Source of the DNA: Spirochaetota bacterium
GTDB lineage: Bacteria > Spirochaetota > UBA6919 > CBDBPB01
DNA: 64,000 nucleotides
NCBI GenBank assembly: GCA_965208615.1
Contig: CBDBPB010000003.1
Span: 1-64,000, forward strand
Reading direction: 5' to 3'
Both the position numbers and the translations under genes were made by a program. Positions 1 through 64,000 of this stretch are shown here, piece after piece. How positions within the stretch are numbered: position 1 is the stretch's first letter; the number at the start of each line of letters is the position of its first letter. Under the pieces are notes generated by a model that worked only from the letters and a program-made list of their open reading frames with translations, made no database searches and was not told the origin of the DNA.

Positions 1-7
1 GAATAAT

Positions 8-643
8 ATGATTAAAGTCTGTATAGTAGAAGATGTAAAGCATATTAGAGATAGTTTAAGCTATTTACTTGATACCTCTAAAGAAATAAAAGTAATAGGC
101 TCTTATGACTATGCAGAAAAGCTGGTTGATAAATTAAATAATTCATTGGTTCATCCGCATATAGTTCTAATGGATATAAAGCTTCCTGGCATAAGCGGTA
201 TAGAGTGTACCAGTATAATTAAAAAGCTTTTTCCATCAATAGAAATAATGATGTTGACCGTATTCGAAGACGAAGAAAAAGTATTTGACTCTATAAAAGC
301 AGGTGCAACAGGATATATACTAAAAGATACTCCCAAACATGGTCTAATAAAAGAAATTATAGAGTTAAGAAAAGGTGGTTCTCCAATAACTCCAAGAATT
401 GCTAGGAAAATATTTCATGAACTTAAAGGAAGCTCAACTAATAACTTGGAATATAAATTATCCAATAGAGAAAAAGAAATACTAAAACATATTATAACTG
501 GAGAAACTTATCAGGATATAGCCGATTCAATAAATATAAGTCCCAATACTGTAAGAAAGCATATACAAAATATTTATCAAAAACTTCATGTATCCTCTAA
601 GGCAGAGGTAGTCGCCAAAGCCATTAACGAAAAATTAGTATAA
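8..643 (+). CDS. NarL/LuxR-family response regulator (REC + LuxR HTH)
   Basis: IVEDV...VLMDIKLPGISGIE receiver motifs; C-terminal LSNREKEIL...ISPNTVRKHIQNIYQKLHV HTH. Confidence 0.95.
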   Translation: MIKVCIVEDVKHIRDSLSYLLDTSKEIKVIGSYDYAEKLVDKLNNSLVHPHIVLMDIKLPGISGIECTSIIKKLFPSIEIMMLTVFEDEEKVFDSIKAGATGYILKDTPKHGLIKEIIELRKGGSPITPRIARKIFHELKGSSTNNLEYKLSNREKEILKHIITGETYQDIADSINISPNTVRKHIQNIYQKLHVSSKAEVVAKAINEKLV

Positions 644-875
644 TAAAAGATTAATATAGTAAAAGATATATAAGTTAGGGGTTATTATAGTTACTAGTCT
701 ATTTATTATATAGCATAGTAATTGGGGTGATATTTTTGTTCTTTTTGCAATTAAACTAAATTAAAATAAAAAAGAACTAAATAAATTTAAACTTTTTTTG
801 GATAATCTAAGTAATCTAACTTTTTATATATTAGATTACTTTTATAAGCATATTCCCAAAGAGGAGATGATATAT

Positions 876-1931
876 ATGGCACGAGCTGGTGCAACACAAA
901 TGTCGAACAGAGGAGGAAGCACTCCAGGTAAGAGACAGCTTAGTGGAAAACAAAAAGCCGCAATATTTTTAGTAATATTAGGTCCTGAAGTATCCGCTAG
1001 CGTATTTAAGTGTTTAAAAGAAGATGAGATAGAGCAGTTAACCTTTGAGATAGCTAGAATAGATAAAGTTGAACCAGCAGAAAAAGAAAAGGTTTTATCA
1101 GAGTTTCAAGAACTTATGATGGCTCAGGAGTTTATTACATCTGGTGGTATAGACTATGCCCGAGAAGTTTTAGAAAAAGCATTGGGTTCTCAAAAGGCCT
1201 CGGATGTTATTAGTAGGCTGACATCATCTATTCAATCAAGACCTTTTGATTTTGTTAGAAGGACTGATCCAGCTCACCTTTTAAACTTTATACAGTCAGA
1301 GCATCCACAGACAATAGCATTAGTTTTGGCTTATTTAGAGCCGCAAAAGTCATCCATGATATTAAGTGCACTGCCTCAAGAGATCCAGGCAGATGTTGCT
1401 AAGCGAATAGCCACTATGGATAGAACATCTCCTGATGTACTTAGGGAGGTAGAGCGTGTATTAGAGCGAAAGCTGTCCACTCTTGCGAGTGAGGACTACA
1501 CATCAGCAGGAGGTATAGACACTATTGTAGAGGTTCTTAATCTTGTGGATAGAGGGACTGAGCGAAATATAATAGAGGATTTAGAGGATGAGGATCCTGA
1601 GTTGGCCGAGGAAATTAAAAAGCGTATGTTTGTATTTGAGGATATTGTTCTTTTGGATGATAGATCTATACAAAAGGTATTAAGAGAAGTTGATGGTCAA
1701 GAGTTGGCACGAGCCTTAAAAGCGGTTGATAGTGAAGTTCAAGATAAAATATTTAGAAATATGAGTAAGAGGGCATCATCTTTGCTTAAAGAGGATATGG
1801 AGTTTATGGGTCCTATTCGTCTTAAGGATGTGGAAGAGGCACAACAAAAGATAGTTGGTATAATTAGGAAGTTGGAAGAACAAGGTGATATTGTTGTTGC
1901 AAGGCCAGGAGAAGATGAACTGGTAGTATAG
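876..1931 (+). CDS. fliG: Flagellar motor switch protein FliG
   Basis: LSGKQKAAIFL, GGIDYA, EHPQTIAL, MFVFEDI, MGPIRLKDVEEAQ motifs. Start moved to ATG 876, downstream of GAGGAG (861-866). Confidence 0.97.
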   Translation: MARAGATQMSNRGGSTPGKRQLSGKQKAAIFLVILGPEVSASVFKCLKEDEIEQLTFEIARIDKVEPAEKEKVLSEFQELMMAQEFITSGGIDYAREVLEKALGSQKASDVISRLTSSIQSRPFDFVRRTDPAHLLNFIQSEHPQTIALVLAYLEPQKSSMILSALPQEIQADVAKRIATMDRTSPDVLREVERVLERKLSTLASEDYTSAGGIDTIVEVLNLVDRGTERNIIEDLEDEDPELAEEIKKRMFVFEDIVLLDDRSIQKVLREVDGQELARALKAVDSEVQDKIFRNMSKRASSLLKEDMEFMGPIRLKDVEEAQQKIVGIIRKLEEQGDIVVARPGEDELVV

Positions 1932-2406
1932 ATTAGTTTATTATATGCTAATTTTGTTAGTGAAGGTTTTGGTAGTTTACTTTTTATAATTGTTGTTTAC
2001 TCATAGGGGATTAGGTATACTTTTTTGAAGTTTTACACATAACGTCAACATGTAATATTTAAATAATCCGCTCTACGCCTTTATGGAACTGCAAATTCGT
2101 TAACACTTAATAAGGGTCTATAATCCTTAGTCTCAGTAAGGGATTCTTAATAGCTCTCGTAATGATGACTACTTGCATAAAAAGTGATATTTTGTGTTAA
2201 TTACTAAGGCATTTAAACAGCACTTAAAGAGCATATAGGGATAACCTGCTTGACACAGGAAAATAACTTTTCCATGAATATCTTAACTTTCCTGTTCCAC
2301 AAAGAGATATAAAATACATCTGCCTTTACGTTATATGTCTTCATTTTGCCTTGTATCCCTCGTCATAACTTTGTCATAAAATGACAACTGAATTATTAAA
2401 TAATAT

Positions 2407-2961
2407 CCCTTTAACCTTAACAAAAAATAAATATACTTACTCGCCTGACTTAAAGTCTAAGCGTACAAGTTTATATGCATGTCTATTGTCAACAACCTAA
2501 ACTTGATGAAGTATCCGTTATACTAAACCATAAAAAAGAAAAACTATATTCCCCTTAGCCTTAACAAAAAATAAATATACTTATTGACCTGACTCAAGGT
2601 CTGAGCGTACAAGTTTATATGCATGTCTATTGTCAACAACCTAAACTTGATGAAGTATCCGTTATACTAAACCATAAAAAAGAAGAGCCGTCCTCCCCTT
2701 AATTTTAACAAAAAAATAAACTATATTTACTAACTTTACTCAAAGTCTAAGCGTACAAGTTTATATGCATGTCTATTTTCAACAACCTAAACTTGATGGA
2801 GTGCCTGTTATACTAAACCATAAAAAAGAAAAGCTATATTCCCCTTAGCCTTAACAAAAAATAAATATACTTACTCGCCTGACTCAAGGTCTGAGCGTAC
2901 AAGTTTATATGCATGTCTATTGTCAACAACCTAAACTTGATGAAGTATCCGTTATACTAAA
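2407..2961. repeat. Tandem array of 4 imperfect ~144 bp units; inverted homolog of the 3' end of the 3181-4740 gene
   Basis: GCGTACAAGTTTATATGCATGTCTATT recurs at 2461, 2605, 2751 and 2895 (periods 144, 146, 144). The reverse complement matches 4679-4795. Confidence 0.93.
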
Positions 2962-3051
2962 TTATTACATATTATGTATAGGTATGCCAATTGGGAATAT
3001 TAAAACCTCTTATTAAAATATAGCTATCCCCTTTGAAATAGGTTTAAGTAC

Positions 3052-3095
3052 TTTTTTTAGTTGTATTTTTCTTTGAGATTGATTACCTTATAGTA
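3052..3095 (+). promoter_or_regulatory. Putative promoter motif shared with the LRR lipoprotein gene
   Basis: TTGTATTTTT...GATTAC.TTATAGT; the same motif with the same spacing occurs at 6424-6467. Confidence 0.5.
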
Positions 3096-3180
3096 GATTT
3101 ATTTTTAAATGATATAGCTTTATATGCGTTGGCCTATTAGAGCTTAACGTTTTAAGCTAAAAAAAACAATAGGGGGAATT

Positions 3181-4740
3181 ATGAAAAAAGTATTATTTAT
3201 TTTAGCAATTTTAGTTTTATTAATAGAATGCAAACAAGTAAATGGATTCTTTGTAAAAGCTTTAAAAAAAAGGTGAAAAGCGTACTACTAAAAATGGGAA
3301 ATCCTGGAATACTGCCTTTAGTGATCTACAAAAGGCTATTAATAAAGCCTCAGAAAAGTTTAAGTCTAGTAAAAAACCTGTTAAGGTATATGTATCAAAA
3401 GGAACTTATAAACCTACTAGTCATCCAAATGGTGGTAGTGGTGATCGTAATAAGCATTTTGCCTTAAAGAATGGTGTAGAGGTTATTGGTGGTTATAAAG
3501 GTGAAAAGCTTGATGAGTCTAACGATCCTGAACAATATAAGACTATTCTAAGCGGTGATATCGGAATAGTGGGCGATGATAGTGATAATGTCTATCATGT
3601 TTTTTATCATCCGGGTGATAAAGAAGACAAAGCAAAGTTAAATAACTCAGCAAAGCTAGGCGGCTGTTACTATTACCAAAGGTAATGCTGATAGTGATAA
3701 TGATCCCCATAATACAGGAGGGGGCATGTATAATAATAATAGCTCTCCCTATTTAAATTATGTGGCTTTTAACTAGTAATACGGCAGAGGGCGGAGGGGG
3801 CATGGCTAATTGGGATAATAGCTCTCCAACGTTAACAACTGTGACTTTTACTACTAATACGGCTAGCTGGTTCGGAGGGGGCATGTATAATGAGAATAAT
3901 AGCTCTCCAACGTTAACAACTGTGACTTTTACTACTAATACGGCTAAATACGGAGGGGGCATGCTTAATAAGGAAAGCTCTCCCACTTTAACAAATGTGG
4001 AGTTTAATAGTAATAAGGCCAAACTCGGAGGGGGGCATGTATAATAAGGATAATAGCAAGCCAAAGTTAACAAATGTGACTTTTACTACTAATACGGCTA
4101 ACTGGATCGGAGGGGGCATGGTTAATTGGAAAAGCTCTCCCACTTTAACAAATGTGACTTTTACTAGTAATAGGGCAAAGGGCGGAGGGGGCATGTATAA
4201 TGAGAATAATAGCTCTCCCACTTTAAAAGATGTGACTTTTGATAGCAATGAGGCTAAGCAATACGGAGGGGGCATGTATAATAGTGATAATAGCAAGCCC
4301 ACTTTAACAAATGTGACTTTTACTAGTAATACGGCCGAGGGCGGAGGGGGGCATGTATAATTATAATAGCTCTCCCACTTTAAAAGATGTGACTTTTACT
4401 ACTAATACGGCTACTAAAGGAGGGGGCATGCATAATTGGGAAAGCTCACCCACTTTAAAAGATGTGACTTTTAACTAGTAATACGGCTAATAGGTACGGA
4501 GGGGGCATGGTTAATTGGGGTAATAGCAAGCCCACTTTAGATAATACGGTGATTTTTAATAAAAACATTGCTGGTAGCATTGAAGATAAAAAAGAAGGAA
4601 AAGGCGGGGCTATTTATAATTATTCCTCAAGCATAACAGGCACTCCAAAGTATGGAACGGGTACTAATGAAAATAAAAAGGTTGTCTTACAGGGTAATAC
4701 ATATAAACTTGTAAAGTCAAACCTTGAGTCAGGCCAGTAA
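3181..4740 (+). pseudogene. Right-handed parallel beta-helix (Pmp-like GGGMxN / FxxN repeat) surface lipoprotein, broken by several frameshifts (possibly assembly errors)
   Basis: RBS AGGGGG then MKKVLFILAILVLLIEC; GKSWNTAFSDLQKAI...VYVSKGTYKP motif in a shifted frame; about 11 repeats of GGGMYNxxSSPTLTNVTFTxNTA; ORF fragments 3760-4044, 3995-4360, 4507-4740. Confidence 0.8.
3715..4545 (+). repeat. Intragenic ~75-81 bp tandem repeats encoding beta-helix coils
   Basis: GGAGGGGGCATG...AGCTCTCC...TGTGACTTTTACTA unit recurs about 11 times. Confidence 0.9.
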
Positions 4741-4768
4741 GTATATTTATTTAGTCCGTTAAAATTAA

Positions 4769-4792
4769 GGGGAGCATAGCTCCTCTTTTTTT
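4769..4792 (+). terminator. Rho-independent terminator
   Basis: GGGGAGC-ATA-GCTCCTC followed by a T7 tract, between convergent genes. Confidence 0.8.
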
Positions 4793-4807
4793 ATTAGATT
4801 AGTAATT

Positions 4808-6248
4808 CTACTCTATAGAACTCTTTAGCCTATCCATCCTATCCTTATCAAGCTCTATATATATGGTTTTAATAGCTGAAACCTGTACCTCACCAGGGGG
4901 AGAGCCTTTCCTTTTTGATATGTTCTTACGTTTGGTATATATTACCTCTCCCTTCTGACTGAGCTTTGCTTTACTATAATTAAGGGCTAGAGTTGCCGCA
5001 TCAATAAGTGTTTGCTGTTCTATATCCTCATCCTTGCCCAATGGTACTACTACATGAGAACCAGAATAGTCCCCTAATATGTAACCACATATCCCCTACC
5101 TTTGGCTATAGAAAAGCTTAGCTTATCATTATCCTTATTCTTTTTGCCTACCAATATACGTTTGCCTGTAGAAGATATAAATACCCTATACGGATAAGAG
5201 ATTGTTGGCTTTAGCTTTTTAGTACCTTGTTTTAAGGTAGCCAGTTTTTTAATAGGAGGTTCATCTTTGTGGTTTAGAAGAAAGTCATCTAACTGTGTCA
5301 AACTATTAACACCTTCAAAAGTGCTATATATCCTTTGTATTTTTATCATAATCCTCTTTAGCAGACTTAAACCATAGTTTCAATATGTGTTAGCCCTGAC
5401 TTAAGTTTTTTAGCCTTTTTAAAATAGTGATTTAAATTATCCGACGGCTCTTTCTTAGGATCAAGGTCTATCTTAATATAAGACCCGTCATTATTAAAGT
5501 AGTTCATAAGAGATATATTATTAAGTCCCCTTTTTAGCTGATACAGATTAGCTTTTAATAACTCCCCCTGTTGTTGATAGTCTATCCACTTACTACACTG
5601 TGTTTTTTGCTTATTAAGATTATCCAATAGGCTAAGGCTCTTCTTGATAGCCTTTTTTAAATAGCTATCTATCCTGCAAAAGTTATCCTTATACCCTTTA
5701 GACCCTATAACTTTATTATAATGCTCTTCTATGCTTTGATTATAGAGCTTATCCTTTTCTTCTGGTATACATGTTTTGGGTACATAGTCTGATTTGTTAG
5801 GCGGTTTATATATACTAGCAATAATCCCTAACTCTTTATTCAGGTTATACATTATAACTTTGTTTATGTCGAGTAGGAGTATATCTTTTTGCTTTCCTAT
5901 CATCTCTATGATAAGGTAATAGGTTATTTCATTCTTTATAACAGTAAATTCTATTATCCTGTCATTATTTAGCTGGCGTATATCCCTTATGACAGCATTT
6001 TCTATATGTTTTCTAAGATAGAGCAGTATATTAGAGTTGTTAGCTTGGGATCTCAGATTTTTATTGCTTATATGTATTCTCATTTCACTATGTTTTAGTG
6101 ATATTAATAAATTAGTATTTTGTTTATGATACAGCTTTAGTACAAATGTATGGTGGTCTATTTCTATTATTTTCCTTATTTGCGATGGTATAATTAGTTT
6201 TTTAAGTTCATTTATGACTTTGTTTATTTCTATGTTATTAAGGGACAT
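4808..6248 (-). CDS. rqcH: NFACT/RqcH (FbpA-like) ribosome quality-control protein, split by 2 frameshifts
   Basis: N-terminal LRKHIENAVI..IRQLNNDRIIEF; GELLKANLY; IDLDP....NLNHYFKKAKK; ILVGKKNKDNDKL; C-terminal DAATLALNYSK...VIYT..KNISKRKGSPPGEV, across three ORFs. Confidence 0.88.
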
Positions 6249-6423
6249 AATTCATGCTCATACTAATATTTGTTTAAAATCTATAATAAATAACTTTAGC
6301 AGTCAACTTATTTACCCTAGTCGTTAATAAATGTTAGGTATAGTCAATTCGTTATACGAACTATGGTATTTAGACCTTATAACTAATTCAATAGGTTGCT
6401 CTATGTAAAATAGATTAATAGTT

Positions 6424-6467
6424 TTTTTTTAATTGTATTTTTGTTAAGAATAGATTACTTTATAATA
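6424..6467 (+). promoter_or_regulatory. Putative promoter motif shared with the beta-helix gene
   Basis: TTGTATTTTT...GATTACTTTATAAT, with a perfect TATAAT at 6461-6466. Confidence 0.55.
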
Positions 6468-6501
6468 AGTCTTAATTAATTATAGTCATTTTGGAGGGAA
6501 T

Positions 6502-8607
6502 ATGAAAAAGGTATTTTTTATTTTAGCAATCTCTATTTTAGGTTTATCCATAGGCTGTGGAGAGAAGAAGAATGATTTATCCTGTAAACTTGCAGGTAAT
6601 TGTCCAGATGAAACAAAAAAGTCACCAGAAGACAGACTAAATGAGGCAACTCAAAGACAAACAAAAGCACAACTAGAGGTGAATACATTAACAACAAATC
6701 TATCAACAGCACAAACAGAACTAACAGAAGCACAAAATCTACCTCACAGTGCAACAAAGCAACAAACAATAGATAATGCACAAAAAGAAGTAGATAGATT
6801 AACAAAAGAGTTAGAGCTAGCAAAAGCAGAGCTAACAAAAGCTAAAAAAGCAGTAGAAGAGGCACAAAAAGAAGTAGATAAAACAGCAAAAAAGGTATGT
6901 AGAATAGTCAAAGATACAGCTGATCGTTTTAGAGTGATAACATGCCATTCTGATGCTACTACAGAAGCTACTTGTAATACTAAAAAGACCCAAGCTACAG
7001 CGGCTGGGGATAAAAATGTACAATCAGAGCTTGTTAATGAGGGGCAATGTTCATCTTTTAATGGTTATACCGCAAAACAACGAAAAGATGCAGTTGATTG
7101 GGTAAATAAAAAGCTTGGAACAAGTTATACGGTTAATGATATCCCTAATATAACTAAGCTTATTTTATCAGCCAAACTAACTAGTGATAATGATCATACC
7201 AACTTTGCTAAGCATATTGGTGTTTTTACAGGATTGACTAGTCTTGATTTAGATAATAATCAGCTAAGCTCATTACCAACCTCGATTGGCAACTTAACAA
7301 ACTTGGAGGTGCTTGATTTAGATAATAATCAGCTAAGCTCATTACCAACCTCGATTGGCAACTTAACAAACTTGGAGGTGCTTGATTTAGATGATAATCA
7401 GCTAAGCTCATTGCCAAGTAGTATTAGCAAATTAACAAACTTGAGGTGGGTTATTTTAGAGGATAACAAGCTAAGCTCATTACCAACCTGGATTGGCAAA
7501 TTAACAAACTTGAGGCAGCTTTATTTAAATAATAATAATCTAAGCTCATTACCAACTGAGATTGGCAACTTAACAAACTTGACAAGACTTGGTTTATCTT
7601 CTACTAATCTAAGCTCATTACCAACCTCGATTGGCAACTTAACAAACTTGAAGTGGCTTGCTTTACGTAATAATAATCTAAGCTCATTACCAACCTGGAT
7701 TAGCAACTTAACAAACTTGGAAGAGCTTTATTTAAGCAGTAATAATTTAAGTTCATTACCAACTGAGATTAACAAGTTAAAAAAGTTGTTTAATCTTGAT
7801 TTAAGGTCTAATCCTCTTGCTACTAATGAGGTAGAGAAAAAGAGGATAAAAACTCTTTTACCTCATTGTAAGGCACCTAGTTGTAGTATCACATTTTTTA
7901 ATGGTTATGCAACACAACAACGAAAAGATGCAGTTGATTGGGTAAATAAAAAGCTTGGAACAAGTTATACGGTTAATGATATCCCTAATATAACTAAGCT
8001 TATTTTATCAGCCAAACTAACTAGTGATGATGATCGTACTAAGCTTGCTAAGCATATTGGTGTTTTTACAGGACTAACATATCTTAGGTTGGATAGTAAT
8101 GGGCTGACCTCACTACCAGATAGTATTGGTAATTTAAAGGAATTGATGCTCCTTGAGTTACACCGTAATCAGCTAACCTCATTACCAGATAGTATTGGTA
8201 GTTTAAAAAAATTAAAAAAACTTATTTTGAGTGCCAATAACTTAAGCTCATTACCAAATAGTATTGGTAATTTATCAAATAGTTTGGAGGGACTTGCTTT
8301 AAGAAATAATAAGCTAACAGAGCCAGGTAGTATTAGTATTATTGGTAAGTTAACAAAGTTAACTGAACTTAATTTTCAAAATAATGGGTTAAAAGCCTTA
8401 CCAGATAGTATTGGTACGTTAACAAAGTTAATATGGCTTAATTTATCTGTTAATGAGTTAACCTCGTTACCAAGTAGTATTGTTAATTTGAAGGACAATT
8501 TAAAGACTATTCTTTTATCAGAGAACAATATTTCTGAAGATGAAAAAGGTAATATAAAAACACTTTTACCTAAAACTTCTATTGATTATACCAATACGAA
8601 TCCATAA
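6502..8607 (+). CDS. Leucine-rich-repeat lipoprotein (coiled coil + two LRR blocks)
   Basis: Lipobox LSIGC; 23-aa LxxLxLxxNxLSSLPxxIGNL repeats; duplicated cap FNGY...KHIGVFTGL. Confidence 0.93.
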   Translation: MKKVFFILAISILGLSIGCGEKKNDLSCKLAGNCPDETKKSPEDRLNEATQRQTKAQLEVNTLTTNLSTAQTELTEAQNLPHSATKQQTIDNAQKEVDRLTKELELAKAELTKAKKAVEEAQKEVDKTAKKVCRIVKDTADRFRVITCHSDATTEATCNTKKTQATAAGDKNVQSELVNEGQCSSFNGYTAKQRKDAVDWVNKKLGTSYTVNDIPNITKLILSAKLTSDNDHTNFAKHIGVFTGLTSLDLDNNQLSSLPTSIGNLTNLEVLDLDNNQLSSLPTSIGNLTNLEVLDLDDNQLSSLPSSISKLTNLRWVILEDNKLSSLPTWIGKLTNLRQLYLNNNNLSSLPTEIGNLTNLTRLGLSSTNLSSLPTSIGNLTNLKWLALRNNNLSSLPTWISNLTNLEELYLSSNNLSSLPTEINKLKKLFNLDLRSNPLATNEVEKKRIKTLLPHCKAPSCSITFFNGYATQQRKDAVDWVNKKLGTSYTVNDIPNITKLILSAKLTSDDDRTKLAKHIGVFTGLTYLRLDSNGLTSLPDSIGNLKELMLLELHRNQLTSLPDSIGSLKKLKKLILSANNLSSLPNSIGNLSNSLEGLALRNNKLTEPGSISIIGKLTKLTELNFQNNGLKALPDSIGTLTKLIWLNLSVNELTSLPSSIVNLKDNLKTILLSENNISEDEKGNIKTLLPKTSIDYTNTNP
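7057..8073 (+). repeat. Near-identical intragenic duplication (7057-7233 and 7897-8073) flanking 69-bp LRR tandem repeats
   Basis: CGAAAAGATGCAGTTGATTGGGTAAATAAAAAGC... is identical at 7081 and 7921 (offset 840). Confidence 0.92.
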
Positions 8608-8643
8608 TATTAAGTTTATTTTTAGGCAGCCCTTTACTTGGTG

Positions 8644-8660
8644 TACTCCCTTTGGGAGTA
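8644..8660. terminator. Hairpin between convergent genes
   Basis: TACTCCC-TTT-GGGAGTA perfect inverted repeat; no clear U tract. Confidence 0.5.
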
Positions 8661-8677
8661 TGCCATTTAGCTATGGC

Positions 8678-9757
8678 TTACTCTAACAGGGATAATATAA
8701 TATTGTGTGCTTCTTTTCTAAATATAGCCATATCCGCAAGACTGTCTTTATACGACAGATATGATCGATTAGATAATAGAGCTATCCCCATTAGTTTATT
8801 TGGGTCTATCCAGAATGATGTACCTGTAAACCCTGTATGACCAAATGACTTATCACTAAACATACAACCACATGGACTATTATTATTATCCTTAAGTTGG
8901 AATCCAAGTCCACGGGGTAGTACATTATTTGTATGATTTTTGGTCATAAGGTTTATGGTATTGGGGGATAGTATTATTTTGTTATTGTACGTACCTTTAT
9001 TTACTATCATATTCATGTATATGGCAATGTCATAGGCGGTTGAGAACAGTCCTGCATTACCCCCTATACCATTAAACATATACGAGTTGTCATCGTGAAC
9101 CTTACCATGAATTATGTATTTTCTATATTCAGACTCCCCACTGGGGACTATATTATCCCTTAGGCTGTCTGGAGGATTAAAATAGCTATTAGCCATATTA
9201 AGGGGATCAAATATCCACTTTTTAGCAAGGACATCCAATGGCATAGAGGTTATTTGTTCAATGATCAGCTTTAGTAAAATAAATCCCATACAGCTATAAA
9301 CCACTTTACTATTTGGTCTATCTTCGAGGGGTAAAGATAATAGAGTACTAATCCCATAGTCTATTGGCATATTTTCATTATAAAGGTTATGCCATGCTGG
9401 TAGGCCAGATGTATGAGTTAACAGCTGTTTTATGGTTATCTCGTTTTTATATGGTATTTTAAACTCGTCAAAGTAAATGGATATTTTATCATCCAGCTTT
9501 ATTTTACCTTTTTCATAGAGCATCATGATTATAGTACTTGTGATTATGGGTTTGGTTAGCGAGGCAACATCAAATATACTATTTTTAGTTAGGGGTATAG
9601 ATTGCTTATATCCAAAGGCGTTGTGGAGTATTATATAGTTATTTTGTATGGCCATAACCTCAATACACGTAAACAGTCTATTGTTTATGGCATCACTAAT
9701 TAGCTTGTTTAATAAGCTTAGTTTGTTTTTATTAAAGGATATATTCGTTGTTAGCAT
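8678..9757 (-). CDS. Serine hydrolase, beta-lactamase class C / AmiE-like family
   Basis: FDVASLTK (SxxK), LLTHTSGL, YSCMGF, GKVHDDN, FGHTGFTGT. Confidence 0.92.
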   Translation of the reverse strand: MLTTNISFNKNKLSLLNKLISDAINNRLFTCIEVMAIQNNYIILHNAFGYKQSIPLTKNSIFDVASLTKPIITSTIIMMLYEKGKIKLDDKISIYFDEFKIPYKNEITIKQLLTHTSGLPAWHNLYNENMPIDYGISTLLSLPLEDRPNSKVVYSCMGFILLKLIIEQITSMPLDVLAKKWIFDPLNMANSYFNPPDSLRDNIVPSGESEYRKYIIHGKVHDDNSYMFNGIGGNAGLFSTAYDIAIYMNMIVNKGTYNNKIILSPNTINLMTKNHTNNVLPRGLGFQLKDNNNSPCGCMFSDKSFGHTGFTGTSFWIDPNKLMGIALLSNRSYLSYKDSLADMAIFRKEAHNIILSLLE

Positions 9758-9838
9758 ATATCGCTATTATCAATTTCATTTAAAATGAAGTATATCCTCA
9801 TTTAAGCCTATATTCCCTTGTAGGTATTTCGCTTATTT

Positions 9839-10261
9839 TTATGACACAAGTTTTAATATTGTGTTTATTGCCTTCTCATCCGCTTGCTGTTCCTCTTCTT
9901 TATAGTGTAAGAAAAGCTTTACAATTTGCTCAGCCTTTTTCTTGGGGTCAATCTTAGCGTTTAGCTTGATACACGCCTTCTCAGAAAGATATATAATCTC
10001 AGTTAATAAGTTAATATCGCCTTTTTTTATTTCTTCTGATTCAGCCTCTTCTAAAAACATATTGCCTTTTCCGGATAATAGCCAAGTTGGATTAATTTTA
10101 TAAACTTCCATTAATCGAGCAATTTGTCCAGAATTAAGTTCTTGTATCCCGTTTTCTAACCGGCTTAAGCTATTTCGCTTAACATATAAAGTGTTAGACA
10201 TTTCAGCTTGGGTTATTTTAAGGACATCTTTTCTTATTTTTCTTAATCTTTGTCCAATCAA
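9839..10261 (-). CDS. XRE-family HTH phage repressor
   Basis: IGQRLRKIRK..ITQAEM...LSRLENG...INPTWLLSGKGNMF. Confidence 0.9.
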   Translation of the reverse strand: MIGQRLRKIRKDVLKITQAEMSNTLYVKRNSLSRLENGIQELNSGQIARLMEVYKINPTWLLSGKGNMFLEEAESEEIKKGDINLLTEIIYLSEKACIKLNAKIDPKKKAEQIVKLFLHYKEEEQQADEKAINTILKLVS

Positions 10262-10286
10262 TTTGCATTCTCGTTAAAAATACCTG

Positions 10287-10345
10287 TTTTATGGATTTTT
10301 TTTGACGAATCACTTGACTTTTGACCATAAAATGGCTATTTTATA
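10287..10345. promoter_or_regulatory. Divergent repressor/Cro switch region
   Basis: Lies between two divergent HTH genes; three TTGAC repeats; inverted pair TTTTATGG / CCATAAAA and palindromic CCATAAAATGG. Confidence 0.45.
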
Positions 10346-10430
10346 TTTGTAACGTCTCATTATGTAATTTAACTCAAGATGAATTAACTTACAACTTTTA
10401 TTAATAAAAAAATTATAAAAGGAGTTATTA

Positions 10431-10634
10431 ATGTCTGTAAACAATATTCAAGACTCTAAAGCAAAAAAAAGAAAAAAATACTGTAAAATAGTACTAGTAC
10501 AAAAAGGAATAACTCAAGAACAAGCCGCTGAACTTTTGGGAATTACTCGTAGATCCGTTAACTCTTATGTAAACGGTAAATTAAACTCTAAAAAACTTGA
10601 CTCCTGGTTCGGCTGGGAGAATGGCAATGTTTAA
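10431..10634 (+). CDS. Small Cro/Ner-like HTH regulator
   Basis: GITQEQAAELLGITRRSVNSYVNG; RBS AAGGAG; divergent from the repressor. Confidence 0.85.
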   Translation: MSVNNIQDSKAKKRKKYCKIVLVQKGITQEQAAELLGITRRSVNSYVNGKLNSKKLDSWFGWENGNV

Positions 10635-10640
10635 ATATTA

Positions 10641-10829
10641 ATGAAGTATTTTGAGCCTATACCATCATCAGAACTGCCTAAGCTAACAAAACATGAACGA
10701 GATTATATAATTGGAGTGATAAATAAATACCATCACATGGATGATGATGAAAAAAATAAGCTTTATAAAACTTTAAAAGCTGTTGTCCTAAAGGATAAAT
10801 GGCTAAGACAAAACAGGGAGAAAAAATGA
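10641..10829 (+). CDS. Hypothetical phage early protein
   Basis: 62-aa ORF tightly packed in the operon; its stop overlaps the next start (ATGA). Confidence 0.6.
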   Translation: MKYFEPIPSSELPKLTKHERDYIIGVINKYHHMDDDEKNKLYKTLKAVVLKDKWLRQNREKK

Positions 10830-11833
10830 AAACATTATGGAGATATTTACTAATAACAATTTTAATAGCTGTAATAATTTTAATATTTCTCATTCAAAAA
10901 GAACTATTTATCCAAGAAATGAACTCCGTATCCTTAGGCATATCCACTTTAGCGGCCGTCCTAATATTAGAAATAATAAGCCATGTGTTTTTGTTCAAGT
11001 CAAACAAAAGATTAGCAAAAACCGTGTTTGGTACAATATCAGCCGTGCTAATTGCCTTTGCCAGCTTTGCTAACTTCGCTGTTATGACAAGCCTATCCCT
11101 TAACAAAAACAAAGAAATCCAAACCATCACCATAAACAATAACGCTAAATATCAAAACTCATACAAAAATAAAGAGTTAATATCAAAAAGAATGGGCAGT
11201 ATAGAACAACAAATAAAAGCTAAATATCAAACTATAAATAAAATACAAAGTACTGATTCAAGATGGATGATCCATAGACTGAATAACGATATTAAGAACT
11301 TAAATCAAACTTGGACAAAGGAACAGGCTAAGCTATCCAATCTAAAACCTATAGCACTAAAAACCAAAAAAGAAACCATATTGGCCTCCTTAGACCAGCG
11401 AACTGGTATTCCAGCAACTGTTGTAAGCATGTTTAATAAAGCTTTTATATCCATTTTACTAAGTATAATTCCATTATCGTTTTGTTATTTGCTTGTCTCT
11501 CTTCCTGTAACAAAAATAACCCCCTTCGATAAAAATAAAGCCAATAACCTCCATAATGTAAACAGGAAAGGGGGACAAGCAGTTTTTTCTAGCGAGCCTA
11601 AACAAACATCCAAACCGCTAGAACAAAGCAGTAATCAAACAGTTGACTATATATCAGACTGCCTAAGCAAGCTAAACATAAATAGAAAAGAGCTGTCTGA
11701 TAAGTTAAAAATTACTACTGGGTATCTAAAAAAAATAGAGAGGTCAAATGACGTCCCACTTTGGGTACAAAGCAAACTGACAAGTCTAATCAACCATCAA
11801 GGAGGAAGTTATGAACGAATTAGCTACAACTGA
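10826..11833 (+). CDS. Membrane protein (3 TM + coiled coil + TM) with C-terminal HTH
   Basis: Hydrophobic segments; C-terminal LNINRKELSDKLKITTGYLKKIE HTH-like motif; start MKTLW follows GGGAG. Confidence 0.7.
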   Translation: MKTLWRYLLITILIAVIILIFLIQKELFIQEMNSVSLGISTLAAVLILEIISHVFLFKSNKRLAKTVFGTISAVLIAFASFANFAVMTSLSLNKNKEIQTITINNNAKYQNSYKNKELISKRMGSIEQQIKAKYQTINKIQSTDSRWMIHRLNNDIKNLNQTWTKEQAKLSNLKPIALKTKKETILASLDQRTGIPATVVSMFNKAFISILLSIIPLSFCYLLVSLPVTKITPFDKNKANNLHNVNRKGGQAVFSSEPKQTSKPLEQSSNQTVDYISDCLSKLNINRKELSDKLKITTGYLKKIERSNDVPLWVQSKLTSLINHQGGSYERISYN

Positions 11834-12557
11834 TATTATAACTGATGAGTTAACTGACGGACTTATTTTTGATCCTGACAGAACAGCGGGAATCGTAAAA
11901 GAACTTCATGCAAACACCCTTCTGAACATAATTGAACTAGGAAGACATTTAATTCTAGCTAAAGAACGACTTGATCATGGAGAATTTGGTTTATGGATAA
12001 AAGAGTCTTGCGGCTTTTCCTATAGCTCTGCACGTAGTTATATGCAAATAGCAAAAAGATACTACCCTTATAAAAATGAGATAATTGATATGAAGGCTTT
12101 TGCTTTCAAAGCCGTTGCCAAACTTCCTGATGATCTTTTTGATGAAGCAATGAAAACTGGAAAACTGGAAGGAAAAGATGTAAACGAACTCTCAAAAAGA
12201 GATGTGCTAAATATGGCTGAAAAAGCTAAGGCAGGCGAAGAGATTGAAAAACGAAAAAGAATAGAAAAAGAAAAACAAATTGAACTCGGCAAAGTCCAGC
12301 TTACTGAAAAAGATAAAGAAATCGAAAAGCTTGAAGATCAAATAGAAGACCTGAAAAATCCTAACAAGCTTTGTATAGAGAATCTTAAAAAAGCCCAAGA
12401 CCTCATAAACGAAGCTGTTTTCAGCATACAAAAAGCAAGCATAATAAATATAGAACAAAGACAGGCTACTGATTTGCTGTCAAGTCTTGTAACAACTATA
12501 AAAAGCGTCCAGACTGCATGGGGAGTCAGATGGGACGACAGGCTTATTAGGAGATAA
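11811..12557 (+). CDS. DUF3102-domain protein
   Basis: IIELGRHLILAKERLDHGEFGLWI...SARSYMQIA; RBS GGAGG; typically found just upstream of Mu-like transposases. Confidence 0.85.
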   Translation: MNELATTDIITDELTDGLIFDPDRTAGIVKELHANTLLNIIELGRHLILAKERLDHGEFGLWIKESCGFSYSSARSYMQIAKRYYPYKNEIIDMKAFAFKAVAKLPDDLFDEAMKTGKLEGKDVNELSKRDVLNMAEKAKAGEEIEKRKRIEKEKQIELGKVQLTEKDKEIEKLEDQIEDLKNPNKLCIENLKKAQDLINEAVFSIQKASIINIEQRQATDLLSSLVTTIKSVQTAWGVRWDDRLIRR

Positions 12558-12558
12558 C

Positions 12559-14157
12559 ATGCCACGGTTGACTAATTCTGAATGGGAAGACATAATAGAC
12601 ATACTAACCACGCAAGGCCTAAGCCTTATACCAGAACTTGCTAAAAAATATGGCGTTACCCCTCAATCCGTAAACAGACAACTTAGAAAATATGGATACA
12701 GACGTAGGAATAAGCGATCAGATAAGGGAGAAAAAATACTGCCAGAAAACGTATACCACAAGCTTGTCCTTTTAGTCAATACCTATAAGCGCCCAGCAGA
12801 AGAGGCAATCAAAGACCTTATAATAGACGGCACCATAAAAGGAGAAATTGAAAATGGACAGCTGATAAAGTCTCCAATTCATCCATCCACACTAAGAAGA
12901 TGGCTAAGGGATGATGAGCTTGGCAGAAAGTCTAAACTTAAAAAAGCAAGCCTCAGACTAACTACAAGTTACCCTTTAGAAGTTCTACAGTGGGATTCCA
13001 CAAGGGCTACTCAGTGGTATGTCAGCCATGAAAAAAATAACGACTCTGTTGTTAAGTATATTAGTCCAATGTCTGAGAATAAGAATAGGTCTAATAAAAA
13101 GACTAAACTTGTGTTCATGGCATTCCAGGATATGTTCAGTAGGAAGGTCTGGTTTAAGGTGGATACTCATGAGTCCACCCAAACTTGGTTACAGCAGTTT
13201 TATGAGGTAACTAGCAAAACAGGACTGCCAAAGTATATTTATACTGATAATGCCTCTATGTTCCACAGAAGCGGAGTTGTCAATAAAACCTTAAAAGAGT
13301 TGAATGTTGAGCTTCTAACCCATATACCTGGCAACCCCCAAGCAAAGGGCATGATTGAAAGGTCTATACAGTTTTTGGAGAAAAGATCGAGCATAACCCG
13401 CATTGAGAAAATCACTACCCTAAAACAGTATAACCAAATGGTAAATGCAATAGCTAATGAATATAACAGCAGGACTCACTCAGTAACAGATATGGCTCCA
13501 AATACATTATTTTACAGCCATCTACAGCATCTAACAGTTGTGATGCCTCCTGATTACAAAAGCTTTATGAGCCTTTGTCCTAAATGGGACTCAAGGCTTT
13601 TGATGCCCAACTTTACCATTAAGTGGAATGGTAAAACATATCAAGCCAAAACTTATAGGAATATTTTGTCAAACAGCATAGGCAAAAAAGTAAAAGTAGA
13701 AGAGGATATTAGGGATAGAGACAAGATTAACATTATTGCGGAAGGAAAAGAAATTAAGGCTCTTAATATTGATATTTATGGAGAGGATATAATACCTTTT
13801 GGAGCTTTTAAACAAATGCCGGAAAGCAAAAAGGATAAGCTTAAGAAAGAACTTGAAAGCTATAAAAACGTTACCACAGGTAGTTATACAACCAGAATCG
13901 AGATGGTATCAGGGCTGGAAAAAGTAAGCAAAAAGCAATACGAAAAACCAAATGTAGTAAACTTTAACATTAAAAGAAATATCAATCAGACTGCCCATGA
14001 CTTTGAGTCAGCGTGTATATACTTAGCAAGCAATGATATAAAAGTAACCACTGCTGTTGAGCTGACTCTTGAGAACCTCTTTGGTGATAGAAATAAAATA
14101 TATGAAAGTGAACTTAACTCTCTAATTAGAAAAGTTAAAGAGGCTGACTCAGCCTAA
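12559..14157 (+). CDS. MuA-like DDE transposase
   Basis: N-terminal HTH; catalytic LQWDST, IYTDNAS and PGNPQAKGMIERS; YNSRTHS; beta-rich C-terminal domain. Confidence 0.9.
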   Translation: MPRLTNSEWEDIIDILTTQGLSLIPELAKKYGVTPQSVNRQLRKYGYRRRNKRSDKGEKILPENVYHKLVLLVNTYKRPAEEAIKDLIIDGTIKGEIENGQLIKSPIHPSTLRRWLRDDELGRKSKLKKASLRLTTSYPLEVLQWDSTRATQWYVSHEKNNDSVVKYISPMSENKNRSNKKTKLVFMAFQDMFSRKVWFKVDTHESTQTWLQQFYEVTSKTGLPKYIYTDNASMFHRSGVVNKTLKELNVELLTHIPGNPQAKGMIERSIQFLEKRSSITRIEKITTLKQYNQMVNAIANEYNSRTHSVTDMAPNTLFYSHLQHLTVVMPPDYKSFMSLCPKWDSRLLMPNFTIKWNGKTYQAKTYRNILSNSIGKKVKVEEDIRDRDKINIIAEGKEIKALNIDIYGEDIIPFGAFKQMPESKKDKLKKELESYKNVTTGSYTTRIEMVSGLEKVSKKQYEKPNVVNFNIKRNINQTAHDFESACIYLASNDIKVTTAVELTLENLFGDRNKIYESELNSLIRKVKEADSA

Positions 14158-14175
14158 CAAATAAGGAGCGCTACT

Positions 14176-15024
14176 ATGATTACCAAAATGAAAGAAAGAG
14201 CTGTTCCAAAACTAAAAAAAGGAACTGAAGATAGCATTAACAAACTTATTGATAACATTAGTATTATCAACAAAATAGAAAATGAAAAGGATATATTTTT
14301 ATCTGAAGGCTTTAGACTTGCATTCGCCTTTATATTCAACGCAATTAAGAATAAGAAGTTCATTGCTATAACCGGTGAGACAGGCTCTGGCAAGACATAC
14401 CTCGTTAGATATTTGGCTGACTTTTATAAAAATGACAGTTCAACAATAATATGCAATATAGAAAATCATGAGTTTATCAAAGTAGGACTAAGACAAATAT
14501 ACGAAGCTCTTTTATTTGACATTCAGCCTGGCACAAAGACAACAAGATCAAATGAGGCCTTTATAAGACAGGTAAAGCATATACTAACTTCTTTGGTTAA
14601 AGAGAATAAGAAGGCCGTCCTTATTGTGGATGAGGCTCACAGAATGAACAAGGATAATCTGTTTTCCTTAAAAAGCATTTGGGAGAGTACTTATGGCTTT
14701 AGCAGGCTTATTAGTATAGTGCTGATAGGACAGAACAAGCTATCCACATTGTTGAATGAGCCTAATAACAAAGAAATCAACAATAGAATAGAATGTCTAT
14801 CAATAGCCAGCATTGCAACCCCTGATGAGTGCAGAGAGTATATAAAACATATTGCAAAGACTAATAAACTTAATATCAGTTGTATTGACAATTCCGCCTT
14901 TGAAGAGATAGCCAAACGCCAATCATCCTTTTTGGAGATAAACAAACTTTTAAAAGAAGGTTTAATTATAGCCAAAAATGCTGGGTCTAATATTTTGACT
15001 AATAAACATTTTAAACACATCTAA
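14176..15024 (+). CDS. MuB/ExeA-like AAA+ transposition ATPase
   Basis: Walker A GETGSGKT, Walker B LIVDEAH, IVLIGQ; directly after the transposase. Confidence 0.9.
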   Translation: MITKMKERAVPKLKKGTEDSINKLIDNISIINKIENEKDIFLSEGFRLAFAFIFNAIKNKKFIAITGETGSGKTYLVRYLADFYKNDSSTIICNIENHEFIKVGLRQIYEALLFDIQPGTKTTRSNEAFIRQVKHILTSLVKENKKAVLIVDEAHRMNKDNLFSLKSIWESTYGFSRLISIVLIGQNKLSTLLNEPNNKEINNRIECLSIASIATPDECREYIKHIAKTNKLNISCIDNSAFEEIAKRQSSFLEINKLLKEGLIIAKNAGSNILTNKHFKHI

Positions 15025-15040
15025 AAACAAGGAGAGTAAA

Positions 15041-15424
15041 ATGATTTTTAACATGGAAAAAGACAAAATTAAAGAAGTTAAAAAGCTTATCAAGTGCTAC
15101 AAAGCTCTTAAGGCCATGGAAAATAGCTATAACAGCCTAAGCAAAAAGGTTATTAGCTTTATGGTTAGAGGAGAGAGCATAAATACCAACAAAGGCAGGG
15201 TAAGCCTTGCTGAGACTAAATACACACTCATTGATCCAATAACGTTAAAAGACGCTATTGAAAAGGGGACTATAACAAAAGAGAACGCCTCCAGCTGGAT
15301 AAGTGAGAGATATACCCTAACCAAAAAAGGTAAGGAAGCTCTAAAAGGTAATGTAAGGGCTCTGGTTGACATAACTAACACATCCACAAGCGAAAGGCTA
15401 TATGTAAAAGCAAATGACAAATAG
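15041..15424 (+). CDS. Hypothetical phage early protein
   Basis: RBS AGGAG; in operon between the ATPase and GemA-like genes. Confidence 0.7.
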   Translation: MIFNMEKDKIKEVKKLIKCYKALKAMENSYNSLSKKVISFMVRGESINTNKGRVSLAETKYTLIDPITLKDAIEKGTITKENASSWISERYTLTKKGKEALKGNVRALVDITNTSTSERLYVKANDK

Positions 15425-15821
15425 TATTAGCAATAGACAAATAGCTAAAATATGGGCTTGCACAAATGAAGTTAGGCTACCCAAAGAGGCTTTATACGAG
15501 ATAATCTATGGTCTTTGTGGAAAGCAGTCAATAAGACAATTGACAAGGCAGGAGGCTTACAAGATTATAGAGACATTAATATCAAAATATAACGCCTCAA
15601 AGGGTAGATATAGAAATACTAAGCCACCCCCAAACTCAAAAGGGAATATAATTTCCCTTATGAGTCCAGGTCAAAAAAGGAAAATATTAAAACTATGCTA
15701 TCAACTAAAATGGGATGAAGAAGAACTTAATAACTTCTCTAATAAAATTGTTAAAAAGCCCTATGATAAATTATCTAAGGAACAAGCATCCATATTGATT
15801 GAGGCTCTAAAGGCTGTTTAA
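15414..15821 (+). CDS. GemA-like (DUF1018) Mu-type regulatory protein
   Basis: RQIAKIW...GKQSIRQLTRQEAYKIIETL...QKRKILKL..W...QASILIEALKA pattern. Confidence 0.8.
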   Translation: MTNSISNRQIAKIWACTNEVRLPKEALYEIIYGLCGKQSIRQLTRQEAYKIIETLISKYNASKGRYRNTKPPPNSKGNIISLMSPGQKRKILKLCYQLKWDEEELNNFSNKIVKKPYDKLSKEQASILIEALKAV

Positions 15822-16072
15822 AATCAACCAACTAATAACTATGTTATACGTCTTATAAGCATTAACAATAGACTTTTGTCTCTTCACTATAATCAGCATT
15901 AATACCCCCTATCATCTTTTATAGCTTATAAAAAGCTGTAAACCTTTAATTATCTCGTTTACTTTTGATAAAATAAAAATTATTTTTGTTTTTCAGCAAT
16001 TGACCGATAAGTCCATATAGTAAATTGTTTGAATATTATCCTTCATAATGTTAAATATATATAGGGGTACAA

Positions 16073-18130
16073 ATGAAATATAAAGTAATAGTTGGTATAA
16101 TATTAGCTTTTTTAGTTACTAATATAGTTATAGCTATTACTGAGAACCAAAAACGTCTTACGGCAGAACGTTTATTTAAAGAAGGTGTTTATTATTTTAA
16201 TCAGAGAGAATATATAGCGGCATCGAGTAAGTTTACTTCTGCTCTATCAAGCGATGTAACATATTATAAAGGTAAATATTGGTTAGGCAAGGCATATTAT
16301 CACAGTGGATATATTCAAAATGCTATTATAGAGTGGGAAAGGGCATTAAATGCTGTTGGAGAAGACCATTTATTACAAAACAAAATAACAAGACTATTAA
16401 GGGCTATGGTTGATCCTGCAAAGCCTAAAGTTGATGCAAATGAGTTTTTACCTACAAAAGGGTTTTCAGCATCAAGTGTTATTGGTTTACAGGCTCCTAT
16501 ATCTATTGTGGCAGATCGTAGTGAGTTGTATTGGGTGGTAAGTTATTTGTCAAACAGAATAGACGTTTTTGACAAAAATGGTATAAAACTACATACCATA
16601 GATCAGGGTAATAGTAAATTTAAGAATCCTTATGATTTAGCTATTGCATCTAATGGTAGTTTTTACGTATCCGACTTTGGGAATGATCTTGTTCATAAAT
16701 ACGACTCTAATAGAAAATATCTCTTTTCTATTGGCGGATCAGGTATAAATAACGGTGAGTTCTATGGACCACAAGGATTAACCTTAGATAAAAATAATAA
16801 TCTTTACGTTATTGACAGCGAAAATAATAGAATCCAAAAGTTTGATCCTGCAGGTCGATTTTTGCTATCCTTCGGTAAAAAAGGTGAGAATTATAATGAA
16901 CTTAATCAGCCATGCGATATCCTAATTATTGATAACCGTATATACGTTACAGATACTGGTAATCACCGTATACAAGTTTTTGATCATAGCGGAAACTGGA
17001 TAAAAGCTATCGGAGATAATACCTTTATTAAACCAAAGGGAATTAAAAGCCTATCCAAAAACGAGATCATTGTTGCAGATGAAAAAAAGGGAATATTAAA
17101 AGTAAATTTGTCTTCTCTTAATATTAAAACTATTATACCAATAAATAAAAAGCTTAAGTCTCCTTCTGATATAGCCATAGATAAAAATAATATTTTATAT
17201 ATTAGTGATCCATCCAAGTATGACATTTTAGCCTATGCTCCAAAGCAAATGAAGTTTAATAATTTAGACGTTAATATTTTAGAAAGTAATTCTTTAAACT
17301 TTCCAAAACTTATTTATAAAGTTAATGTCAAGGATCAGTTTGGAGAGCCTATTTATGGGTTAACCGAAAATAACTTTCAGCTTACCGAAAAAGGTATTTA
17401 TCATAAGGTTAAGGTAACTCCAGGGCATAAGATCAAAACTGGTATATCAATAGTCTTTGTAAATGAAAAGTCTAATGCTATGATAGCTCATAGGGATCAT
17501 CTAAAATTTGTATCTAAAAAAGTATTAGAATCCCTTTCCAATAAGGATAGAACTGAGGTTATTGACTTTAGTGGCGGATCTAACTCTAATAATGATCCTT
17601 TGAATGATAGTTATAAGATATCCCAACCTTTTATTAACAATGTACTATCCCCTCTAAAGGCTATATTGGAAAAAGCAAACTCCGCAAATAATGCTTTTAT
17701 CGGAAAGGCTCTTTATAAGGGGATTAGTGATGCTATGGATGATAATACATATATTTCCGCTGTTGTGATTATAACCTCTGGTAAGCTGAGTGAGAATACT
17801 TTTGATCCTTACGGATATGAAGTTTGTTTGAACTACGCTAAAAATAACGGTATTCCTATTTATGTTATATCTTTTGCTGAAAAGGATAATATTAATTATG
17901 AACTAGAGCTATTGGCTAAGTCTACAAAGGGTAGCTATTTTAATGCTTATACCTCAAATGAGATATATAAATTAAAAGAAATCATAAATAAAAATAAATT
18001 GGGTAATTATTATATTACGTATAAATCTAATTCACTTGTTGATAAAGAGTTTAAGTGGCAACAGGTAAATATTAAGGTTACTCTAAAAGATATTTTTGGA
18101 CACGACCGCTCTGGATATTTTTCTCCTTAA
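16073..18130 (+). CDS. Exported TPR + NHL beta-propeller + VWA-like protein
   Basis: Signal peptide; TPR WLGKAYYHSG; NHL repeats GEFYGPQGL..YVIDSENNRIQKFD; VWA-like C-terminus. Confidence 0.85.
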   Translation: MKYKVIVGIILAFLVTNIVIAITENQKRLTAERLFKEGVYYFNQREYIAASSKFTSALSSDVTYYKGKYWLGKAYYHSGYIQNAIIEWERALNAVGEDHLLQNKITRLLRAMVDPAKPKVDANEFLPTKGFSASSVIGLQAPISIVADRSELYWVVSYLSNRIDVFDKNGIKLHTIDQGNSKFKNPYDLAIASNGSFYVSDFGNDLVHKYDSNRKYLFSIGGSGINNGEFYGPQGLTLDKNNNLYVIDSENNRIQKFDPAGRFLLSFGKKGENYNELNQPCDILIIDNRIYVTDTGNHRIQVFDHSGNWIKAIGDNTFIKPKGIKSLSKNEIIVADEKKGILKVNLSSLNIKTIIPINKKLKSPSDIAIDKNNILYISDPSKYDILAYAPKQMKFNNLDVNILESNSLNFPKLIYKVNVKDQFGEPIYGLTENNFQLTEKGIYHKVKVTPGHKIKTGISIVFVNEKSNAMIAHRDHLKFVSKKVLESLSNKDRTEVIDFSGGSNSNNDPLNDSYKISQPFINNVLSPLKAILEKANSANNAFIGKALYKGISDAMDDNTYISAVVIITSGKLSENTFDPYGYEVCLNYAKNNGIPIYVISFAEKDNINYELELLAKSTKGSYFNAYTSNEIYKLKEIINKNKLGNYYITYKSNSLVDKEFKWQQVNIKVTLKDIFGHDRSGYFSP

Positions 18131-18179
18131 ACAAATGTATACAAATAGTTATTAATACTTATTAACATTAGAGGTAAGC

Positions 18180-18770
18180 TTGAAATTTCTTAGAAAACTA
18201 TACGATTGGGTTCTTCATTGGGCAAAAACTCCTTATGGTGTTCCTGCATTATTCATACTGGCATTTGCGGAGTCATCATTTTTTCCTATTCCTCCGGATG
18301 TATTGCTAATAGCTTTGGCATTATCTATTAGTACTAAAGCTTTTTATTATGCTTTTATTTGTTCTATTGCATCCATAATTGGCGGTATTGCTGGATATGG
18401 GATTGGTTGGGGTTTATGGGAGATAGTAAAATCCAGTTTTTTTACTTATATACCTGGTTTTTCACAAAGTGAGTTTGACTATGTTAAGGCTTTATATGAT
18501 GAATACAACTTTTGGATAGTTTTTGCAGCTGGATTCTCTCCAATACCTTATAAGGTAATTACTATAGCCGCTGGAGCTTTTAATATAAACTTCTATATAT
18601 TTGTTATAGCTTCTGCTATTAGTAGGAGTGCAAGATTCTTTTTAGTTGCAGGACTCATATATAAATTTGGAGAACAAATAAAAGAATTCATTGATAGATA
18701 TTTTAATTGGCTTAGTTTAGCATTCATTATTTTGTTAGTGGGATTTTATTTCATATTTAAGTTAATATAG
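18180..18770 (+). CDS. DedA/YqaA-family membrane protein
   Basis: AFAESSFFPIPPDVLL; FSPIPYKVITIAAG. Confidence 0.92.
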   Translation: MKFLRKLYDWVLHWAKTPYGVPALFILAFAESSFFPIPPDVLLIALALSISTKAFYYAFICSIASIIGGIAGYGIGWGLWEIVKSSFFTYIPGFSQSEFDYVKALYDEYNFWIVFAAGFSPIPYKVITIAAGAFNINFYIFVIASAISRSARFFLVAGLIYKFGEQIKEFIDRYFNWLSLAFIILLVGFYFIFKLI

Positions 18771-18853
18771 TCAACTTAAAAAGCTAAGGGATTAATAATC
18801 CCATAATAAACTTGATATAGATTACCTTATACCAGCTTTATTGGAGAACAAAT

Positions 18854-20815
18854 ATGAAATGGTTATCAGCATTATTTCTAATTACATTTATGATCCCAAT
18901 TGCTTATGCCATACCAAAGTCTGCTATCACTCACTTACAACAGGGTGAAAAAGCTTATAGCGATAAAAGGTATATGACTGCATTAACCAGTTATCGGAAT
19001 GCCTTAAAAGTTAATCCAAACTATAAAGAAGCTAAAATTGGTATGGGAAAAGCTTTTTATCAGCTAAAAAACTATGATAAGGCACTTAACTTTTTCAAGG
19101 ATGCCGAAAGTCAATTTAAAAATGATTATATAATAAAGGTCTGGGTCGCAAAAACCAGAATAGAACAAAAAAGATATGATAGTGCCGAATCATATTTAAG
19201 AAAGGCTATTTTTCTTTATCCCAGAGATAGTAATACCTATATGGTATATGGTGATTTATACTTTAAAAAGCAAAACTATAATAAGGCAATATCTAGTTAC
19301 GATGAAACTCTTAAAATAGTACCCAAAAATACAAAAGCTCTTATTAAAATCGCAATAACATATCTCAAGGTCAACAAGGAAGATATGGCTCTTAAGTATT
19401 TTGAAAAAGCCGAAGATATTGATAATACTAATCCCCTTACTAACTATTATTTAGGTGAATATTACTATAATAAAAAAGATTATGAGAATGCTAATCAACA
19501 CTTGAGAATATCTTTAATGGCCTCTCCTGTTCATGTTCCCAGTATGGAGATTCTCTCACAACTCCTTTATGAAAAAGAAGACTGGGAAGAGTCTAAAAGT
19601 ATTATGGAAAGGCTTATTTCTCTTAATCCAAAAAACAAAAAATATTATTATCACCTTGGTTTAGTTTATGAAAAATTAGAAAAACCTCTATTAAGTATAA
19701 ACACCTTAATGGATGGCCTTAAAATAGACATCGGTGATGAGGCAATACGATATCAGGCAGAGGAAATATATAATAATTATCGTTTTCATCCCGAAATAAA
19801 AAATATAGGAAAACCCTTATCCGATTACTGGTTTAAAAAGGGTAAGAGCTATATAAAACAAAGTTTACCAAATTATGCTTTTTTTGCTTTTAGACGAGCA
19901 CGACGTATTAATCCAAGTTTTAAAATACGATTCGAACTTGCTAAAATCTATAGGTCAAAAGGCTTTATTGATAGATATAACTTAGAGTTAAAGGATATAA
20001 AAGAAACTTTATCCCCTATAAACAGAGACTTTGATGATGAACTTCGTTTTAGCGAAAGGACTACTAGACGTCTTCTATCAAACAAAGAAGGTATTAATCA
20101 ATATGATTTACCCAAAACTAAACCTATAATTGCTTTATTACCCTTTTCAAAGAATACTAATTTTAATCATCATTACGGTGTGGATGAGCTTTATAGAAAA
20201 GTTTTATATACCACCCTTAAAATGAAAGACAGGCTTAACGTTATAATGATCGATGAAAAAAACAAGTCTGTAAAAGGATATGAACATACTGCAAAAAGTA
20301 TGAATGCTGATTTTATTATTAAAGGAGAGGTTAGGGAAAGTAATCTGGGAGTTGAGGTAAAGCTAAATATTTATAATCTGATAGATGGAGAAATCTTTAA
20401 AACTGTTAAGATATATCAAAGAGGAAATGATAGATTCCTTGTCTCTGCCGTATACCTTAGTAATAGGTTAGAGGAGCTTTTCCCTGTTTTTGCTAAGATA
20501 ATAAGGAAAAACTATAAAGAATTAATTATAACTTTGGGAAAAAGACATGGATACAAAAAAGGGGATAGGTTTTATGTTATTCCAGAGGATAGTATTTTCA
20601 AAAAAATATTAACTGATAAAAAGCTAATGAATATTGTTAGGGACAAATCTACTATAGAGCGGCTTCTTTTATCATATTTGCCAAAACCCAGATATGGAAT
20701 AGAAGAAATAGAAATCGAGGAACTTGATGAAAATATATCAAAAGCACGACTTATGACTGCTGATTTTTTTGATCAGGTTAATATTAATGACTACATCATC
20801 CATAAGCCAAAATAA
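18854..20815 (+). CDS. Exported TPR protein with C-terminal CsgG/FlgT-like region
   Basis: Signal peptide; many TPRs; IALLPF...ADFIIKGEV...LGKRHGYKKGDRF. Confidence 0.8.
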   Translation: MKWLSALFLITFMIPIAYAIPKSAITHLQQGEKAYSDKRYMTALTSYRNALKVNPNYKEAKIGMGKAFYQLKNYDKALNFFKDAESQFKNDYIIKVWVAKTRIEQKRYDSAESYLRKAIFLYPRDSNTYMVYGDLYFKKQNYNKAISSYDETLKIVPKNTKALIKIAITYLKVNKEDMALKYFEKAEDIDNTNPLTNYYLGEYYYNKKDYENANQHLRISLMASPVHVPSMEILSQLLYEKEDWEESKSIMERLISLNPKNKKYYYHLGLVYEKLEKPLLSINTLMDGLKIDIGDEAIRYQAEEIYNNYRFHPEIKNIGKPLSDYWFKKGKSYIKQSLPNYAFFAFRRARRINPSFKIRFELAKIYRSKGFIDRYNLELKDIKETLSPINRDFDDELRFSERTTRRLLSNKEGINQYDLPKTKPIIALLPFSKNTNFNHHYGVDELYRKVLYTTLKMKDRLNVIMIDEKNKSVKGYEHTAKSMNADFIIKGEVRESNLGVEVKLNIYNLIDGEIFKTVKIYQRGNDRFLVSAVYLSNRLEELFPVFAKIIRKNYKELIITLGKRHGYKKGDRFYVIPEDSIFKKILTDKKLMNIVRDKSTIERLLLSYLPKPRYGIEEIEIEELDENISKARLMTADFFDQVNINDYIIHKPK

Positions 20816-21323
20816 GCGTCATATCATATTAGTTGGCTTTAGGGGAGTAGGAAAGTCTAGCATTGCTGAATTATTAAGCAAAAGGCTGTGTTATCCTTTT
20901 TACGACTCCGACAGGGATATAACTAATATAACAAATTTATCTGTATCAGATATATTCAAAATACACAAAGAAAACTACTTTCGACAAATAGAAGAATATA
21001 TTATTGAGATGAGATGTTTATCCTTATCCCCTATTATACTGTCTACTGGTGGCGGAGTTGTTATATCAAAAAGAAATAGAGATATTATTACAAAAAGCGG
21101 TACTGTTATTTTATTAACAGCATCAGAAAATACTATATTAGATAGAATAAAAAGGGATAATAAGCGTCCTCCGTTAACCGATAAGCCTATTAGGGATGAA
21201 ATCACTCATCTTCTTAGCCTCCGCAAGCCTTATTATTCATCCATAAAAGACTTTGAAATAGATACTTCATTTATTAGCCCTAATGATGCCGTTGAACGTA
21301 TTATACATTGTATTCAAGAATAA
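20787..21323 (+). CDS. aroK: Shikimate kinase
   Basis: LVGFRGVGKS, DSDRDI, STGGGVV, RPPL. Confidence 0.93.
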   Translation: MTTSSISQNKRHIILVGFRGVGKSSIAELLSKRLCYPFYDSDRDITNITNLSVSDIFKIHKENYFRQIEEYIIEMRCLSLSPIILSTGGGVVISKRNRDIITKSGTVILLTASENTILDRIKRDNKRPPLTDKPIRDEITHLLSLRKPYYSSIKDFEIDTSFISPNDAVERIIHCIQE

Positions 21324-21457
21324 TTAAATAATAACCCTTATAAGTTTAAAATATTTAATATGAAAAATTGTACTTAATACAAATTGTTAGTGTTATTGAA
21401 TTATACATAGAAACCTTATATCAATCTATATTGGCAGTTAAAAAAAAGGAAAAACTA

Positions 21458-21823
21458 ATGATTGATCAAAGAAAAGATGATCGTCATGATACCTTTTGGA
21501 CAGTATCAAAAAATGATCAAAAAACAAATAAAGAAGAAATAATTGGCTATATATTAAACTTTAGTAAAAGCGGTATAGAACTATGGGTAGATAAAAATAA
21601 TGAAATAGAAAACTTTTTTCATATTCGTATATATCCACCTCTTAAGGTGGATAGTAATCCCATAGAATTCGATGTTGAATGCAAATGGAAAAAAAATGAT
21701 GAAGATAACCTATTTTATACTGTGGGATGCCAATTTAAAAACCTTACTCATGAAAAACAAAAAGAAATAAATAAATTATCAAACAATACTATTAATAATA
21801 TTATATCCCCTACAAACGATTAG
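21458..21823 (+). CDS. Stand-alone PilZ-domain protein
   Basis: QRKDDR (RxxxR) and NFSKSG (D/NxSxxG); VGCQF; start follows AAGGA. Confidence 0.82.
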   Translation: MIDQRKDDRHDTFWTVSKNDQKTNKEEIIGYILNFSKSGIELWVDKNNEIENFFHIRIYPPLKVDSNPIEFDVECKWKKNDEDNLFYTVGCQFKNLTHEKQKEINKLSNNTINNIISPTND

Positions 21824-21912
21824 GAAACTATTAAACGATTAACTATCACTTAATTAACTTAAGGGAGTATAAAATTGATACGGTTTACAGATAAAATTTA
21901 AGGAGCATAATA

Positions 21913-22836
21913 ATGAGATTAATAACACGATCCGATTTTGACGGATTAGTATGTGCGGCTATCTTAAGAGAATTAAAAATTGTTAATAGTTATCTATATA
22001 CACATCCCAAAGACCTTCAAGACAACAAGATAGCCGTTAACAAAAATGATGTGTTAGTAAATGTACCGTATGTTGAAGGATGCGGTTTGTGGTTTGATCA
22101 CCATACCAGCGAGGAAAATAGAATTAAAAATAAAGTAGAATTTAAAGGTTCATTCTCCCCAGAACCTAGTGCAGCTAGAGTAATATACAACTACTATAAA
22201 AATAATAACATCTATACAGAAAAACTAAAACAATTCGAGGATATGGTAAAATGGGTAGACTATACTGACTCCGGACAGTTTACAAAAGAAGATGTCCTAA
22301 ACCCTAAAGGATGGGTACTACTCGCATTACTCGCTGATCCAAGAACTAACCTAGGATATACTAAAGAATATTCCATAAGTAATTTTGAGCTTATGAAAAC
22401 ATTACCTGATATGCTTATTAAGTATAAATCCCCATATGATATACTAGACCTACCAAACTTCAAAGAACGCGTTATACAATACAAAGAGGAAAATGAAAAA
22501 TATATTGCTTTTATAAAAGAAAAAGCTAAAATTACTAAAAATATAATCCTGCTAGACTTTAGAAAAGAAGATAAAATACCAAGTGGAAACAGGTTTATTG
22601 AATACGTTTTATTCCCAAAACAAAATATATCCCTTAGACTGGTCAATGGTAAAAATAAAGAGTTCATTATGATTTCAGTGGGATACAGTATTATAAATCC
22701 AAGCTCCAACGTTGATGTGGGCAAACTTATGCAAAAGTACGGTGGAGGCGGACATAAAAAAGTAGGAACGTGTCAGCTAAAACCTAAAGAAACCGATAGT
22801 AAGCTAAAAGAAATAATAGATCATATAACCACTTGA
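21913..22836 (+). CDS. DHH-family phosphoesterase (nanoRNase / exopolyphosphatase-like)
   Basis: RLITRSDFDGL, WFDHH, PSAAR, GGGGH. Confidence 0.9.
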   Translation: MRLITRSDFDGLVCAAILRELKIVNSYLYTHPKDLQDNKIAVNKNDVLVNVPYVEGCGLWFDHHTSEENRIKNKVEFKGSFSPEPSAARVIYNYYKNNNIYTEKLKQFEDMVKWVDYTDSGQFTKEDVLNPKGWVLLALLADPRTNLGYTKEYSISNFELMKTLPDMLIKYKSPYDILDLPNFKERVIQYKEENEKYIAFIKEKAKITKNIILLDFRKEDKIPSGNRFIEYVLFPKQNISLRLVNGKNKEFIMISVGYSIINPSSNVDVGKLMQKYGGGGHKKVGTCQLKPKETDSKLKEIIDHITT

Positions 22837-22840
22837 TATA

Positions 22841-24472
22841 TTAAGATATTCTTTCCCAAATTACCATTTTAGAAATAGTAATCCTTTGTTTATAGTTATC
22901 GTTGATATAGTTATAAACCTGAAAATAGTTTTTTATAGGATAACGTTTATATCCTTCATAATCACTGAAAGAAGTATCAATAATATATCTTGGCTTTTTT
23001 TGCTTAAAGTCCTTCACCAGAATATCTAAAAAATGACTCATCCTTTCTGAAGAAAAAGTAATACTATATTGATCTGCCTCATCAAAGTTCTTACCAATTC
23101 CAGAGTTTTCTAATGTAATAAGATTGAATATAAAAAATCGTCCTCCTAGTCTACGATTGCTAAAGTAATAAAACTGGGGACACTCTCCCCAAACAAATAT
23201 CTTATCATAAGAAGTTGAATTATCCCTAATCCACTTAGTAACATCTTTATACTCAGGCCTTTCAACTAAGTAGTTCATACTTCTTGGCGTTAGCGGGTTT
23301 TTTACATAATATTTTTTATAAATATCATGGTAATGCCAAATACTAAAACCAATTATAATAAAAATAATCAATCCGTTGAATAGTATAACATATCCCCTTT
23401 TCTGAAAAGCAGTTTTCCACCAAGAAAAATGAAATCCTCCAATTAGTGCAAGGGAAGGAAGATATTGCATAAAATAATGATAATAAAAACGAACCCCCCC
23501 TAAGAATATGGGAATATAAGAAAATATGAAAAAAAGAAAAAGAAAATAAGCTTTTTCACGATCAGCATTCTTAGAGCTTAAACTAAAAATAAACCTCTTA
23601 ACAAAGGTAATAAACCCAATCCATAAAACTAACTGAACAAAAAACAGTAAACCTTGTCTTTCTATAAACTTAAAAAAGATAGTTTTAAAAGATGCTCCAC
23701 TTGCCTCAATATAGCTAAAATTGAATTGCCAACCCCAAAAAAGAGCTCCTTCAAGATATCCAGCAAAATACATGAATAAATGAGAAATAACTAAAAAAAC
23801 TAAAAACCATAATCCAATATTAAAAGCTAATACAAAATTAGCTTTATAAGATAAGCCTTTTTTTAAAAGTGGTTCAACTAAAAGAAGATAAAAAATAATT
23901 GCTCCTAAAAGGAGTACTGCCTGATGCTTAACTAAAAGGGAAATAGTAAGTAAAAAACTAATAGTAATAACTAAAATATATCTTTTGCTTTGTCCAAAAT
24001 GACGTTTAACAAAAAAATAACATGCCATTGAAACAGGAAGATTAAATATTACTTCTAAATTAGAAGCCATAAAGCTCTCTTCAAAAGCCGTTATGAATAT
24101 ACCATAACTTAGTGCGGCAAAATAACTTTTTGAATAGTCCTTAGTTAAAAATAGAATAATCTTGTATAAATAAAAACTAGTAAAAACTACAATAAAAATT
24201 GTAATCATATGAATGGCGTATAAATTATTACTGCCAAAAAAGAAAAAAATAAAAGCATAAATATAATCCATTAAAGGAAGTTTATGGTTTACATAGTCCT
24301 TATAAGGAATACCTCCTTCTAAAATCTCAGTACCCTGTATGGCTAAAATAATTTCATCTGTATTATAGTAATCATTGAATAGAGTAGGAAGTCGAAAAAT
24401 AAATACGATAAAAGATATTATAAGTAATACCTTCCACGGTTTTTGGTCTGATAAAAGTAGTCTATGGAACAT
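22841..24472 (-). CDS. GT-C integral-membrane glycosyltransferase (ArnT/PMT-like)
   Basis: DE motif in the first loop, PYKDYVNHKLP, many TMs, HYFMQYLP. Confidence 0.85.
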   Translation of the reverse strand: MFHRLLLSDQKPWKVLLIISFIVFIFRLPTLFNDYYNTDEIILAIQGTEILEGGIPYKDYVNHKLPLMDYIYAFIFFFFGSNNLYAIHMITIFIVVFTSFYLYKIILFLTKDYSKSYFAALSYGIFITAFEESFMASNLEVIFNLPVSMACYFFVKRHFGQSKRYILVITISFLLTISLLVKHQAVLLLGAIIFYLLLVEPLLKKGLSYKANFVLAFNIGLWFLVFLVISHLFMYFAGYLEGALFWGWQFNFSYIEASGASFKTIFFKFIERQGLLFFVQLVLWIGFITFVKRFIFSLSSKNADREKAYFLFLFFIFSYIPIFLGGVRFYYHYFMQYLPSLALIGGFHFSWWKTAFQKRGYVILFNGLIIFIIIGFSIWHYHDIYKKYYVKNPLTPRSMNYLVERPEYKDVTKWIRDNSTSYDKIFVWGECPQFYYFSNRRLGGRFFIFNLITLENSGIGKNFDEADQYSITFSSERMSHFLDILVKDFKQKKPRYIIDTSFSDYEGYKRYPIKNYFQVYNYINDNYKQRITISKMVIWERIS

Positions 24473-24799
24473 AAATAGTTAAACTTCCTGGTTAAAAGCT
24501 AAAAATATTAATGACTTTACTTAACTTAAAATAAAAGTTATTCTATTAATATGACCACATTAGCTGGTATTAGTTTTTTTTATATAAACTTTATTGGTAT
24601 AAAAGAATAACAAGTGATCTCACAAATGTCAAGAGTTATTTAGCCATAAAAATATTAAATTAAACAATAAGACAAACTCTCAATAAAAATGGTAAAAGTA
24701 CAGTATAAAACTAAATACAAGAAAAGATCATATATTACTTGACATTATATTAAGTTAATGTTAAATTAACCTAATATTAAATTTAATATCTAGTATCAA

Positions 24800-27292
24800 A
24801 TGTCTTCTATCTTTTCTAATCAAGCTATCAACTATATCAAAACCGAAATACAAAAAGCAAATGGAAATGAAGTTTTTTTTATTGGTTCCAAAAAAAATAG
24901 TAAGCAAATTAACACTATTAGCCATATAGCTCGTGGAAATAAAAACGAAGTCCCTGTAATATATGATCAGGCCTTCAAAGGGGACTATGTTATCCATAAT
25001 CACCCTAGTGAGAATCTTAGCCCTTCTCATAATGATCTATCCATAGCAAGCTATCTTGGTAATCAGGGTATTGGCTTTATCATAGTGAATAATACTGCTG
25101 ACAAAAGCTATGTAGTTGTAGAAGGTGTTGATAATTCTGAAATAAGCCCCATAAATATTAGTGAACTACTTTCCTTATTTGATGAGAAGGGTAAAATAGC
25201 TACCCACTTTAACTCTTTTGAACTTAGGGAACCTCAAGTTAAAATGCTTAAAATAATTGCAGAGGCATTTAATGATAACAATATCGCCATAATTGAGGCT
25301 GGTACAGGTGTAGGAAAGTCTATAGCATACCTTATACCAACAATATACTGGGCAACTACTAATAATGAAAAAGTAATTATATCCACAAATACTATTAATC
25401 TCCAAGAACAGCTCTATAACAAAGACATTCCCTTTTTGAAAAAAGCCTTGGATATAAACTTTAAAGCTGTAGTAGTTAAAGGAAGAGCTAATTATATTTG
25501 CTTAAAAAAACTTTATTCCAGCAAAAATGACATGAATAATGAGCTTTTTGAGCCTTTTGAAAAAACATGGATAAAAAGTCTTATATCTGCTATACCTAAT
25601 CTGAAAGAAGGTACTAAAGATGAACTAATCACCATAACCAATATGGAAGGATGGTATAAAATTGCATCTGAGTCTGATACATGCCTTAGAACTAAGTGTA
25701 ATTTCTTTTCAAAATGTTTTTTCTTCATAGCACGAAAAGAGGTCAATCAAGCAAATATTTTAGTGGTTAATCATCATATTTTATGCAGTGACATTATTAT
25801 CAAAAATGATGCAGGTGACTCCTACGGCCTGCTACCCCCGTATAATAAAGTTATTATTGATGAGGCTCACAACCTAGAACATGTTGCAATAAACTATTTA
25901 GGTAAATATACCTCTCAAAGTAAATTAAAAAAAGCTATTTCTAGAATATATTATTTAAAAGGCTCTGCAGAAAAAGGAATATTATCCCATATCAAAAGAG
26001 AAATTAAAACAAACTGGTCTAACTCAGGATATGAAATAGTCGATGAGCTAACTAATCTATTTAATAATGAGTTAACATCGAGTATTCTGTCCATCAACCC
26101 TCTAATAGATAGCTTTTTTCTATTTATAACAGACTACACCCTAAAACAGCTAAATAATAAACAAGATACACTGCGTATTATTCCTGATAATCTGCCTGGT
26201 GACTTTGCTAATAACCTTAATAATCTTGGTGGTGAACTTGTTAACATAATTATAAACCTTAATGATAAACTAGTTAACATAATTAGTAAACTCTATGAAT
26301 TGCCTTTCCATATTAGAGAAGAGCTTTTAGATAATATTAATACACTAAAAGCATATACCAATAGACTGCTTTTATCTGCCATATCTCTAGATACGTTTAT
26401 TAACTTCAAAGACAATGATACCGTTTATTGGATAGAAGTCAAAAAAAACCATAATACTACTGTAAATTTAAATGTATCCCCATTAAATATTGCCGATGTT
26501 TTATGTGATACTTTTTTTTCCACCAAAGAAAGCATTATATTAACTTCTGCTACTTTAACTAGTAATAATAGCTTTCACTTTCTAAAACAAGAGCTTGGAA
26601 TCTTAAATATCGATAATAGCGATAGACTAGTTGAAATCGCTTTACCATCCTCATTTGACTATGAAAAACAAATGTCTATATGCATTCCAACAGATATACC
26701 CCTACCTAACGAAAAAACCTTTAATAATATGGTAACCTCTTTACTAATTAAGATCTTAGAGTTAACCAAAGGTAAAACTTTTATTTTATTTACGTCCTAC
26801 GGCATGCTAAATTATAGTCATGAGGTTTTATCTAATCATTTTAAAAACTCTATAACCCTATTAAAACAGGGAGATATTAATCGTCATTCCATAATAAACA
26901 AGTTTAAGACAGGCAGTAACTCTGTAGTATTAGGAACAGATTCCTTTTGGGAAGGTGTTGACGTTGCTGGTAATTCATTGGAATGCGTTATACTAATAAA
27001 ACTTCCTTTTTCTGTTCCTAGTGATCCCATACATCAAGGTAAGGTAGAGAGGATCGAACAAAATGGGGGAAATCCTTTTTATGACTATTCAATACCAAAA
27101 TCTGTAATTAAGTTTAGACAAGGATTTGGTAGACTAATAAGAACTACTAAGGATAAGGGTATTGTTATATGTTTAGACAAAAGGATTATAACAAAATCCT
27201 ATGGTAAGATATTTCTTAATTCTTTACCAAAGTGCAAAGTGGTTATTGGGGATAATTTTAAACTATTGAAAGAAATAGTTAAATACTTTTAA
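24800..27292 (+). CDS. dinG: DinG/YoaA-family helicase with N-terminal JAB/RadC-like domain
   Basis: EAGTGVGKS, KGRANYIC, IIDEAH, TSATL, FWEGVDV, QGFGRLIR; N-terminal HNHPS...PS..D. Confidence 0.92.
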   Translation: MSSIFSNQAINYIKTEIQKANGNEVFFIGSKKNSKQINTISHIARGNKNEVPVIYDQAFKGDYVIHNHPSENLSPSHNDLSIASYLGNQGIGFIIVNNTADKSYVVVEGVDNSEISPINISELLSLFDEKGKIATHFNSFELREPQVKMLKIIAEAFNDNNIAIIEAGTGVGKSIAYLIPTIYWATTNNEKVIISTNTINLQEQLYNKDIPFLKKALDINFKAVVVKGRANYICLKKLYSSKNDMNNELFEPFEKTWIKSLISAIPNLKEGTKDELITITNMEGWYKIASESDTCLRTKCNFFSKCFFFIARKEVNQANILVVNHHILCSDIIIKNDAGDSYGLLPPYNKVIIDEAHNLEHVAINYLGKYTSQSKLKKAISRIYYLKGSAEKGILSHIKREIKTNWSNSGYEIVDELTNLFNNELTSSILSINPLIDSFFLFITDYTLKQLNNKQDTLRIIPDNLPGDFANNLNNLGGELVNIIINLNDKLVNIISKLYELPFHIREELLDNINTLKAYTNRLLLSAISLDTFINFKDNDTVYWIEVKKNHNTTVNLNVSPLNIADVLCDTFFSTKESIILTSATLTSNNSFHFLKQELGILNIDNSDRLVEIALPSSFDYEKQMSICIPTDIPLPNEKTFNNMVTSLLIKILELTKGKTFILFTSYGMLNYSHEVLSNHFKNSITLLKQGDINRHSIINKFKTGSNSVVLGTDSFWEGVDVAGNSLECVILIKLPFSVPSDPIHQGKVERIEQNGGNPFYDYSIPKSVIKFRQGFGRLIRTTKDKGIVICLDKRIITKSYGKIFLNSLPKCKVVIGDNFKLLKEIVKYF

Positions 27293-27522
27293 AAAGCTTC
27301 TTCAAACTTAATAGCACTTGCTTTTATGTTATAATGATTTTCTTTTGGACCTAGTTTTTTTAATATTTTTTCATTAATCTGTTTTTTTATTTTTTCGTTA
27401 CCACAACGAGGACACAGAAAAATAGGATAATTTAATACGGTTACAAATTTCTCTTCATTAACTAAAAAGTCTATTTTCCATTTTGCCTCAATCATTATCG
27501 TATTACAGTATAAACATTTCAT
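27289..27522 (-). CDS. YgiT/MqsA-type zinc-finger protein
   Basis: MKCLYC...CPRCG. Confidence 0.7.
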   Translation of the reverse strand: MKCLYCNTIMIEAKWKIDFLVNEEKFVTVLNYPIFLCPRCGNEKIKKQINEKILKKLGPKENHYNIKASAIKFEEAF

Positions 27523-27756
27523 TGCGTTCCCTAATCGGTTTTATAAAAGATAAAGAAACTTTAGTAAAATGTCAAACTATTTTTTATTTTATACTTATAT
27601 AATAAAGACTTCTACTAAATATAATAAAAAGATATTTTATGATATTTTAACAAGTTAGAAATGGTATCGGTTAACAATTTATTTATCACCTTATGATAAA
27701 ATATTTAAGTTAACCAGTATAAAAAGTAAGTGTTAGAACGTTTTTACAATAGTCTA

Positions 27757-28392
27757 TTAAAACAGCTTAGGCTTTTCTATAGTGCTTATTGTTCGAAAAA
27801 AGTTTAAAGCCGTATCAGTTGACCAGTCATGAGCTTTACTCACAATCTTTCCCAGTATGGTATTATCTTTAGCAATTAAATATGTTGTAGGAGTTTTAAG
27901 TTTATCCACAAACTTTTTATAAAGAATATTATTAGGGTCTAGTAGGATAGTAAAATTATATCCATTCATTTCCGCATACAGTGGTATTGATTCTTTATCC
28001 TGATTAAGGCATACACTTACTATTACAAAATTGGGATCATTCTTAACCTTTTGATATAACTTCTCAACCGTAGGCATCTCCTTAGTACAATATGGACACC
28101 ATGTAGCCCAAAAAATAAGGAGTATCATTTTATTTTTAAACTGTGCATTAGTTATTTTATTTCCGTTAATGTCCTCTAGTTCAAAGGCAGGCATACTATC
28201 CACCTTAAGGTTAAGTGGAGCTTTAAAGTCAAGTAACTTAAAAGATTCCTTTATATTAAGCTTAGTTTTTTGCACTTCTACTTTTTTGTCTTGTGTTTTA
28301 TTTGTAACTTTCTTTGTATTACATTGTACAAGAGTATATACTAAAGACAAACAAATAAAAAAATAAAATATTTTACGAATTACCATTATCAA
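27757..28392 (-). CDS. TlpA-family thiol-disulfide oxidoreductase (probable lipoprotein)
   Basis: FWATWCPYC..EMP; N-terminal signal ending LVQC. Confidence 0.9.
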   Translation of the reverse strand: MIMVIRKIFYFFICLSLVYTLVQCNTKKVTNKTQDKKVEVQKTKLNIKESFKLLDFKAPLNLKVDSMPAFELEDINGNKITNAQFKNKMILLIFWATWCPYCTKEMPTVEKLYQKVKNDPNFVIVSVCLNQDKESIPLYAEMNGYNFTILLDPNNILYKKFVDKLKTPTTYLIAKDNTILGKIVSKAHDWSTDTALNFFRTISTIEKPKLF

Positions 28393-28418
28393 CCCCCAAT
28401 ATATTTAAACAAAAAGTC

Positions 28419-28913
28419 TTATTGTTTTAAAGAATTTATAATATTTAAAATTTCATCCTCAATTAGCTTAATACTTTTTTCAACTATCTCTATTTTTTCA
28501 CTTTCTTTTGGCATATCCAAAAACCTTATAGCATTACTAGCCAAAAAAGTACCAACAACTACGTCATTACCCTTTTGATATATATAAATTTTACAGGGAA
28601 TAAAAGCTCCAAAGTCTCTTGTTATTTTAAATATTTCTTTCCCTATAGTTAAATTGCAAAACTGATATACCTTATACTTTGGAAAATCTTCACCTCTTGC
28701 TTTCATTCCAGCTTGTATATCCAAAGCAGGTTCAAATACTCTCATATTAGCTCCAGAGAGTTCAGCCTCTAAAAGCGTTGCTATAGTATCAAAATCAGCA
28801 TCTTTGATTGTTATTTTATATATAGGATTAGTCCAACTACAACCTACCGCAAAAAATAAAAGTGTTAAAGTTAGTATCATAAAGTGTTTTTTTATCTTGT
28901 GTAATTTAAACAT
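28419..28913 (-). CDS. DUF302-domain lipoprotein
   Basis: YQFCN...GAFIPCKIYIY; lipobox FAVGC; DUF302 is common in sox clusters. Confidence 0.82.
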   Translation of the reverse strand: MFKLHKIKKHFMILTLTLLFFAVGCSWTNPIYKITIKDADFDTIATLLEAELSGANMRVFEPALDIQAGMKARGEDFPKYKVYQFCNLTIGKEIFKITRDFGAFIPCKIYIYQKGNDVVVGTFLASNAIRFLDMPKESEKIEIVEKSIKLIEDEILNIINSLKQ

Positions 28914-28982
28914 ATTATTCCTCTCAAAAGAGTTTATTTTGTTAAAATATTTTTAAAAGCTAAATAATGGATAGTTAAAATT

Positions 28983-29012
28983 GAATAACCAACTTGTTAA
29001 AGCTGGTTATTC
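28983..29012 (-). terminator. Hairpin downstream of soxB
   Basis: GAATAACCAAC...GCTGGTTATTC inverted repeat. Confidence 0.5.
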
Positions 29013-29093
29013 TAAACAATTAATTTTCTTAAAATAAGCAATCTGTATAAATAGACTATATAAAGTTTAGCAGGTTTAGTTTATATTAGAATG

Positions 29094-30812
29094 TTAAGCA
29101 TAATATTTTATACCACTATTAGCCTCTATCCTAACTTTTCCTTTCTTTTTTAAATAGTCTCGAACTACATCATATACAGGCTTAGCTCCTTGTCTTAGGT
29201 TTGAGCCTGCTCTATACAAATTACCACCCCAAGCAGAAATCTTATACAACTTTTTAGGATTAAACGCCTTGCCATCTATCTTAATACTTTCTATAGGTAT
29301 TCTTTTCAAAACAGGAGCGTTAATTTTAATAGACATCTCAACACCAAGTAAACGACTAAAGTCTCCCCCTTGTTGTTTATAGGGGTCAGAATTAAATAGG
29401 TTATCTAAGATATCTTCAAATATCATCCACAGTTGTTCTCCCTGCATATCAAAGGTCCAAACATTAGGATAAGTAATAGATGTATGATCATAAACATCTT
29501 TCATAGTTATCTCATCCCCTGGTAATAAGGTTGTTCCCCAACGGTAACCAGGTGAAAAGACAATCTCTGGATCATAAGTATCTTTTATTGCCTCAACAAT
29601 AAGCTGATCAAATGTTCCCATGAAGGTATCTCTTCTATATAAAAGACTTTCTGTAACAGCTAGTTTTTCATATAGCTTTACTTCATATGGTTTATGCCAT
29701 TTATCTATAAGCTCCTGCATCTTTGGATCAGGTGGAATAAAATTAGAAAGAACAGGTAGTAGCTTATGTCTAAAGTTAGCAATTTTCTTATTTTGCACAT
29801 CAAGGTCAATTCTCCCTAAGAACTTTCCATGAGAACCAGCCTGAACTAAAATGGTATTACCAATCTTAAGAGCTTTTGGAAGAGGATCATGGGTATGACC
29901 TGTTATAAGTAAATCAATTCCTTTAACCTCTTTTGCTATTTTCTTATCCACTTCTAAGCCATTATGGCTCAAAACTATTACAATATCCACCTTATCTTCG
30001 TTTTTAAGCTTATCAGTAAGCCTTTGGATATTAGAAGGCCTAATTCCAAAAGACCATCCTTCAGAAATATGGTTATTTTCCTCAAGAGTTCGTGGATGTG
30101 CAAGGGGAACATAAGGAAAAGACTGACCAATTATTCCAACCTTAACATCTTTTGTTTGTTTTATAACATACTCTTTAAAAACTTTGTCGCCTTCTTTTTC
30201 AAAGTCAGTATAAACAACATTCTGGCATACAAAATCAGCTTTAAGCTGTTTAATTCTTTTAAAGAGAATATCTTGTCCAAAAGTGAACTCCCAATGAGGA
30301 GACATAACATCAATACCCAATAAGTTTTGAGCTTCTACAAGAGCTTCACCTTCAGTTAGCAGTCCAATACCTGTTCCAACCCAAGTATCTCCTGAATCCA
30401 GGAATAGACATCTATCTTTACCTCTATCAGACATAATCTGCTTTGACAAAGTAGACAAATGAGCATATCCTCCCATTTTACCGTACTTCTTAGCTAAATT
30501 AGGAAAGTCAAGATAAGACTGAAAGTATGCTTCTTTAGTACCAGAATTAATGTTCCAATACTTAAGACGGTCTTTACCTACAATATGTCCTGGAGTATTG
30601 GTCATATTAGCAGGTGCAAGATTTAGAGAAGGTTCTCTATAATATATTGGTCTAAGATGAGCATGACTATCTGCTATAAATAGTATAGTTAGATTGCCCA
30701 AGGGATCAAACTCATAGAACTTTTCTGCGTCACTACACTGTTCAAGAGATAGACCTGTAACTAAAGCTAATTCTAAAGCTAAAGTTGCTTTTAAAAACTC
30801 TCTTCTATCCAT
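29094..30812 (-). CDS. soxB: Thiosulfohydrolase SoxB
   Basis: Tat motif MDRREFLK; DSHAHLRPIYYREPSLN; DSGDTW; HWEFT; GHTHD; FSPGYRWG; QQGGD. Confidence 0.96.
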   Translation of the reverse strand: MDRREFLKATLALELALVTGLSLEQCSDAEKFYEFDPLGNLTILFIADSHAHLRPIYYREPSLNLAPANMTNTPGHIVGKDRLKYWNINSGTKEAYFQSYLDFPNLAKKYGKMGGYAHLSTLSKQIMSDRGKDRCLFLDSGDTWVGTGIGLLTEGEALVEAQNLLGIDVMSPHWEFTFGQDILFKRIKQLKADFVCQNVVYTDFEKEGDKVFKEYVIKQTKDVKVGIIGQSFPYVPLAHPRTLEENNHISEGWSFGIRPSNIQRLTDKLKNEDKVDIVIVLSHNGLEVDKKIAKEVKGIDLLITGHTHDPLPKALKIGNTILVQAGSHGKFLGRIDLDVQNKKIANFRHKLLPVLSNFIPPDPKMQELIDKWHKPYEVKLYEKLAVTESLLYRRDTFMGTFDQLIVEAIKDTYDPEIVFSPGYRWGTTLLPGDEITMKDVYDHTSITYPNVWTFDMQGEQLWMIFEDILDNLFNSDPYKQQGGDFSRLLGVEMSIKINAPVLKRIPIESIKIDGKAFNPKKLYKISAWGGNLYRAGSNLRQGAKPVYDVVRDYLKKKGKVRIEANSGIKYYA

Positions 30813-30848
30813 AAAATCTTCCTCCTATACTCTTAGCATACTAGTTTT

Positions 30849-31622
30849 TTATCTTACCCATCCTGGAACATCTATCTTTGCACCTTGAGCTTTATGAGTA
30901 ATATATAACTCAAGAGCTGTTAGTGGAATAGAACCAGTTTTTAATTTTTTCATTCTAGCATTTTTCATACATTGCCTAAACCTTTGCTCTATTAAATAAG
31001 CATTACCTTTTCTCATTCTGTATGCAGGCCAATGAGAAGCACCACTTCCAATAGCAGCTAGTTTTTGCATTCTAAGAGTTTTACCAGGTAGAATATCATG
31101 GCAGACTTTGCAAGATAAGTTTCTTTGTCCTCTTCGTTGGCTATAAACTAATTTACCTAGTTCATACCATTCTTTTGCTTTTCCATCAATCTTTACATTA
31201 ACAGGCATCCCATTGGATAGTGATTTAATATAAAGAGTCATAGAAGTCATTTCATAAGAACCAAGCTTTATGGTTTCTTTTGGTGCAAAAGATTTTATAC
31301 ATACGTTAATTTGCTTTTGAAGACTAACCATAGTTTTGGCAGACTTAGTGATCTTAGGATAAGTTGCAGCAACACCTTTTAAATCACTTTCTGGCTTTGC
31401 ATGGCAAGTAAGACAAGATTTTCCTTCAGAGCCTCTTTTCTTACCAAGAAACTTTTTTCCTTCATCAATCATTATATCAGCAGGGTTTATCCCGCTACTA
31501 TACAATGATAGATCATCTTTTGATATACTCTCAGTTTTTTGTGCAGGTAGAGTAATAGCTATAAAGGCCCCTATTACAACTACAACTGTAAAAATAGAGT
31601 ATTTAAATAGTTTTTTTCTCAT
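30849..31622 (-). CDS. soxA: Diheme cytochrome SoxA
   Basis: CLTCH and CKVCH; RRGQRNLSC; HWPAYR; RFRQCM; LELY. Confidence 0.95.
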   Translation of the reverse strand: MRKKLFKYSIFTVVVVIGAFIAITLPAQKTESISKDDLSLYSSGINPADIMIDEGKKFLGKKRGSEGKSCLTCHAKPESDLKGVAATYPKITKSAKTMVSLQKQINVCIKSFAPKETIKLGSYEMTSMTLYIKSLSNGMPVNVKIDGKAKEWYELGKLVYSQRRGQRNLSCKVCHDILPGKTLRMQKLAAIGSGASHWPAYRMRKGNAYLIEQRFRQCMKNARMKKLKTGSIPLTALELYITHKAQGAKIDVPGWVR

Positions 31623-31624
31623 AG

Positions 31625-32098
31625 CTAATCTCCTGCCTTAACATCTACTGATTTCTCAAAAATATTGTCTTTATTATCCTTCCAAACAACTTTTAAAGGT
31701 GCAGATTTTATAACCTTTAGCTTAAAAGAAAAATAAGGATCTTTACTTATAGATGGATGTGTATCAAGTGAAGCTATATTTGCATCTCCATAATATACAC
31801 TTATATTTTTTATATAATGTACGGGTTTAGCTTTTTTGCCAATACCAGTATGCTGAGGATGTGTTATAACTGTTTTAACTTCTATAACATCTCCTTTTTT
31901 ATAATTTCTTGGTAACCGTATAAGAGCCTTACCAAATTTATTATTTTTCTTTTTTTCAGCAGAGGTTTTAGGTTTTTCTATTTTAGAAGAAGTTGAAGGT
32001 TTTGCTTCTTCTTTTTTTGTCTCTGGTTTTTGACAATTGTTAATGGAAACTAGAAAGACCATTACCACTAAAGCACCAAACACTCTTATTGTCATCAT
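31625..32098 (-). CDS. soxZ: Sulfur carrier SoxZ with N-terminal lipoprotein-like extension
   Basis: EVKTVITHPQHTG, HYI, SISKDPYFSF, WKDNK; located between soxY and soxA. Confidence 0.92.
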   Translation of the reverse strand: MMTIRVFGALVVMVFLVSINNCQKPETKKEEAKPSTSSKIEKPKTSAEKKKNNKFGKALIRLPRNYKKGDVIEVKTVITHPQHTGIGKKAKPVHYIKNISVYYGDANIASLDTHPSISKDPYFSFKLKVIKSAPLKVVWKDNKDNIFEKSVDVKAGD

Positions 32099-32194
32099 TG
32101 TTCTCCTTAATTATTAATTAATTTAATTATTTTATTAGACTCCAAATAGCTTTTGGACTCACTCACACAATACTACTAGATTTTTTATTATATA

Positions 32195-32626
32195 TTAACC
32201 GCATCCACCAATAGTAACCTTTATTGTTTTTTTAGCAGTATATACTTTACCATCATTCATTACAGCATAAACTCTAACTTCAGATGTTTTTCCCATTCTA
32301 ATCCTAGTTGAAAAACCAACAGCTCCCATATCAGGAGTTAGTTTGCTTAAGAATACCTTTGGATTAGGATTACCAGGCACTAAAACAGATAAAGATTCAA
32401 CATAATTATCTTTAGTTATAGGAAGGTCAACACTTATAGAAATAGGAATAACAGCTCCATTTTCAGCAATAACTGGAGCTTTAATATTCACTTTTTTAGA
32501 GCTTATTAACTGTTTTCCTTTTGTTACATCTTTAATGATTTTTTTTAGCTTAGCACTATCCTTTCCATAGCCTATAACTCCAAATATTACTAAACAACTA
32601 ATTAACATAATTTTTACTTTTCTCAT
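32195..32626 (-). CDS. soxY: Sulfur carrier SoxY
   Basis: APVIAENGAVIP, STRIRMGKTS, C-terminal swinging arm VKVTIGGCG-type motif. Confidence 0.95.
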   Translation of the reverse strand: MRKVKIMLISCLVIFGVIGYGKDSAKLKKIIKDVTKGKQLISSKKVNIKAPVIAENGAVIPISISVDLPITKDNYVESLSVLVPGNPNPKVFLSKLTPDMGAVGFSTRIRMGKTSEVRVYAVMNDGKVYTAKKTIKVTIGGCG

Positions 32627-32664
32627 TATTTGATCTCCTTGATTTATTTTTGTTAATATAGTAA

Positions 32665-33183
32665 CTACTTTAAAGTATTTAAATAAGCTACTATATCCAC
32701 AATATCTTGTTCAGACAAAACTTTTGTCGGTAATGCCGGTGGCATAACAGTTGACTTAAGTACATACCTTCTATCAGCAATAACTTGGAATAACCAATCA
32801 TCATTTTTATAATTTTTATCACGGCCCAAGTTAGCTCGGTATTTTACTAAAGAAAAACCTATATCACCACAACCTTTTGCATCTTCTGTACAATGACAAG
32901 CTGCACAGTTTCCAGTTTTTGTATTAGAAAATATTTTTTCTCCTTTTTTAGGATCACCTTTCAATCCTTTGGGATATGAATATTTTACTGGATTAGGGTT
33001 TATGTCAGAAAATATTTTTTTAGCATCAAACTTGCCATCTGTTTTATAGTCAGCAAGTGATTTGCCTTTAACGTTAGTATCTTTAGCAGTCGATTTCTTT
33101 TTTTCACCTTGACATCCTGACAAAAACATCATGGCGAAAACAATAAATATACTAAAGGTATACGTCATAATTTGTTTATACAT
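32665..33183 (-). CDS. soxX: Cytochrome c SoxX (lipoprotein)
   Basis: GDPKKGEKIF...GNCAACH...TVMP...LSEQDIVDIVAYLNTLK; lipobox LSGC. Confidence 0.93.
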   Translation of the reverse strand: MYKQIMTYTFSIFIVFAMMFLSGCQGEKKKSTAKDTNVKGKSLADYKTDGKFDAKKIFSDINPNPVKYSYPKGLKGDPKKGEKIFSNTKTGNCAACHCTEDAKGCGDIGFSLVKYRANLGRDKNYKNDDWLFQVIADRRYVLKSTVMPPALPTKVLSEQDIVDIVAYLNTLK

Positions 33184-33419
33184 TCACGTTCTCCTTTTGG
33201 TTTATACATTTAGATGTCTCCTTAATAAAGTTATTAAATGTAAAATACTAATTATTGACTTTTTTGAAAAGTAAAATATTAATTTTTTCAAAAAAATGCC
33301 TATTTTAAAATGCTGGCTAGCACTTATAATATTAAGTAGATAGAAGTTGTATATTGGTAGTAAGCTTAGTTTTTACATATAAAGTAGTAATTTACCCGTA
33401 TGTATTTTTATGTATTTTA

Positions 33420-34013
33420 TTAGCGGTTTAACATATCAGGTTTTACAAATAACAAAAACCTTACCAAAAAGAAAGTAACTATACCCTCTATAACAGCAAC
33501 AGGGATATAAGCTATAACTAAAGACCTAAGTAGATATTGAACTTTCTCTCCGGTATAGACTAATATAAATATAGTAATTATGGTTGTCATCATAATGGCT
33601 AATGCAGATAATATACCTGCCCATATACTTAGGTATAAACTTGATCCCTTAAGCCTTTTGAATATTAAGTGAACAATAAAAGCAGGTAATCCCAAACTTA
33701 GACTTGTTAGACCAATCATGGTTACCCCTCCATGCTGGAACATTATTGATTGTAAAAAAAGCCCAATCACAATGGATATTATAGATAATTGCCCTAATAC
33801 TATTCCCATTAATCCGTTTAGGGATAAGTGAATAGATACTCCTCCTATAGGGATATTAATTAAAGAGGTTACAAAAAATGAGGCAGTCATAATGGCTGTT
33901 TTAGGTATATCTTCCTGATTAATCTTTTTAAGAGATATATAACTAAGACCAGCAGATATTATATATCCTCCTATAAAGAGTTCAGGTTTTACTATTCCGT
34001 CTGGCAGGTGCAT
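33420..34013 (-). CDS. cbiM: CbiM/NikM ECF Co/Ni substrate-binding membrane component
   Basis: MHLPDG N-terminus; HLSLNGLMG; QHGG; IEG. Confidence 0.92.
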   Translation of the reverse strand: MHLPDGIVKPELFIGGYIISAGLSYISLKKINQEDIPKTAIMTASFFVTSLINIPIGGVSIHLSLNGLMGIVLGQLSIISIVIGLFLQSIMFQHGGVTMIGLTSLSLGLPAFIVHLIFKRLKGSSLYLSIWAGILSALAIMMTTIITIFILVYTGEKVQYLLRSLVIAYIPVAVIEGIVTFFLVRFLLFVKPDMLNR

Positions 34014-34021
34014 ATATTATC

Positions 34022-34456
34022 CTATATTGTCTTTTTCTTTCTCATAAAGAAAAGTGCCGTACCAATTAGTCCCCAGCATACAGATAAGGCAATAATTATT
34101 TTGTGCATGCCAGATAAGTTATTAGATTCACTTGTAGCAATCATATCTTTATTAACTTGTATAGTAAGCCGTCCGCCATGTCCTGATCTATCCCTAAATA
34201 AGGCTATCCACTTTCCAGGCTTATCTGGCTTAAAGAAAAACATACCATTTTTATTCAACTGGGATAATATAACAGGTTCATCTTTATTATTTGGAGCATA
34301 AATAGAAACCTTACCAAAAAAGGCCTTACCTAACTCATCCTTAACTGATATACCTATTATCCCTTTTTTGATTATCTTACTACTTATACCATGAGAATAG
34401 CATATAGATACGCTAAATACTAAAACAGCAATCAGAATCACTCTTTTTAGATACAT
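34022..34456 (-). CDS. NikL/CbiL-like accessory protein
   Basis: Signal peptide ending ..SHG; NGMFFFKPDKPGKW; GH; C-terminal TM; directly upstream of cbiM. Confidence 0.65.
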   Translation of the reverse strand: MYLKRVILIAVLVFSVSICYSHGISSKIIKKGIIGISVKDELGKAFFGKVSIYAPNNKDEPVILSQLNKNGMFFFKPDKPGKWIALFRDRSGHGGRLTIQVNKDMIATSESNNLSGMHKIIIALSVCWGLIGTALFFMRKKKTI

Positions 34457-34540
34457 ACAAACAACCTATAATATTAGTTTATATTTATACAAGAACAATA
34501 CTTCATTTTTAATATTAATTTTAGCAGATAAAAATATTAA

Positions 34541-34819
34541 TTACAGCTTAAACCCTTTACCAGCAAACTGTATATTATTTTGATCGTTACTCCTAGGAGG
34601 GGATACTGCATGTACTCCATCACAATAGGGACATAATCCAACATAGGTCTCCAGTATAAACTCCTTACCACAGCCCTGACACTTTGTCTTTAATGGACCA
34701 TTCGTAATTGGTTGATTTCTTATTGCTCCATTATGTGCGTTATAAACGAACTTAACAAGTTCAAGTCCTTCTGAGAATGGGCTTCCTTGTCCATCACCAC
34801 AACTATTACAGCTTGACAT
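34541..34819 (-). CDS. Small Cys-rich metal-binding protein
   Basis: CxxC motifs (CNSC, CQGC, CPYC); RBS AGGAG. Confidence 0.75.
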   Translation of the reverse strand: MSSCNSCGDGQGSPFSEGLELVKFVYNAHNGAIRNQPITNGPLKTKCQGCGKEFILETYVGLCPYCDGVHAVSPPRSNDQNNIQFAGKGFKL

Positions 34820-35199
34820 TTATTTTCTCCTAATTAAAGTTATAATATATTGATATATGTTTAAATTTAGTGATATTCTTTATATTTGTAAAGACTTATT
34901 TATTTTTATTATACAGCTACAATGGAGAATATAAAATTAGGTTATTGTAAAAACGTTCTAAGATAATCAATTATTATAGACATTAACTGCTATAAAAGGA
35001 TAGACTGGATTATTATAATATTATATATTGACGTTATGTGTAAAGTTCCAACAAGTTGACAACTGTAATATCTTAATAGAATATTTAAGTTAACTAAGAT
35101 AAATAATATCCGTTAGAATAACCTACTAGAACCCCTCTATAACACCTTTATAAAAAAACAACTTCTTAAATTAAATAAACTTTCTAAAAGATAACAAAA

Positions 35200-35325
35200 T
35201 TGTCAATAACTTGTCAATAATAAATAAATATCTTCGTTCCTTCTATAATATTCGCCTGTGATAAACAAAATATCAACAAAATATCAACACATTTAAATAT
35301 TTAAATGTGGATAACATGTGGATAA
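35200..35325. promoter_or_regulatory. DnaA-box cluster upstream of dnaA (candidate oriC or autoregulatory site)
   Basis: Perfect TGTGGATAA at 35306-35314 and 35317-35325; degenerate tandem TGTCAATAA (35201, 35212) and ATATCAACA; AT-rich. Confidence 0.75.
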
Positions 35326-35415
35326 CTAAAATATTATATATAAAATTTATCTAAAGAAAAAATCAAATTTATAAGATAGATTTTCTATAAGACTAATCAT
35401 TAGGATAAAATATAT

Positions 35416-36761
35416 ATGCTAAAACTAGACTGGAATACCTTTGATCAATTTTTAAGAAAAACCTTTCCTAAAGATCAAGAGTTATGGTTAAATTATGTGA
35501 AGTTCTTATCATCGTCGGATAATGAAGTCTTTATATCAGTACCCAATCAACTTTACAAAGAAAGAGTCTATAGTAAATACTATAAAGCTTTAAACCAGCT
35601 ATACAAAAAACAGTTTAATAAAAAACTAAATCTCAATGTTATGATCGGAGAAGAAGAAGATATAATTGTTAAACCTACAAATAATAACCACTTCACACAA
35701 AAAACTAATAATAACTCGAAAATTAATAATAAATTAAAACTAGATATAAAATATACTTTTGATAGCTTTGTAGTAGGTAATAATAGCCTATTAGCTCATG
35801 CCGCTGCCCGAAGGATAGCTAGTGTACCCGGTGAAAATTATAATCCATTTTTTCTATATGGAGGTGTAGGACTAGGTAAAACCCATCTAATGCAGGCTAT
35901 TGGGCATCAGGTTACCATTAAAGAACCCTTTATGGAAGTAATATATGTTACCAGTGAACAGTTCACCAATGAATATATAGTATCACTACAAAAAGGCCAG
36001 GTTCATGCATTTAGACTTAAATATAGAAACGCAGATTATACTTTTAATTGATGACATTCAGTTCTTAGAAAGAAAAGAGGGAATTCAAGAAGAACTTTTT
36101 CATACATTTAATATGCTAAAAGATTCAGGTAAACAAATGGTCTTTACCAGTGATAGATCCCCCAGAGAGCTTAAAACTATTAAGGATAGATTAATATCCC
36201 GTTTTTCATCCGGATTAGTAGCCGATATTAAACCTCCTGACTTAGAAACCAGAGAAGCCATTATCAGAAAGAAAATGATAGAAAATCAAATTGTAATAAA
36301 TAAAGAAATTATTAACTTTTTGGCAACAAATATTACCAATAATGTTAGAGAATTAGAGGCATCGGTTATTAAGCTAAAATCCATTGTAGACCTGCTAAAT
36401 GAAAAATTAACACTAAAACGAGTCGAAGAAGAATTACAGGATATACTAAATTGTAATCTTACAAAAAAACACATTTCTGTTGAACCTATACAAAAAGAAG
36501 TCGCTAACTACTATAATATTAGCTATTCAGATATGAAGTCAAAAAAAAGAACCGATGTTATTGCCAAACCACGTCAAGTTGCAGTTTATCTAACTAAACT
36601 TCTTACTAACTTGTCTACTACCGAAATTGGAAACGAGTTTGGTGGTAGAAATCACTCAACTATTATAGCCTCATGTAAAAAAATAGATAAAGAAACTTAT
36701 ATCAAATGAATCCACCCGTAACGATATTGATCATCTAAAAGCTAAGCTTTTACGTATATAA
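35416..36761 (+). CDS. dnaA: Chromosomal replication initiator DnaA (two apparent +1 frameshifts, near 36038 and 36695)
   Basis: YTFDSFVVG, YNPFFLYGGVGLGKTHL, LLIDDIQF, NVRELE, FGGRNHSTI; removing the extra bases restores one frame ending at TAA 36761. Confidence 0.95.
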
Positions 36762-36830
36762 TAGAATCATACTAAAAAACTAACTCTGTTAAAAGCCTTA
36801 TTAACGTAAATTATTATATAGGATAATCCA

Positions 36831-37305
36831 ATGATTAAAATATTGTTCGTATGTTTGGGTAATATTTGTCGTTCTCCAGCCGCAGAGGCTGTTATGAATA
36901 AAAAAATATCAGACCAAAACCTTAAACCTTATATTAGTTGTGAATCCGCAGGCACTTCTAACTATCATATTGGTGAACTCCCCGATAACAGAATGATAGA
37001 AGCCCTTTATCAAAGAGGGTATACCACAAAAAGTAGAGGACAACAAATTAAAGAAAACGATCTTAAAAACTTTGACTATATTATTGCCATGGACTCAACT
37101 AACTATCAAGGACATTATATCACTAGATAAAAAAAAGCTTTTTACTAATAAAATCTACGAACTTAAAAACTTTTCCTCTAATCCTAAGATTACCGAAGTC
37201 CCTGATCCATACTACGGAGGTAAACAAGGATTTAATAACGTCTTAGACATCCTGGAAGACGCTTGCCACTACCTTTTAGAACATATAAAAAAAGAGAAAA
37301 TATAA
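36831..37305 (+). CDS. Low-molecular-weight protein-tyrosine phosphatase (one frameshift near 37100)
   Basis: FVCLGNICRSP in the first ORF; VPDPYYGG in the second. Confidence 0.92.
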
Positions 37306-38190
37306 ATGGATAACAATCTTAAAGACAATATAAATAATATATTAAAAGTCTATTTTAATCCAAAGGTCTACATAAAAAGCCAATCACCTGTTGGAGGAGG
37401 ATGTATTAGTAATAGCTCCATTTTAAGACTTAGTAATGGAGAATCTATATTTCTTAAATTTAACATAAACTCGCCATCAGGACTATTCAAAGCAGAGGCT
37501 AACGGCTTAAAAGAATTATATAAGGCAAATGCTATTCGTATACCAAAAGTAATTGCCTTTGAGGATAATAAAAGTAGTCCTTCATTTATTCTGTTGGAAT
37601 ACCTAGCTCCTGAAGAAAAAAAGAAAGACTTTTTCGAAATATTTGCCAGACAGTTTGCTAAACTCCATCAAACTAGAGCATCCCAACACGGCTTTTTTGA
37701 GGATAACTTTATTGGAAGCACTAAACAAATTAATACGCAAATGAATAATTGGATAGATTTCTTTAAAATTAATCGCTTAGAATATCAAATTAATCTCGCT
37801 AAAACTAATGGCTTATGGAATAATAAAATGAATATCCTTTGGACTAAACTTAGTCCTAAACTAAAAACCATCCTAAATAGCTCTAATCCATCCCTATTAC
37901 ACGGCGATCTTTGGGGAGGCAATTATTTAATTGGACCAAATGGATATCCATGTTTAATAGATCCCGCAGTATATTACGGAAATAGAGAGGCAGATCTATC
38001 TATGACTACGCTATTTGGCGGTTTTGATAAAGTATTCTATAAGGCATATAATGAGGCCTTTCCACTAGAGCCAAACTATAAAGATAGAATGGAAATATAT
38101 AAACTATATCACCTATTAAACCATCTTAATCTTTTTGGCTCCAGCTATGCCGGATCAGTATTATCGATCTTAAACAGATTTGCTGGATAG
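37306..38190 (+). CDS. Fructosamine kinase family protein
   Basis: GGGCIS, FKAEANGL, LLHGDLWGGN, IDPAVYYGNREADL. Confidence 0.94.
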   Translation: MDNNLKDNINNILKVYFNPKVYIKSQSPVGGGCISNSSILRLSNGESIFLKFNINSPSGLFKAEANGLKELYKANAIRIPKVIAFEDNKSSPSFILLEYLAPEEKKKDFFEIFARQFAKLHQTRASQHGFFEDNFIGSTKQINTQMNNWIDFFKINRLEYQINLAKTNGLWNNKMNILWTKLSPKLKTILNSSNPSLLHGDLWGGNYLIGPNGYPCLIDPAVYYGNREADLSMTTLFGGFDKVFYKAYNEAFPLEPNYKDRMEIYKLYHLLNHLNLFGSSYAGSVLSILNRFAG

Positions 38191-38218
38191 AATTATAAGT
38201 TATAATCATTGATAGACC

Positions 38219-39106
38219 TTAGGGAGTTCTTTTTTTTATCAGCAAGTTCTTTTTATTAGTAAGTTCTCTTTTTTTGTTATTATCCGCTTTCTTTTTGCTA
38301 TTACCCGCTTTATAGTCAAATATAATGGTATACTTAAATTTAAGATTACTTTTAACTAACTTATATAACTTGTTTAACTTCTCCAAGTTATTTAAGTTAT
38401 TCCATTTTAGTTTATAATCTACTATTTCATAAATATTAACCTTTTTTATGCTATTTTTACCGTTATAAAAATAACTTATACATTTTACTACTTCTTTATT
38501 AGAGTCGAGATGTATTATCATTTTTATTCTTTTAGTAAAATCGTATACATATACCTCACCTGATTGAAAATAAAACTTTTTAGCATAAGGTTTTTTTATA
38601 TAGCGTTCTTTAAGCTTCACGCCATTTTTTAAAATAAAAAAAGTTTTTTTAGTAATCAGTTTTTTATTTGTATTATACTTGTCTATATTGTAGTAATAAG
38701 CTAATTTATAAATAAGACGATTTTTATAATAAGCATATTTATAGTTAATATAAAGGGTTTCTTTTTTAGGATATTGAATAGTTTTTTTAGCTAAAATTCT
38801 CTTTTTATATACGAATTTAATATCTTTAGTCCAATTTTTATTGTTAAACCATTTTTCCTTTACCAACAAGCCTAAGGAATTATATTTATATACCTTATAT
38901 TCAATTATACTGTCTTTTTCATTATATACTTCTTGTTGTATTTTTTGTCCTTGTTTGTTGTAATAGTTTACCAAATAGCCTTGTACATTATTTATACTAT
39001 CATATGATATTGCTCTTTTATATTTATACCTGTCAAGTTCTGGCAAAGCAAAGGTGGGTATTACTAATAGAATTAATAAAATTATTAAAGTAATCTTTAT
39101 TTTCAT
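38219..39106 (-). CDS. Hypothetical exported Lys/Tyr-rich protein (YD/MORN-like beta repeats)
   Basis: Signal peptide; YYNKQGQKI and YKYNSLGLL repeats. Confidence 0.65.
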   Translation of the reverse strand: MKIKITLIILLILLVIPTFALPELDRYKYKRAISYDSINNVQGYLVNYYNKQGQKIQQEVYNEKDSIIEYKVYKYNSLGLLVKEKWFNNKNWTKDIKFVYKKRILAKKTIQYPKKETLYINYKYAYYKNRLIYKLAYYYNIDKYNTNKKLITKKTFFILKNGVKLKERYIKKPYAKKFYFQSGEVYVYDFTKRIKMIIHLDSNKEVVKCISYFYNGKNSIKKVNIYEIVDYKLKWNNLNNLEKLNKLYKLVKSNLKFKYTIIFDYKAGNSKKKADNNKKRELTNKKNLLIKKRTP

Positions 39107-39191
39107 AATAATGCTCTATTTATACCTATATTGTTAATCATACTTTTTTATTTTTCGTATAATTATATATACAGTTTAAATCTTTTTTAAC

Positions 39192-40421
39192 CTACTCTAA
39201 AATTAGTACGGTAATCTCAGGTGGACAATTAACTCTTATTGGCAACCAGTGTCCTAGTCCGCTATTCACATATAAGTGGTTACCATTATTCATATAATGA
39301 CCTTTAAGATATGGAAATCCAAGTTGTGCTGGCGCAACCTTTATATTACCAATTTCTCCAAAAATAAACTGTCCCCCATGGGTATGGCCAGATAGTGTTA
39401 AGTCAAAGTATTTGCTCGACTCAAAAAAACTAGTGGGATGGTGTGCTAATAAGATTTTAGTATGTTCATCATGATGCACATTATTTAGTATAGCTCCTAA
39501 ATGATGTTTAACCTTATCCTTATTAAAAGACATTTTATTCCTAGGATAGTCCATCCCCATAATATATAATTTTTCATCATATATCTTTATACTTCTACTA
39601 TCGTCAATTAGTATATCGATTCCAGTATTTTTAAATGCCCTTAAGAATTTAACCGTATTAACTATATAATCATGATTTCCCATGCAGGCATAAATCCCAA
39701 AAGGAGCCTTAAGGCTGGTCAGAGATCGTATTGCCATAGGAACTGCCTTTAAAGAATTGTTAATAATATCCCCTGTGACTACAATTATCTGTGAACCTAA
39801 TCTATTAATCTCTGGAATATATTTATCAAACTTATCCTCATTCAGAAAAATACCAAAATGAAGATCAGAAATATGGGTGATAGATAATCCTTTTAGGTTA
39901 TCAGGAAGATTATTAATTTTGATATTAACTTTGTTTATAACAAAATCATATTCACTATTATATGCTCCAACAAAGTTTAGTGTAAAAATACTTGCAGGTA
40001 GAACAACTACAGATCGCTTAAACCAACTTCGCTTAAGGTTATTAAAAGCTACTGGCTTACTAACTCGCTTATAAATATAAGAAATAGGTTTAATAGCAAG
40101 TTTAACTGTCTTATAAATAATCAAAATAAAAAATAATACTATATGCGAAAACTGCCATATATAACAAGGTAAAATATATAAAGCCTTAATAAGTCCATTA
40201 TATAGCAATGTAAAATGTGATCCATATATTGCTATTCCTAGCCAAGGCATAGATAAGAAAATACCTAAAAATAAATATGCAAATCTTATTTTTCTCTCTT
40301 TAACAGAGCTAAGATTATAACTCTTAATCCACATCATAAAACAACGATAAACATAATATTGCATTCCCCCGAAAATTAGTATAAACGATCTAAATATAAT
40401 TTCAAAATGCCATTTTTCCAT
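39192..40421 (-). CDS. Membrane-anchored metallophosphoesterase (YkuE/YaeI-like)
   Basis: SDLH, TGD, GNHD, LAHHP, SGHTHGGQ. Confidence 0.92.
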   Translation of the reverse strand: MEKWHFEIIFRSFILIFGGMQYYVYRCFMMWIKSYNLSSVKERKIRFAYLFLGIFLSMPWLGIAIYGSHFTLLYNGLIKALYILPCYIWQFSHIVLFFILIIYKTVKLAIKPISYIYKRVSKPVAFNNLKRSWFKRSVVVLPASIFTLNFVGAYNSEYDFVINKVNIKINNLPDNLKGLSITHISDLHFGIFLNEDKFDKYIPEINRLGSQIIVVTGDIINNSLKAVPMAIRSLTSLKAPFGIYACMGNHDYIVNTVKFLRAFKNTGIDILIDDSRSIKIYDEKLYIMGMDYPRNKMSFNKDKVKHHLGAILNNVHHDEHTKILLAHHPTSFFESSKYFDLTLSGHTHGGQFIFGEIGNIKVAPAQLGFPYLKGHYMNNGNHLYVNSGLGHWLPIRVNCPPEITVLILE

Positions 40422-40433
40422 GATATTTATACC

Positions 40434-41204
40434 TTAATAAGACATATTAAAAAAATACACGATCAGCACTGCAAACAAAACACTATGTATAGCTTCAATA
40501 ATAGCGATTCTATATATAGACACCTTAATAAATCTCTTTATATAAAAATAACACATTTTCATAATTATAGGAATAGCACAAAGACCTATTATTAATGACA
40601 TACCGCTTAATAATGCACTTAATAAAATTATAAGCACTCCCACAGTGTAGTAGATTATAGACAATAAACCGTATGAGTTAATCATAGCTTTAGACCTTAC
40701 GAAAAAAATACTTCCAATAAAGTGAAAAGCCCATAATCCCCACAGCCAATAAGACCATATATTAATACTATTAGTTAGGATATAGTATAAGCCAGGAGCA
40801 ATTAACGTAAGACCTAAAATATTAATTATTTCGTTTATTATTTCTCTTTGAGTCTTGTTTATAGCCTGTATAATATTTAACACTAAAAGGCATAAAATAA
40901 CAACAACAAAGATTAAGCTGTAGTCATAGTCATATATAATTATAATTGGACTAAATAATATAGCACTTAAAAAAAGATAAATACAAGCCCACAATACAAC
41001 TTCATAATAAAGCTTTTCTACTTTTTGTAAGTTTTTAACAATCTTAATTATAGGATGTCTAGCAAGGAAAAAAAAAATGCTGGATAAAGTAAAAAGTATT
41101 GCGGGTATATTAATGCGTCCAACAGTAACAGCCGTAGACAGAATAGGGATTATAAACATAAACCATATTCCATGTTCTTTTGGAAAAATTGGTTTTAATT
41201 TCAT
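40434..41204 (-). CDS. YwiC-like membrane protein
   Basis: PKEHGIWFMF N-terminal motif; multiple TMs. Confidence 0.8.
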   Translation of the reverse strand: MKLKPIFPKEHGIWFMFIIPILSTAVTVGRINIPAILFTLSSIFFFLARHPIIKIVKNLQKVEKLYYEVVLWACIYLFLSAILFSPIIIIYDYDYSLIFVVVILCLLVLNIIQAINKTQREIINEIINILGLTLIAPGLYYILTNSINIWSYWLWGLWAFHFIGSIFFVRSKAMINSYGLLSIIYYTVGVLIILLSALLSGMSLIIGLCAIPIIMKMCYFYIKRFIKVSIYRIAIIEAIHSVLFAVLIVYFFNMSY

Positions 41205-41242
41205 TTTATTATACTTTATTAGTTATTATATAGTTTGACTTT

Positions 41243-41881
41243 CTATTCTATTTTAGGATAGAATATTTCACTAATAATTTCACCTTTAATATCATATTCA
41301 TATATCCAGTGACCAGTATTTTTACCTTCTTCTGAGTAGATATATTTTTCTTCTTTCCATTTTAGGATTTTTTCATCAATAAGTTTATAATATCTGATAT
41401 AAGATATAGCTCCCTGCCAATCATAGTGTTCTTGTTTATACAAAGTATTATTGTTATAGTAAGAAATAGACTGGATGGCTTCATTTTCGTAATACTCTTC
41501 GACTTTGGTAAGAGTTTTTTTATTACCATTTATCTTAAAATGCTTTATCATATTATATTTGCCAATATCATTAGCAATTTTAACTTTAACGATGGCATTT
41601 TCTTTTATATATTCATATTTTATATATTTATTATTTTTGAGATATTTTATAGTTGCCAAGTAGGTAATTTTACCATTAACGTTGTAATGTTTTTCAACGT
41701 ATATTTTAGTTTTTTTATATTGTACTTCATAATATAGTTTTTCTTTAGGTTTTTTAGAAATCTTATTTTTATAAGAATAGTCACCCCATTTATTTTTTTC
41801 TGCATTACTATAATAAACAGTATTACTGTATCCAAAAGAAGATATGGATACAAATAGTAGTAAGTAAAATATAGTTTTCAT
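41243..41881 (-). CDS. Hypothetical exported protein (MORN-variant-like)
   Basis: Signal peptide; RBS GGAGG; Tyr/Lys-rich repeats. Confidence 0.7.
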   Translation of the reverse strand: MKTIFYLLLFVSISSFGYSNTVYYSNAEKNKWGDYSYKNKISKKPKEKLYYEVQYKKTKIYVEKHYNVNGKITYLATIKYLKNNKYIKYEYIKENAIVKVKIANDIGKYNMIKHFKINGNKKTLTKVEEYYENEAIQSISYYNNNTLYKQEHYDWQGAISYIRYYKLIDEKILKWKEEKYIYSEEGKNTGHWIYEYDIKGEIISEIFYPKIE

Positions 41882-42133
41882 ATAAGGTACCTCCTTAAAA
41901 AAACTAATTTATTAAAACAGTTATAATATAATTACTTTTGGAAATTGTTACTAATTATTCCAAAACTATTTTAAATAGATTTTAGATATATAAAGTAACT
42001 CTTAGAATACCCTTATAATAGCACGGTTAATAACAATATATCTATACAATAAAAGTCTTATTAAAAAGTTAACCTAATTGCTAAAATTTAACTTATATTA
42101 TATTAGTGAATATAATTGTTTAGGAATTATCTA

Positions 42134-42802
42134 ATGAGATCACTAAATGAGATTACTCAATGGCATCCAATATCAATTCAAAAATGGCTTCAAGAAGTAG
42201 ATGAGATCGACCTTATTCTAGTTCTATCCCACTCTTCAGAGGCTGTTAAACATCTTATTTTAGAAAACCTTTCCTCCCGAATCCGTAAGTTGGCTATAGA
42301 TTCTATGGATGATTATGATAAAGTCCCAGAAAGCATTGTCAAAAAAGCAAAAAAAAGAGCGCTTGGCCTAGCTAATGAGCTAATCGAACTCGGAGAACTA
42401 AATGAACCAGGTGAAGAAGAACTATATAAAATAACCAGAAATACTATACTCCCTAAACTACTCCAAACTAATAATACCGCTAACCTTATTAAAACTATGA
42501 CTATACTAGGAGAGTATGCCAAAGAACGAGGACTCCTGGCTCTAGAAGAAGCCTTAATAAAAATTAAAGACCCTTTTTTAAGAGATGCCTTACAGCTTAT
42601 AATCGACGGCACAGAAGCTGACGTTGCAGAAGAAATACTTAGAAATCGTGTAGAGGCTATTACATATCATCGTGAACTATTATATAACTTAATAATCGAA
42701 GGTATATTGGGTATACAAACTGGTAATTCAAGCTGGATATTGCGTATGCGTCTTAAGTCTTACTTACCGCCAGAAATGGGAGGTGAAAATGGACTATATT
42801 AA
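42134..42802 (+). CDS. FliG C-terminal domain fused to a MotA cytoplasmic-like domain
   Basis: SIQKWLQEVD...ILENLSSR resembles FliG SIQKVLREVD...IFRNMSKR; AKERGLLALE..DPFLRDALQLIIDGT and IIEGILGIQTG...LKSYLP resemble MotA. Confidence 0.8.
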   Translation: MRSLNEITQWHPISIQKWLQEVDEIDLILVLSHSSEAVKHLILENLSSRIRKLAIDSMDDYDKVPESIVKKAKKRALGLANELIELGELNEPGEEELYKITRNTILPKLLQTNNTANLIKTMTILGEYAKERGLLALEEALIKIKDPFLRDALQLIIDGTEADVAEEILRNRVEAITYHRELLYNLIIEGILGIQTGNSSWILRMRLKSYLPPEMGGENGLY

Positions 42803-42843
42803 AATTTATTCTTTAAGATTTCCACTAAATTAAGGAGATAATT

Positions 42844-43146
42844 ATGTGCCTTGGAATACCCGGAAAGGTTATTGAAATAATAGATGAAAACGGCCTTTTG
42901 ATGGGTAAAATAGATTATAATGGTACCGTAAATAAAGTATGTCTAGCTTATATTCCTAATATAAAAATAGGTCAATATACTATTGTCCATGCAGGTTTTG
43001 CTGTTTCTGTTATAGACGAAGAAGAAGCACAAAAAACCCTTGCTATATGGGATGACTTAAAAGAAAAACTTGCCGCTAGCGAAGGAAGCAATGTTTATGG
43101 ACAACCTTTAAACCGCTCCATTAATAACAAAAAACGGTATAAATAA
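42844..43146 (+). CDS. hypC: Hydrogenase maturation chaperone HypC
   Basis: MCLGIPGKV N-terminus; IVHAGFA...DEEEA. Confidence 0.93.
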   Translation: MCLGIPGKVIEIIDENGLLMGKIDYNGTVNKVCLAYIPNIKIGQYTIVHAGFAVSVIDEEEAQKTLAIWDDLKEKLAASEGSNVYGQPLNRSINNKKRYK

Positions 43147-43230
43147 AAACTTAAAATATTATTTATAATTAAATCGGTTTTTTTATATAAAAACTATCCC
43201 CTTAATGTTAACACTGTTTGAGGAGAAAAT

Positions 43231-44178
43231 ATGGCTGGTAACACTGTATGTATAAATAATGTAGAAATACACTTAAGTCATCCAGATGAGCTTAACATTG
43301 ATTTAGTGGGTTTTTATGAACTTCAAAAACAGCTAAAAGCATGTTGGACAACTTTAAATAATAATGATATTCCCCTTGTACCAAGAATACTAGGACGACC
43401 CGGTGTAGGTAAAACTACCCTTGCCTATTCCGTTGCAAAACAAATGAATTATGAAGTCTATATTTATCAGTGTACTATGGATACAAGACCTGAAGACTTA
43501 ATTATTACTCCCGTATTAAGCAATGATCCTAAAGGCTTTTGGACAAATGCTATTGGAGGTAAAAATAATAAAATAAAATATCATGCTTCTGCACTGGTAA
43601 CCGCTATGATAAAAGGAGGAATAGCCATATTGGATGAAGGTAATCGGATGAGTGAAAAATCATGGGCAAGTCTAGCTCCTCTTTTTGACAATAGACGATA
43701 TGTAGAATCCATAACTGCTGGTATTAAAATTAAGGCTCATCCTAATTTTCGTTGTTGCATAACTATGAATGATGATTCTTCGACTTTTGAGGTTCCAGAG
43801 TATATAATGTCCAGATTACAGCCTCAGATTTATGTTGACTTTCCATCGCGTAATGAAGAAAAAGAAATACTAAAAATTAACCTGCCCTTTGCTGAAGAAG
43901 ACTTAATAAATATAATGAGTGACTTTCTTGCTAATGCCCATAGATTTGAGGAACCCTTTACTAGTAGGGATGGTATTCATATTATTAGGTTTACACGTCG
44001 TCTTATGAATAACCATTCTGAACTATCCCAAGAAAATGCTCTAAAACAATCAATAAGTCAAGTTTTAGGTCAAGATGCTGTTAATTATTTAAATCCTGAC
44101 TATCAGCCTACATTTAATATGCCTTATAAAAAATGGGACTACCCACCGGAAGAAGATGATTTAAATGAATTTATCTGA
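43231..44178 (+). CDS. MoxR/CbbQ-like AAA+ ATPase
   Basis: GRPGVGKT, ILDEGNR, AHPNFR, SRL. Confidence 0.88.
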   Translation: MAGNTVCINNVEIHLSHPDELNIDLVGFYELQKQLKACWTTLNNNDIPLVPRILGRPGVGKTTLAYSVAKQMNYEVYIYQCTMDTRPEDLIITPVLSNDPKGFWTNAIGGKNNKIKYHASALVTAMIKGGIAILDEGNRMSEKSWASLAPLFDNRRYVESITAGIKIKAHPNFRCCITMNDDSSTFEVPEYIMSRLQPQIYVDFPSRNEEKEILKINLPFAEEDLINIMSDFLANAHRFEEPFTSRDGIHIIRFTRRLMNNHSELSQENALKQSISQVLGQDAVNYLNPDYQPTFNMPYKKWDYPPEEDDLNEFI

Positions 44179-46114
44179 TAAGTACTTCAAATTTGATAAT
44201 ATTTATTGTATTCCATCTGTACACGGCTCTATTGACTTTGCTCAACTGGTAAAAGAGGCCTTTTTTGATATTGAACCAGACTGTATAGCAGTAGAACTAC
44301 CAGAATCCATTATGAGCCATGTATTAAAGGGTGTAAAACAGTTACCCTATTTATCAGTCGTATCCTTTTCGGATAACCCTAATGTATATCATTATGTTCC
44401 CATTCACCCTGGAGATTCAATAATAGAAGCTGTACGACTGGCTGTTGAACATCAAACCGAACTATACTTCGTAGATAAAGATGTTGGAGAAATAGATATT
44501 CCCCCTGTTATTGTCCCTGACTCATATTATCTTAGCAAATTAGGGCTAAAAAACTATTGTAATAATTATCTCAAATATATTAAACCCACTGCCTTAAACT
44601 CTATACACTATCTACGAGAAACAGAAATGGCATTTAGGGTTAAAAAGATTTCATCTGCATATAAGCGTATACTATTTGTTTACGGCCTACAACATCATCA
44701 CAGAATATCAGAACTTTTAATGAAACCTTATCCAAGTAATATTTCATATAATACCATCGAAAGGGACCACATTAGTCTAATGTATATAGATAAGTCTATT
44801 TATACAGAAGTATTAGGTAATATGCCTTTTCAAACATATATCTATGAGGTTACCAGAAAAGGACTTTCCACTACAAACCTTGGTATAGATATACCCCCTT
44901 ATGACACTCACCTAGATAGTACTGAAAATCTAAAAAAATCGTTTTACAAAAAAGTTAATGAAAATGCTAACAGACTAAAAAACTTAACTACACAAAATAA
45001 TACCTTTGATCAATATGATAGCCTCCATGAAATATTTATATTAAGTAAAAAGCTGTATAAACGTGAATGGAACGATCAGACATCTATTAATAGGCTTTCT
45101 ACTGCGTTAAAGTTTGCCAGAAATTATGCTTTTGTTAGTGGTAGCCTTGTACCATCCCCTTATCAGCTTATTGTTTCTGCCAAGAATACCATTAACGATG
45201 ACTATGCTTATGAACTATATAGGCTTATATCTTTCTATCCCTTTTTAGATAACCTTTATAACTTGCCTGAGGTTACATTTAATAACAATAAAGCCAATAT
45301 TGATGGGCATGATGTTAAATTAAGACCTTATTTGCCTATGCAACCGTGGACAATAGAAAAAATACCTATTAAAAAGCGTCCTAAAGAAAAAAAGCCTGGT
45401 GATTGGGAAAAGATCTGGAAGTCAGGATATGATTTGGTATCCTATCCAGCTGAGGATATTATTATAGAAAATTATTTTTATTATCTTAGGAGAAAAGCTA
45501 GGTCTATATTAGAAAAAGACCTTATCATCACCAGAGAATTTACAACATCTTTAATGGATGGCCTTGATATTAAAGAAACTATCCGAAACCTACACCTCAA
45601 TAAACTATATGTAAAAGAATGTCTACCCTTTAAAGGAGATGTTGGAACTATTGTTATTATCTTTGATGAAGATGTTGATAATAAATATTCCTTTCATATG
45701 ACATGGTATGCTGAACACCAAAATGAATCTGATCTTGCTCTATACTCAACACCACCAGGTAAAAAACTCATAGGACCCGGTATTAGTCAGGCTGAATATG
45801 GAGGAGTTCTATCTATATACCCTCCAAGGGGTGTAAAAGAAGTATGGTCTGATGAGCGATTTAATAGAGCTAAAACTAAGTCCCAAAAACTCCTTATGGC
45901 TGGGATATATTATTCTGAAAAAAAGTATATTGTTTATGTTTCAAAAATACCTCCTACAATTTACTATCGTTCTTTGGCAGAACAACATGGACATCATATT
46001 TTACACATACCAATTAATCAACTTTCAGATTCTATGATTAAAAAGGTTAAGTTTTTCCACTTTTTAGCGGATAGACGTTTAAGAGGAATTGCTGGAAGGT
46101 ATATTAAAAAGTAA
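44165..46114 (+). CDS. Hypothetical protein coupled to the AAA ATPase (N-terminus TraB/DUF5682-like)
   Basis: Overlaps the ATPase stop; PSVHG..FA, PDCIAVELP, RE.EMA, FVYG..H. Confidence 0.7.
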   Translation: MNLSDKYFKFDNIYCIPSVHGSIDFAQLVKEAFFDIEPDCIAVELPESIMSHVLKGVKQLPYLSVVSFSDNPNVYHYVPIHPGDSIIEAVRLAVEHQTELYFVDKDVGEIDIPPVIVPDSYYLSKLGLKNYCNNYLKYIKPTALNSIHYLRETEMAFRVKKISSAYKRILFVYGLQHHHRISELLMKPYPSNISYNTIERDHISLMYIDKSIYTEVLGNMPFQTYIYEVTRKGLSTTNLGIDIPPYDTHLDSTENLKKSFYKKVNENANRLKNLTTQNNTFDQYDSLHEIFILSKKLYKREWNDQTSINRLSTALKFARNYAFVSGSLVPSPYQLIVSAKNTINDDYAYELYRLISFYPFLDNLYNLPEVTFNNNKANIDGHDVKLRPYLPMQPWTIEKIPIKKRPKEKKPGDWEKIWKSGYDLVSYPAEDIIIENYFYYLRRKARSILEKDLIITREFTTSLMDGLDIKETIRNLHLNKLYVKECLPFKGDVGTIVIIFDEDVDNKYSFHMTWYAEHQNESDLALYSTPPGKKLIGPGISQAEYGGVLSIYPPRGVKEVWSDERFNRAKTKSQKLLMAGIYYSEKKYIVYVSKIPPTIYYRSLAEQHGHHILHIPINQLSDSMIKKVKFFHFLADRRLRGIAGRYIKK

Positions 46115-46399
46115 ATCGACTGATTTTATTATATTCTTTTTTCTCTAAAAGAATAAATAGAATTATTTATTTAATACCCTATAAAAGTTTATTGTTTTAT
46201 ATATTTGTCTTATTTTGGGGTTAGTTAACTATATTGAAGTTTTAATTCGTTACAATTATTATAATACGATATTGAATCTTGATTAATAAATATGAAAAAC
46301 TTATTTTCTTAATTGACTTGCAAGAATAACATTAGTATAATTTTTAGTAAAAATTTAATTAGCTTTTAATTATAATATATAACTTTTTGGAAAAGTAAA

Positions 46400-46804
46400 T
46401 TGAACACTCTTAATCTTTCAGTAAAAAGCAGAACAGAAAACGTTGGACAAATAGTAAAAAGACTAGGTGAATTTTGTAAAGAAAATAATATTGATCAAAA
46501 AATCATAGAAATGCTACAAATTGCAACGGATGAAGCTATAACAAATATTATTTTTCATAGTTATAAAAATATTGATGGTATTATTAATATAACATTTACA
46601 TTAGATGAAAAAACGATTATTATTAAGCTTGTTGATTTTGGAAAAATATTTACACCAAGTAAAAAAGTACATAATGATAATAAAAAGGTGAAAATAGGGG
46701 GTTATGGTCTTGTATTAATGAATAAACTCATGGATGATATACAATTTTCATATGATCATAAAGAAAAAGCAAACAACCTAATTATGAAAAAATATTTAAA
46801 CTAA
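46400..46804 (+). CDS. RsbW-like anti-sigma factor / Ser kinase
   Basis: IATDEAITNII.HSY, DFGK.F, GGYGL.LM..LMD. Confidence 0.9.
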   Translation: MNTLNLSVKSRTENVGQIVKRLGEFCKENNIDQKIIEMLQIATDEAITNIIFHSYKNIDGIINITFTLDEKTIIIKLVDFGKIFTPSKKVHNDNKKVKIGGYGLVLMNKLMDDIQFSYDHKEKANNLIMKKYLN

Positions 46805-46823
46805 CTTTTTGGAGGCTTTTTTT

Positions 46824-47159
46824 ATGGAACTAAAAACCAAAAAAGAAGGTAAAGTTCAAATCATTCACCTTGAAGGTAGATTAGACGTTCATTTATCTTT
46901 AGAGATTGAACAATCTATAAATGCTTTGATAGATGATGGAGAAAAATATTTATTATTTGATCTTGATGGTGTTCAATATTTGTCTAGTTCAGGGCTACGG
47001 ATCTTTATCGCTGCTATGAGAAGAGTAAAGGGCTTAGATGGGAGTATTAAACTTGCTAATATGAGTGAGCCAGTAAAGAAAATATTTAAAGTAGTTGAGC
47101 TTATTGATTTGTTTGAAATCTACCCCTCCATTGACGAGGCTTTGGCTGCATTTAACTAA
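46824..47159 (+). CDS. STAS-domain anti-anti-sigma factor
   Basis: LEGRLD, VQYLSSSGLR; RBS GGAGG. Confidence 0.92.
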   Translation: MELKTKKEGKVQIIHLEGRLDVHLSLEIEQSINALIDDGEKYLLFDLDGVQYLSSSGLRIFIAAMRRVKGLDGSIKLANMSEPVKKIFKVVELIDLFEIYPSIDEALAAFN

Positions 47160-47185
47160 TACATAATCTTATTAAATGAACTATA

Positions 47186-48890
47186 ATGATTAATTCTATT
47201 TCTATTAAAAACATAGCTTTAATAGAAAATTTAAAAATCGACTTTTTTGATGGACTAAATATAATAACCGGTGAAACCGGTACAGGTAAATCTATATTAC
47301 TTAGCTCCATAGGATTAGTTTTAGGAAGTAAAGTTCACTCTGAGCTAATAAGAACAGGTTCACAAAAAGGTAGTGTAGAAGTTGTTTTCGATATAACTAA
47401 TAACTCTGCCTTAAAAAAGCTTTTAGAAAAGTTATCCATTGACGTAGAAGATAACATACTTATAATAAAGCGTGAACTAACAAATGAACAAAGAAGCCGT
47501 AGTTTTATAAATCTTAGTCCTATTCCTAATTCCACCCTTAAAATAATTGCTGAGAATCTTGTTGATATATCGGGTCAGCATGAACATCAATCTCTATTAA
47601 GGTCTCAAACTCATATTGAGCTTCTTGATAGCTTTGGTAACCTAACTAACTCTTGTAAAGAGTTTACTAATGAGTTTATTAATATTAATAATCTAAAATC
47701 CAAATTAAAAAAACTCTCTATTGACGAAGAAGAAAAAGAGCATCAGCTTGAAATGTATAAGTATTCCATAGAAGAGATTGAAAAGCATCAGCTAAAAGAA
47801 AATGAAGATACTAATTTAGAACAAGAACTTAATACCCTTAATAACTTTGAAAAGATTAATAGATCAATAGAAAATATCTATTATTACCTTTATCCACAGG
47901 ATCACTCAATCATTCCATATACTGAGAAAGTTATAGTTGAGTTAGAAAAGATAGTCCAGTTTGATTCAAAAATAGATAAAACAATTAACGACGTAAGAGA
48001 GTCTCTATACCTTTTAGAAAACGTTAAAGATACGATCAGAAGCTATAAAGATGACTTGGAATACTCTTCTGATCGTATAGAAGAGATCAACCAAAGACTT
48101 AATACTATAAAAGACCTCAAACGTAAGTATGGAAAAACTATAACGGATGTAATAACATATAAAAGCCATTGTGAACAAGAAATACAAAAAATATCTCAGA
48201 ATAAAGACCTAATAATAAAGTTAAGTGCTGATGTTAAACAAAAAGAAAAAGAAATCTCTGAATTAGCTATAAAATTGTCCAAAGCCAGACAAAAAAAAGC
48301 TAAAAATCCTTGAAAAAGAGATTGAACGAGAACTATCTTTTTTAGGTATGGAGAAATCAGCATTCAAGGTTGAGTTCCGCTATATACAAAACAATAAAAG
48401 CTATTTACAGATATCAAATAGAGGTGTAAAAATAGAGGATCATGGTATTGATCGACTAGAGTTCACTTTTTCAGCTAATCCGGGAGAGATGCCTAAATCT
48501 TTAGTTAAGATTGCCTCAGGTGGAGAGCTATCTAGAGTAATGCTGGCTATAAAAACTATCCTTACAGAAATGGACGAAATAGATACCCTCTTATTTGATG
48601 AGGTAGATGCTGGTATTGGTGGTGAGATGTCTATTAAAGTTGCGAAAAAGATTAAGGATATATCTAGTAAACGTCAAGTTCTTTGTATAACGCATTCTCC
48701 ATCTATAGCTAGTTATAGTAAGCATCATTATTTCGTTGATAAGTTCGAGGAAGATGGAAGAACTAAAACCATCATAAAAACTTTAAATGAAGAAGAAAAA
48801 ATAAAAGAAATCGCCAGGATGATCGGAGGTGATAAAATTACCGAATTATCGCTAAAACATGCCAAAGAAGTTATTGAAAAAACTAAATAG
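47186..48890 (+). CDS. recN: DNA repair protein RecN (one frameshift near 48300)
   Basis: TGETGTGKS, GQHEHQ, ASGGELSR, FDEVDAGIGG, CITH. Confidence 0.95.
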
Positions 48891-49665
48891 GAAATCCAAT
48901 ACCAAGAATAAGTTGAATATCATTAAAACTCCCCTGAGCACACTTACTTTTTAAATGATCCAGTGTACCAGCAACACCTAAATCAGCTCTTATTTCAAAG
49001 CTTAATAAAATAGGGTCTATTGGTAAAACACCTCCTACTCCAAAAGTAATTCCGTATGTTATTGGTTTAGAAATAGTAGTAGGAGTTATAGTAGGTGGTA
49101 ATGGTTCGATTGAATCAATTGTACGAATATTAAAGGATGGTCCTATCATAAAAAAGAGATATTTCAGTGGATAGATCTTAATATGAGGGGTTATATAAAC
49201 ATAGTCTATACTAAGTTTATAAGGTCCAGATAGTGTACCTTTTCTACTATAGCCAATAGAGCCTGCCACAGAAATATATTTATTAATCTTATATTCTACA
49301 GAAAACTCTGCTAACCATTGTGGATCATATTTAGTAGGTTCCTCCATGAGAGAGGTTCTAGCAAAAATAACTAACTGCAATCCACCTTTAATCCAAAAGG
49401 TTAGGCCTTTTGGTATAATATTATCACTTTCGTTGTAAAATAAAATATTATTAACTTTTTCTTTTTCTTTTTCTTTTTCTTTTTTATAGCGTTCAAGCTT
49501 AAATGGTGAAAGTTTATATTCTTCAGAGTGACCTATTTTAGATATAGACAATACAATAACTATTACGGCAAAAAATACCAACATATACCTGCTATATATA
49601 GTTTTCCAATTAACTATTGATATCGTCTTATGAATAATAACAAATATCCTCTTAATAATATACAT
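48883..49665 (-). CDS. Putative outer-membrane beta-barrel protein
   Basis: Alternating amphipathic strands; C-terminal LILGIGFPI; N-terminal signal region. Confidence 0.7.
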   Translation of the reverse strand: MYIIKRIFVIIHKTISIVNWKTIYSRYMLVFFAVIVIVLSISKIGHSEEYKLSPFKLERYKKEKEKEKEKVNNILFYNESDNIIPKGLTFWIKGGLQLVIFARTSLMEEPTKYDPQWLAEFSVEYKINKYISVAGSIGYSRKGTLSGPYKLSIDYVYITPHIKIYPLKYLFFMIGPSFNIRTIDSIEPLPPTITPTTISKPITYGITFGVGGVLPIDPILLSFEIRADLGVAGTLDHLKSKCAQGSFNDIQLILGIGFPI

Positions 49666-49790
49666 TAACTACCTCTAATTTATAACTTATATAAAGCAAT
49701 AATCTTAAGTTATATTATAATATATTTAACCTAGTAATAGGTAATTATTTTTTAAAATAGTATTCGATATAGGACTAGCTAGAATAAATA

Positions 49791-49821
49791 AAAAGCCTAC
49801 CTAAATATAGGTAAGCTCTTT
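49791..49821 (-). terminator. Terminator-like hairpin after flaB
   Basis: AGCCTACCTA-AATA-TAGGTAAGCT, with an A tract on + (U tract on -). Confidence 0.7.
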
Positions 49822-49892
49822 ATACAAATATACATACTTAAACAAATATCTTAAATTGGATTACAGCATAATCCTTATATAAATAACCAAAA

Positions 49893-50921
49893 TCAGGTAA
49901 GTACTCTTAATACAACCTGTGGTCTCATATTTGCTTGAGCCAACATAGAGGCAGAGGTCTGAGTTAAAATTTGATTTTTTACAAAATCCACCATTTCATC
50001 AGCCATATTTATATCCCTAATTTGGGATTCTGCACTTTGTAAGTTCTCAGCCGCAATATCCAAACCTCTAATAGAGTGTTCTAGTCTATTAGTATAAGCT
50101 CCAAGATCTGCTCTTTGACGATTAACCTTATAAATAGCAGAATCAACTTGTCCAATCATAGTATTGGCAGAGTCCTGACTAGTAACAGTAACATGTAATT
50201 TACGATCCTTAACATCGGCAGTTGGAGCATCAGTGGCTAATCCCAAGGCATAGGCAGACATATTTTCTATATAAAATCTTTCATTCTGATCCATGTTAGC
50301 CCCTATGTGTATATAAAGACCTCCATAAGGTTCTTTAGCGCCGTTTTCGGCAGATCGGATAGGAGAATGCTCTACTGGATCTTTAGTATAGGGTTCAACA
50401 GGTCTTATAGGCGGGCTAGCCTGCTTTTGAACGTCTTCGGCTTTCCACGGACGATCTTTTTGTACATTTCTACTAAACTCTTCATCAAATGGATCCCTTC
50501 TCAATCCTCCTCTTAAAACTCTAAGAGTATTAAACTCGGCCTGAGAAGCAATTCTATCTATCTCATCAACGAGTTGTCTTATTTCCACTTCAATTTGTAG
50601 CCTATCTTCATAGGTATAAATACCGGTTGCCGCTTGAACAGCAAGTTCCCTCATACGTTGCAATATGGTTTGAGTTTCCTCTAACCATCCATCAGCAGTC
50701 TGCAAAAGAGATATTCCATCTTGAGCATTACGACTGGCCTGATTTAACCCCCTTATTTGTGATCTCATTTTCTCAGAAACAGCTAAACCAGCGGCATCAT
50801 CTGAGGCTCTGTTAATCCGTATTCCACTAGATAGCTTTTCAATATTTTTTTGAATTCGCCATGTATTAATGTTGAATTGGCGGTAGGCGTTCATAGCACT
50901 AATATTATGATTGATAATCAT
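49893..50921 (-). CDS. flaB: Periplasmic flagellar core flagellin FlaB with an enlarged central region
   Basis: [66 protein letters not shown]. Confidence 0.95.
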
Positions 50922-50960
50922 AAACCCTCCTTGATAGTTGCTTAAAGTCCTTTTGTATTA

Positions 50961-50988
50961 AGTATAACTTAAGCCGGAAAATTGTCAA
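50961..50988 (-). promoter_or_regulatory. Sigma70-like promoter of flaB
   Basis: TTGACA-N16-TATACT on the minus strand; the leader has two AAGGA motifs. Confidence 0.6.
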
Positions 50989-51058
50989 TAAAAACTAAAT
51001 AAATTTTGCTTTTATTCCGATGTTTATGTATTACATTTTAACTCTCCAATAGAACCAC

Positions 51059-51859
51059 ATGACTACTAAAATCATAGGAATACTAAACATAACAAGGGAT
51101 TCTTTTTATGACGGCAGTAAATATATAAACATCCAGCAAGCTGTAGAAAAGGGAATCAGCCTAAATAATAACGGTGCTGACATAGTAGAGTTAGGAGCAG
51201 AATCGAGTCATCCAGATAGCAGTATAGTATCAGTAGAAACGGAAATTAAACGTCTTGAGCCTGTTATTAACGCCCTCAAAAAAGGCAATATACTAATATC
51301 CGTGGATACCTATAAACCAAAAGTAATGAGCAAGTGCTTAAAGCTTGGTGTAGACATGATAAACGATATAAGCGGGCTAAATAATATAGATAGCATATCC
51401 GTCATTAAGGAGTATAATGTACCAGTAGTTATTATGTTTAGCAAAAACCTAAAACCCCATGCAGAAAAAGCCAAGTGGATAAATAATAACTACATAGAAT
51501 ACATAATAGCCTTCTTTGAGGAAAGGTGTAATTATTTAGTTCAGAAAGGGATTAAAGAAAGTAATATAATTATTGATCCAGGAATGGGTTTTTTTCTAGG
51601 ATCAAACCCCGAACCCAGTCTAAGTATACTTAAAAACATATCCAAATTAAAGATTCTCAATAAAAAGATATTTCTATCCACCTCGCAAAAGTCTTTTATC
51701 GGAACTATACTAAACAGGGATATACCAGATAGAAATAATGGTACTCTTGCCAGTGAGATATGGGCATACATAGAACAGGTCAGCTATATTAGGACTCATA
51801 ATACTAAGGCCCTTAAAGATGCTATCACAATGATAGATGCTATTAAACAGTCTCGCTAA
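51059..51859 (+). CDS. folP: Dihydropteroate synthase
   Basis: GILNITRDSFYDG, ISVDTYK, MINDISG, IIDPGMGF, IRTHN. Confidence 0.94.
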   Translation: MTTKIIGILNITRDSFYDGSKYINIQQAVEKGISLNNNGADIVELGAESSHPDSSIVSVETEIKRLEPVINALKKGNILISVDTYKPKVMSKCLKLGVDMINDISGLNNIDSISVIKEYNVPVVIMFSKNLKPHAEKAKWINNNYIEYIIAFFEERCNYLVQKGIKESNIIIDPGMGFFLGSNPEPSLSILKNISKLKILNKKIFLSTSQKSFIGTILNRDIPDRNNGTLASEIWAYIEQVSYIRTHNTKALKDAITMIDAIKQSR

Positions 51860-52025
51860 CTAGTTCACCACTAAATAAATGCTTCATTTTTTTTATATTT
51901 TCCATACCTATTTTTGACAGTTTGTTTTTGTATATTATATCAAGTTCTTTTTTGTCGAATAAAACTAATTGATTAGTTAATTTTCTACCTGTTTTTTTAG
52001 CTGTATGTTTTATTTGTGCTTTCAT
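51843..52025 (-). CDS. Small hypothetical protein
   Basis: GGAG RBS before MKAQIK; 60 aa. Confidence 0.5.
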   Translation of the reverse strand: MKAQIKHTAKKTGRKLTNQLVLFDKKELDIIYKNKLSKIGMENIKKMKHLFSGELVSETV

Positions 52026-52311
52026 ATATTCTCCAATATACTTTATAATTACTATACAAGAAAAAGTTAAAAAAAGCACAAAATACAAAAAAATTATTAA
52101 AAATATTCAATTTTGATGTTGTCTTTTTCAAGCCAAATTTGTTAGATTTTCTTATGAATTTATTCAACAATTATAGCTTCCCTTGTTTGGATAGTCTGTG
52201 ATCCAAGTAAACGCAAATTGACAAAAGTTATCATTTTGTTTTTTAGTATTTTTAAATAGTATATGGCAAACCAACTAATTAACTAATATTACGTTAATAA
52301 AGGGGAATAAT

Positions 52312-53856
52312 ATGGCTAATAGAAACCGTGAACAGTGGAAAAGTCAATTCGGATTTATTATGGCCGCTGTTGGATCTGCAATAGGACTCGGTAATATATG
52401 GAGATTCCCATATATGGCCTATGAAAATGGTGGTGGTGCATTTCTCATCCCTTATCTAGTTGCACTATTGACCGCTGGAATACCTCTTTTAATTTTAGAG
52501 TTTGGTATTGGTCATGAGCGTATAGGTAGTGCACCTCTGGCTTTTAGAAAATATCATAAACAATGGGAATGGCTTGGTTGGTGGGCTGTAATCTTTGTTA
52601 TGTTTGGGATAGAGCTTTATTATAATGTTATAATATCGTGGTGTGCTAACTATTTTACCCTTGCATTTACAAAAGGATGGGGTAGTGATCCAGGGAATTA
52701 TTTTACCAACTCTTTCCTCAATATAACTAAAAGCCCCTTTGAACTTGGTAATATACAAATCCATATTGTTATAGCATTAGCTGTTATCTGGTTTGTTAAC
52801 TGGTTTATTGTTTATAGAGGTATAAAAAAAGGCATTGAACTCGCTAATAAAATATTTATGCCCCTACTATTAATCTTGATCAGCATACTCGTATTTTGGA
52901 CCATGACACTAGACGGCGCCATGGATGGACTAAAAACATATTTTACTCCTGACTTTTCTAAACTTACAAATCCCAAAATATGGATTGATGCCTATGGACA
53001 AATCTTCTTTTCTCTCAGCTTGGGCTTTGGTATTATGATTGCCTATGCTAGCTATTTACCCAAAAATGCTAACATCACTAGAGCAGGTATACTAACTGCC
53101 CTACTAAATAGTGGATTCTCTCTTTTCGCTGGTATTGCCGTATTTAACGTACTTGGCTTTATGGCTAACTCTATTGCCGTAAAAGAAGGTATTACCTTTG
53201 TCGAGGCTATCAAAAAAGTAGTAAGCCATGGACCAAGCCTCGCATTTGTTACATATCCAAAAGCTCTTAACCTTTTACCATCCATTGGTACTGTCTTTGG
53301 AGTATTGTTTTTCCTATCCCTTATTGTAGCAGGCCTTTCATCTTCCGTATCCATTATAGAGGCGTTCGTATCCGCTATGGTGGATAAGTTTAACTTTAAC
53401 CGTAAAAAACTTGTTACTATTATCTCATTCCTTGGATTTTTAGGAGGAATAGTCTTTACCACAGGCGGTGGACTGTTCTGGCTGGATATAGTCGATCACT
53501 TTCTAACCCAGTACGGCTTGGTATTAGTCGGACTCTTTGAATGCATTGTAGTAGGATGGTTCTTCAAAATAAATGTATTAAGAAACCATATTAATGGTAT
53601 ATCCACTTTTAGACTGGGTAAGTGGTGGAACGAAATGATAAAAATATTTGTACCCTTAGTATTAATGTTAATAATAGGAGGAGCGTTTTTTAACGAAATA
53701 GCTAAACCTTATGGCAATTATAGCTGGACAAGCCTTATCCTAATCGGAGTGCTATGGCTCATTATAACAATTATAGCCGCAGTAATGGTAGGCTCAAAAC
53801 AATGGAGAACAAATATAGATAATCATAAAACTAGAGTCGACTATACAGCAAATTAA
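52312..53856 (+). CDS. NSS/SNF-family sodium-dependent transporter
   Basis: REQW, GSAIGLGNIWRFPY, GGGAFLIPY, QIFFSLSLGFG. Confidence 0.95.
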   Translation: MANRNREQWKSQFGFIMAAVGSAIGLGNIWRFPYMAYENGGGAFLIPYLVALLTAGIPLLILEFGIGHERIGSAPLAFRKYHKQWEWLGWWAVIFVMFGIELYYNVIISWCANYFTLAFTKGWGSDPGNYFTNSFLNITKSPFELGNIQIHIVIALAVIWFVNWFIVYRGIKKGIELANKIFMPLLLILISILVFWTMTLDGAMDGLKTYFTPDFSKLTNPKIWIDAYGQIFFSLSLGFGIMIAYASYLPKNANITRAGILTALLNSGFSLFAGIAVFNVLGFMANSIAVKEGITFVEAIKKVVSHGPSLAFVTYPKALNLLPSIGTVFGVLFFLSLIVAGLSSSVSIIEAFVSAMVDKFNFNRKKLVTIISFLGFLGGIVFTTGGGLFWLDIVDHFLTQYGLVLVGLFECIVVGWFFKINVLRNHINGISTFRLGKWWNEMIKIFVPLVLMLIIGGAFFNEIAKPYGNYSWTSLILIGVLWLIITIIAAVMVGSKQWRTNIDNHKTRVDYTAN

Positions 53857-53917
53857 AAATTATATGCTTAAATTGACTATAATAAATAACTAACTTATCT
53901 TTTAATAAAAAACTAAT

Positions 53918-54646
53918 TTGAGACTAAATAAATACTTATCCCAATGCGGCATTGCATCAAGAAGAAAATGTGAAAAATATATCCTAAAAGGATATCTATC
54001 CATAAATAATGTAGTCGTAAAAGATCTTGCAACATCCGTCAACATAAACAAGGACAAAATTAAATTTAAACAAAAAGAAATACATCTACCAAAAAAACTG
54101 TCCTATTACCTGCTAAATAAACCTAAGGGATATATTGTCAGCTCATTTGACCCCCATCACAAAGAAACCGTATACAAACTTATAAAAAATGTTAAAGAAA
54201 GAATCTTTCACGTAGGTAGACTCGATTACGACTCAGAAGGTGCATTGCTATTCACAAACGATGGAGAGCTAAGTCATAAACTATTACACCCCAAATATAG
54301 TATTCCAAAAAAGTATTACGTAAAAGTAAACGGAGAATTAACAAATAAATTAATATATAACCTTAGGTCTGGTGTCAGGCTGGATGAAGGAATAACCAAT
54401 AAAGCTATAATAAAACTCGAACATCGTTCAAAAAATAACTCCGCTTTCTATATAACCATATCCCAAGGCTGGAAAAGACAAATAAAACGTATGGTTAACT
54501 CCATAGGCCTTAAAGTAACCTATTTACGAAGGGATAGCTTTGCTAACCTATCAATCGCTAATATAAAAATAGGTCACTGGGTAAAACTATCACAAAAACA
54601 AATATTATCCCTAAAACAACTTGTTAGCGAAAAGAGTAGTAAATGA
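53918..54646 (+). CDS. rluB: RsuA/RluB-family rRNA pseudouridine synthase
   Basis: MRLNKYLS..GIASRR (S4 domain), LNKPKG, VGRLDYDSEG. Confidence 0.9.
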   Translation: MRLNKYLSQCGIASRRKCEKYILKGYLSINNVVVKDLATSVNINKDKIKFKQKEIHLPKKLSYYLLNKPKGYIVSSFDPHHKETVYKLIKNVKERIFHVGRLDYDSEGALLFTNDGELSHKLLHPKYSIPKKYYVKVNGELTNKLIYNLRSGVRLDEGITNKAIIKLEHRSKNNSAFYITISQGWKRQIKRMVNSIGLKVTYLRRDSFANLSIANIKIGHWVKLSQKQILSLKQLVSEKSSK

Positions 54647-55815
54647 ATAAATATTTATATCTGCTTATAATATTAATAATCTCTAACTCAGCCTATACGT
54701 TAAAAAAACCATATTCCCAAAAAAACATTAAACCTATTTTTAACTCTAATCCTTTGTGGATACTAAAATCAAAAAAGAAAATTATATCATCGCCAGTTGG
54801 GAGTAAGGGTATTATATACTTCGGAGACCTAAATAATCACGTATACGCAGTCCACGCCAAAAAAGGCAGTGTAATATGGTATAAAAAACTCAAAAGTAAT
54901 AAAAATCCCATTGGTATATATCGTAGCCCTCTTATTTATAAGAATATGCTAATAGTCGTCAATGGCGATGGTTATGTATACGCCTTCAACAAAAACAATG
55001 GACAACTTATTTGGAAACCTAAAAATCTAGAGGAACAAGTATATTCATCCCCAGTAATAAAAAAAGGATATATTTTTATTACCACTGCTGAAAAAGGTCA
55101 TCTGTGGATTATCAACGCTAAAAATGGTGAACTCTTTTTTAAAAAACCTATAAAAATAGGAAGTCCTGTTTATGTAAGGCCTATTGTAGAAGCCAATCAT
55201 ATAAAAAATACTAACGGATTTAACCTAAAAAAAACGAAAACTTTTAGTTATTTTAGAGTCCACATGATAGCTCCTTATAAAATAATTAGCTATAATATAT
55301 TTCCTAGTAAAAAATACTCTAGGCTGAAAGATATTAATATAAAAGCTAAAACGCTTTCTGAGCCTGTTAAATACTTATCAAGCGTATACTTTATTAATAG
55401 TCAATTTTTATACTGTCTTAAATTAAAACCTAGGTATATTGCGTGGATAAAAAGAATAAACTTTAAAAAAGAAAAACCTATCCATAAAATAAATATACCC
55501 TCTCCATTGCTAACTCCTAAAACTATATTTATAAAAAATCGTGCTTATAACACAAATAACGGCTCCATCAAGTGGATTAAGTGGATAAAAGGTGAGGTTA
55601 CTAATAAACCAGCTATAAGCTCTGATATATTATATATAGGTGGACGGTATACATTATACAATAAGTTATACGGCTTTGTTGCCGGAATAAATATAGTAAA
55701 AGATAGGATTATTTTTTGGTACAGCCTGCCTAAACCTATTATCTCACCCATATATATTTATAACAAAATGCTATACTTTACTACCGATGATAAAAAACTC
55801 TTTGCATTAAAATAA
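54643..55815 (+). CDS. PQQ-like beta-propeller exported protein
   Basis: SSPV...YFG...VYA....G..IW repeats; signal peptide. Confidence 0.82.
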   Translation: MNKYLYLLIILIISNSAYTLKKPYSQKNIKPIFNSNPLWILKSKKKIISSPVGSKGIIYFGDLNNHVYAVHAKKGSVIWYKKLKSNKNPIGIYRSPLIYKNMLIVVNGDGYVYAFNKNNGQLIWKPKNLEEQVYSSPVIKKGYIFITTAEKGHLWIINAKNGELFFKKPIKIGSPVYVRPIVEANHIKNTNGFNLKKTKTFSYFRVHMIAPYKIISYNIFPSKKYSRLKDINIKAKTLSEPVKYLSSVYFINSQFLYCLKLKPRYIAWIKRINFKKEKPIHKINIPSPLLTPKTIFIKNRAYNTNNGSIKWIKWIKGEVTNKPAISSDILYIGGRYTLYNKLYGFVAGINIVKDRIIFWYSLPKPIISPIYIYNKMLYFTTDDKKLFALK

Positions 55816-56145
55816 TTATATTTAATGTCTTTTCCTACTTTACTACAAAATACTATCATCCTGTAGACTACTTTAAAAGCATTCTAAAATAGAAATGTTT
55901 AATATTTACATTATATGCTAGTTAATAATGTTTTTTTTATTATTTAAACCTATAAGAAAAAGACCTTCTGTTCTAACTATTAGAAAGTTTGCCCACAATA
56001 AAAAAAGAAAATATCTTATTTTATTGAAAATAACCTTCAAAAATAATTCTTTCATATTATATTTTTTTATAGAGGGTATTAAATTACTTTTATGGTATTT
56101 TTCTTATATTTTAGCTAATATACCCATTAAAAAGAGAGAGCTTAT

Positions 56146-56850
56146 ATGAAAATATTGTTGGGGATAGATGATTATTATGCTAATGATAGACTCGCTATTA
56201 AACTCGTAGAAGAAGGTATTGAACCTCACAAAGTTAACGACTATACCAATATTATGCCTGATATAGAAAAATATGAAGCTGATACCATACTATTAGATAT
56301 AGACCTACCATATTATAACGATTTTAAAACTATAAAAGATATAAAAACTAAATTACCAGATATAAATATTATTGTCATTAGCTCTAAAACAAATATTGAC
56401 TTTGTTAAACAAATTATGTCCTTAGGTGTATATGGAATAGTATCCAAACTGGATATTACTAAAGAACAATTCCTAAATATGATGACTCTTTTGGATCAGC
56501 TTAAAACAAAAAAAAATGAACTAAGAAAACATATCCGTGTTAAACCTGCAGAAAATCAGCATAACTTCTTTAGCATTAGTATAAATGCTATTAAAGCTAG
56601 TTATTCCGGTACAATTAAAGATATTAGTCTTGGGGGAATAGCTATTAGTTTTACAAAGCCTCCTCCAGATTCTTTATTCTTTAGAGGTAAAGAAATCGTT
56701 ATTAACGTCGAGTTAAACCATATTAATATGCAGTTAAAAGGAATAATAGTACTAAAAAGAGGACTAGATGCTGCCATATTGTTTAAAGACTTATTTTCTA
56801 CATATAAAAAATTGCTAGCTGAATATATAATACTACAAATAGGTCAATAA
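56146..56850 (+). CDS. Receiver + PilZ domain protein
   Basis: ILLDIDLP receiver; RKHIR and DISLGG PilZ motifs. Confidence 0.85.
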   Translation: MKILLGIDDYYANDRLAIKLVEEGIEPHKVNDYTNIMPDIEKYEADTILLDIDLPYYNDFKTIKDIKTKLPDINIIVISSKTNIDFVKQIMSLGVYGIVSKLDITKEQFLNMMTLLDQLKTKKNELRKHIRVKPAENQHNFFSISINAIKASYSGTIKDISLGGIAISFTKPPPDSLFFRGKEIVINVELNHINMQLKGIIVLKRGLDAAILFKDLFSTYKKLLAEYIILQIGQ

Positions 56851-56969
56851 AATAGTTAATTTAGACATTCAATTATAATTAGTTGTCTTTAAAACTTTCA
56901 AACAATCAACTATAACAAAGTAAATTGCTATGCTTGTAATCTTTAATTTATAAGTACCCTAAAAGTAAA

Positions 56970-57491
56970 ATGGCAAATAAACCAATTTCATTCTCCAACT
57001 CCAGAATAAAAATTGTTATTAATAACTTTGTATGCAAAAAAGCAAAAAAAGATAAAATATTTATCCACTCAGACGAAATAGAAGTTCTATTATTATCCAT
57101 TTCAAGCATAGATACAGAAGAAATCCATAACCTTAAACAAAAAGAAAAATCATTTTTTATAAGCTTTCTTAAACAACTAAAAAAAAGTATTGAGGATAAA
57201 TCCGGTAAACTCTTATTCCTAACAATAAGAGAAGGTGATCATATAATAATAGACAGCTGGCACGCTACTTATAACGACTGGGAAATAGAAAGTAAATCAC
57301 GTAAAAATGATTTTCTAATACTCAGAGATAACTATTTTAAAATAAAAGAAAAGTTCCCTGCTATAAAGTCCATAGAAGACTATATCTCAGTAGTAAATAT
57401 GCTGACCAATAAACAATTAATATCCTTTTTTAAGAGCCAAAAAAAGGTTAATCAAATCAAACGTATAATTAGTATAGTCAAAAACCTCTAA
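56970..57491 (+). CDS. Hypothetical protein
   Basis: 173-aa ORF filling the gap; no motif recognised. Confidence 0.55.
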   Translation: MANKPISFSNSRIKIVINNFVCKKAKKDKIFIHSDEIEVLLLSISSIDTEEIHNLKQKEKSFFISFLKQLKKSIEDKSGKLLFLTIREGDHIIIDSWHATYNDWEIESKSRKNDFLILRDNYFKIKEKFPAIKSIEDYISVVNMLTNKQLISFFKSQKKVNQIKRIISIVKNL

Positions 57492-59017
57492 GACTCAACT
57501 ACAACATCCTTTTTACTAGAAAGCTTTGACCTTCTTACAGACTGTATAATAGATACAATAGCAACATAAGAAAAACTAATACTAAATGCAATAGGAAAAA
57601 ATGCTGATATATATACACCATAAGCAAAACAATAATAAGTAACTAACATTGCATACATAGCCGCTATTAACTCTAAATACGTAACCATACCAATAGGTGT
57701 AACATATTTTTTAGCCTGCCATTTATCACTATTACCACCAACGTTAAACTTTGGAGTCCTTATGAAAGTAGACTTCTTACCAATAATAGCCTCTATAAAA
57801 GCAATAGTAATGTGTACAGCAATACCTAAACCGTGTAAGAAAAGATATGGCAACCATTTTAGTCGTTTAGTCCATGATCCAGTTATCTGCTTTTGAGAAT
57901 ACATAAAGAAAAAAGAAGGAGCCATAGTCCCCAATAACATAAAAATCATTCCAATCAATGTTGCCAAAGGATAACCCTTAAATATATAATCATTAAAAAA
58001 CTCGTGCTGAACACCAAGTAATGGAAACATCCACAATATATTGAAAAGCATAAGAGGGTGAACAGAATAATGAGAAAGATGTACTACACCTTCCAGCTTC
58101 TTTTTGAGAGGAAAAGGAGCTATTAACATTTTCCACATTAACTTAATCGCACATTGAATAGATCCCTTTGCCCATCTGAACTGCTGACCCTTAAATCCAG
58201 TCATCTCTACAGGTAGTTCTGCCGGACTTATAACATTTTGTAAAAAAATAAAACGCCAACCCTTTAACTGACACCTATAACTAAGATCTAAATCTTCTGT
58301 AAGAGTATCCCCAGACCAGTTTCCTCCATCATAAATACACCTCTTTCTCCAAATACCCGCAGTACCATTAAAATTAAGCCATAACTCATAATTACTTCTA
58401 GTAGTCTGTTCGAGCATAAAATGTCCATCAATACCCAATACTTGTGCCTTTGTAAGACTAGAATAATCCTCGTTTATATGTCCCCATCTGGTTTGTACCA
58501 TTCCAATATTAGGATCTTCAAAGTGATGAACCGTTTTCATCAAAAAATCTTTAGGAGGTAAAAAGTCAGAGTCAAAAATAGCAATAAACTCACCACTTGC
58601 ACTCTCCATTCCATCTTTTAAAGCCCCAGCCTTTTGATCAACCCTATTAACCCTATGGATATATTTTATATCATATCCATGTTCTTGGTATTCTCTTACT
58701 AATTTCTTTAAAATATCCTGAGTTTCATCAATAGAATCATCCAAAACCTGTACTTCAAAAAGATTTTTAGGATAATCCATTTCCATAACCTTTCTAACAA
58801 GCCTTTCTGAAACGTATAACTCATTGAATATGGGTAATTGTATGGTTACCTTAGGAAGCTCTTCATTTGTTTTTGCAACATCAGAAAGCTTTAAAACAGA
58901 TTTCTTTTTATACCTATGATACAAGTAAACAACTAAATAATAATGAAAGCCGTAAATAAACATTAAAAATGTATTTATTACATAAACAGAAATAACAAAA
59001 TACTCATAAAAACCCAT
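57488..59017 (-). CDS. GT2 membrane glycosyltransferase (cellulose-synthase-like)
   Basis: VTIQLPIFNE, QVLDDS, KAGAL, FDSDF, TEDLD, QQFRW (QxxRW). Confidence 0.93.
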   Translation of the reverse strand: MGFYEYFVISVYVINTFLMFIYGFHYYLVVYLYHRYKKKSVLKLSDVAKTNEELPKVTIQLPIFNELYVSERLVRKVMEMDYPKNLFEVQVLDDSIDETQDILKKLVREYQEHGYDIKYIHRVNRVDQKAGALKDGMESASGEFIAIFDSDFLPPKDFLMKTVHHFEDPNIGMVQTRWGHINEDYSSLTKAQVLGIDGHFMLEQTTRSNYELWLNFNGTAGIWRKRCIYDGGNWSGDTLTEDLDLSYRCQLKGWRFIFLQNVISPAELPVEMTGFKGQQFRWAKGSIQCAIKLMWKMLIAPFPLKKKLEGVVHLSHYSVHPLMLFNILWMFPLLGVQHEFFNDYIFKGYPLATLIGMIFMLLGTMAPSFFFMYSQKQITGSWTKRLKWLPYLFLHGLGIAVHITIAFIEAIIGKKSTFIRTPKFNVGGNSDKWQAKKYVTPIGMVTYLELIAAMYAMLVTYYCFAYGVYISAFFPIAFSISFSYVAIVSIIQSVRRSKLSSKKDVVVES

Positions 59018-59315
59018 AATAAATACCCTAAAAAATGATAGTCGATTACAAGATAATATTTAATAAAAAGTAAAAATATAATTATTATAATATTTTCAAG
59101 CTATCTTATTAAATATATTTATCAATATGTTTTGTGAAAGATTAAAGGTAAACTTAACTATAAAGAAGTTAATTATCAAGTAAAAAGTATCAAAATTATT
59201 TTTTATTATTCTTTATAGGTTAATACGTAGACTAGAATAAAAGTTGTTAATTAATAATAAATTAAAAAAACGTATGGTTATCTTAACTATAAATAAAAAA
59301 AGTTAAAATAAAATA

Positions 59316-59759
59316 TCACTCTTTACTCTTTTTACTATCACGGTATGCCTTAAGACCCCAACCACTTCCAAGCCCTCCTATAAACGCTATAGCATACTTT
59401 ATTAGATCCTCATACACTTTAGGATGATTATCTAGTAAGCTATATGTGAAAAAAACAATTATAAAAATAAAAACAAATACACCTATTACGAAATAAAAGA
59501 AATTATATTTTCTATCTGATTCACGATCTTTGTACTTATATTCTTGGTCTTTTGTATTTAACTCTATTATAGCAGATATAGCTTTATTATCTATTTTATC
59601 AGAAATACTTCTGGATTCCCCAATTTGCCCTATTATTGCTTTTCCCATTATTTCTTCAGCACTATTCATTAATTTCAACATATCTGCTTGTTCAGTATCT
59701 AAATTATTTTTATCAGAACTATCAGGCTTTTCATCTGGCATGATTTTTTTCTCCATCAC
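59316..59759 (-). CDS. Hypothetical membrane protein (2 C-terminal TMs, DUF2335-like layout)
   Basis: Hydrophilic N-terminus followed by two hydrophobic helices. Confidence 0.65.
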   Translation of the reverse strand: MMEKKIMPDEKPDSSDKNNLDTEQADMLKLMNSAEEIMGKAIIGQIGESRSISDKIDNKAISAIIELNTKDQEYKYKDRESDRKYNFFYFVIGVFVFIFIIVFFTYSLLDNHPKVYEDLIKYAIAFIGGLGSGWGLKAYRDSKKSKE

Positions 59760-59958
59760 TATTGATGTATTTATCTACTAATAAATTAATATTTTTATCT
59801 ATCAAGTTAGTAAGCATATTTTCAATAAGAAAAGAACTAGAAAAAACTAAAAGAACTTTTAGGTCATCGTTACTTAAAATATTAGCTTTAGTCAACTTTA
59901 TAAAACAATTAGATGTATTTTTGAAATCTTCTATATCAAAAAGTTTTGATTTTACCAT
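59731..59958 (-). CDS. Small hypothetical protein
   Basis: 75-aa ORF overlapping the start of the next gene. Confidence 0.4.
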   Translation of the reverse strand: MVKSKLFDIEDFKNTSNCFIKLTKANILSNDDLKVLLVFSSSFLIENMLTNLIDKNINLLVDKYINSDGEKNHAR

Positions 59959-60245
59959 AGTAGCTATAACCTTTAAACTTTATTTAAAACGTTCTATTTA
60001 ATAAAACACTATTATAATTATACCTTTCTATAAAGATAAACTTAATAGATAATATTTAAAAAATCAAATACAAGTCGGACTTTATTATTAATTTTTAAAA
60101 GTTATAGTCTATCTTTTAAAGATAGATTGCTATTATTTAAGTTAAAAAAAACATATTTTATAAGCTTAAATAAATCTTTTGACTATTACAAATGTTTGGC
60201 GATATTTATAATATAAAAAATTAAGTATATAGTTTAATAAGTAAT

Positions 60246-60887
60246 ATGAAAGCAGATCCGAAAAAACTTAAAGCAAAAGACTTCTTTAAAAAAAGTAACG
60301 ACTTCTTTAATGCAAAACAATATCCAGACGTTATTAACCTTTGTAAAGAAGCATTAAGTATGGATCCTAAATATAGAGAGCCATATTTAAGAATAGGTAA
60401 TGTATATGCCTTTTTCCAGCGATATGATGATGCTCAAACTAATTATAACAAGTTCCTAAAATATAGTATAGAAGATAATCACCAATATGATATCTCAAGG
60501 GCATATAATGCCATGGGCTATCTTTATACCTTGCAAATGAATATAAAGGATTCTTTAAAATATTATTATATGTCGTTAACTATAAGCAAAAAAATTAATA
60601 AGCCAAAAGATATATCAAGATCCTATAACAATATTGCTCTTGCACATCGTCTTGAAAAAAACTTCAATAAGGCATTTTACTTTTATAAAAAAGCAATTAA
60701 AACTAGTAAAAACTCCAAAGACTTGTCCATGATAGCCTATTACTACTTTAATATTTCAATTATGTTCAAAGAAAACGAAAGATATATAAAAGCGACCTAT
60801 TATATGTATAAATTTAAAAAGTTATATAAATCCATAAAAAAAAGAGGCCTAAAACTACTATCTTCAAAACAAGACTTTATACAATAA
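60246..60887 (+). CDS. TPR protein
   Basis: SRAYNAMGYLY and SRSYNNIALAH TPR repeats. Confidence 0.85.
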   Translation: MKADPKKLKAKDFFKKSNDFFNAKQYPDVINLCKEALSMDPKYREPYLRIGNVYAFFQRYDDAQTNYNKFLKYSIEDNHQYDISRAYNAMGYLYTLQMNIKDSLKYYYMSLTISKKINKPKDISRSYNNIALAHRLEKNFNKAFYFYKKAIKTSKNSKDLSMIAYYYFNISIMFKENERYIKATYYMYKFKKLYKSIKKRGLKLLSSKQDFIQ

Positions 60888-60891
60888 TATA

Positions 60892-61623
60892 CTATATATC
60901 AAGTAAGTCTTTAAGATGATCTTTAATAACTTTACTATCAGGTGCTTTTTCAAAGGCCTTCTTAAGATATTCCATTGCACTATAATCATCTTGTTTTTTA
61001 TAATAACCCCAGCCAATAGAGTCAAGATATGCCGGAGTATTAGGTTTTAGCTTTAAGGCATGCTTACACAAATCTATTCCCTCATCAATATTCTCATTAG
61101 ACTCTATTAATATTACCCCAATAGAGTTATAAGCATTGGCATTAGTATCATCTATTTTTATAACCTTATTATAATATTCTTTAGCCTTATCATAATCTTT
61201 TTCTTTATAATGAATATAGCCCAAAATTGATAATATATTGGTATTATCCTTATCATACAAAATAACCTTATTCAAAAAATCCTTTGCATTACTATAGTCC
61301 TCCTGACAAGTATAAATATAAGCCAGAATAGACTGAACTCTTTCTAAATAAACATATTCATGTTTTGACATAACTATTTCGTTAAAATGGATAATTGCAT
61401 TATTAAAGTCCATTTTCTTTGTATAAATCAATCCAAGGTAATAATGAGCTTCAAGATTCTCAGGATCACTATTAACACAGCCTTTTAAAGACTCAATACT
61501 ATGGTTATAGTCTTCATTCCAATATGCCTCTTTTCCACTATTAAGAAGTTCCTCAGTTTTTTTATGGGATAAGTCATCAGATATATCTATATGATCCCAC
61601 ATTCCCTCAAAGTCATCATTCAT
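60892..61623 (-). CDS. TPR protein
   Basis: AHYYLGLIY, AYNSIG, AYLDSIGWGYY. Confidence 0.88.
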   Translation of the reverse strand: MNDDFEGMWDHIDISDDLSHKKTEELLNSGKEAYWNEDYNHSIESLKGCVNSDPENLEAHYYLGLIYTKKMDFNNAIIHFNEIVMSKHEYVYLERVQSILAYIYTCQEDYSNAKDFLNKVILYDKDNTNILSILGYIHYKEKDYDKAKEYYNKVIKIDDTNANAYNSIGVILIESNENIDEGIDLCKHALKLKPNTPAYLDSIGWGYYKKQDDYSAMEYLKKAFEKAPDSKVIKDHLKDLLDI

Positions 61624-61665
61624 TATAAAGCAACTCTATATAATAATTTTAATATTATAACCCAA

Positions 61666-62421
61666 CTAAAGGCTATTTAAATAATAAGTTTTTAGCTCAT
61701 TCATAGACTCATACGATGTTGTATCAAGTTGAAGCGGCGTTATAGAGATATAATTATTTTCAACTGCTACAAAGTCACTTTTTTCTTTAAAGCTATATGT
61801 AGGAAGCTCTCCCCCTATCCAATAGCAGGTCCAACCAAAAGGAGTTTCAGACTCTAAAACCTTATCTCTATATATCCTCTTTCCAAGAGATGTTATTTGT
61901 ACTCCTTTAATATTTTCCTTTGTGGTATTAGGAAAGTTTACATTAAGGAGAATACCTTCTTTCAAAGGATGTTTTATTGTTTTACTTATTATTTTTTTTG
62001 CAAAGTAAGATGCCATATTAAATTCTTTTTTTTGGTAGTAACCATCTATAGAAAAGGCTATTGCTGGAATATTATGAAAACATGCTTCTCTAGCTGCTGC
62101 CACAGTACCGGAGTAAAAGGTATCTATTCCCATATTAGGACCGTTATTAATGCCAGAGACTACCATATCTATTTTATCTTTTAAAAAACTGTTTAAGGCT
62201 ATCTTTACACAATCCGCAGGGGAGCCTTTTAAGCTAAAAGCATTTTCACCTATCTGTTTTAAAACAAGAGGTTCGGTTACTGATATTTGATGGCTACAAG
62301 CACTCTTTTCAAACTCTGGAGCAACAATATAAACATTATAACTTAGTTCACTAAGTGCTTTTTTAAGGTTAGCTATCCCCTCTGTATAAATACCATCATC
62401 ATTAGTTAATAAAATATTCAT
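61666..62421 (-). CDS. surE: 5'/3'-nucleotidase SurE
   Basis: ILLTNDDG, GSPADCV, SGINNGPN, YSGTVAAA, ISITPL. Confidence 0.96.
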   Translation of the reverse strand: MNILLTNDDGIYTEGIANLKKALSELSYNVYIVAPEFEKSACSHQISVTEPLVLKQIGENAFSLKGSPADCVKIALNSFLKDKIDMVVSGINNGPNMGIDTFYSGTVAAAREACFHNIPAIAFSIDGYYQKKEFNMASYFAKKIISKTIKHPLKEGILLNVNFPNTTKENIKGVQITSLGKRIYRDKVLESETPFGWTCYWIGGELPTYSFKEKSDFVAVENNYISITPLQLDTTSYESMNELKTYYLNSL

Positions 62422-62484
62422 AAAATCTATTTTGTAATTCGTATTATAATACTAAAAACTATATCCAAGCTTATTTTGTATAGT

Positions 62485-62558
62485 TCGGGCAGACAGGATT
62501 TGAACCTGCGACCACTAGACCCCCAGTCTAGCACGCTACCTAACTGCGTTACTGCCCG
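62485..62558 (-). tRNA. tRNA-Pro(GGG)
   Basis: CGGGCAG acceptor stem; anticodon arm CTAGA-CTGGGGG-TCTAG; GGTTCAAATCC T-loop; CCA not encoded. Confidence 0.96.
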
Positions 62559-62979
62559 CTAATAGGTTAAATATAACCTATTTAAATAATAAAAACATTT
62601 CTATAAAGTTTAAACTATTCTTTTAATTTATTTTGTATATAATAGTAATTAATTATACAAAAAACAATATCTTTTTTTAAATGTATATCACTTATTAATA
62701 GACTTATAAAACATAATGTCAATTATATATTAATAAAATGTCAATAGTATGATAAAATAATAGATTTTTTTGATGATAACTAATATGTTAACTAATAAAA
62801 AAAAATATGTATCCGACAAAAGTTGATATAGTTTAAGTTTTAAACAAATTATTCGTTTCTTTTATATTATGCTAGTTTCTTTTATATAAGAAATTAGCTA
62901 GTTTTAAACTAAATGACAATATAATAACAATAAGAATAATAAACTAATTTATAAATAATAAATATTAACAGGAGCTTAT

Positions 62980-64000
62980 ATGAAATTTATTTGTTTAAAA
63001 GAAGAACTTCAAAAAAGTTTATCCATTGCAGAAAGTATAGTCTCCACAAAAACGACTTTACCAATATTATCAAATGTTCTTCTTGAGGCAAAAGATAACA
63101 AACTAAACATATCCAGTACCGACCTAGAAGTAAGTTTTAAAACATCAATTTCTTCGGATATACAAATTGAAGAGTCAATTACGATTCAAGCCAAAAAGCT
63201 GTCAGAACTAATAAAAAGCTTTGATGACTGTAAGTTAGACTTTTCTTTAGATAAACAAAATACGATGAAAATATCAGCGGAAGACTCAAACATAAAAGCA
63301 ACCTTTAAAATTATGGGTATTCCAAAGGATGACTATCCAAAAATACCTGAGTTTGAAAACATAAATGTTTTTTCTTTAAGTCAATCCCTCTTTAGAGACA
63401 TGATAGATAAAACTATTTTTTCTACTTCGACGGATGAAGCAAGATATTTTTTAAACGGCATATACTTTGAAAAAAAAGATGATATATTAACATTAGTGGC
63501 AACCGATGGTAAACGTCTTTCAAAGATCAGTTGTCCAATTGACTCTAAGCTGGATGATTTTGAAGTTATTGTTCCTTCAAAGGTTCTATATGAGCTAATG
63601 AAGATTTTAAATAGTGATGGTATGTGTCAGATAGCCATAACTGATAGAAAGGCTTTTTTTAAAGTGGATGATACAGAAATGGTATCAAACTTACTAGAAG
63701 GACAATTCCCTAATTATAGACAGGTAATACCGTCTGAGTCAACTAATATATTAACCGTAGATAATATGGCTATTTACGATGGAATAAAACGCGTTTCTCA
63801 TATGATCGATCCTAGGTTAGCTCAAATTCGTTTTGATCTAATTGATAATAGTCTTACTCTTTATGGATACCATCCAGATTTTGGAGAGGCAAAAGATGAA
63901 ATATCACTGAACTACAAAGGGGATGATTTAACTATTGCTTTTAATTATAATTATTTACTTGATGCCTTAAAAAAGATTGATCATAAAGAAGTAACTATGA
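62980..64000 (+). CDS. dnaN: DNA polymerase III beta clamp (truncated by the window end; not in the ORF track)
   Basis: RBS AGGAG; MKFICLKEEL...LPILSNVLL...STDLE; LVATDGKRL; LLEGQFPNYRQVIP; IAFNYNYLLDAL. Confidence 0.95.
   Translation, partial: MKFICLKEELQKSLSIAESIVSTKTTLPILSNVLLEAKDNKLNISSTDLEVSFKTSISSDIQIEESITIQAKKLSELIKSFDDCKLDFSLDKQNTMKISAEDSNIKATFKIMGIPKDDYPKIPEFENINVFSLSQSLFRDMIDKTIFSTSTDEARYFLNGIYFEKKDDILTLVATDGKRLSKISCPIDSKLDDFEVIVPSKVLYELMKILNSDGMCQIAITDRKAFFKVDDTEMVSNLLEGQFPNYRQVIPSESTNILTVDNMAIYDGIKRVSHMIDPRLAQIRFDLIDNSLTLYGYHPDFGEAKDEISLNYKGDDLTIAFNYNYLLDALKKIDHKEVTM

Follow-up and report, generated by a model that had tools for sequence, protein, structure and literature searches.

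A tandem array of inverted gene tails upstream of a beta-helix lipoprotein gene is probably the expanded interior of a dispersed mini-Mu-like element

Results

The tandem array and the neighbouring beta-helix gene

The window, a stretch of 64,000 nucleotides from a Spirochaetota bacterium that we take to be spirochete-like from its flagellar genes, carried a tandem array between fliG, which ended at position 1931, and a beta-helix lipoprotein gene (Table 1; loci elsewhere in the assembly are cited by contig and position). TRF analysis revealed a period of 144 with 3.8 copies and 87% matches. Inverted arms paired every unit with 4679-4795 (113 nt at 73%, and three 56-nt arms at 84-89%), and the alignment of unit 4 with the gene tail had a local score of 146, compared with 85 for the best of 1000 shuffles. 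The original prediction of four inverted copies upstream of a surface gene was therefore correct, and its translations of all four units, each with a TAG before VV, were reproduced exactly. Positions 2797-2811 of the array were identical over 15 nt to positions 4633-4647 of the gene, so the unit corresponds to the last ~165 nt of the gene with a frame-breaking internal deletion, and the "30-bp linker" described as a separate part was itself derived from the gene. The array units differed from each other at 3-20 positions. Over the aligned core, identity averaged 91% between units and 68% (58-77%) between units and genes, with 82% over the best 95 nt of unit and gene, which points to an older relative as the source of the units and not, as had been proposed, to the gene's own C-terminus. 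A decayed terminator had been ascribed to every unit; copy 3 alone still scored as a terminator, and copy 1 had lost most of it. The same unit variants recurred at C2:114532-115374 and C2:151233-151522. The units ran head to tail without unique spacers, which is not a CRISPR-like layout.

The beta-helix gene was not open in this assembly, because its frame changed six times, always in the same direction. Its closest open paralog encoded 672 amino acids at C8:87569-89587. The frame breaks are likely sequencing errors (uncorrected indels). One X1 contig, in which single bases were missing at 3159 and at 3264, was equal to the C8 paralog and is therefore uninformative on whether the frameshifts are real. 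The NFACT, dnaA and recN genes of the same contig were also split by frameshifts (4808-6248, 35416-36709 and 47186-48890, respectively). Segment D, directly upstream of the beta-helix gene, was common to five other element copies, where it led into different lipoprotein genes. Promoter-like matches in the region were at chance level, with 11 found and 11.9 in shuffles. Downstream, the paralog at C4:586.5 kb retained an intact ~145-bp terminal module after the terminator. The 9-nt direct repeat formed by 1929-1937 and 4795-4803 is not taken for a target duplication, since this C4 paralog has the same letters after its terminator. A leucine-rich-repeat lipoprotein gene farther along (6408-6540 and 6502-8607) had its upstream region and signal-peptide start in common with the beta-helix gene, and related N-termini recurred behind other element copies. 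The window also contained a gene cluster at 29094-33183 which, from our reading of the translations, we take to be a Sox-type sulfur-oxidation cluster.

Table 1. Positions of the array, its flanking features and the prophage-related segment in the window
Feature	Position	Strand	Remark
Left arm of dispersed element, starting at inner end-like site (TGTTAG...)	1955-2032	+	
Non-coding core of 305 bp, short imperfect inverted repeat at its bounds	2033-2337	+	
Conserved spacer from core to array	2338-2405	+	
Array with 3.8 tandem units; every unit is a closed-frame, inverted relic (with internal deletion) of the beta-helix gene 3' end and terminator	2406-2961	-	
Array units in gene-like register	2406-2526, 2527-2670, 2671-2815, 2816-2961	-	
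Only remaining terminator-like hairpin of the array, in copy 3	2680-2700	-	In a 17-nt patch identical to the flank of the gene's terminator
Segment D, upstream of gene (putative promoter and ribosome-binding region)	2962-3180	+	
Beta-helix (Chlamydia PMP-repeat-like) surface lipoprotein gene	3181-4740	+	PF13229 and PF02415 matches
Intrinsic terminator of beta-helix gene	4767-4795	+	
Probable stub of the element's ~145-bp terminal module	4799-4807	-	From 15-nt identity with the C4:586.5 kb paralog junction
Truncated copy of Mu-like prophage early region (transposase, ATPase, GemA)	10639-15823	+	98.5% identical to C7 prophage

A dispersed element carrying the array

A search of the genome (2.46 Mb in 9 contigs, 99.4% complete) with a 151-bp core probe gave 46 matches, which lay between unrelated housekeeping genes. 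There were 42 near-full copies of the 305-bp core, and the mean pairwise identity among the 39 extracted was 88.9%. The core had stops in all six frames and no codon periodicity. An Rfam scan of 1900-3200 returned one chance match only (E 2.2), and folding of 2030-2410 on both strands was no better than that of shuffles (z -0.22 and -0.10). Being short, non-coding and present in many intergenic copies, the element family had the traits of a MITE. In 40 relatives a single 32-nt match to the element was found (E 2.8e-4), and 400 genomes of the phylum gave none at E 1e-5. Exact element motifs had no match in metagenome and viral contigs, and no relative of the transposase was confirmed in viral contigs.

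A genome search with the unit had been suggested, and it did reveal further copies. The unit profile gave 89 matches, of which 12 shorter ones were dropped, leaving 77 of at least 60 bp that comprised 13 gene tails and 64 units. These 64 tail-like units, distributed over 25 loci, occupied one fixed place inside the element and pointed against the core in all 24 loci with a full core. No beta-helix gene tail was present within 6.5 kb in 18 of the 25 unit loci, and about 17 of the 42 cores had no unit at all. Four element copies retained a longer gene relic, up to gene position 4521. Of the 13 beta-helix genes, 10 had the element upstream; these 10 lay within 5.5 kb of a full core at 8 loci, a zone making up 9.2% of the genome, and the loci were co-duplicated and not independent. 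Two gene-bearing element copies were closed by the terminal module with an outward ACA-type end. These arrangements suggest that the element may have carried beta-helix genes around the genome. Tandem pairs of beta-helix genes existed elsewhere in the genome. The right-terminal ~145-bp module (C4:110832-110975 and about 90 other matches) had inverted ends of its own and occurred in either orientation, and for 9 of its 92 matches no core lay within 6 kb; the module may be a micro-element in its own right.

Phage-type ends and a resident prophage

Intact element copies started with TGTTA and ended with TAACA, and a second similar site was located ~24 bases inside each end. A complete-looking prophage with ends of the TGT...ACA type was found inside the core of one element copy (C7:424829-460177; 35,349 bp), flanked by a perfect 6-bp duplication. 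Its genes encoded transposase, ATPase, GemA, terminase, capsid, sheath, baseplate and tail proteins. A gene for a FliA-like sigma factor lay close to the left end, and the prophage also had three related anti-repressor-like genes. In the available part of a report on Leptospira, B3-type prophages are described as having TnpA, TnpB, GemA, head and tail genes, TG-CA ends, a 5/6-bp duplication and a length of about 35-39 kb (PMC8705779). The C7 prophage agreed with the B3/Mu type in all of these characters, that is, in TnpA, TnpB, GemA, head/tail genes, TG-CA ends, duplication and size.

The ends of the element resembled those of the prophage. Agreement with the prophage ends was 27-35 of 43 positions for thirteen left ends and 24-29 of 43 for ten right ends, where the ends were hand-picked and the background of genomic 43-mers starting with TGT, elements included, had a mean of 15.6 and a 99.9th percentile of 27. 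Terminal inverted repeats shared with an autonomous element, a further mark of a MITE, were thus present at the level of the family. The window copy had no outer ends, and its inner left site matched the prophage end at 20-21 of 43 positions. An exact target duplication was found in none of the 18 element copies tested. The flanking 6-mers agreed with one mismatch in 2 of the 18 copies and within two mismatches in 7, compared with 2.1 expected by permutation (p 0.0016); the threshold and ends were hand-chosen after looking, shared local base composition could inflate the result, and the mean-mismatch p was 0.017. Exact cross-matches between left and right flanks of different copies, which would indicate scrambled duplications, were not found.

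Part of the prophage was also present in the window, where positions 9839-15823 held a repressor gene, a Ner-like gene and the 5.2-kb early-region piece, without prophage ends or structural genes. This piece is a candidate second, intact-looking source of transposase. Solo sites resembling the prophage ends, without a core nearby, were seen at C4:364420, C7:139129, C7:310009, C1:393779, C6:218485 and C9:41549, and are possibly remains of other insertions.

Array junctions and mosaic structure

Tandem arrays of the genome were collected with a period of at least 40 and an identity of at least 84% (n=51, 25 of them mostly outside reading frames). Of the 25 poorly coding arrays, 21 touched the element, and 18 were on the same side as the window array and started in a zone that makes up 0.5% of the genome. 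The arrays in these 18 element copies had periods of 74-318 bp and amplified different parts of the element. Left-side tandem arrays were seen too, in three element copies (C2:113903-114151, C2:149964-150783 and C4:382547-382924, with periods of 109, 175 and 96). Overlapping tandem repeats of 304-403 bp at C7:162651-165054, seemingly with a short repeated gene, lay a few kb from relatives of the prophage repressor and DUF3102 genes.

Analysis of the first right-end junctions (n=26) showed that 17 led into flanking DNA and 9 led back into the element. Five of the nine were clean, three belonged to one 74-bp family and one was truncated. In the five clean junctions, the terminal CA was followed by element sequence from five different inner sites, and microhomology was limited to 0-1 nt. 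Clean joins at CA are the product of strand transfer by DDE transposases, and if one copy inserted into another and recombination followed, an end-to-interior duplication of this type would remain. The five joins are an indirect sign that the element may have been moved in trans by the prophage transposase. The clean join at C1:42.7 kb could be explained by slippage as well. Mini-Mu DNA is normally immune to insertion, according to the available part of the source (PMC2837660), which argues against self-insertion, though the prophage itself had landed inside one copy. The window array contained no right end, so that a seed of the transposase type is not applicable here. Single-unit copies at C8 and C4 had 9 nt of direct homology on both sides of the unit, which offers a seed for slippage; the junction predicted from it was 3 nt longer than the observed one.

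The window locus was a mosaic. The last unit of the window array was 100% identical to C2:115.2 kb, copy 3 was like C2:151.2 kb, segment D was 100% identical to C2:151.5 kb, and the first 270 nt of the gene were 100% identical to C8. This sharing with sister loci indicates that blocks move between copies in the same orientation.

Tail exchange and other explanations

To examine tail exchange, the 13 gene tails were aligned with a set of units, of which 15 were those most like the window array and 20 represented the remaining 49. All gene tails fell into one clade apart from the units, with a support of 98/99 (bootstrap not fully settled). A unit-type coding tail was found in none of the 13 genes of this one assembly, nor did any coding tail have a run of unit alleles at the 24 diagnostic sites. 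The longest exact match between unit and gene in the coding tail was 14 nt, nine codons from the end, and 17 nt was reached only at or after the stop; a crossover would therefore change 2-3 residues, not twenty. These results bear on the proposal of a shufflon-like inversion, in which recombination between unit and tail would flip the gene together with its promoter and exchange its final residues. The gene does lie between inverted homologies as proposed, their arms being those described above, so that a rare inversion of the RecA type is physically possible, and one family gene was reversed behind the core at C4:603.8 kb. This gene was rejected as an inversion product because segment D was not inverted there, and none of the six core-unit-D loci in the assembled contigs had an inverted segment D. 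No site-specific recombinase had been noted nearby, and in the genome as a whole the only PF00589 tyrosine recombinases were two on other contigs (C4 and C8), best matched by XerD and XerC; at 99.4% completeness, serine recombinases (PF00239) had no match. Because an inversion would carry the gene's upstream region along, it would offer no obvious on/off switch. Contigs of the X1-X3 sets, which drop rare variants, had four skip joints and one back-step in the gene repeats and no strand-change joint, a result that carries no weight against inversion. The R64 shufflon (Rci, sfx sites, PilV C-termini) also has alternative C-terminal-like segments near a surface protein gene, and shufflons have an adjacent invertase, as described in the available part of the preprint (bioRxiv 10.1101/2024.10.25.620183). 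Here, by contrast, there was no adjacent invertase and no short crossover site before open alternative tails, and the units were upstream of the gene and closed by stops. Shufflon-like tail swapping is therefore very improbable. Somewhat less so, though still quite unlikely, is the suggestion that the units are silent inverted cassettes that give short tracts to the C-terminus of the surface gene by gene conversion. Partial gene copies that form a contiguous array on the opposite strand, ahead of a surface lipoprotein gene in a spirochete-like bacterium, have the geometry of Borrelia vls as given in the available part of the source (PMC11499132), and gene-adjacent units were somewhat nearer to the gene tails (68%) than other units were (64%). 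A few post-stop patches were shared, two genes having a three-site patch of unit type and three units, including copy 3, a two-site patch of gene type; small non-coding exchange or retained ancestry is possible for these. However, the units matched the genes at only 58-77% and comprised just the last 20 codons and the terminator, whereas in the same account vls cassettes match at ~90% over the central variable region. No templated variants were present among the 13 paralogs, since no coding tail had a run of unit alleles. Moreover, most arrays had no gene: units without genes were found at 18 loci, and two loci had genes without full units.

Three further explanations were considered. The array could be an antisense RNA locus, in which a plus-strand transcript driven by the core would run through the array, pair with the 3' ends of the 13 beta-helix mRNAs and damp the whole family, with the number of units as a dial. 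The orientation of the units in all 24 full-core loci fits this, as does the unusual uniformity of the core, and a MITE with promoter activity is known in BrickBuilt (available part of PMC4596501). Predicted duplexes with the gene tail had energies of -86 to -111 kcal/mol, whereas shuffles gave -36 to -42, as is to be expected from the homology. Yet the longest perfect pairing was 17 nt, promoter-like matches did not exceed chance, neither an Rfam match nor a stable fold was obtained, and many cores had no unit to transcribe. Many arrays amplified other parts of the element, for example a 74-bp terminal piece without a gene relic, and the amplification is therefore not specific to the antisense unit; an antisense role is unlikely. 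Among the options of the original prediction, a scar left by a collapsed paralog array came closest, together with the inverted homology, but the origin that it placed at this locus is genome-wide. In its local form, a run of minus-strand paralogs would have collapsed at the site and left its ends behind, which agrees with the units being real gene-tail relics with terminators and with the tandem gene pairs elsewhere. The units, however, had 83-100% identity among themselves and with those of other contigs but only ~68% with the genes, they shared one internal deletion that marks them as copies of a single relic amplified after its decay, and they kept a fixed place within a dispersed element. 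The local reading is thus largely refuted and has a small probability. The slightest chance of all is given to inflation of the array by long-read mis-assembly. Breaks of the indel type in the beta-helix gene, dnaA, recN and the NFACT gene would be in line with it, but the substitutions between units recurred at other loci. In addition, X2 contigs, which are possibly from the source sample and so not independent of the assembly, bridged fliG and the element (1419-2155) and the spacer and copy 1 (2280-2444) without differences, and one bridged a unit-unit junction (2415-2583) with 4 differences, possibly from a sister locus.

Discussion

The array is probably the expanded inner part of a MITE-like element that is non-autonomous and took its ends from a resident prophage of the Mu/B3 type, a natural mini-Mu. 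Homology between unit and gene suggests that the 3' part of a beta-helix lipoprotein gene was taken up in reverse by an ancestral element, and that the captured tail decayed to the unit, with up to ~280 nt kept in some copies. The element would then have spread to the about 42 intergenic sites where copies are observed, presumably by means of the prophage transposase and, in some lineages, together with whole surface-protein genes; such joint spread would explain why a gene of intact orientation follows an inverted relic from its own family. As the junctions suggest, the segment to the right of the core would have been duplicated repeatedly, in some copies through a clean join of the terminal CA to the interior, as a transposase would make, and in others, including the one in the window, through slippage or recombination at short homologies. 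Unequal recombination and conversion in the same orientation may have expanded and reshuffled the units to give the observed mosaics. Judged from the sequence, the array is likely to feed no tails to the gene, and no putative function is assigned to it. A point against the mini-Mu reading is that the 305-bp core had no significant match in the prophage, nor does this reading account for the uniformity of the core. It is doubtful that the element is a domesticated mini-Mu, with which the host would spread and reshuffle its beta-helix genes, with the core transcribing the captured tail as a family-wide antisense RNA and the length of the array set by transposase self-insertion and recombination.

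The engineered mini-Mu and mini-D3112 elements are similar to the element in their TG...CA ends of the phage type, repeated end sites and lack of a transposase gene. As with the B3/Mu-type prophages, including those of Leptospira (available part of PMC8705779), a helper of about 35 kb with TnpA, TnpB, GemA and a 6-bp duplication resides in the same genome. In the papers examined, of which PMC2837660 was available in part, mini-Mu elements were known only as laboratory constructs, whereas the element here is natural, ~0.7 kb long and present in about 42 copies, with an interior unrelated to the prophage. Its exact target duplications were not kept, and its apparent self-insertions differ from the immunity of mini-Mu (PMC2837660, same part). 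BrickBuilt, a MITE of Porphyromonas gingivalis, is likewise intergenic, species-restricted and non-autonomous, with a leader, an internal tandem array, often degenerate ends and inconsistent target duplications, as far as the available part of the source describes it (PMC4596501). BrickBuilt has a single 23-nt unit and IS5-type ends (same part of PMC4596501), while the element here has ends of the phage type, and each of its copies amplified a different 74-318-bp piece of its own, one of which is a captured gene tail. The element resembles a mini-Mu in how it works and a minisatellite-bearing MITE, of which BrickBuilt is an example, in how it looks, but it does not belong to the BrickBuilt family. 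No natural MITE family on the ends of a transposable phage was found in the literature searched, which is not proof of absence, and MITE tandem arrays of this kind had no literature match by title or abstract start.

This analysis adds that the unit probably began as a captured gene tail, and it contributes a negative result for tail swapping, the joins between element end and interior, and a faint trace of eroded duplications. The array also serves as a correction, because an inverted array of tails upstream of a surface gene can mimic an antigenic-variation cassette and yet be a transposon relic. If the interpretation is true, a phage transposase would be a source of tandem repeats, through a natural family of ~42 copies that keeps seeding satellite-like arrays, in part by clean joins of element end to interior, and in this spirochete-like bacterium it may also have carried a family of surface-protein genes.

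Follow-up and report, generated by a model that had tools for sequence, protein, structure and literature searches.

The window examined here, a 64,000-nucleotide stretch of a Spirochaetota genome (contig C3), carries nine open, unbroken genes across positions 9839-15821, as established by ORF calling and family scans. Together they form a block of about 6 kb from which the nearest host genes are only 81 bp (left) and 251 bp (right) away. On the left, ORF calling and a family scan identify a gene for a protein with a beta-lactamase fold (8678-9757, minus strand); on the right, they identify an NHL/TPR gene (16073-18130, plus strand). The left spacer (9758-9838) extends from the start codon of the beta-lactamase-fold gene to the stop codon of the repressor gene and has the left breakpoint inside it, and the right spacer (15822-16072) lies ahead of the NHL/TPR gene. 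Head, tail and lysis genes are absent from the DNA adjoining the block, which is host sequence on both sides. A first-pass annotation made from the sequence alone had described an intact, compact transposition module beside which there are no virion, lysis or late-activator genes and after which host genes resume at once. The ORF calls, family scans and spacer lengths bear this description out.

The leftmost gene (9839-10261, minus strand) encodes an Xre-type repressor of 140 aa (HTH_19, 1e-10; phrog_8/phrog_4). It is separated by a divergent control region (10262-10430) from a gene for a small, Cro/Ner-like HTH protein of 67 aa (10431-10634, plus strand; HTH_3, 8.2e-8). Within the control region are a 16-nt repeat (10277-10292 and 10329-10344) and an inverted repeat. 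We infer, weakly, that the 16-nt repeat represents candidate operators; the promoter-like sites of the region are unsupported, as they occur at a frequency not above that in shuffled sequences.

The remaining seven genes are all on the plus strand. First come a 62-aa ORF that belongs to no family (10641-10829) and a 344-aa ORF that matches no Pfam family at E<=0.01 (10799-11833). The latter had been labelled a membrane-HTH protein: hydrophobic N-terminal segments are present, as judged by eye, but no profile match backs the HTH. These are followed by a DUF3102 protein of 248 aa (11811-12557; PF11300, 3.8e-11; phrog_15609), a DDE transposase of 532 aa (12559-14157; phrog_310, 3.3e-36), and, immediately 3' of the transposase, a MuB-like AAA+ ATPase of 282 aa (14176-15024; AAA_22, 7.4e-23; phrog_296 'DNA transposition protein', 1.8e-26). 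The operon ends with a 127-aa ORF of no family (15041-15424) and a GemA-like protein of 135 aa (15414-15821; PF06252, 5e-10). The last scores 40.8 bits against a curated PF06252 cut-off of 27, so it is a member of that family, as the first reading had it.

The transposase matches phrog_310 over residues 26-473, which places it among phage-type DDE transposases. Its predicted catalytic residues, D146, D230 and E267, are invariant in an alignment with relatives (4/4), and an alignment to retroviral integrase cores pairs D230 and E267 with the catalytic D and E. The earlier identification of a DDE transposase is upheld.

In phage Mu, the order of the early region is c, ner, A, B ... gemA, mor. 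The block resembles Mu in that the repressor is divergent from a Ner/Cro-like gene, the DDE transposase precedes an AAA+ ATPase, and GemA ends the early operon. Unlike that of Mu, the transposase lacks the Mu-specific Pfam domain, and its match to Pfam rve (23.4 bits) is under the cut-off of 32.6.

A second copy of the early genes in the same genome

A search for other copies, which the first-pass annotation had proposed, returned one. By blastn, the block of seven genes from the 62-aa ORF to GemA (10639-15823, plus strand) matches C7:431041-425841 with 98.5% identity over 5,202 aligned columns. This 5,202-bp copy forms part of a larger Mu-like prophage of the same genome, complete and 35.3 kb long. 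The annotation had held that its reading would fail if the closest homologues belonged to full prophages and what is missing of the phage lay elsewhere in the assembly. This has largely come true: the closest homologue is in a full prophage, which is a second copy and does not supply the half that the window element lacks.

The C7 prophage (C7:424829-460177) encodes a terminase, portal-MuF fusion, protease, scaffold, major head protein, sheath, tape measure and baseplate, as well as lysis functions. It is bounded by a perfect, 47-bp terminal inverted repeat (424837-424883 and 460123-460169), has tips of the form TGTTA...TAACA and is flanked on both sides by a CAGCAC target duplication. An unoccupied paralogue of its target (C4:110287-110975) carries CAGCAC once. 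The inverted repeat, tips, duplication and uninterrupted paralogue together indicate that the prophage is a true product of transposition and that its contig is not a mis-join. The TG..CA tips and the target duplication of 5-6 bp are further likenesses to Mu.

The lineage nevertheless departs from Mu in its layout. The late arm (lysis, head and tail genes) lies past the repressor in opposite orientation, and a FliA-like sigma gene follows GemA in the place of mor. One tip is found after the tail-fibre gene and the other after this sigma gene. A third related element (C7:139129-171023), a head-less tail/lysis element, shares the divergent-arm layout, which we therefore take to be the normal order of the lineage. 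We also considered a fliA paralogue as the insertion site of the C7 prophage. The 5' piece of such a gene would be expected at the other end of the prophage and none exists there; the sigma gene lies inside the element.

Between the 62-aa ORF and GemA, the window copy and the C7 prophage have the same gene order. Outside this segment, the prophage differs from the window copy: its Cro gene and the common block are separated by three Ant-like genes in tandem and an HTH gene of 162 aa, and it has the FliA-like sigma gene, both tips and the full late arm. Within it, the ATPase, the 344-aa ORF and the 127-aa ORF are each 100% identical to their C7 counterparts, and the transposase is 99.4% identical (529/532 residues equal, 3 different). 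The 62-aa ORF (92%) and the DUF3102 protein (93.7%, and 51% relative to that of the third element) are less similar. The nucleotide differences are patchy: there are none between 13763 and 15626 (1,864 bp), and there is a divergent patch at 11839-12078, with pS of 0.13 in the DUF3102 patch. This is the pattern that would be expected of recombination or conversion tracts. The dN/dS between the copies is 0.17 overall and 0.08 for the transposase (10 synonymous and 3 non-synonymous changes). These low values indicate purifying selection on at least one of the two lineages, which the comparison does not distinguish.

The regulatory genes are far less similar. The repressor is 45% identical to that of the C7 prophage and 57% identical to that of the third element; in an alignment of the three, the HTH half has diverged and the C-terminal ~60 aa are conserved. 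The Cro/Ner-like protein is 47% identical to its 62-aa counterpart in the C7 prophage. Given these identities, the window copy is probably heteroimmune relative to the full C7 phage. The first-pass annotation had listed a domesticated immunity or regulatory island among its options. On this reading, the host would keep the block for its repressor, as protection from phages of this family that have a second immunity type, and the other genes of the operon would be carried along silently. Consistent with it, both regulators are intact despite their distance from those of the live phage, the HTH halves of the repressors are the parts that differ, and no more than 81 bp lie between the repressor and the left breakpoint. 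Superinfection immunity conferred by cryptic prophages is, moreover, an idea put forward in PMC6379469. That the other seven genes are intact is, however, explained by their 98.5-100% identity to a live phage, and we consider the island reading unlikely.

Relative to the repressor regions of the two sister elements, similarity ends at about 9840, at the repressor stop codon. The right breakpoint is inside the last codons of GemA, where the protein ends ...EALKAV in the window versus ...EALKGVYKNA in the C7 prophage. Comparison of 15822-16072 with the C7 sigma gene and the end region beyond it (blastn, word size 7) gave just chance matches of 9-16 bp.

Ends, copy number and relatives

The transposases of the two copies differ at 3 of 532 residues, so the window copy should need ends of the C7 type. 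We built an end profile from 8 end copies of the sister prophage type and searched the genome with nhmmer. The profile has 33 genomic matches at E<0.01. Contig C3 has none even at E<5: its best match (E=5.6, at 27610) is far from the element. Likewise, the two flanks of the block gave no match to either C7 prophage end in blastn at word size 7, and they are devoid of an end-like motif. No target-site duplication was detected at the borders of the block, where there are no ends to anchor one, and exact 12-mers common to both flanks occur at chance level only. The short motif AACGTTYTA occurs 44 times in the window against an expectation of 49 and so shows no enrichment. The absence of convincing TG..CA ends that was noted at first reading is confirmed, for ends of the sister type, with a profile of the sister tips.

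Elsewhere in the genome there are about 30 dispersed tip-like sequences, which are termini of a dispersed repeat family. Judging from these sequences, short end-bearing DNA may have moved within this genome.

Mini-Mu elements keep both ends by definition. The window block is like laboratory mini-Mu and natural non-autonomous transposons in being small and free of virion genes, and unlike mini-Mu in having neither end. The proposal that it is a helper-dependent mini-Mu or satellite, a 6-kb unit mobilised and packaged by means of the full C7 prophage, draws on the open state of all its genes, on a helper with a near-identical transposase in the same cell, and on the tip-like sequences dispersed in the genome. 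Against this stand the negative end searches in and beside the unit, the absent target duplication, and a right border that truncates the C-terminus of GemA. There is a single copy with these borders and no second insertion site, the other copy being internal to a full prophage. Read depth, an excess of which had been suggested as a sign of mobility, also speaks against it. An independent Logan assembly of run X1 has a depth of 5.8-6.9 for the flanks, compared with 12.4 for the common piece, into which the copies are collapsed; this fits exactly two copies with no excess. We regard the mini-Mu option, one of those listed in the first-pass annotation, as highly improbable.

The same assembly bears on whether the locus could be an artefact in which the 5.2-kb repeat was mis-joined and the window copy in fact continues into other phage parts. 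The 1,864-bp stretch without differences is beyond short-read phasing and would permit such an error. Yet Logan contigs of 2,698 and 24,014 bases bridge both host junctions without difference, although this genome may itself have been assembled from run X1, in which case the underlying reads would be the same. In addition, the left border, between repressor and host gene, lies outside the 5.2-kb repeat. The host sequences on either side of the C7 prophage make up one repeat unit, its two halves meeting at the target duplication, and a swap on the right side would break that arrangement. An artefact is, in our judgement, scarcely credible. In two other runs, the organism is present at a depth of 2-3 with sporadic cover (X2), or next to nothing of the window is recovered (X3).

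Elements of this kind are rare. A search of 60 relatives with the transposase found no real homologue (0/60); the best matches were IS-like, 23-34% identical and outside any Mu-like context. Scans of IMG/VR and of GTDB representatives revealed no related locus. Among 5.8 billion protein clusters, 4 proteins are at least 46% identical to the transposase, one of them being the window's own cluster, and a 1,890-bp marine-sediment contig, whose length is insufficient to reveal the gene context, encodes a further homologue with 53% identity. The contigs that carry the close homologues from the cluster search do not exceed 7.6 kb, and the next relatives are about 30% identical. The genome is the sole member of its family among those compared, and neither an empty site nor an older, full-length locus was found among the 60 relatives searched, all of which are distant. 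In one genome of the same order (G001), the orthologue of the NHL gene has a different upstream neighbour, so synteny is not kept.

Origin of the block and its significance

We think it likely that window positions 9839-15821 are a cryptic Mu-like prophage remnant that looks intact through youth or gene conversion. The locus consists of phage genes in the chromosome without movement and virion modules, and its junctions are bridged by contigs. The deletion of a prophage was among the options first listed for the block, and it is supported by the missing late arm, sigma gene and both terminal repeats. As we reconstruct it from comparison with the sister elements, everything outside the repressor-to-GemA segment would have been lost, including both tips to which the transposase would bind. 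The remnant would thus retain the immunity switch and the early arm only (repressor, Cro/Ner, DUF3102 protein, transposase, ATPase and GemA). Lacking its tips, it would be unable to transpose or be packaged as a unit. Its intact appearance could be due to the 5.2-kb early block being young or having been homogenised recently with the C7 prophage by recombination or gene conversion. The deletion history of the locus is itself inferred from these sequence comparisons.

In such a remnant, the repressor would silence the early operon and may protect against phages that share its immunity type. Upon derepression, the transposase and ATPase could act in trans alone, on ends elsewhere.

For two independent, random deletions, it would be somewhat lucky to leave all nine genes open and both host neighbours intact. 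Such breakpoints could reflect selection for retention. One form of this would be that the block is held as a second, separately controlled trans source of transposase and ATPase under a repressor of different immunity, which we consider very unlikely. If true, the possible targets would be the C7 prophage tips and the ~30 tip-like repeat termini, and the conserved C-terminal domain of the repressor might be a target of the three Ant-like proteins of the C7 prophage. The full phage, the early-arm remnant and the head-less tail/lysis element would then constitute one cross-regulated network.

The preferred reading, a cryptic remnant, can be set beside known cases. PMC6379469 deals with the cryptic (defective, 'grounded') prophages of E. 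coli K-12. As in those described there, phage genes are flanked by host DNA, the movement and virion modules are gone, and a repressor is kept. Unlike those K-12 prophages, the window block has lost transposon tips rather than att sites or an integrase, and it keeps a complete, near-identical copy of the transposition genes of a live phage. Relative to Mu, it is without tips and late genes. Taken alone, the block is on this reading a cryptic prophage of an ordinary sort, and it does not qualify as a novel type of compact Mu transposon.

Looking across the whole genome, a very rare Mu-like lineage is represented by three related elements: a complete phage with exactly mapped tips and target duplication, the early-arm remnant described here, and an element that has tail and lysis genes but no head genes. 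As a set, they illustrate the decay of such a phage into modules. They also offer a natural test case in which to study transposase action in trans, heteroimmunity, and how a live prophage and its fossil exchange sequence by recombination or conversion.

Gene content and a near-identical copy

An ORF list and Pfam and PHROG scans bear out the gene content that the first-pass annotation assigned to the Mu-like early block at 9839-15821 of the window. These genes are a leftward Xre-type repressor (9839-10261), a rightward Cro/Ner-like HTH protein (10431-10634), 62-aa and 344-aa ORFs without any family in the Pfam and PHROG scans, a DUF3102 protein (11811-12557), a 532-aa transposase (12559-14157; phrog_310, 3.3e-36), a MuB-like AAA+ ATPase (14176-15024; phrog_296, 1.8e-26; AAA_22, 7e-23), a 127-aa ORF and then GemA (15414-15821; PF06252, 5e-10). 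The transposase scores 23.4 bits against Pfam rve, under the cut-off of 32.6. Even so, all three proposed DDE residues, D146, D230 and E267, are invariant in a four-sequence alignment, and the last two line up with the catalytic D and E in the cores of retroviral integrases. Host genes lie close on both sides, as described earlier: on the left a beta-lactamase-fold gene across a gap of 81 bp, on the right an NHL/TPR gene that begins after 251 bp. Measured in 500-bp windows, GC content (0.27-0.41) is close to that of the surroundings. Further left, at 6502-8607, a 701-aa leucine-rich-repeat lipoprotein-like gene contains near-identical internal repeat units (blastn self-matches of 80-84%), with LRR-related matches on contig C4 too.

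The genome (2.46 Mb, 9 contigs, the window being C3:1-64000) holds a second copy of the transposase on contig C7, at 99% identity. In a blastn search of window 7001-19000 against the genome, 10639-15823 matches C7:431041-425841 at 98.5% over 5,202 columns, from the Cro stop and the start of the 62-aa ORF to the last codons of GemA. Protein identity is 100% for the 344-aa ORF, ATPase and 127-aa ORF, 99.4% for the transposase (three residue differences only: N64S, M312I and L402F), 97% for GemA, 93.7% for the DUF3102 protein and 91.9% for the 62-aa ORF; the repressor and Cro stand at 45% and 47%. Differences are patchy, with none at 13763-15626 and a dense patch plus a 15-bp indel at 11839-12078. 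Such patchy near-identity suggests that the block has recombined or undergone gene conversion with the live C7 prophage, or that the module came to be shared recently. By Nei-Gojobori counts pN/pS is 0.17 over all genes; the transposase, with 10 synonymous and 3 non-synonymous changes, stands at 0.08. These values show that purifying selection acted at some point along the divergence of the copies, but not on which of the two. Synonymous divergence outside the patch is 0-3%, so open reading frames would be expected even without selection.

The transposase lineage is rare. A search of 5.8 billion clusters returned five proteins at E<=0.001: the window's own cluster, three from contigs no longer than 7.6 kb (70%, 47% and 46% identity), and a transposase of IS type at 27%. 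In an exhaustive phmmer search the number of proteins rises from 1 at E<=1e-30 to 47 at E<=1e-10 and to 375 at E<=1e-3; past the first, identity is about 30%. No related locus was found in IMG/VR or the GTDB representatives.

Logan contigs of run X1, possibly the source data of the assembly, bridge both junctions of the block, the left at 7999-10696 without a difference and the right with a 24-kb contig from 11946 on. The read-coverage excess proposed as a check in the first-pass annotation is absent: X1 depth is 5.8-6.9 on the junction contigs and 12.4 on the collapsed common piece 10667-11887, which fits two copies without extra replication. In run X2, a single Logan contig of 423 bases, at depth 2.4, places 16985-16844 (minus) directly next to 10804-11084 (plus). 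This could reflect inversion of 10804-16843, which would give such a junction; a chimeric read or low-depth assembly error is equally possible.

The complete prophage, its ends and a third element

The C7 copy lies in a complete Mu-like prophage of 35,349 bp (C7:424829-460177) with its own Cro and repressor, lysis genes and an excisionase-like HTH gene around it. It also encodes the terminase large subunit, a portal-MuF fusion of 991 aa, protease, scaffold and major head protein, together with sheath, tape measure, baseplate and fibre proteins. Between Cro and the early block are three tandem Ant-like anti-repressor genes (C7:432957-435250; 213, 215 and 325 aa), one called by scan (phrog_524) and the other two recognised as paralogues from N-termini that are nearly identical. 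A FliA-like sigma gene (C7:425066-425851), whose start overlaps the GemA stop codon, has 87% DNA identity to a paralogue at C4:36420-37147 that sits among flagellar-export-like genes, judging translations by eye; no 5' fragment of the sigma gene occurs elsewhere.

The prophage borders are a transposition footprint with a target duplication of 5 or 6 bp. Blastn between the outer zones reveals a 47-bp perfect inverted repeat (C7:424837-424883 and 460123-460169); the tips, read outward, are 5'-TGTTA...TAACA-3' at 424829 and 460177, and CAGCAC lies directly outside both. The insertion split a single copy of a dispersed repeat, whose two parts now flank the prophage: C7:424507-424829 matches C4:110287-110606 (87%) and C7:460173-460553 matches C4:110596-110973 (92%), where the uninterrupted copy has a single CAGCAC (110600-110605). 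Contig C7 is thus correctly assembled across the repeat.

The dispersed repeat (about 500-700 bp; more than 50 pieces by blastn) occurs genome-wide, for example at C4:110287-110975, C4:155393-155457, C4:560072-560136, C1:43178-43237 and C2:82650-82715, and a copy without terminus lies in the window at about 1951-2414. Thirteen copies begin at one sharp boundary with a tip-like sequence of about 65 bp (TGTTA.. AACGTTYTA N15 AACGTTYTA). Many copies of the repeat lead into tandem arrays, whose periods range from about 74 to 318 bp. Having such a terminus suggests past or continuing movement of the repeat by a Mu-like transposase.

One strand of the prophage reads tip, fibre, heads, lysis and repressor, and the other Cro, Ant genes, early genes, transposase, ATPase, GemA, sigma and tip, which places the late arm beyond the repressor, divergent from the early arm. 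The same order in a third element (C7:139129-171023) indicates that it is normal for the lineage. That element carries one tip-like end, several fibre paralogues, baseplate, tube, sheath and lysis genes, an excisionase-like gene, its own repressor (57% identity to the window's), an HTH gene, DUF3102 and GemA. A tblastn search at E<=1e-5 detected in it no terminase, portal, protease, scaffold or major head protein counterpart, and none for the tape measure, Ant, transposase or ATPase either. The element may be a decayed prophage or a derivative resembling a tailocin. Between its sheath-side and lysis genes are six tandem paralogous small ORFs (C7:162981-165193; 88-132 aa), all beginning MITDDLRQEIKREV; tRNA-gene-like stretches, seen by eye in ORF translations, follow on the GemA side.

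Limits and possible roles of the block

On the left, similarity to the repressor regions of both relatives stops at about 9840, the repressor stop codon. On the right, GemA ends ...EALKAV in the window versus ...EALKGVYKNA in the C7 prophage, and similarity is gone by 15823. Word-7 blastn found no likeness to the prophage end zones at 9700-9860 or 15790-16080. With only three residue differences between the transposases, the window copy should need the same ends as the C7 prophage. An nhmmer profile of eight end copies picks out 33 genomic sites at E<0.01, none of them on contig C3 (best E=5.6, at 27610), in agreement with the first-pass annotation, which had also seen no late genes; the late arm and sigma gene are absent too.

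Of the readings first offered, a deleted prophage fits the loss of ends, late arm and sigma gene, and a mini-Mu transposon is unlikely, since ends are lacking. Most likely the block is what remains, as an early arm, of a phage related to but heteroimmune with the C7 phage. Both outer parts were lost, probably through two deletions, the left ending at most 81 bp from the repressor stop codon and the right in the last codons of GemA. For simple decay, the survival of all nine genes and both host neighbours is mildly surprising. With close relatives lacking, neither an empty site nor a longer ancestor of the bla-like/NHL locus was found among the relatives compared.

By itself the block is immobile. 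It may have kept an immunity function: the repressors of the three elements differ in their HTH halves and conserve the C-terminal ~60 residues. Grounded and cryptic prophages and immunity are treated in passages of PMC6379469; those consulted in PMC3447690 give nothing specific. It is also conceivable that the block's transposase acts in trans on ends elsewhere. With a C-terminal domain conserved in all three repressors, cross-induction between the elements by Ant-like proteins is conceivable as well.

Follow-up and report, generated by a model that had tools for sequence, protein, structure and literature searches.

A spirochaete sox operon with a SoxY lacking a twin-arginine signal and a SoxZ bearing its own putative lipoprotein leader

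Background

The primary literature on the canonical export of SoxYZ concerns Paracoccus. As outlined in a passage of PMC4449882, the Tat leader on SoxY carries the signal-less SoxZ along. We studied a sox operon in a 64,000-nucleotide stretch of spirochaete DNA (hereafter, the window), for which a first-pass annotation had claimed that the Sox subunits appear lipid-anchored, that SoxY lacks a Tat signal, and that SoxY and SoxZ are exported separately by Sec. The locus raises the question of how SoxZ would leave the cytoplasm if SoxY cannot carry it, and where the Sox proteins would then be held.

Results

The genes lie on the minus strand in the order soxX-soxY-soxZ-soxA-soxB-DUF302-tlpA (Table 1). 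All seven ORFs, each taken from the first start codon after the preceding stop, are intact, and SoxX, SoxY, SoxZ, SoxA, and SoxB all exceed the NCBIfam cut-offs (5/5). AGGAG is found upstream of the ATGs of soxX (7 nt 5' of the start), soxY, and soxZ. The N-termini quoted in the first-pass annotation were all found exactly as written. In the same window, dnaA is frameshifted; thus, the assembly has sequence errors or pseudogenes. The source genome belongs to a sparsely sampled class of the phylum, distinct from that of Leptospira and Leptonema, and the spirochaete marker FlaA gave eight matches in it versus none in 14 control genomes.

Table 1. Genes of the sox operon and their N-terminal features
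Feature	Position	Strand	Description
soxX	32665-33183	-	172 aa; TIGR04485 70.7 bits (cut-off 61)
soxX leader	33112-33183	-	classical lipobox L-S-G-C, Cys24
soxY	32195-32626	-	143 aa; TIGR04488 132.3 bits (cut-off 125)
soxY leader	32564-32626	-	residues 1-21; no RR, Sec-type; likely SPI site after G-Y-G
soxZ	31625-32098	-	TIGR04490 81.7 bits (cut-off 76); PF08770 87.3 bits (Pfam)
soxZ leader	32033-32098	-	residues 1-22; n-region, hydrophobic core, I-N-N-C (Cys22); pLDDT <50
soxZ tether	31937-32032	-	residues 23-54 (32 residues), K/E/P/S/T-rich, no predicted structure
soxZ domain and stop codon	31625-31936	-	residues 55-157; PF08770, TIGR04490
soxA	30849-31622	-	257 aa; TIGR04484 212.8 bits (cut-off 110); two CxxCH motifs
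soxB	29094-30812	-	572 aa; TIGR04486 728 bits (cut-off 550)
soxB leader	30735-30812	-	Tat motif D-R-R-E-F-L-K, end L-E-Q-C (Cys26)
DUF302 gene	28419-28913	-	164 aa; PF03625 58.5 bits (Pfam)
DUF302 leader	28839-28913	-	classical lipobox A-V-G-C, Cys25
tlpA	27757-28392	-	TlpA/ResA-like periplasmic thioredoxin, 211 aa; AhpC-TSA 74 bits, Redoxin 68.5 bits
tlpA leader	28321-28392	-	end L-V-Q-C, Cys24

As claimed earlier, the SoxY leader contains no twin arginine. Its hydrophobic stretch covers 16 residues (I6-G21), with Cys11 within the core, and SoxY itself, as judged from this leader, is not lipid-anchored. The mature protein has the canonical length and ends in GGCG. A check of the ORF and of the sequence upstream found no in-frame soxY start further upstream; with only 38 nt between the soxX stop and the soxY start, and with the ORF taken from the earliest start that follows a stop, a hidden Tat leader is excluded. 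RR occurs within the first 30 residues in 115/120 SoxY among the database matches listed, the other five being the query and four apparently N-truncated sequences. Among the 97 SoxY ORFs from 108 loci, 89 have RR; the eight exceptions are the query, a truncated ORF, a KR variant, divergent paralogues in two related genomes (G001 and G002, see below), and three over-extended ORFs in which RR lies deeper in the sequence. Tat is available and yet SoxY lacks RR: the source genome encodes TatC and two TatA, and SoxB retains a Tat motif. In a SignalP table of PMC10853474, one SoxY of Acidithiobacillus caldus is listed as Sec/SPI and SoxZ as signal-less; thus, by that table, Tat-less SoxY calls are already in print at the level of prediction.

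SoxZ was said to have a hydrophobic leader ending in SINNC and a linker, and both are present. Two adjacent ATGs are preceded by AGGAG, and the only in-frame start codons are codons 1, 2, 6, 11, and 13, so the tether is translated whichever start is used and no true start lies downstream of the leader. The fraction of K/E/P/S/T is 0.81 in the tether versus 0.41 in the tethers of the other candidate lipoproteins of the genome and 0.30 in the proteome. In the AF2 model, residues 7-52 have pLDDT <50, and residues 57-153 form a beta-sandwich, mostly at high confidence. A metagenome SoxZ (P0002, 70% identical) has an identical S-I-N-N-C-Q-K block and a diverged tether. The 150 SoxZ cluster representatives comprise 118 unextended sequences, 18 fused or long forms, and 14 extended ones; two of the 150, the query and P0128, combine a tether with a leader whose last residue is a lipobox-like Cys, and P0128 has a classical L-S-C box and a G/S/K tether. 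At the loci, 100/106 SoxZ ORFs are leaderless, and 3/64 word-search matches, summarised as leader-bearing lipobox SoxZ, exceed 125 aa. The soxZ leader is real, as judged from the ribosome binding site, the lack of a start after codon 13, the block kept in P0002, and the classical box of P0128. This survey of N-termini found the SoxY/SoxZ layout to be rare, not common in other Sox systems.

In a structure model of the YZ complex, one of the checks proposed earlier, the mature SoxY and SoxZ domains were predicted to pair with a score of 0.88 (best of three controls, 0.00), by a prediction whose score mark was met by 58/80 solved complexes and 2/110 mismatched pairs. Between runs, at least 95% of the contacts agreed, and the partner pLDDT was at least 92. 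As SoxYZ structures have already been solved, the predictor may simply be reproducing them. A SoxY exported unfolded by Sec cannot carry a passenger; therefore, a SoxY without RR and a SoxZ with a leader are logically coupled, and the basis for this coupling is the source operon and a paralogue pair in G002, as a search for the SoxY partners of P0002 and P0128 did not recover them.

For the other proteins, the predicted leader ends (LSGC in SoxX, LSLEQC after a Tat motif in SoxB, FAVGC in DUF302, and LVQC in TlpA) were also located. SoxX has a Lys-rich tether of about 28 residues between Cys24 and the conserved cytochrome c domain. The SoxA leader is of the Sec type, about 27 residues long and without cysteine, so SoxA is not lipid-anchored; its type and its end (..A-Q-K) are the same in G001 and G002. 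SoxB is a candidate Tat-lipoprotein. Thus, the claim of lipid-anchored Sox subunits is supported for most of the proteins, in that the leaders of SoxX, SoxZ, SoxB, DUF302, and TlpA end in Cys, SoxY and SoxA being the unanchored ones.

SoxX and DUF302 satisfy the classical lipobox rule, which we take to be PROSITE PS51257, when it is applied by hand. The same rule rejects SoxZ (N-N at -2/-1), SoxB (E-Q), and TlpA (Q at -1); thus, these three would depend on a relaxed spirochaete lipobox. The positions of their cysteines are kept in relatives, while the -1 residue differs. According to passages in Fouts et al. (2016, PMC4758666), verified spirochaete lipoproteins can have Asn at -1, some orthologues from Leptospira have Gln or a charged residue there, and Leptonema has two Lgt paralogues. 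The source genome, which besides the Tat genes encodes two Lgt, LspA, and a LolA-like gene, resembles what is described there in having Asn or Gln at -1 and two Lgt paralogues, but it belongs to another class and relaxed Lgt/Lsp specificity is only putative here; a relaxed lipobox in this genome is plausible. In a crude census of the genome, the hydrophobic region ends in a Cys in 105/336 signal-like ORFs (31%), so 5/7 in one operon is only modestly unusual (binomial ~0.03). Cys follows Q in 6/35 and N in 5/89 hydrophobic/hydrophilic boundaries, for comparison with a proteome Cys frequency of 0.95%. N at -1 was not enriched in the census, which takes in the operon's own proteins (6/113, 5.3%, versus 6.5% before any Cys). 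A stronger signal than the 5/7 count comes from comparison with other lineages, whose versions of these proteins are without such features.

Among 401 genomes sampled from the phylum, the only other Sox-bearing ones are G001 and G002, from the same order. Their SoxX-like cytochromes have a lipobox and a tether (G-I-S-C; F-A-G-C; L-Y-Q-C followed by six Gly), the SoxB leaders end in Cys at the same place (F-E-A-C in G001, L-E-D-C in G002), and the leaders of the TlpA orthologues after soxB end in L-Q-N-C (G001) and S-L-A-C (G002). Judging from these leaders, the whole spirochaete order, and not just this window, has the lipobox on SoxX, SoxB, and TlpA. G001, with soxYZAB-tlpA and soxX elsewhere, shares the tethered SoxX, the SoxB Tat leader ending in Cys, the lipobox TlpA, and a SoxYZ carrier tethered via a low-complexity linker. 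However, its anchor is on SoxY (Tat leader, L-A-N-C, and a tether of about 45 residues) and its leaderless SoxZ hitch-hikes, whereas in the source operon the anchor would be on SoxZ and SoxY would pass via Sec. SoxY of G002 has no lipobox; thus, not every member of the order tethers its carrier. In the SoxB tree, the three spirochaete proteins group in a single clade (SH-aLRT 97), sister to a Nitrospinota-like sequence, and the SoxYZ tree gave the same five-member clade (support 98).

The closest sequences found are those of a Nitrospinota soxXYZAB operon (L007) and a related metagenome locus (L039), with the order X-Y-Z-A-B, an adjoining thioredoxin-like gene, and identities of 45-59% (SoxX 57%, SoxA 58%, SoxB 59%, and SoxZ 52%). 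Shared features are the SoxY end G-G-C-G and a homologous SoxB leader core (A-x-E-L-A-x-V-T-G). In contrast, the Nitrospinota signals are all canonical (an untethered SPI-type SoxX, a Tat SoxY, and a leaderless SoxZ), and the SoxB Tat leader ends in A-L-A instead of E-Q-C. The source pair likewise resembles canonical SoxYZ in gene order (soxY, then soxZ), in the G-G-C-G end of the swinging arm, and in the predicted interface, and differs in the SoxY without RR and the SoxZ with a leader, a lipobox-like Cys, and a tether.

In the G002 paralogue pair (L006), SoxY and SoxZ each have their own non-RR leader; however, these are divergent paralogues (arm H-G-C-V-Q-G) outside a sox operon, and the SoxZ leader is without a terminal Cys. 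Single-chain SoxY-SoxZ fusions among the representatives, also outside a sox operon, have Sec-like leaders. Thus, the SoxY and SoxZ folds can be exported independently of Tat; unlike these proteins, the source SoxYZ is the operon's only pair and a canonical one (above the TIGR04488 and TIGR04490 cut-offs). A SoxB with RR and a leader ending in Cys also occurs in six marine-type metagenome loci (L066, L067, L073-L075, and L097). In Aquificota sox clusters, a DUF302 lipoprotein directly follows soxB; of 14 DUF302 ORFs at other loci, eight carry a lipobox and lie downstream of soxB, all Aquificota-type. Thus, these two items are not a rewiring peculiar to the source genome, although in those loci the boxes are classical (L-S-G-C; S-C-G-G) and the signals of SoxX, SoxY, and SoxZ are canonical.

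Discussion

The sox system was probably acquired and then lipid-anchored, with one anchor to each module and the export logic of SoxYZ inverted. This sparsely sampled order would have acquired a truncated thiosulfate-oxidising Sox system, soxXYZAB lacking soxCD, from a Nitrospinota/Aquificota-like donor and then fitted it to a lipoprotein-rich envelope. In the source genome, each functional module would carry a single lipid anchor at an N-terminus, on a flexible tether and presumably held in a membrane. SoxXA would be anchored via SoxX, the SoxYZ carrier via SoxZ, SoxB by the Cys at the end of its Tat leader, and the accessory DUF302 and TlpA proteins by their own lipoboxes. Having lost its Tat leader, SoxY would be exported unfolded by Sec, with probable cleavage by signal peptidase I; SoxZ, unable to hitch-hike, would have acquired a Sec lipoprotein leader and a tether of its own. 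As SoxY is without RR and SoxZ bears a leader, the heterodimer would have to form after export, in the periplasm. The separate Sec export proposed in the first-pass annotation is supported by the RR-less SoxY despite the Tat genes and by the SoxZ leader, and its membrane-tethered complex by the classical lipoboxes of SoxX and DUF302 and the conserved cysteines of SoxZ, SoxB, and TlpA.

It is unlikely, in our view, that SoxY and SoxZ are exported separately by Sec but SoxZ, SoxB, and TlpA stay unlipidated, with SPI-cut leaders, cysteines that are incidental or form disulfides, and all Sox proteins except SoxX and DUF302 soluble in the periplasm. I-N-N-C, L-E-Q-C, and L-V-Q-C do fail the classical rule, but orthologues keep the Cys exactly at the hydrophobic end as the -1 residue varies, and a relaxed spirochaete lipobox is documented in parts of PMC4758666. 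The lack of enrichment of N at -1, the soluble-type SoxY of G002, and the plain Sec leader of its paralogous SoxZ also fit soluble proteins; on the other hand, SoxZ has no good small-residue SPI site near Cys22, its disordered tether is like those of the genome's other candidate lipoproteins, and the box of P0128 is classical.

We give still less credit to the SoxY N-terminus being an uncleaved signal-anchor, which would place SoxY in the inner membrane and tether SoxYZ doubly. The hydrophobic stretch is long for a cleaved signal but short for a membrane span; the G-Y-G site is only moderately good by the -3/-1 rule, but G21 is as far from the conserved A-P-x-I-A-E-N-G block as is the Nitrospinota SoxY cleavage site, so SoxY has no spacer, and an anchored SoxY would keep its swinging arm near the membrane. 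An artefact (misassigned starts, or a Tat leader concealed by a frameshift) or decay of soxYZ is very improbable: the frameshifted dnaA speaks for it, but none of the seven ORFs is broken, too little space lies between soxX and soxY for a hidden leader, soxZ has no downstream start and keeps its leader in P0002, and the domains exceed curated cut-offs and are predicted to pair. On the reading that we favour, acquisition followed by lipid anchoring and inverted SoxYZ export, the separately signalled SoxY and SoxZ of this spirochaete would be a rare variant of the textbook joint-export arrangement.

Gene cluster and genomic context

The sox genes of the window form a cluster of seven genes, soxX-soxY-soxZ-soxA-soxB-DUF302-tlpA, in tandem orientation on the minus strand (see the table). 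The identities of the Sox proteins were taken from NCBIfam and were backed by Pfam. SoxY ends in V-T-I-G-G-C-G, which is the expected carrier arm G-G-C-G(-G) shortened by one glycine, and the same shorter end is found in Nitrospinota, Aquificota, and the two same-order spirochaete genomes with Sox, G001 and G002. In the genome, which is 99.4% complete (2.46 Mb, 9 contigs, 31% G+C), PF00174, the SoxC-type molybdenum domain of the sulfane dehydrogenase SoxCD, gave no match; therefore, the Sox system is of the truncated kind. The genome also encodes heme-copper oxidases. FlaA, the flagellar sheath family of spirochaetes, is matched eight times in it and not once in 14 control genomes.

The gene for CbiM (cobalt/nickel uptake) is located directly upstream of soxX, together with genes for a 144-residue protein that has a signal and a C-terminal membrane span and no Pfam match, and for a small zinc-ribbon protein that resembles HypA (18.4 bits, below the cut-off). 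These three may constitute a metal-uptake module. The window also encodes an 830-residue DinG-type helicase (Helicase_C_2, DEAD_2) with a RadC-like JAB domain at the N-terminus. In the case of dnaA, the gene is split into two overlapping ORFs; the first frame ends in F-R-L-K-Y-R-N-A-D followed by a stop, and the conserved I-L-L-I-D-D-I-Q-F-L box resumes in the next frame. Thus, there is a one-base frameshift near 36030-36045, which may reflect a mistake in the assembly or a genuine lesion of the gene. Reads from one DNA data set matched the window at 33856-33880, 35721-35739, and 36037-36800 only; they do not reach the sox genes and do not span the frameshift.

Coordinates of the sox cluster and of other genes in the window, its genome (G000), and the related genome G002
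Feature	Location	Position	Strand	Match or description
soxX	window	32665-33183	-	TIGR/NCBIfam equivalog, 70.7 bits (cut-off 61)
soxY	window	32195-32626	-	NCBIfam equivalog, 132.3 bits (cut-off 125)
soxZ	window	31625-32098	-	NCBIfam equivalog, 81.7 bits (cut-off 76)
soxA	window	30849-31622	-	NCBIfam equivalog, 212.8 bits (cut-off 110)
soxB	window	29094-30812	-	NCBIfam equivalog, 728 bits (cut-off 550)
DUF302 gene	window	28419-28913	-	Pfam match
tlpA (TlpA/ResA-like thioredoxin)	window	27757-28392	-	Pfam AhpC-TSA/Redoxin
Stretch upstream of soxX	window	33420-34819	-	CbiM (PF01891), 144-residue protein, HypA-like protein
DinG-type helicase gene	window	24800-27292	+	Helicase_C_2, DEAD_2
dnaA	window	35416-36709	+	ORFs 35416-36051 and 36005-36709
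lgt	G000, C7	257072-257863, 35369-36193, 33565-33780		two full-length genes and a fragment
tatC	G000, C4	250495-251358		TatC
soxY/soxZ paralogue pair (L006)	G002, C158	209-1185	-	divergent pair
SoxX-like cytochrome genes (L117)	G002, C150	823-2070	-	two in tandem

Leaders and start sites

The N-termini that the first-pass annotation had quoted for SoxY, SoxZ, SoxX, SoxB, DUF302, and TlpA were all found as written, which confirms the initial observation. The SoxY leader consists of a short basic stretch followed by a hydrophobic core of 16 residues; residues 1-21 contain no RR, and no start codon lies upstream. A Tat leader concealed upstream of soxY was ruled out because only 38 nt separate the soxX stop from the soxY start and no start codon lies between the preceding stop and the one at which the ORF opens. 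Each of soxX, soxY, and soxZ has AGGAG ahead of its ATG.

SoxZ has a 22-residue leader ending in I-N-N-C (Cys22), followed by a flexible tether of 32 residues rich in K/E/P/S/T. The possibility, raised in the first-pass annotation, that the true soxZ start lies downstream of the leader is excluded, as the only start codons in frame are codons 1, 2, 6, 11, and 13; thus, the gene cannot yield a leaderless SoxZ. In the AlphaFold2 model of SoxZ, pLDDT is below 50 at residues 7-52, and the beta-sandwich of residues 57-153 is mostly of high confidence. The leaders of SoxX, DUF302, and TlpA end in L-S-G-C, A-V-G-C, and L-V-Q-C, respectively, and that of SoxB contains the Tat motif D-R-R-E-F-L-K and then L-E-Q-C.

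L-I-S-C of SoxY (Cys11) was rejected as a lipobox, since only five hydrophobic residues precede it, it falls outside the range of 14-40 seen in our genome census, and the mature protein would start with a hydrophobic stretch. The soxY-soxZ spacer is unusually long (96 nt); a hairpin sought in it folded no better than shuffled sequences (z = -0.06).

Frequency of the leader types

A survey of SoxY and SoxZ N-termini, a check that the first-pass annotation had proposed, showed that both leader types are exceptional among the comparators. RR occurs within the first 30 residues in 115 of the 120 best database matches to SoxY; the other five are the query itself and four seemingly N-truncated sequences. 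The 108 genome and metagenome loci (duplicates not removed) contain 97 SoxY ORFs, 89 of them with RR. Eight lack it: the window's own SoxY, a truncated ORF, a K-R variant, three ORFs that are over-extended and have RR further inside, and two divergent paralogues from the related genomes.

The search for SoxZ was exhaustive over 1.84 billion representatives and gave 220 matches. Among the best 150 of these 220, 118 are not extended at the N-terminus, 14 carry at least 15 extra residues there, and the remaining 18 are fusions or long proteins. A hydrophobic leader is present in five of the 14: the query, P0128 and P0134 (two other extended SoxZ proteins), and two proteins with RR. P0128 has a classical L-S-C box and a G/S/K tether, and P0134 has a plain Sec leader. 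Sec-like leaders were also seen on SoxYZ fusions among the representatives. In the locus set, 100 of 106 SoxZ ORFs are leaderless. A profile word-search gave 64 SoxZ sequences, only three of which exceed 125 residues (those of the window, P0002, and P0128). P0002, a metagenome SoxZ, is 70% identical to the window's protein overall; S-I-N-N-C-Q-K is kept exactly and the tether has diverged. A metagenome scan for the SoxY partners of P0002 and P0128 gave 70 loci, with an identity to the query of at most 52%; the contigs of P0002 and P0128 were not among them. The genome scan for related loci, which covered genomes other than that of the window, was run with a 6-sequence alignment.

As for the other proteins, which were read by eye in the locus set, a lipobox was found on one of 35 SoxX ORFs, that of the window. 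DUF302 ORFs beside soxB in other loci have an S-C-G-G lipobox in 8 of 14 cases, all of Aquificota type, and 6 of the 53 SoxB ORFs, all at marine-type metagenome loci, have RR and then a classical L-S-G-C. The DUF302 lipobox and the Tat-lipobox SoxB are thus not special to this genome. The closest operon is the Nitrospinota soxXYZAB cluster L007, to which the metagenome locus L039 is related (identities: SoxX 57%, SoxA 58%, SoxB 59%, SoxZ 52%, and SoxY 45%). Unlike those of the window, the signals of L007 are all canonical: SoxX has an SPI leader without a tether, SoxY has a Tat leader, and SoxZ has none. The SoxB Tat leader of L007 shares its core with that of the window, whereas its end is A-L-A in place of E-Q-C. 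Each single feature of the window's operon is rare though not unique, and the whole is coherent.

Full-text literature searches turned up no paper in which SoxX or SoxZ is described as a lipoprotein or a canonical SoxY as exported by Sec. PMC13500833 mentions no Spirochaet, signal peptide, or Tat in its main text, and PMC11237559 mentions no signal peptide or lipoprotein. A SignalP table in PMC10853474 lists one SoxY of Acidithiobacillus caldus as Sec/SPI and the SoxZ as signal-less; the Acidithiobacillus SoxY sequences that we fetched carry H-R-R-Q-F-L.

Putative lipid anchors

The classical lipobox (PROSITE PS51257) has a small residue at -1, an L/V/I-type residue at -3, the Cys at position 15-35, and K or R near the N-terminus. 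When this rule was applied by hand, SoxX (L-S-G-C) and DUF302 (A-V-G-C) matched it, and SoxZ (I-N-N-C), SoxB (L-E-Q-C), and TlpA (L-V-Q-C) did not. The latter three fit a relaxed spirochaete lipobox, with the Cys kept at the end of the hydrophobic region across orthologues: in SoxZ the box is identical in P0002 and classical in P0128, and in SoxB and TlpA the Cys is kept in three of three spirochaete orthologues each. The putative lipid anchors put forward in the first-pass annotation thus agree with the classical rule in SoxX and DUF302, and only with the relaxed spirochaete lipobox in the other three proteins.

Passages of Fouts et al. (2016, PMC4758666) describe verified spirochaete lipoproteins with Asn, Ser, or Cys at -1, some Leptospira orthologues with Gln or a charged residue there, and two Lgt paralogues in Leptonema, which are linked to the relaxed lipobox. 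The processing genes of the present genome comprise two Lgt paralogues, LspA, and a weak LolA-like match (25.3 bits); a third lgt stretch is a fragment with a stop.

In a crude census, 2222 greedy ORFs of the genome were filtered for those in which a basic n-region is followed by a hydrophobic stretch without charge, then by a Cys, and lastly by a hydrophilic stretch. This gave 113 candidates, in which the -1 residue was mostly S (35) or G (27), followed by A (8), Q (7), F (7), and N (6). At hydrophobic/hydrophilic boundaries, the next residue was Cys after 22% of G, 17% of Q (6/35), 14% of S, 9% of A, and 5.6% of N (5/89), the baseline being a proteome Cys frequency of 0.95%. Both counts take in the operon's own proteins. 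N at -1 was not enriched in this census over its general frequency before Cys. A boundary Cys is present in 31% of signal-like ORFs, so that five out of seven in the operon is only a mild departure from expectation (binomial, about 0.03). K/E/P/S/T make up 81% of the SoxZ tether, compared with a mean of 41% in the first 30 residues after the Cys of 109 other candidates and 30% in the proteome. From the sequences, we infer lipidation, cleavage of SoxY by SPI, and assembly after export.

Proposed export and assembly of SoxYZ

SoxYZ is a textbook pair of Tat hitch-hikers. In the established model, as given in a passage of PMC4449882, SoxY alone has the Tat leader and SoxZ is exported with it. Neither part holds in the window, where SoxY lacks RR and SoxZ has a signal, although the Tat machinery is present: the genome encodes TatC and two TatA, and SoxB keeps D-R-R-E-F-L-K. 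The change in SoxY is therefore not forced by loss of the pathway. The TatC gene lies just downstream of the two TatA genes; within its single open frame of 330 residues, the Pfam model is matched in two separate parts (positions 1-131 and 128-208), which implies an insertion of about 75 residues in the middle of TatC.

We propose that SoxY is exported by Sec and crosses the membrane unfolded. It would then be unable to bring SoxZ along, so that SoxZ would need its own signal, here apparently of the lipoprotein type with a tether. Each module would have one anchor: SoxX for SoxXA, SoxZ for SoxYZ, and SoxB itself. For the complex of the two mature proteins, a model that the first-pass annotation had suggested building, pairing is predicted with a score of 0.88, versus 0.00 for the best of three controls. 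Among solved complexes, 58 of 80 reached the mark, as did 2 of 110 mismatched pairs. At least 95% of the contacts were shared between runs, and the pLDDT of the partner was 92 or higher. This prediction reflects likeness to solved SoxYZ structures and is not proof that the pair binds. The earlier proposal that SoxY and SoxZ are exported separately, assemble after export, and are tethered is supported as far as the sequence reaches.

Comparison within the order

SoxZ above the Pfam cut-off was found in 3 of 401 sampled genomes of the phylum, namely that of the window, G001, and G002, all from one order. The SoxB Tat leaders of G001 and G002 also end in Cys (F-E-A-C and L-E-D-C), and that of G002 is followed by a Lys/Ser tether. 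In the TlpA gene after soxB, the leader ends in L-Q-N-C or S-L-A-C. The SoxX-like cytochromes of these genomes, which are encoded elsewhere, have G-I-S-C, F-A-G-C, and L-Y-Q-C plus six Gly, each with a tether. The lipobox trait thus belongs to the lineage. In G002, two such cytochromes with lipoboxes lie in tandem (L117); in one of them, six Gly follow the Cys immediately and some 23 Arg/Lys residues form a C-terminal tail, an odd feature for a cytochrome of the periplasm.

The carriers differ. In G002, SoxY has a plain Tat leader and SoxZ none, whereas in the window SoxY has a Sec leader and SoxZ a lipobox and a tether. In G001, the SoxY Tat leader ends in L-A-N-C and is followed by a tether of about 45 residues, and SoxZ is leaderless; in contrast, the candidate anchor in the window is on SoxZ. 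G002 also has a divergent SoxY/SoxZ paralogue pair outside any sox operon (L006), with H-G-C-V-Q-G in place of the carrier arm G-G-C-G. Both proteins have their own non-RR leaders, so that here again a Tat-less SoxY is accompanied by a SoxZ with its own signal.

In a quick SoxB tree, the three spirochaete sequences formed one clade (SH-aLRT 97), sister to a Nitrospinota-like sequence (99), with Aquificota next (100). A concatenated SoxYZ tree gave the same five-member clade (98), with no resolution inside it. In the sampled genomes of the phylum, SoxZ exceeded the cut-off in one order only, and the closest Sox sequences are from Nitrospinota and Aquificota, an indication that the sox genes of this order were acquired horizontally.

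Implications

This finding adds a full soxXYZAB cluster to Spirochaetota, a phylum in which SoxZ exceeded the cut-off in so few of the sampled genomes. It also suggests that Sox proteins with a non-classical lipobox and SoxY without a Tat leader should not be discarded as mis-started in annotation.

Spirochaetes route many of their lipoproteins outward; thus, a tethered Sox system might sit on the outer membrane or face outward. We regard as speculative, and rather improbable, the wider reading in which the modules, each with an anchor and a tether, form a two-dimensional membrane-tethered Sox relay, sister lineages anchor opposite carrier subunits, and the relay perhaps lies on the outer membrane or faces outward. 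If true, an outward Sox would reach sulfur species closed to soluble periplasmic Sox, and the operon would be a natural experiment in which SoxYZ needs neither Tat nor pre-assembly in the cytoplasm. A carrier taken off Tat, with a passenger exported by a lipoprotein signal of its own, would be evidence that the two can form the heterodimer after export, and the operon would be a test case for the reason why proteins without cofactors use Tat. In this order, a horizontally acquired periplasmic pathway appears to have been refitted, module by module, to an envelope dominated by lipoproteins.

Follow-up and report, generated by a model that had tools for sequence, protein, structure and literature searches.

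The locus and its product

The gene described here lies in the window, a 64,000-nucleotide stretch of a contig (CBDBPB010000003.1) from the genome assembly of a Spirochaetota bacterium, and encodes P0001, a protein in which a domain of the flagellar rotor protein FliG is followed by the cytoplasmic head of the stator protein MotA (Table 1). Translation from the ATG at 42134, and not from the upstream TTG at 42116, is indicated by the N-termini (MxSLNEIT) of 12 orthologs, and the gene is present in a single copy in the genome. The candidate promoter agrees with the consensus at 10 of 12 positions, which is weak evidence because 12 such sites occurred against 7.4 +/- 2.7 in shuffles. A scan for promoters and terminators around the gene was uninformative, and no shared upstream motif was seen by eye across three loci. 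As a separate observation, the position of the candidate promoter would favor the ATG over the TTG as the start codon.

Table 1. Coordinates of the P0001 gene, its parts, and related features of the window
Feature	Positions	Strand	Basis or remark
Whole gene, P0001, FliG_C/MotA-head fusion, 222 aa	42134..42802, including stop codon	+	ORF list, translation
FliG C-terminal six-helix domain, residues 1-92	42134..42409	+	Pfam, alignments, superposition
Acidic linker, residues 93-111	42410..42466	+	AF2 pLDDT, BLASTP alignments
MotA cytoplasmic loop TM2-TM3 (torque-generating interface helices), residues 112-176	42467..42661	+	NCBIfam, PDB phmmer, BLASTP, superposition
MotA C-terminal cytoplasmic tail, residues 177-215, directly after the loop	42662..42778	+	PDB phmmer, BLASTP
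Variable disordered C-terminal tail, residues 216-222, and stop	42779..42802	+	pLDDT <50 at 216-222; unconserved in ortholog alignment
Candidate sigma-70-like promoter, TTAACT-17-TATAAT	42088..42116	+	consensus match only
Canonical FliG paralog of the genome, 377 aa	798..1931	+	possible target of the P0001 MotA-head domain

The FliG C-terminal domain that the original prediction placed at the N-terminus was recovered by profile, pairwise, and structural comparison. Residues 4-89 match positions 21-106 of the 108 positions of Pfam FliG_C (E 8.6e-13; 48.9 bits against a cut-off of 23.3), residues 14-97 align by BLASTP with residues 290-375 of the canonical FliG of the same genome (33% identity, E 1e-7), and residues 2-91 superpose on residues 234-323 of FliG 8wo5_B5 with Z 15.9 and an rmsd of 1.3 A. 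In an alignment with the E. coli protein and the genome's own FliG, the first Met of P0001 falls on E. coli M233, the site of the M-F-x-F hinge. Pfam detected neither FliG_N nor FliG_M in P0001, the first 20 positions of FliG_C are absent, and TIGR00207 scores 33.8 bits against a cut-off of 226.7. Thus, P0001 shares with FliG (PF01706; 1qc7, 1lkv, 8wo5, 8umd) the C-terminal helical domain that carries the torque helix, the equivalents of R281 and D288, and a C-terminal tail of the form PGE(D/E)EL, but differs from it in being fused to a MotA head and in missing FliG_N, which binds FliF, FliG_M, which binds FliM, and the first part of FliG_C, so that it cannot be built into the C-ring.

The remainder of the protein had been read as the MotA cytoplasmic loop joined directly to the C-terminal tail, with TM3-4 skipped and the transmembrane helices removed; NCBIfam, phmmer, BLASTP, and superposition all match this half to MotA, and P0001 contains no hydrophobic window of 19 residues. 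Five NCBIfam MotA/MotP/PomA models match residues 108-177 at model positions ~68-137 (best E 1.9e-16), and their scores of 43-60 bits lie far under the equivalog cut-offs of 237-394, as expected for a fragment; Pfam MotA_ExbB gave no match in P0001. In the PDB phmmer search, residues 124-176 correspond to MotA residues 83-135, and residues 169-213 to MotA residues 203-247, of 9lu9_A. By BLASTP, residues 95-176 align with residues 57-135 of the genome's own MotA (29%, E 8e-11) and residues 182-215 with its residues 216-249 (38%, E 1e-5), and therefore MotA residues 136-215, which hold TM3-TM4, and residues 1-56 are missing in P0001. Residues 112-220 superpose on residues 74-258 of MotA 8ucs_C with Z 17.5 and an rmsd of 2.1 A over 109 residues. 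Compared with MotA/PomA (PF01618, PF20560; 6ysf, 8ucs, 8brd, 9lu9), residues 112-215 of P0001 are the same cytoplasmic torque-generating head, of the type that has four helices and lacks the insertion seen in E. coli (terms TGI4 and TGI5 in PMC12505986), whereas all four transmembrane helices are absent, and with them any ion channel, MotB contact, or membrane anchoring.

In the AF2 model, P0001 is all-helical, with a linker region that shows pLDDT <50 at residues 97-101 and no secondary structure at residues 86-114. At the boundary between the first domain and the linker, the motif EPGEEEL (residues 91-97) resembles RPGEDEL in the C-terminal tail of the genome's own FliG, and the linker then leads into sequence that corresponds to the MotA segment immediately following TM2. 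P92 is invariant among the orthologs in this region, and L89, E91, and E94 are nearly so.

Distribution and genomic context

The 12 orthologs are full-length, share a common start, and show 55-65% identity; over both domains, the alignment of the 13 sequences contains 55 invariant columns, and all the reading frames are intact, a pattern of conservation that suggests purifying selection. Among the residues newly fixed in this subfamily are W10, W18, R51, E131-R132 (within an invariant E131-R132-G133), N198, and W201. P0001 is a genuine and conserved protein of the cytoplasm, made up solely of the two surfaces that form the torque-generating contact. It cannot be a subunit of either the rotor or the stator, because the anchoring parts of FliG and the membrane helices are absent, which leaves a MotA head, a FliG C-domain, and P0001 itself as its only possible binding partners.

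Close orthologs are confined to the small class of Spirochaetota to which the window belongs. All 3 genomes of the order carry the P0001-type gene, a more canonical FliGC-MotAc protein of 230 aa occurs in a sister family (1 of the 2 other genomes of the class), and 396 Spirochaetota genomes sampled from other classes showed no P0001-like protein at the thresholds applied. More remotely, a profile search placed P0001 in a large superfamily of soluble FliG_C/MotA-head proteins with 497 representatives at E<=1e-10, for which we found no published description or name in the literature. Our own sub-HMMs find both domains in 127 of 165 mapped proteins, P0001 included. The architectures are many and highly modular: 40 of the 165 have the form FliGC-MotAc-MotAc, 3 carry five MotA heads and one FliG_C per chain, and others are fused to ECF-type sigma-70 domains (P0026, P0050) or to TPR arrays (P0021). 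P0056, of 503 aa, is a natural, membrane-bound counterpart of the engineered MotA-FliG fusion described below. Among 10 superfamily clusters that were looked up, 1 is represented by a Leptospiraceae MAG, and leads from the ESM Atlas point to Thermodesulfobacteriota, Spirochaetota, and Bacillota, along with stand-alone clusters of 108-144 aa. A word-indexed search with one of the alignments was dominated by true FliG.

P0001 has both domains of the other soluble members, with TM3-TM4 cleanly excised as in them, but its subfamily has diverged from the other two-domain members (21-29% identity), with a contact surface that is remodeled and less charged. In phylogenetic trees, the MotA heads of the subfamily group with soluble heads, as sister to P0060 (support 87-88), and not with the genome's own MotA; both the MotA-head and the FliG_C trees are poorly resolved, and real MotAs are interspersed with soluble heads. 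P0001 is not a one-off chimera; it belongs, as a divergent member, to a broad superfamily of soluble proteins.

FliG_C was found in all 5 genomes of the class and FliM in 4 of them, the remaining genome being a MAG of 85% completeness; in other phyla, FliM is likewise present in 5 of 5 genomes that harbor the nearest other clade of FliGC-MotA-head proteins. Every carrier tested by the presence of FliG_C/FliM, a small sample of 10 genomes, thus has flagellar genes, the opposite of the prevalence in non-flagellated genomes that the original prediction regarded as damaging. The genome of the window itself encodes one MotA and two FliG paralogs. No flagellar or chemotaxis genes adjoin the gene in the window or in 5 orthologous loci, and the same is true of 4 loci from the nearest other clade (Gemmatimonadota/Latescibacterota). 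In the window, its neighbors are YwiC-like, metallophosphoesterase, HypC-like, and AAA_5 genes, and the only recurring neighbor in the orthologous loci is a divergent metallophosphoesterase of ~245 aa (L006, L007/L023, L021), which is not adjacent in the window.

Loss and retention of contact residues

Contact residues were compared in E. coli numbering, with the equivalences checked on the K-12 genes, and counted over the 13 sequences of the subfamily. On the FliG side of P0001, R49 corresponds to R281, D56 to D288, S57 to D289, S32 to K264, and P65 to R297; on the MotA side, K130 stands at the position of R90 and E138 at that of E98, and D158 corresponds to D117 of the genome's own MotA, which bears the same number as a B. 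burgdorferi contact residue. Throughout the subfamily, R281 is kept as Arg in 12 of the 13 sequences, D288 as Asp or Glu in 12, and E98 as Glu in 12. By contrast with FliG, K264, D289, and R297 are each kept in none of the 13, and the D289 position is acidic in none; by contrast with MotA, the R90 position is never Arg (Q in nine sequences, E in two, K and N in one each), and the canonical tail motif GDNPR is replaced by an invariant GNSSW. In the numbering of B. burgdorferi and of the genome's own MotA, the latter change turns D232 into Asn and R235 into Trp in 13/13, these being N198 and W201 of P0001. The original prediction, which saw the Arg and the acidic residues of the torque helix and the MotA Glu as apparently retained and the PIRL Arg of FliG as lost, was right about R281, D288, and E98 but wrong about D289; the losses found are those of K264, D289, R297, the MotA R90, and GDNPR.

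On each domain, three of five canonical charged contact residues, about half, are lost in the subfamily. R90 pairs with D289 and E98 with R281 in the contact as described in two studies (PMC7564593; PMC12505986); both members of the first pair are lost and both members of the second are kept, so that loss and retention are matched across the two contact surfaces. W10, W18, and W201 are invariant (13/13). In 125 other soluble FliG_C domains, the six most frequent residues at the positions of W10 and W18 do not include Trp, and the same holds for the W201 position in 218 other MotA heads; Trp at 10 and 18 likewise sets P0001 apart from the other FliG_C domains compared. Pro occupies the R297 position in 7 of the 13 subfamily sequences and in 19 of the 125 other superfamily members. 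The canonical FliG of the genome keeps the equivalents of K264, R281, D288/D289, and R297, and its real MotA those of R90, E98, D232, and R235. Complementarity with the divergent second FliG (C4) was considered and rejected, given that C4 has Asn at the R281 position, where the retained E138 would need Arg. The lost canonical charges could equally mean decay of the interface or another use of it.

One rival explanation, a functionless and drifting fragment of a chimeric gene, can claim the loss of half of the canonical contact charges but is already disfavored and very improbable in the face of 13 intact frames at 55-65% identity, invariant columns that include the newly fixed residues, confident folds of both domains, and the presence of the gene in all 3 genomes of the order.

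Self-docking and possible action at the motor

For the complex between two MotA heads (residues 103-216) and the FliG_C domain (residues 1-95) as partner, structure prediction gave an ipSAE of 0.43 (0.44, 0.42, and 0.43 in separate runs), against 0.00 for the best of 3 controls; the partner was modeled with pLDDT 86-87, and at least 95% of contacts were common to the runs. Among solved complexes, 58 of 80 attain the ipSAE mark, as do 2 of 110 mismatched pairs, and at values up to 0.60 only 7 of the 80 solved complexes passed, as did both passing mismatches. The pass is weak, yielded no contacts, and may reflect likeness to a complex already solved, the similar 8ucs. The relative P0018, of the form FliGC-MotAc-MotAc, folds compactly (pLDDT 87, pTM 0.73, from an 18-row alignment), in comparison with pLDDT 79 and pTM 0.49 for the P0001 monomer, pTM being an indirect readout here. 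Inter-domain covariation across the superfamily was, taken as a whole, not significant (top MI-APC 0.171, against a shuffled maximum of 0.137 +/- 0.018 with a top value of 0.195), and 25 contact pairs from the literature had a mean covariation percentile of 55. Among 13 residue pairs compared in 116 proteins by Fisher tests, a single one was prominent, D288 and the tail Arg (OR 7.75, p 3.9e-4); D289-R90 gave an OR of 2.9 and p 0.09. The complex prediction weakly supports self-docking of the P0001 domains.

P0001 probably binds itself or the motor. The reading that we prefer, at a probability of roughly 0.45, is that its FliG_C and MotA-head domains bind between copies, yielding a soluble imitation of the contact between rotor and stator through which stator engagement is modulated. 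The FliG_C of one copy would dock between the MotA heads of neighboring copies, much as real FliG_C is held between two adjacent MotA heads, and the result would be a soluble, self-complementary oligomer. The need for a pair of heads is in line with the FliGC-MotAc-MotAc proteins and the five-head chains of the superfamily. At the motor, such an oligomer might compete through the retained contact of the E98-R281 type, holding or masking free stator heads or capping rotor FliG, and the number of engaged stators would be tuned, with P0001 as a clutch, brake, or stator-holding factor.

A simpler proposal, the decoy of the original prediction, dispenses with self-association: P0001 would be a two-faced decoy, a monomer whose FliG_C plugs the clefts of the MotA pentamer, or whose MotA head caps rotor FliG, or both, blocking torque. 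[quoted passage not shown] Real FliG_C, however, needs two adjacent MotA heads, which makes a single isolated head a poor binder of FliG; and the losses of K264, D289, and R297 on the FliG side, and of R90 and both GDNPR charges on the MotA side, affect charges that the real partners keep, so the mismatch is with the motor and not between the halves of P0001 itself. We consider the decoy unlikely. A module co-opted away from torque control appears no easier to favor: here, a self-associating or signal-coupling pair may report the status of the motor or stators, or have no link to motility, with the bare form serving in regulation or as a scaffold. The sigma-factor (P0026, P0050) and TPR (P0021) fusions, the modular architectures, and the position of every examined locus away from flagellar genes accord with it, but the flagellar genes of all the carriers tested, few as these 10 genomes are, and the derivation of both domains from two motor surfaces that they still closely resemble speak against it.

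Less likely still is a permanent accessory part of the periplasmic-flagellum motor in this lineage, an extra cytoplasmic density that would bridge stator heads and C-ring without regulating them. Spirochaete motors have many lineage-specific parts, the in situ structure of the B. burgdorferi motor has unassigned densities beside the stator base according to its description (bioRxiv 10.64898/2026.10.14.759253), and the gene is found in 3 of 3 genomes of the order, with the more canonical form in 1 of the 2 other genomes of the class. At the thresholds used, however, none of the 396 Spirochaetota genomes sampled from other classes yielded a similar protein; such a part therefore cannot explain the Borrelia density, and the gene lies outside flagellar operons.

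The preferred reading, that of an intermolecular mimic of the rotor-stator contact, can be extended to the whole superfamily, although we hold this extension to be doubtful. Its members might assemble, free of any membrane, into rings or chains in which their own FliG_C domains occupy the clefts of the stator heads, and might serve bacteria as a novel type of sensor or regulator of the motor that trades places with genuine stators and rotors and thereby sets how many stators are engaged; the sigma-factor and TPR fusions would couple the state of the motor to gene expression, and the interface of the window's subfamily would have been rebuilt from salt bridges to Trp contacts, in a tighter, self-locked form.

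The contact between FliG and MotA is the site of flagellar torque; it is weak and transient and has been captured structurally only by an engineered MotA-FliG fusion. EpsE and YcgR-type PilZ proteins are motor regulators at the stator-rotor interface. So is FlgX of Campylobacter, as described in PMC11725899 and PMC6686046, and FapA of B. burgdorferi is presented in bioRxiv 10.64898/2026.10.14.759253 as a multidomain clutch protein that masks the same MotA surface, its D5 domain binding the MotA base. Homology of P0001 to FapA was rejected because the folds differ, FapA having, by that description, ferredoxin-like, beta-sandwich, and beta-solenoid domains. P0001 has no recognized relation in sequence or fold to FapA, FlgX, EpsE, or YcgR, and none of these is known to be assembled from duplicates of surfaces of the motor itself. 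A close counterpart of P0001 in design is the engineered MotA(1-262)-linker-FliG(239-333) fusion solved as PDB 8ucs (Johnson et al., preprint PMC11302681), which likewise tethers a FliG C-domain to MotA and in which FliG sits in the cleft between heads; the engineered protein, however, keeps the whole membrane stator and MotB and has FliG_C after MotA, whereas P0001 has FliG_C first, has its membrane part deleted, and is natural and conserved.

Natural soluble proteins that carry both surfaces would provide biophysics with a ready-made, membrane-free model of the interface, and the loss of R90-D289 together with the retention of E98-R281 amounts to a natural experiment on the contacts that suffice for binding. 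If these proteins act on motors, they would be a class of regulators that copy the motor's own parts, unlike EpsE, YcgR, FlgX, and FapA. The breadth of the superfamily, with its 497 representative clusters and its fusions to sigma-factor and TPR domains, suggests a hitherto unrecognized layer of motility control or motor-linked signaling.

Domain content of the FliG_C/MotA-head fusion

The gene for P0001, the soluble FliG_C/MotA-head fusion, lies in a window of ~30% G+C and, when read from the ATG at 42134, encodes 222 residues; this start was chosen because the MxSLNEIT N-termini common to all 12 orthologues agree with it. The sole Pfam family detected was FliG_C (residues 4–89; profile positions 21–106 of 108; E = 8.6e-13). 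Residues 5–89 also matched the NCBIfam FliG model TIGR00207, and residues 108–177 matched five NCBIfam MotA/MotP/PomA models (positions ~68–137; best E = 1.9e-16), all with scores far under the equivalog cut-offs, as would be expected for fragments. A PDB sequence search returned 25 chains at E ≤ 1, and all 19 with E ≤ 0.19 were MotA/PomA (9) or FliG (10). In these alignments, MotA residues 83–135 pair with P0001 residues 124–176, and residues 203–247 of the MotA chain 9lu9_A pair with residues 169–213, the TM3–TM4 segment between the two stretches being absent. Compared with the proteins of its own genome, P0001 shares 29% identity with MotA residues 57–135 (P0001 95–176; E = 8e-11), 38% with MotA residues 216–249 (P0001 182–215), and 33% with residues 290–375 of the canonical FliG paralogue (P0001 14–97; E = 1e-7). 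A crude hydropathy scan found no membrane segment in P0001.

The AlphaFold2 model (13-row alignment; pLDDT 79, pTM 0.49) is built of helices only, and its linker is disordered near residues 97–101. Using VIA-align, P0001 residues 112–220 were superposed on MotA (8ucs_C, residues 74–258; Z = 17.5, rmsd 2.1 Å over 109 residues) and residues 2–91 on FliG (8wo5_B5, residues 234–323; Z = 15.9, rmsd 1.3 Å); Foldseek recovered the identical families, MotA and FliG, at weak E-values. The original prediction, that a FliG C-terminal domain is fused to a MotA cytoplasmic part stripped of its TM helices, was borne out in full by the Pfam, NCBIfam and PDB matches, the alignments with the genome's own FliG and MotA, and the structure superposition.

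The initial Met of P0001 aligns with M233 of Escherichia coli FliG, at the hinge ahead of the C-terminal helical bundle. Alignment with the E. coli and own FliG showed that FliG_N, FliG_M and the initial part of FliG_C are absent, and residues 1–56 (TM1–TM2 by eye) and 136–215 of the own MotA have no counterpart; P0001 is thus reduced to the pair of surfaces that meet in the motor, with nothing of what anchors FliG to the C-ring or MotA to the membrane.

Relatives and domain architectures

A word-indexed search yielded 12 full-length relatives (55–65% identity, 215–234 aa), all metagenomic, of which two bear names (“Spirochaetota bacterium” and “bacterium”), along with 3 true MotAs. At E ≤ 1e-20, the subfamily profile matched 3 of the 401 sampled Spirochaetota genomes, namely all 3 sampled from the window's order, in a class represented by 5 (3/5). 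The broader two-domain profile, at E ≤ 1e-38, added a fourth class member, which encodes a more canonical 230-aa protein from a sister family that is likely a less-derived cousin of the window's subfamily (see table); the same profile and cutoff gave no match among the 396 sampled Spirochaetota genomes outside the class, in many of which scoring was restricted to 7 first-look candidates.

At E ≤ 1e-3, an exhaustive profile search against 1.84 billion representative sequences recovered 2638 proteins; 497 of them still passed at E ≤ 1e-10 and 4 at E ≤ 1e-30. Scanning a set of 165 soluble FliG_C/MotA-head proteins and relatives with sub-HMMs of both halves distinguished FliGC-MotAc (46, including the 13 of the subfamily), FliGC-MotAc-MotAc (40), MotAc-FliGC (33), MotAc-MotAc (24, including 4 true MotAs matched in two pieces), five MotA heads with one FliG_C (3), and further combinations in smaller numbers. 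Hydrophobic windows were present in 15 mapped proteins, with a MotA-like set only in P0014–16, P0056 and P0139. Among 20 members chosen for Pfam annotation, FliG_C was detected in all, a weak MotA_ExbB match in 6, ECF sigma-70 domains in 2 (P0026 and P0050), and TPR arrays in 1 (P0021).

Several individual architectures stand out. P0026 (558 aa) and P0050 (404 aa) are ECF-type sigma-70 factors with a C-terminal FliG_C and one or two MotA heads, which hints at motor parts coupled to transcription. In P0021 (1699 aa), P0031 (1059 aa) and P0057 (894 aa), five tandem heads, the number in the MotA pentamer, precede one FliG_C in a single chain; P0021 also carries TPR repeats and a FliG_M match. The metagenomic P0056 (503 aa; 5 sequences in its 90% cluster, on contigs of at most 68 kb) is a true four-TM membrane MotA with FliG_C fused at its C-terminus, a natural equivalent of the MotA-FliG fusion engineered for PDB 8ucs.

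Contact residues and predicted assembly

Unless stated otherwise, contact residues are numbered as in E. coli, verified on the K-12 genes, with counts over the 13 subfamily sequences. According to PMC7564593 and PMC12505986, the primary rotor-stator pairs are R90-D289 and E98-R281. In the subfamily, the former is lost on both sides (R90 position: Q in 9, E in 2, K and N in 1 each; D289 position: S/A/F, acidic in 0/13) and the latter retained on both (E98 in 12/13; R281 in 12/13). D288 is D/E in 12/13, the K264 position is P/S/G/A (basic in 0/13), and the R297 position is P/S/A (Arg in 0/13). P0001 residue D158, which aligns with own-MotA D117, is retained in 13/13. The GDNPR tail motif, which supplies D232 and R235 of the own MotA, has become GNSSW, and P0001 residues N198 and W201 are found in 13/13. 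The FapA preprint (bioRxiv 10.64898/2026.10.14.759253) gives Arg89, Asp97, Asp117, Asp232 and Arg235 as C-ring contacts of Borrelia burgdorferi MotA, to which R89, E97, D117, D232 and R235 of the own MotA correspond by number. The own FliG retains equivalents of K264, R281, D288/D289 and R297, and the own MotA those of R90, E98, D232 and R235. Other soluble superfamily members mostly retain the canonical contact residues (R90 in 162/218 and E98 in 153/218 heads; D/E at D289 in 96/125 and R281 in 107/125 FliG_C domains). Residues 10, 18 and 201 of P0001 are Trp throughout the subfamily, whereas mostly aliphatic or other residues occupy these sites in the other members compared.

On the simplest reading of these alignments, the two domains of P0001 would bind one another and for that reason have changed in concert. 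We tentatively propose, with a probability of about 0.45, that P0001 is a self-complementary mimic of the interface that would modulate stator engagement. Tests for co-adaptation across the superfamily weigh against this: inter-domain covariation was not significant overall (maximum MI-APC 0.171; maxima after shuffling 0.137 ± 0.018, top 0.195), and 25 literature contact pairs averaged the 55th percentile, with two at the 99.8th. Of 13 residue pairs put to Fisher tests over 116 proteins, the pair of D288 and the tail Arg alone stood out (OR 7.75, p = 3.9e-4; D289-R90, OR 2.9, p = 0.09), and the MotA-head and FliG_C trees were poorly resolved. The alternative that P0001 is a plain decoy, presenting the retained E98-R281 surfaces but with R90-D289 gone, is considered unlikely.

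In the engineered fusion (PDB 8ucs, PMC11302681), FliG_C is gripped by two adjacent MotA heads, which fits the frequent FliGC-MotAc-MotAc form and the five-head chains and implies that one-head proteins such as P0001 assemble between copies. The contrast between the model of the three-domain relative P0018 (18-row alignment; pLDDT 87, pTM 0.73) and that of P0001 alone (pTM 0.49) is consistent with such assembly. A complex of two copies of P0001 residues 103–216 with partner residues 1–95, predicted from the 35-row alignment behind the broader two-domain profile, reached an ipSAE of 0.43 (runs 0.44, 0.42 and 0.43; best of 3 controls 0.00). The pass mark was attained by 58/80 solved complexes and 2/110 mismatched pairs; passes at ≤ 0.60 comprised just 7 of the 80 solved complexes plus both mismatches. 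Partner pLDDT was 86–87, and at least 95% of contacts agreed between runs. The prediction weakly suggests that two P0001 heads and a FliG_C domain may associate; the pass may reflect likeness only, because 8ucs is a like complex.

Genomic setting and possible roles

The genome (2.46 Mb, 9 contigs, 99.4% complete) encodes two FliG paralogues, three full-length FliM paralogues, a single MotA followed by MotB, and P0001 as its only soluble MotA head; three FliM and two FliG against one MotA suggest that several types of switch complex exist. The window's fliG is predicted to encode a protein whose N-terminus reaches ~45 residues beyond that of E. coli FliG, and the gene upstream is a response regulator, not fliF.

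Coordinates of the features discussed
Feature	Location	Strand	Remark
P0001 ORF	window 42116/42134..42802	+	ORF list of window
fliG	window 798-1931	+	canonical paralogue
LuxR-type response regulator	window 2-643	+	Response_reg + GerE
dnaA, first ORF	window 35416-36051	+	Bac_DnaA positions 1-99 (Pfam)
dnaA, second ORF	window 36005-36709	+	Bac_DnaA positions 100-161, DnaA C-terminal HTH
HypC/HupF-like gene, AAA_5 ATPase, 649-aa protein	window 42844-46114	+	in this order; last without Pfam match
Metallophosphoesterase, ~245 aa	L006 5144-5878	-	Metallophos_2
Metallophosphoesterase, ~245 aa	L007 4970-5701	-	Metallophos_2
Metallophosphoesterase, ~245 aa	L021 3074-3823	-	Metallophos_2
Metallophosphoesterase, ~245 aa	L023 572-1306	-	Metallophos_2
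FliGC-MotA-head protein, 230 aa (L013/L020)	G047:C28:6484-7155	-	GDNP and R90 equivalent retained
FliM paralogue	C4:25532-26104		full-length
FliM paralogue	C7:9375-9947		full-length
FliM paralogue	C4:206014-206586		full-length

The HypC/HupF-like gene starts 42 nt downstream of the P0001 gene, and its trio is absent beside the orthologues in L006, L007 and L021. A Metallophos_2 gene lies directly upstream of the orthologue, divergently oriented, in three independent loci and is not adjacent to P0001 in the window. The two dnaA ORFs overlap in different frames, with no long homopolymer seen by eye at the junction, and a frameshift, an assembly error and a pseudogene are each possible explanations of the split.

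FliG_C was found in 5/5 genomes of the window's class, FliM in 4/5 (the exception, G035, is 85% complete), and FliM also in 5/5 genomes with P0102-clade relatives (Gemmatimonadota, Latescibacterota and one uncultured bacterium), a small, non-random sample. No flagellar genes surround the soluble FliG_C/MotA-head loci examined, which counts against a motor link; that P0001 is a motor-independent module is nevertheless doubtful. A fixed part of the motor is less probable still, and a drifting remnant is very improbable.

Neither a soluble MotA head nor a natural FliG-MotA fusion was found described in the full-text literature searched, with subscription journals outside it; the engineered construct of PMC11302681 was the sole match for “MotA-FliG fusion”, and “soluble” and “fusion” do not occur in the MotAB survey PMC12505986. 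P0001 belongs, as a diverged and lineage-restricted member, to a large and apparently undescribed family whose soluble proteins are made from both sides of the torque-generating interface.
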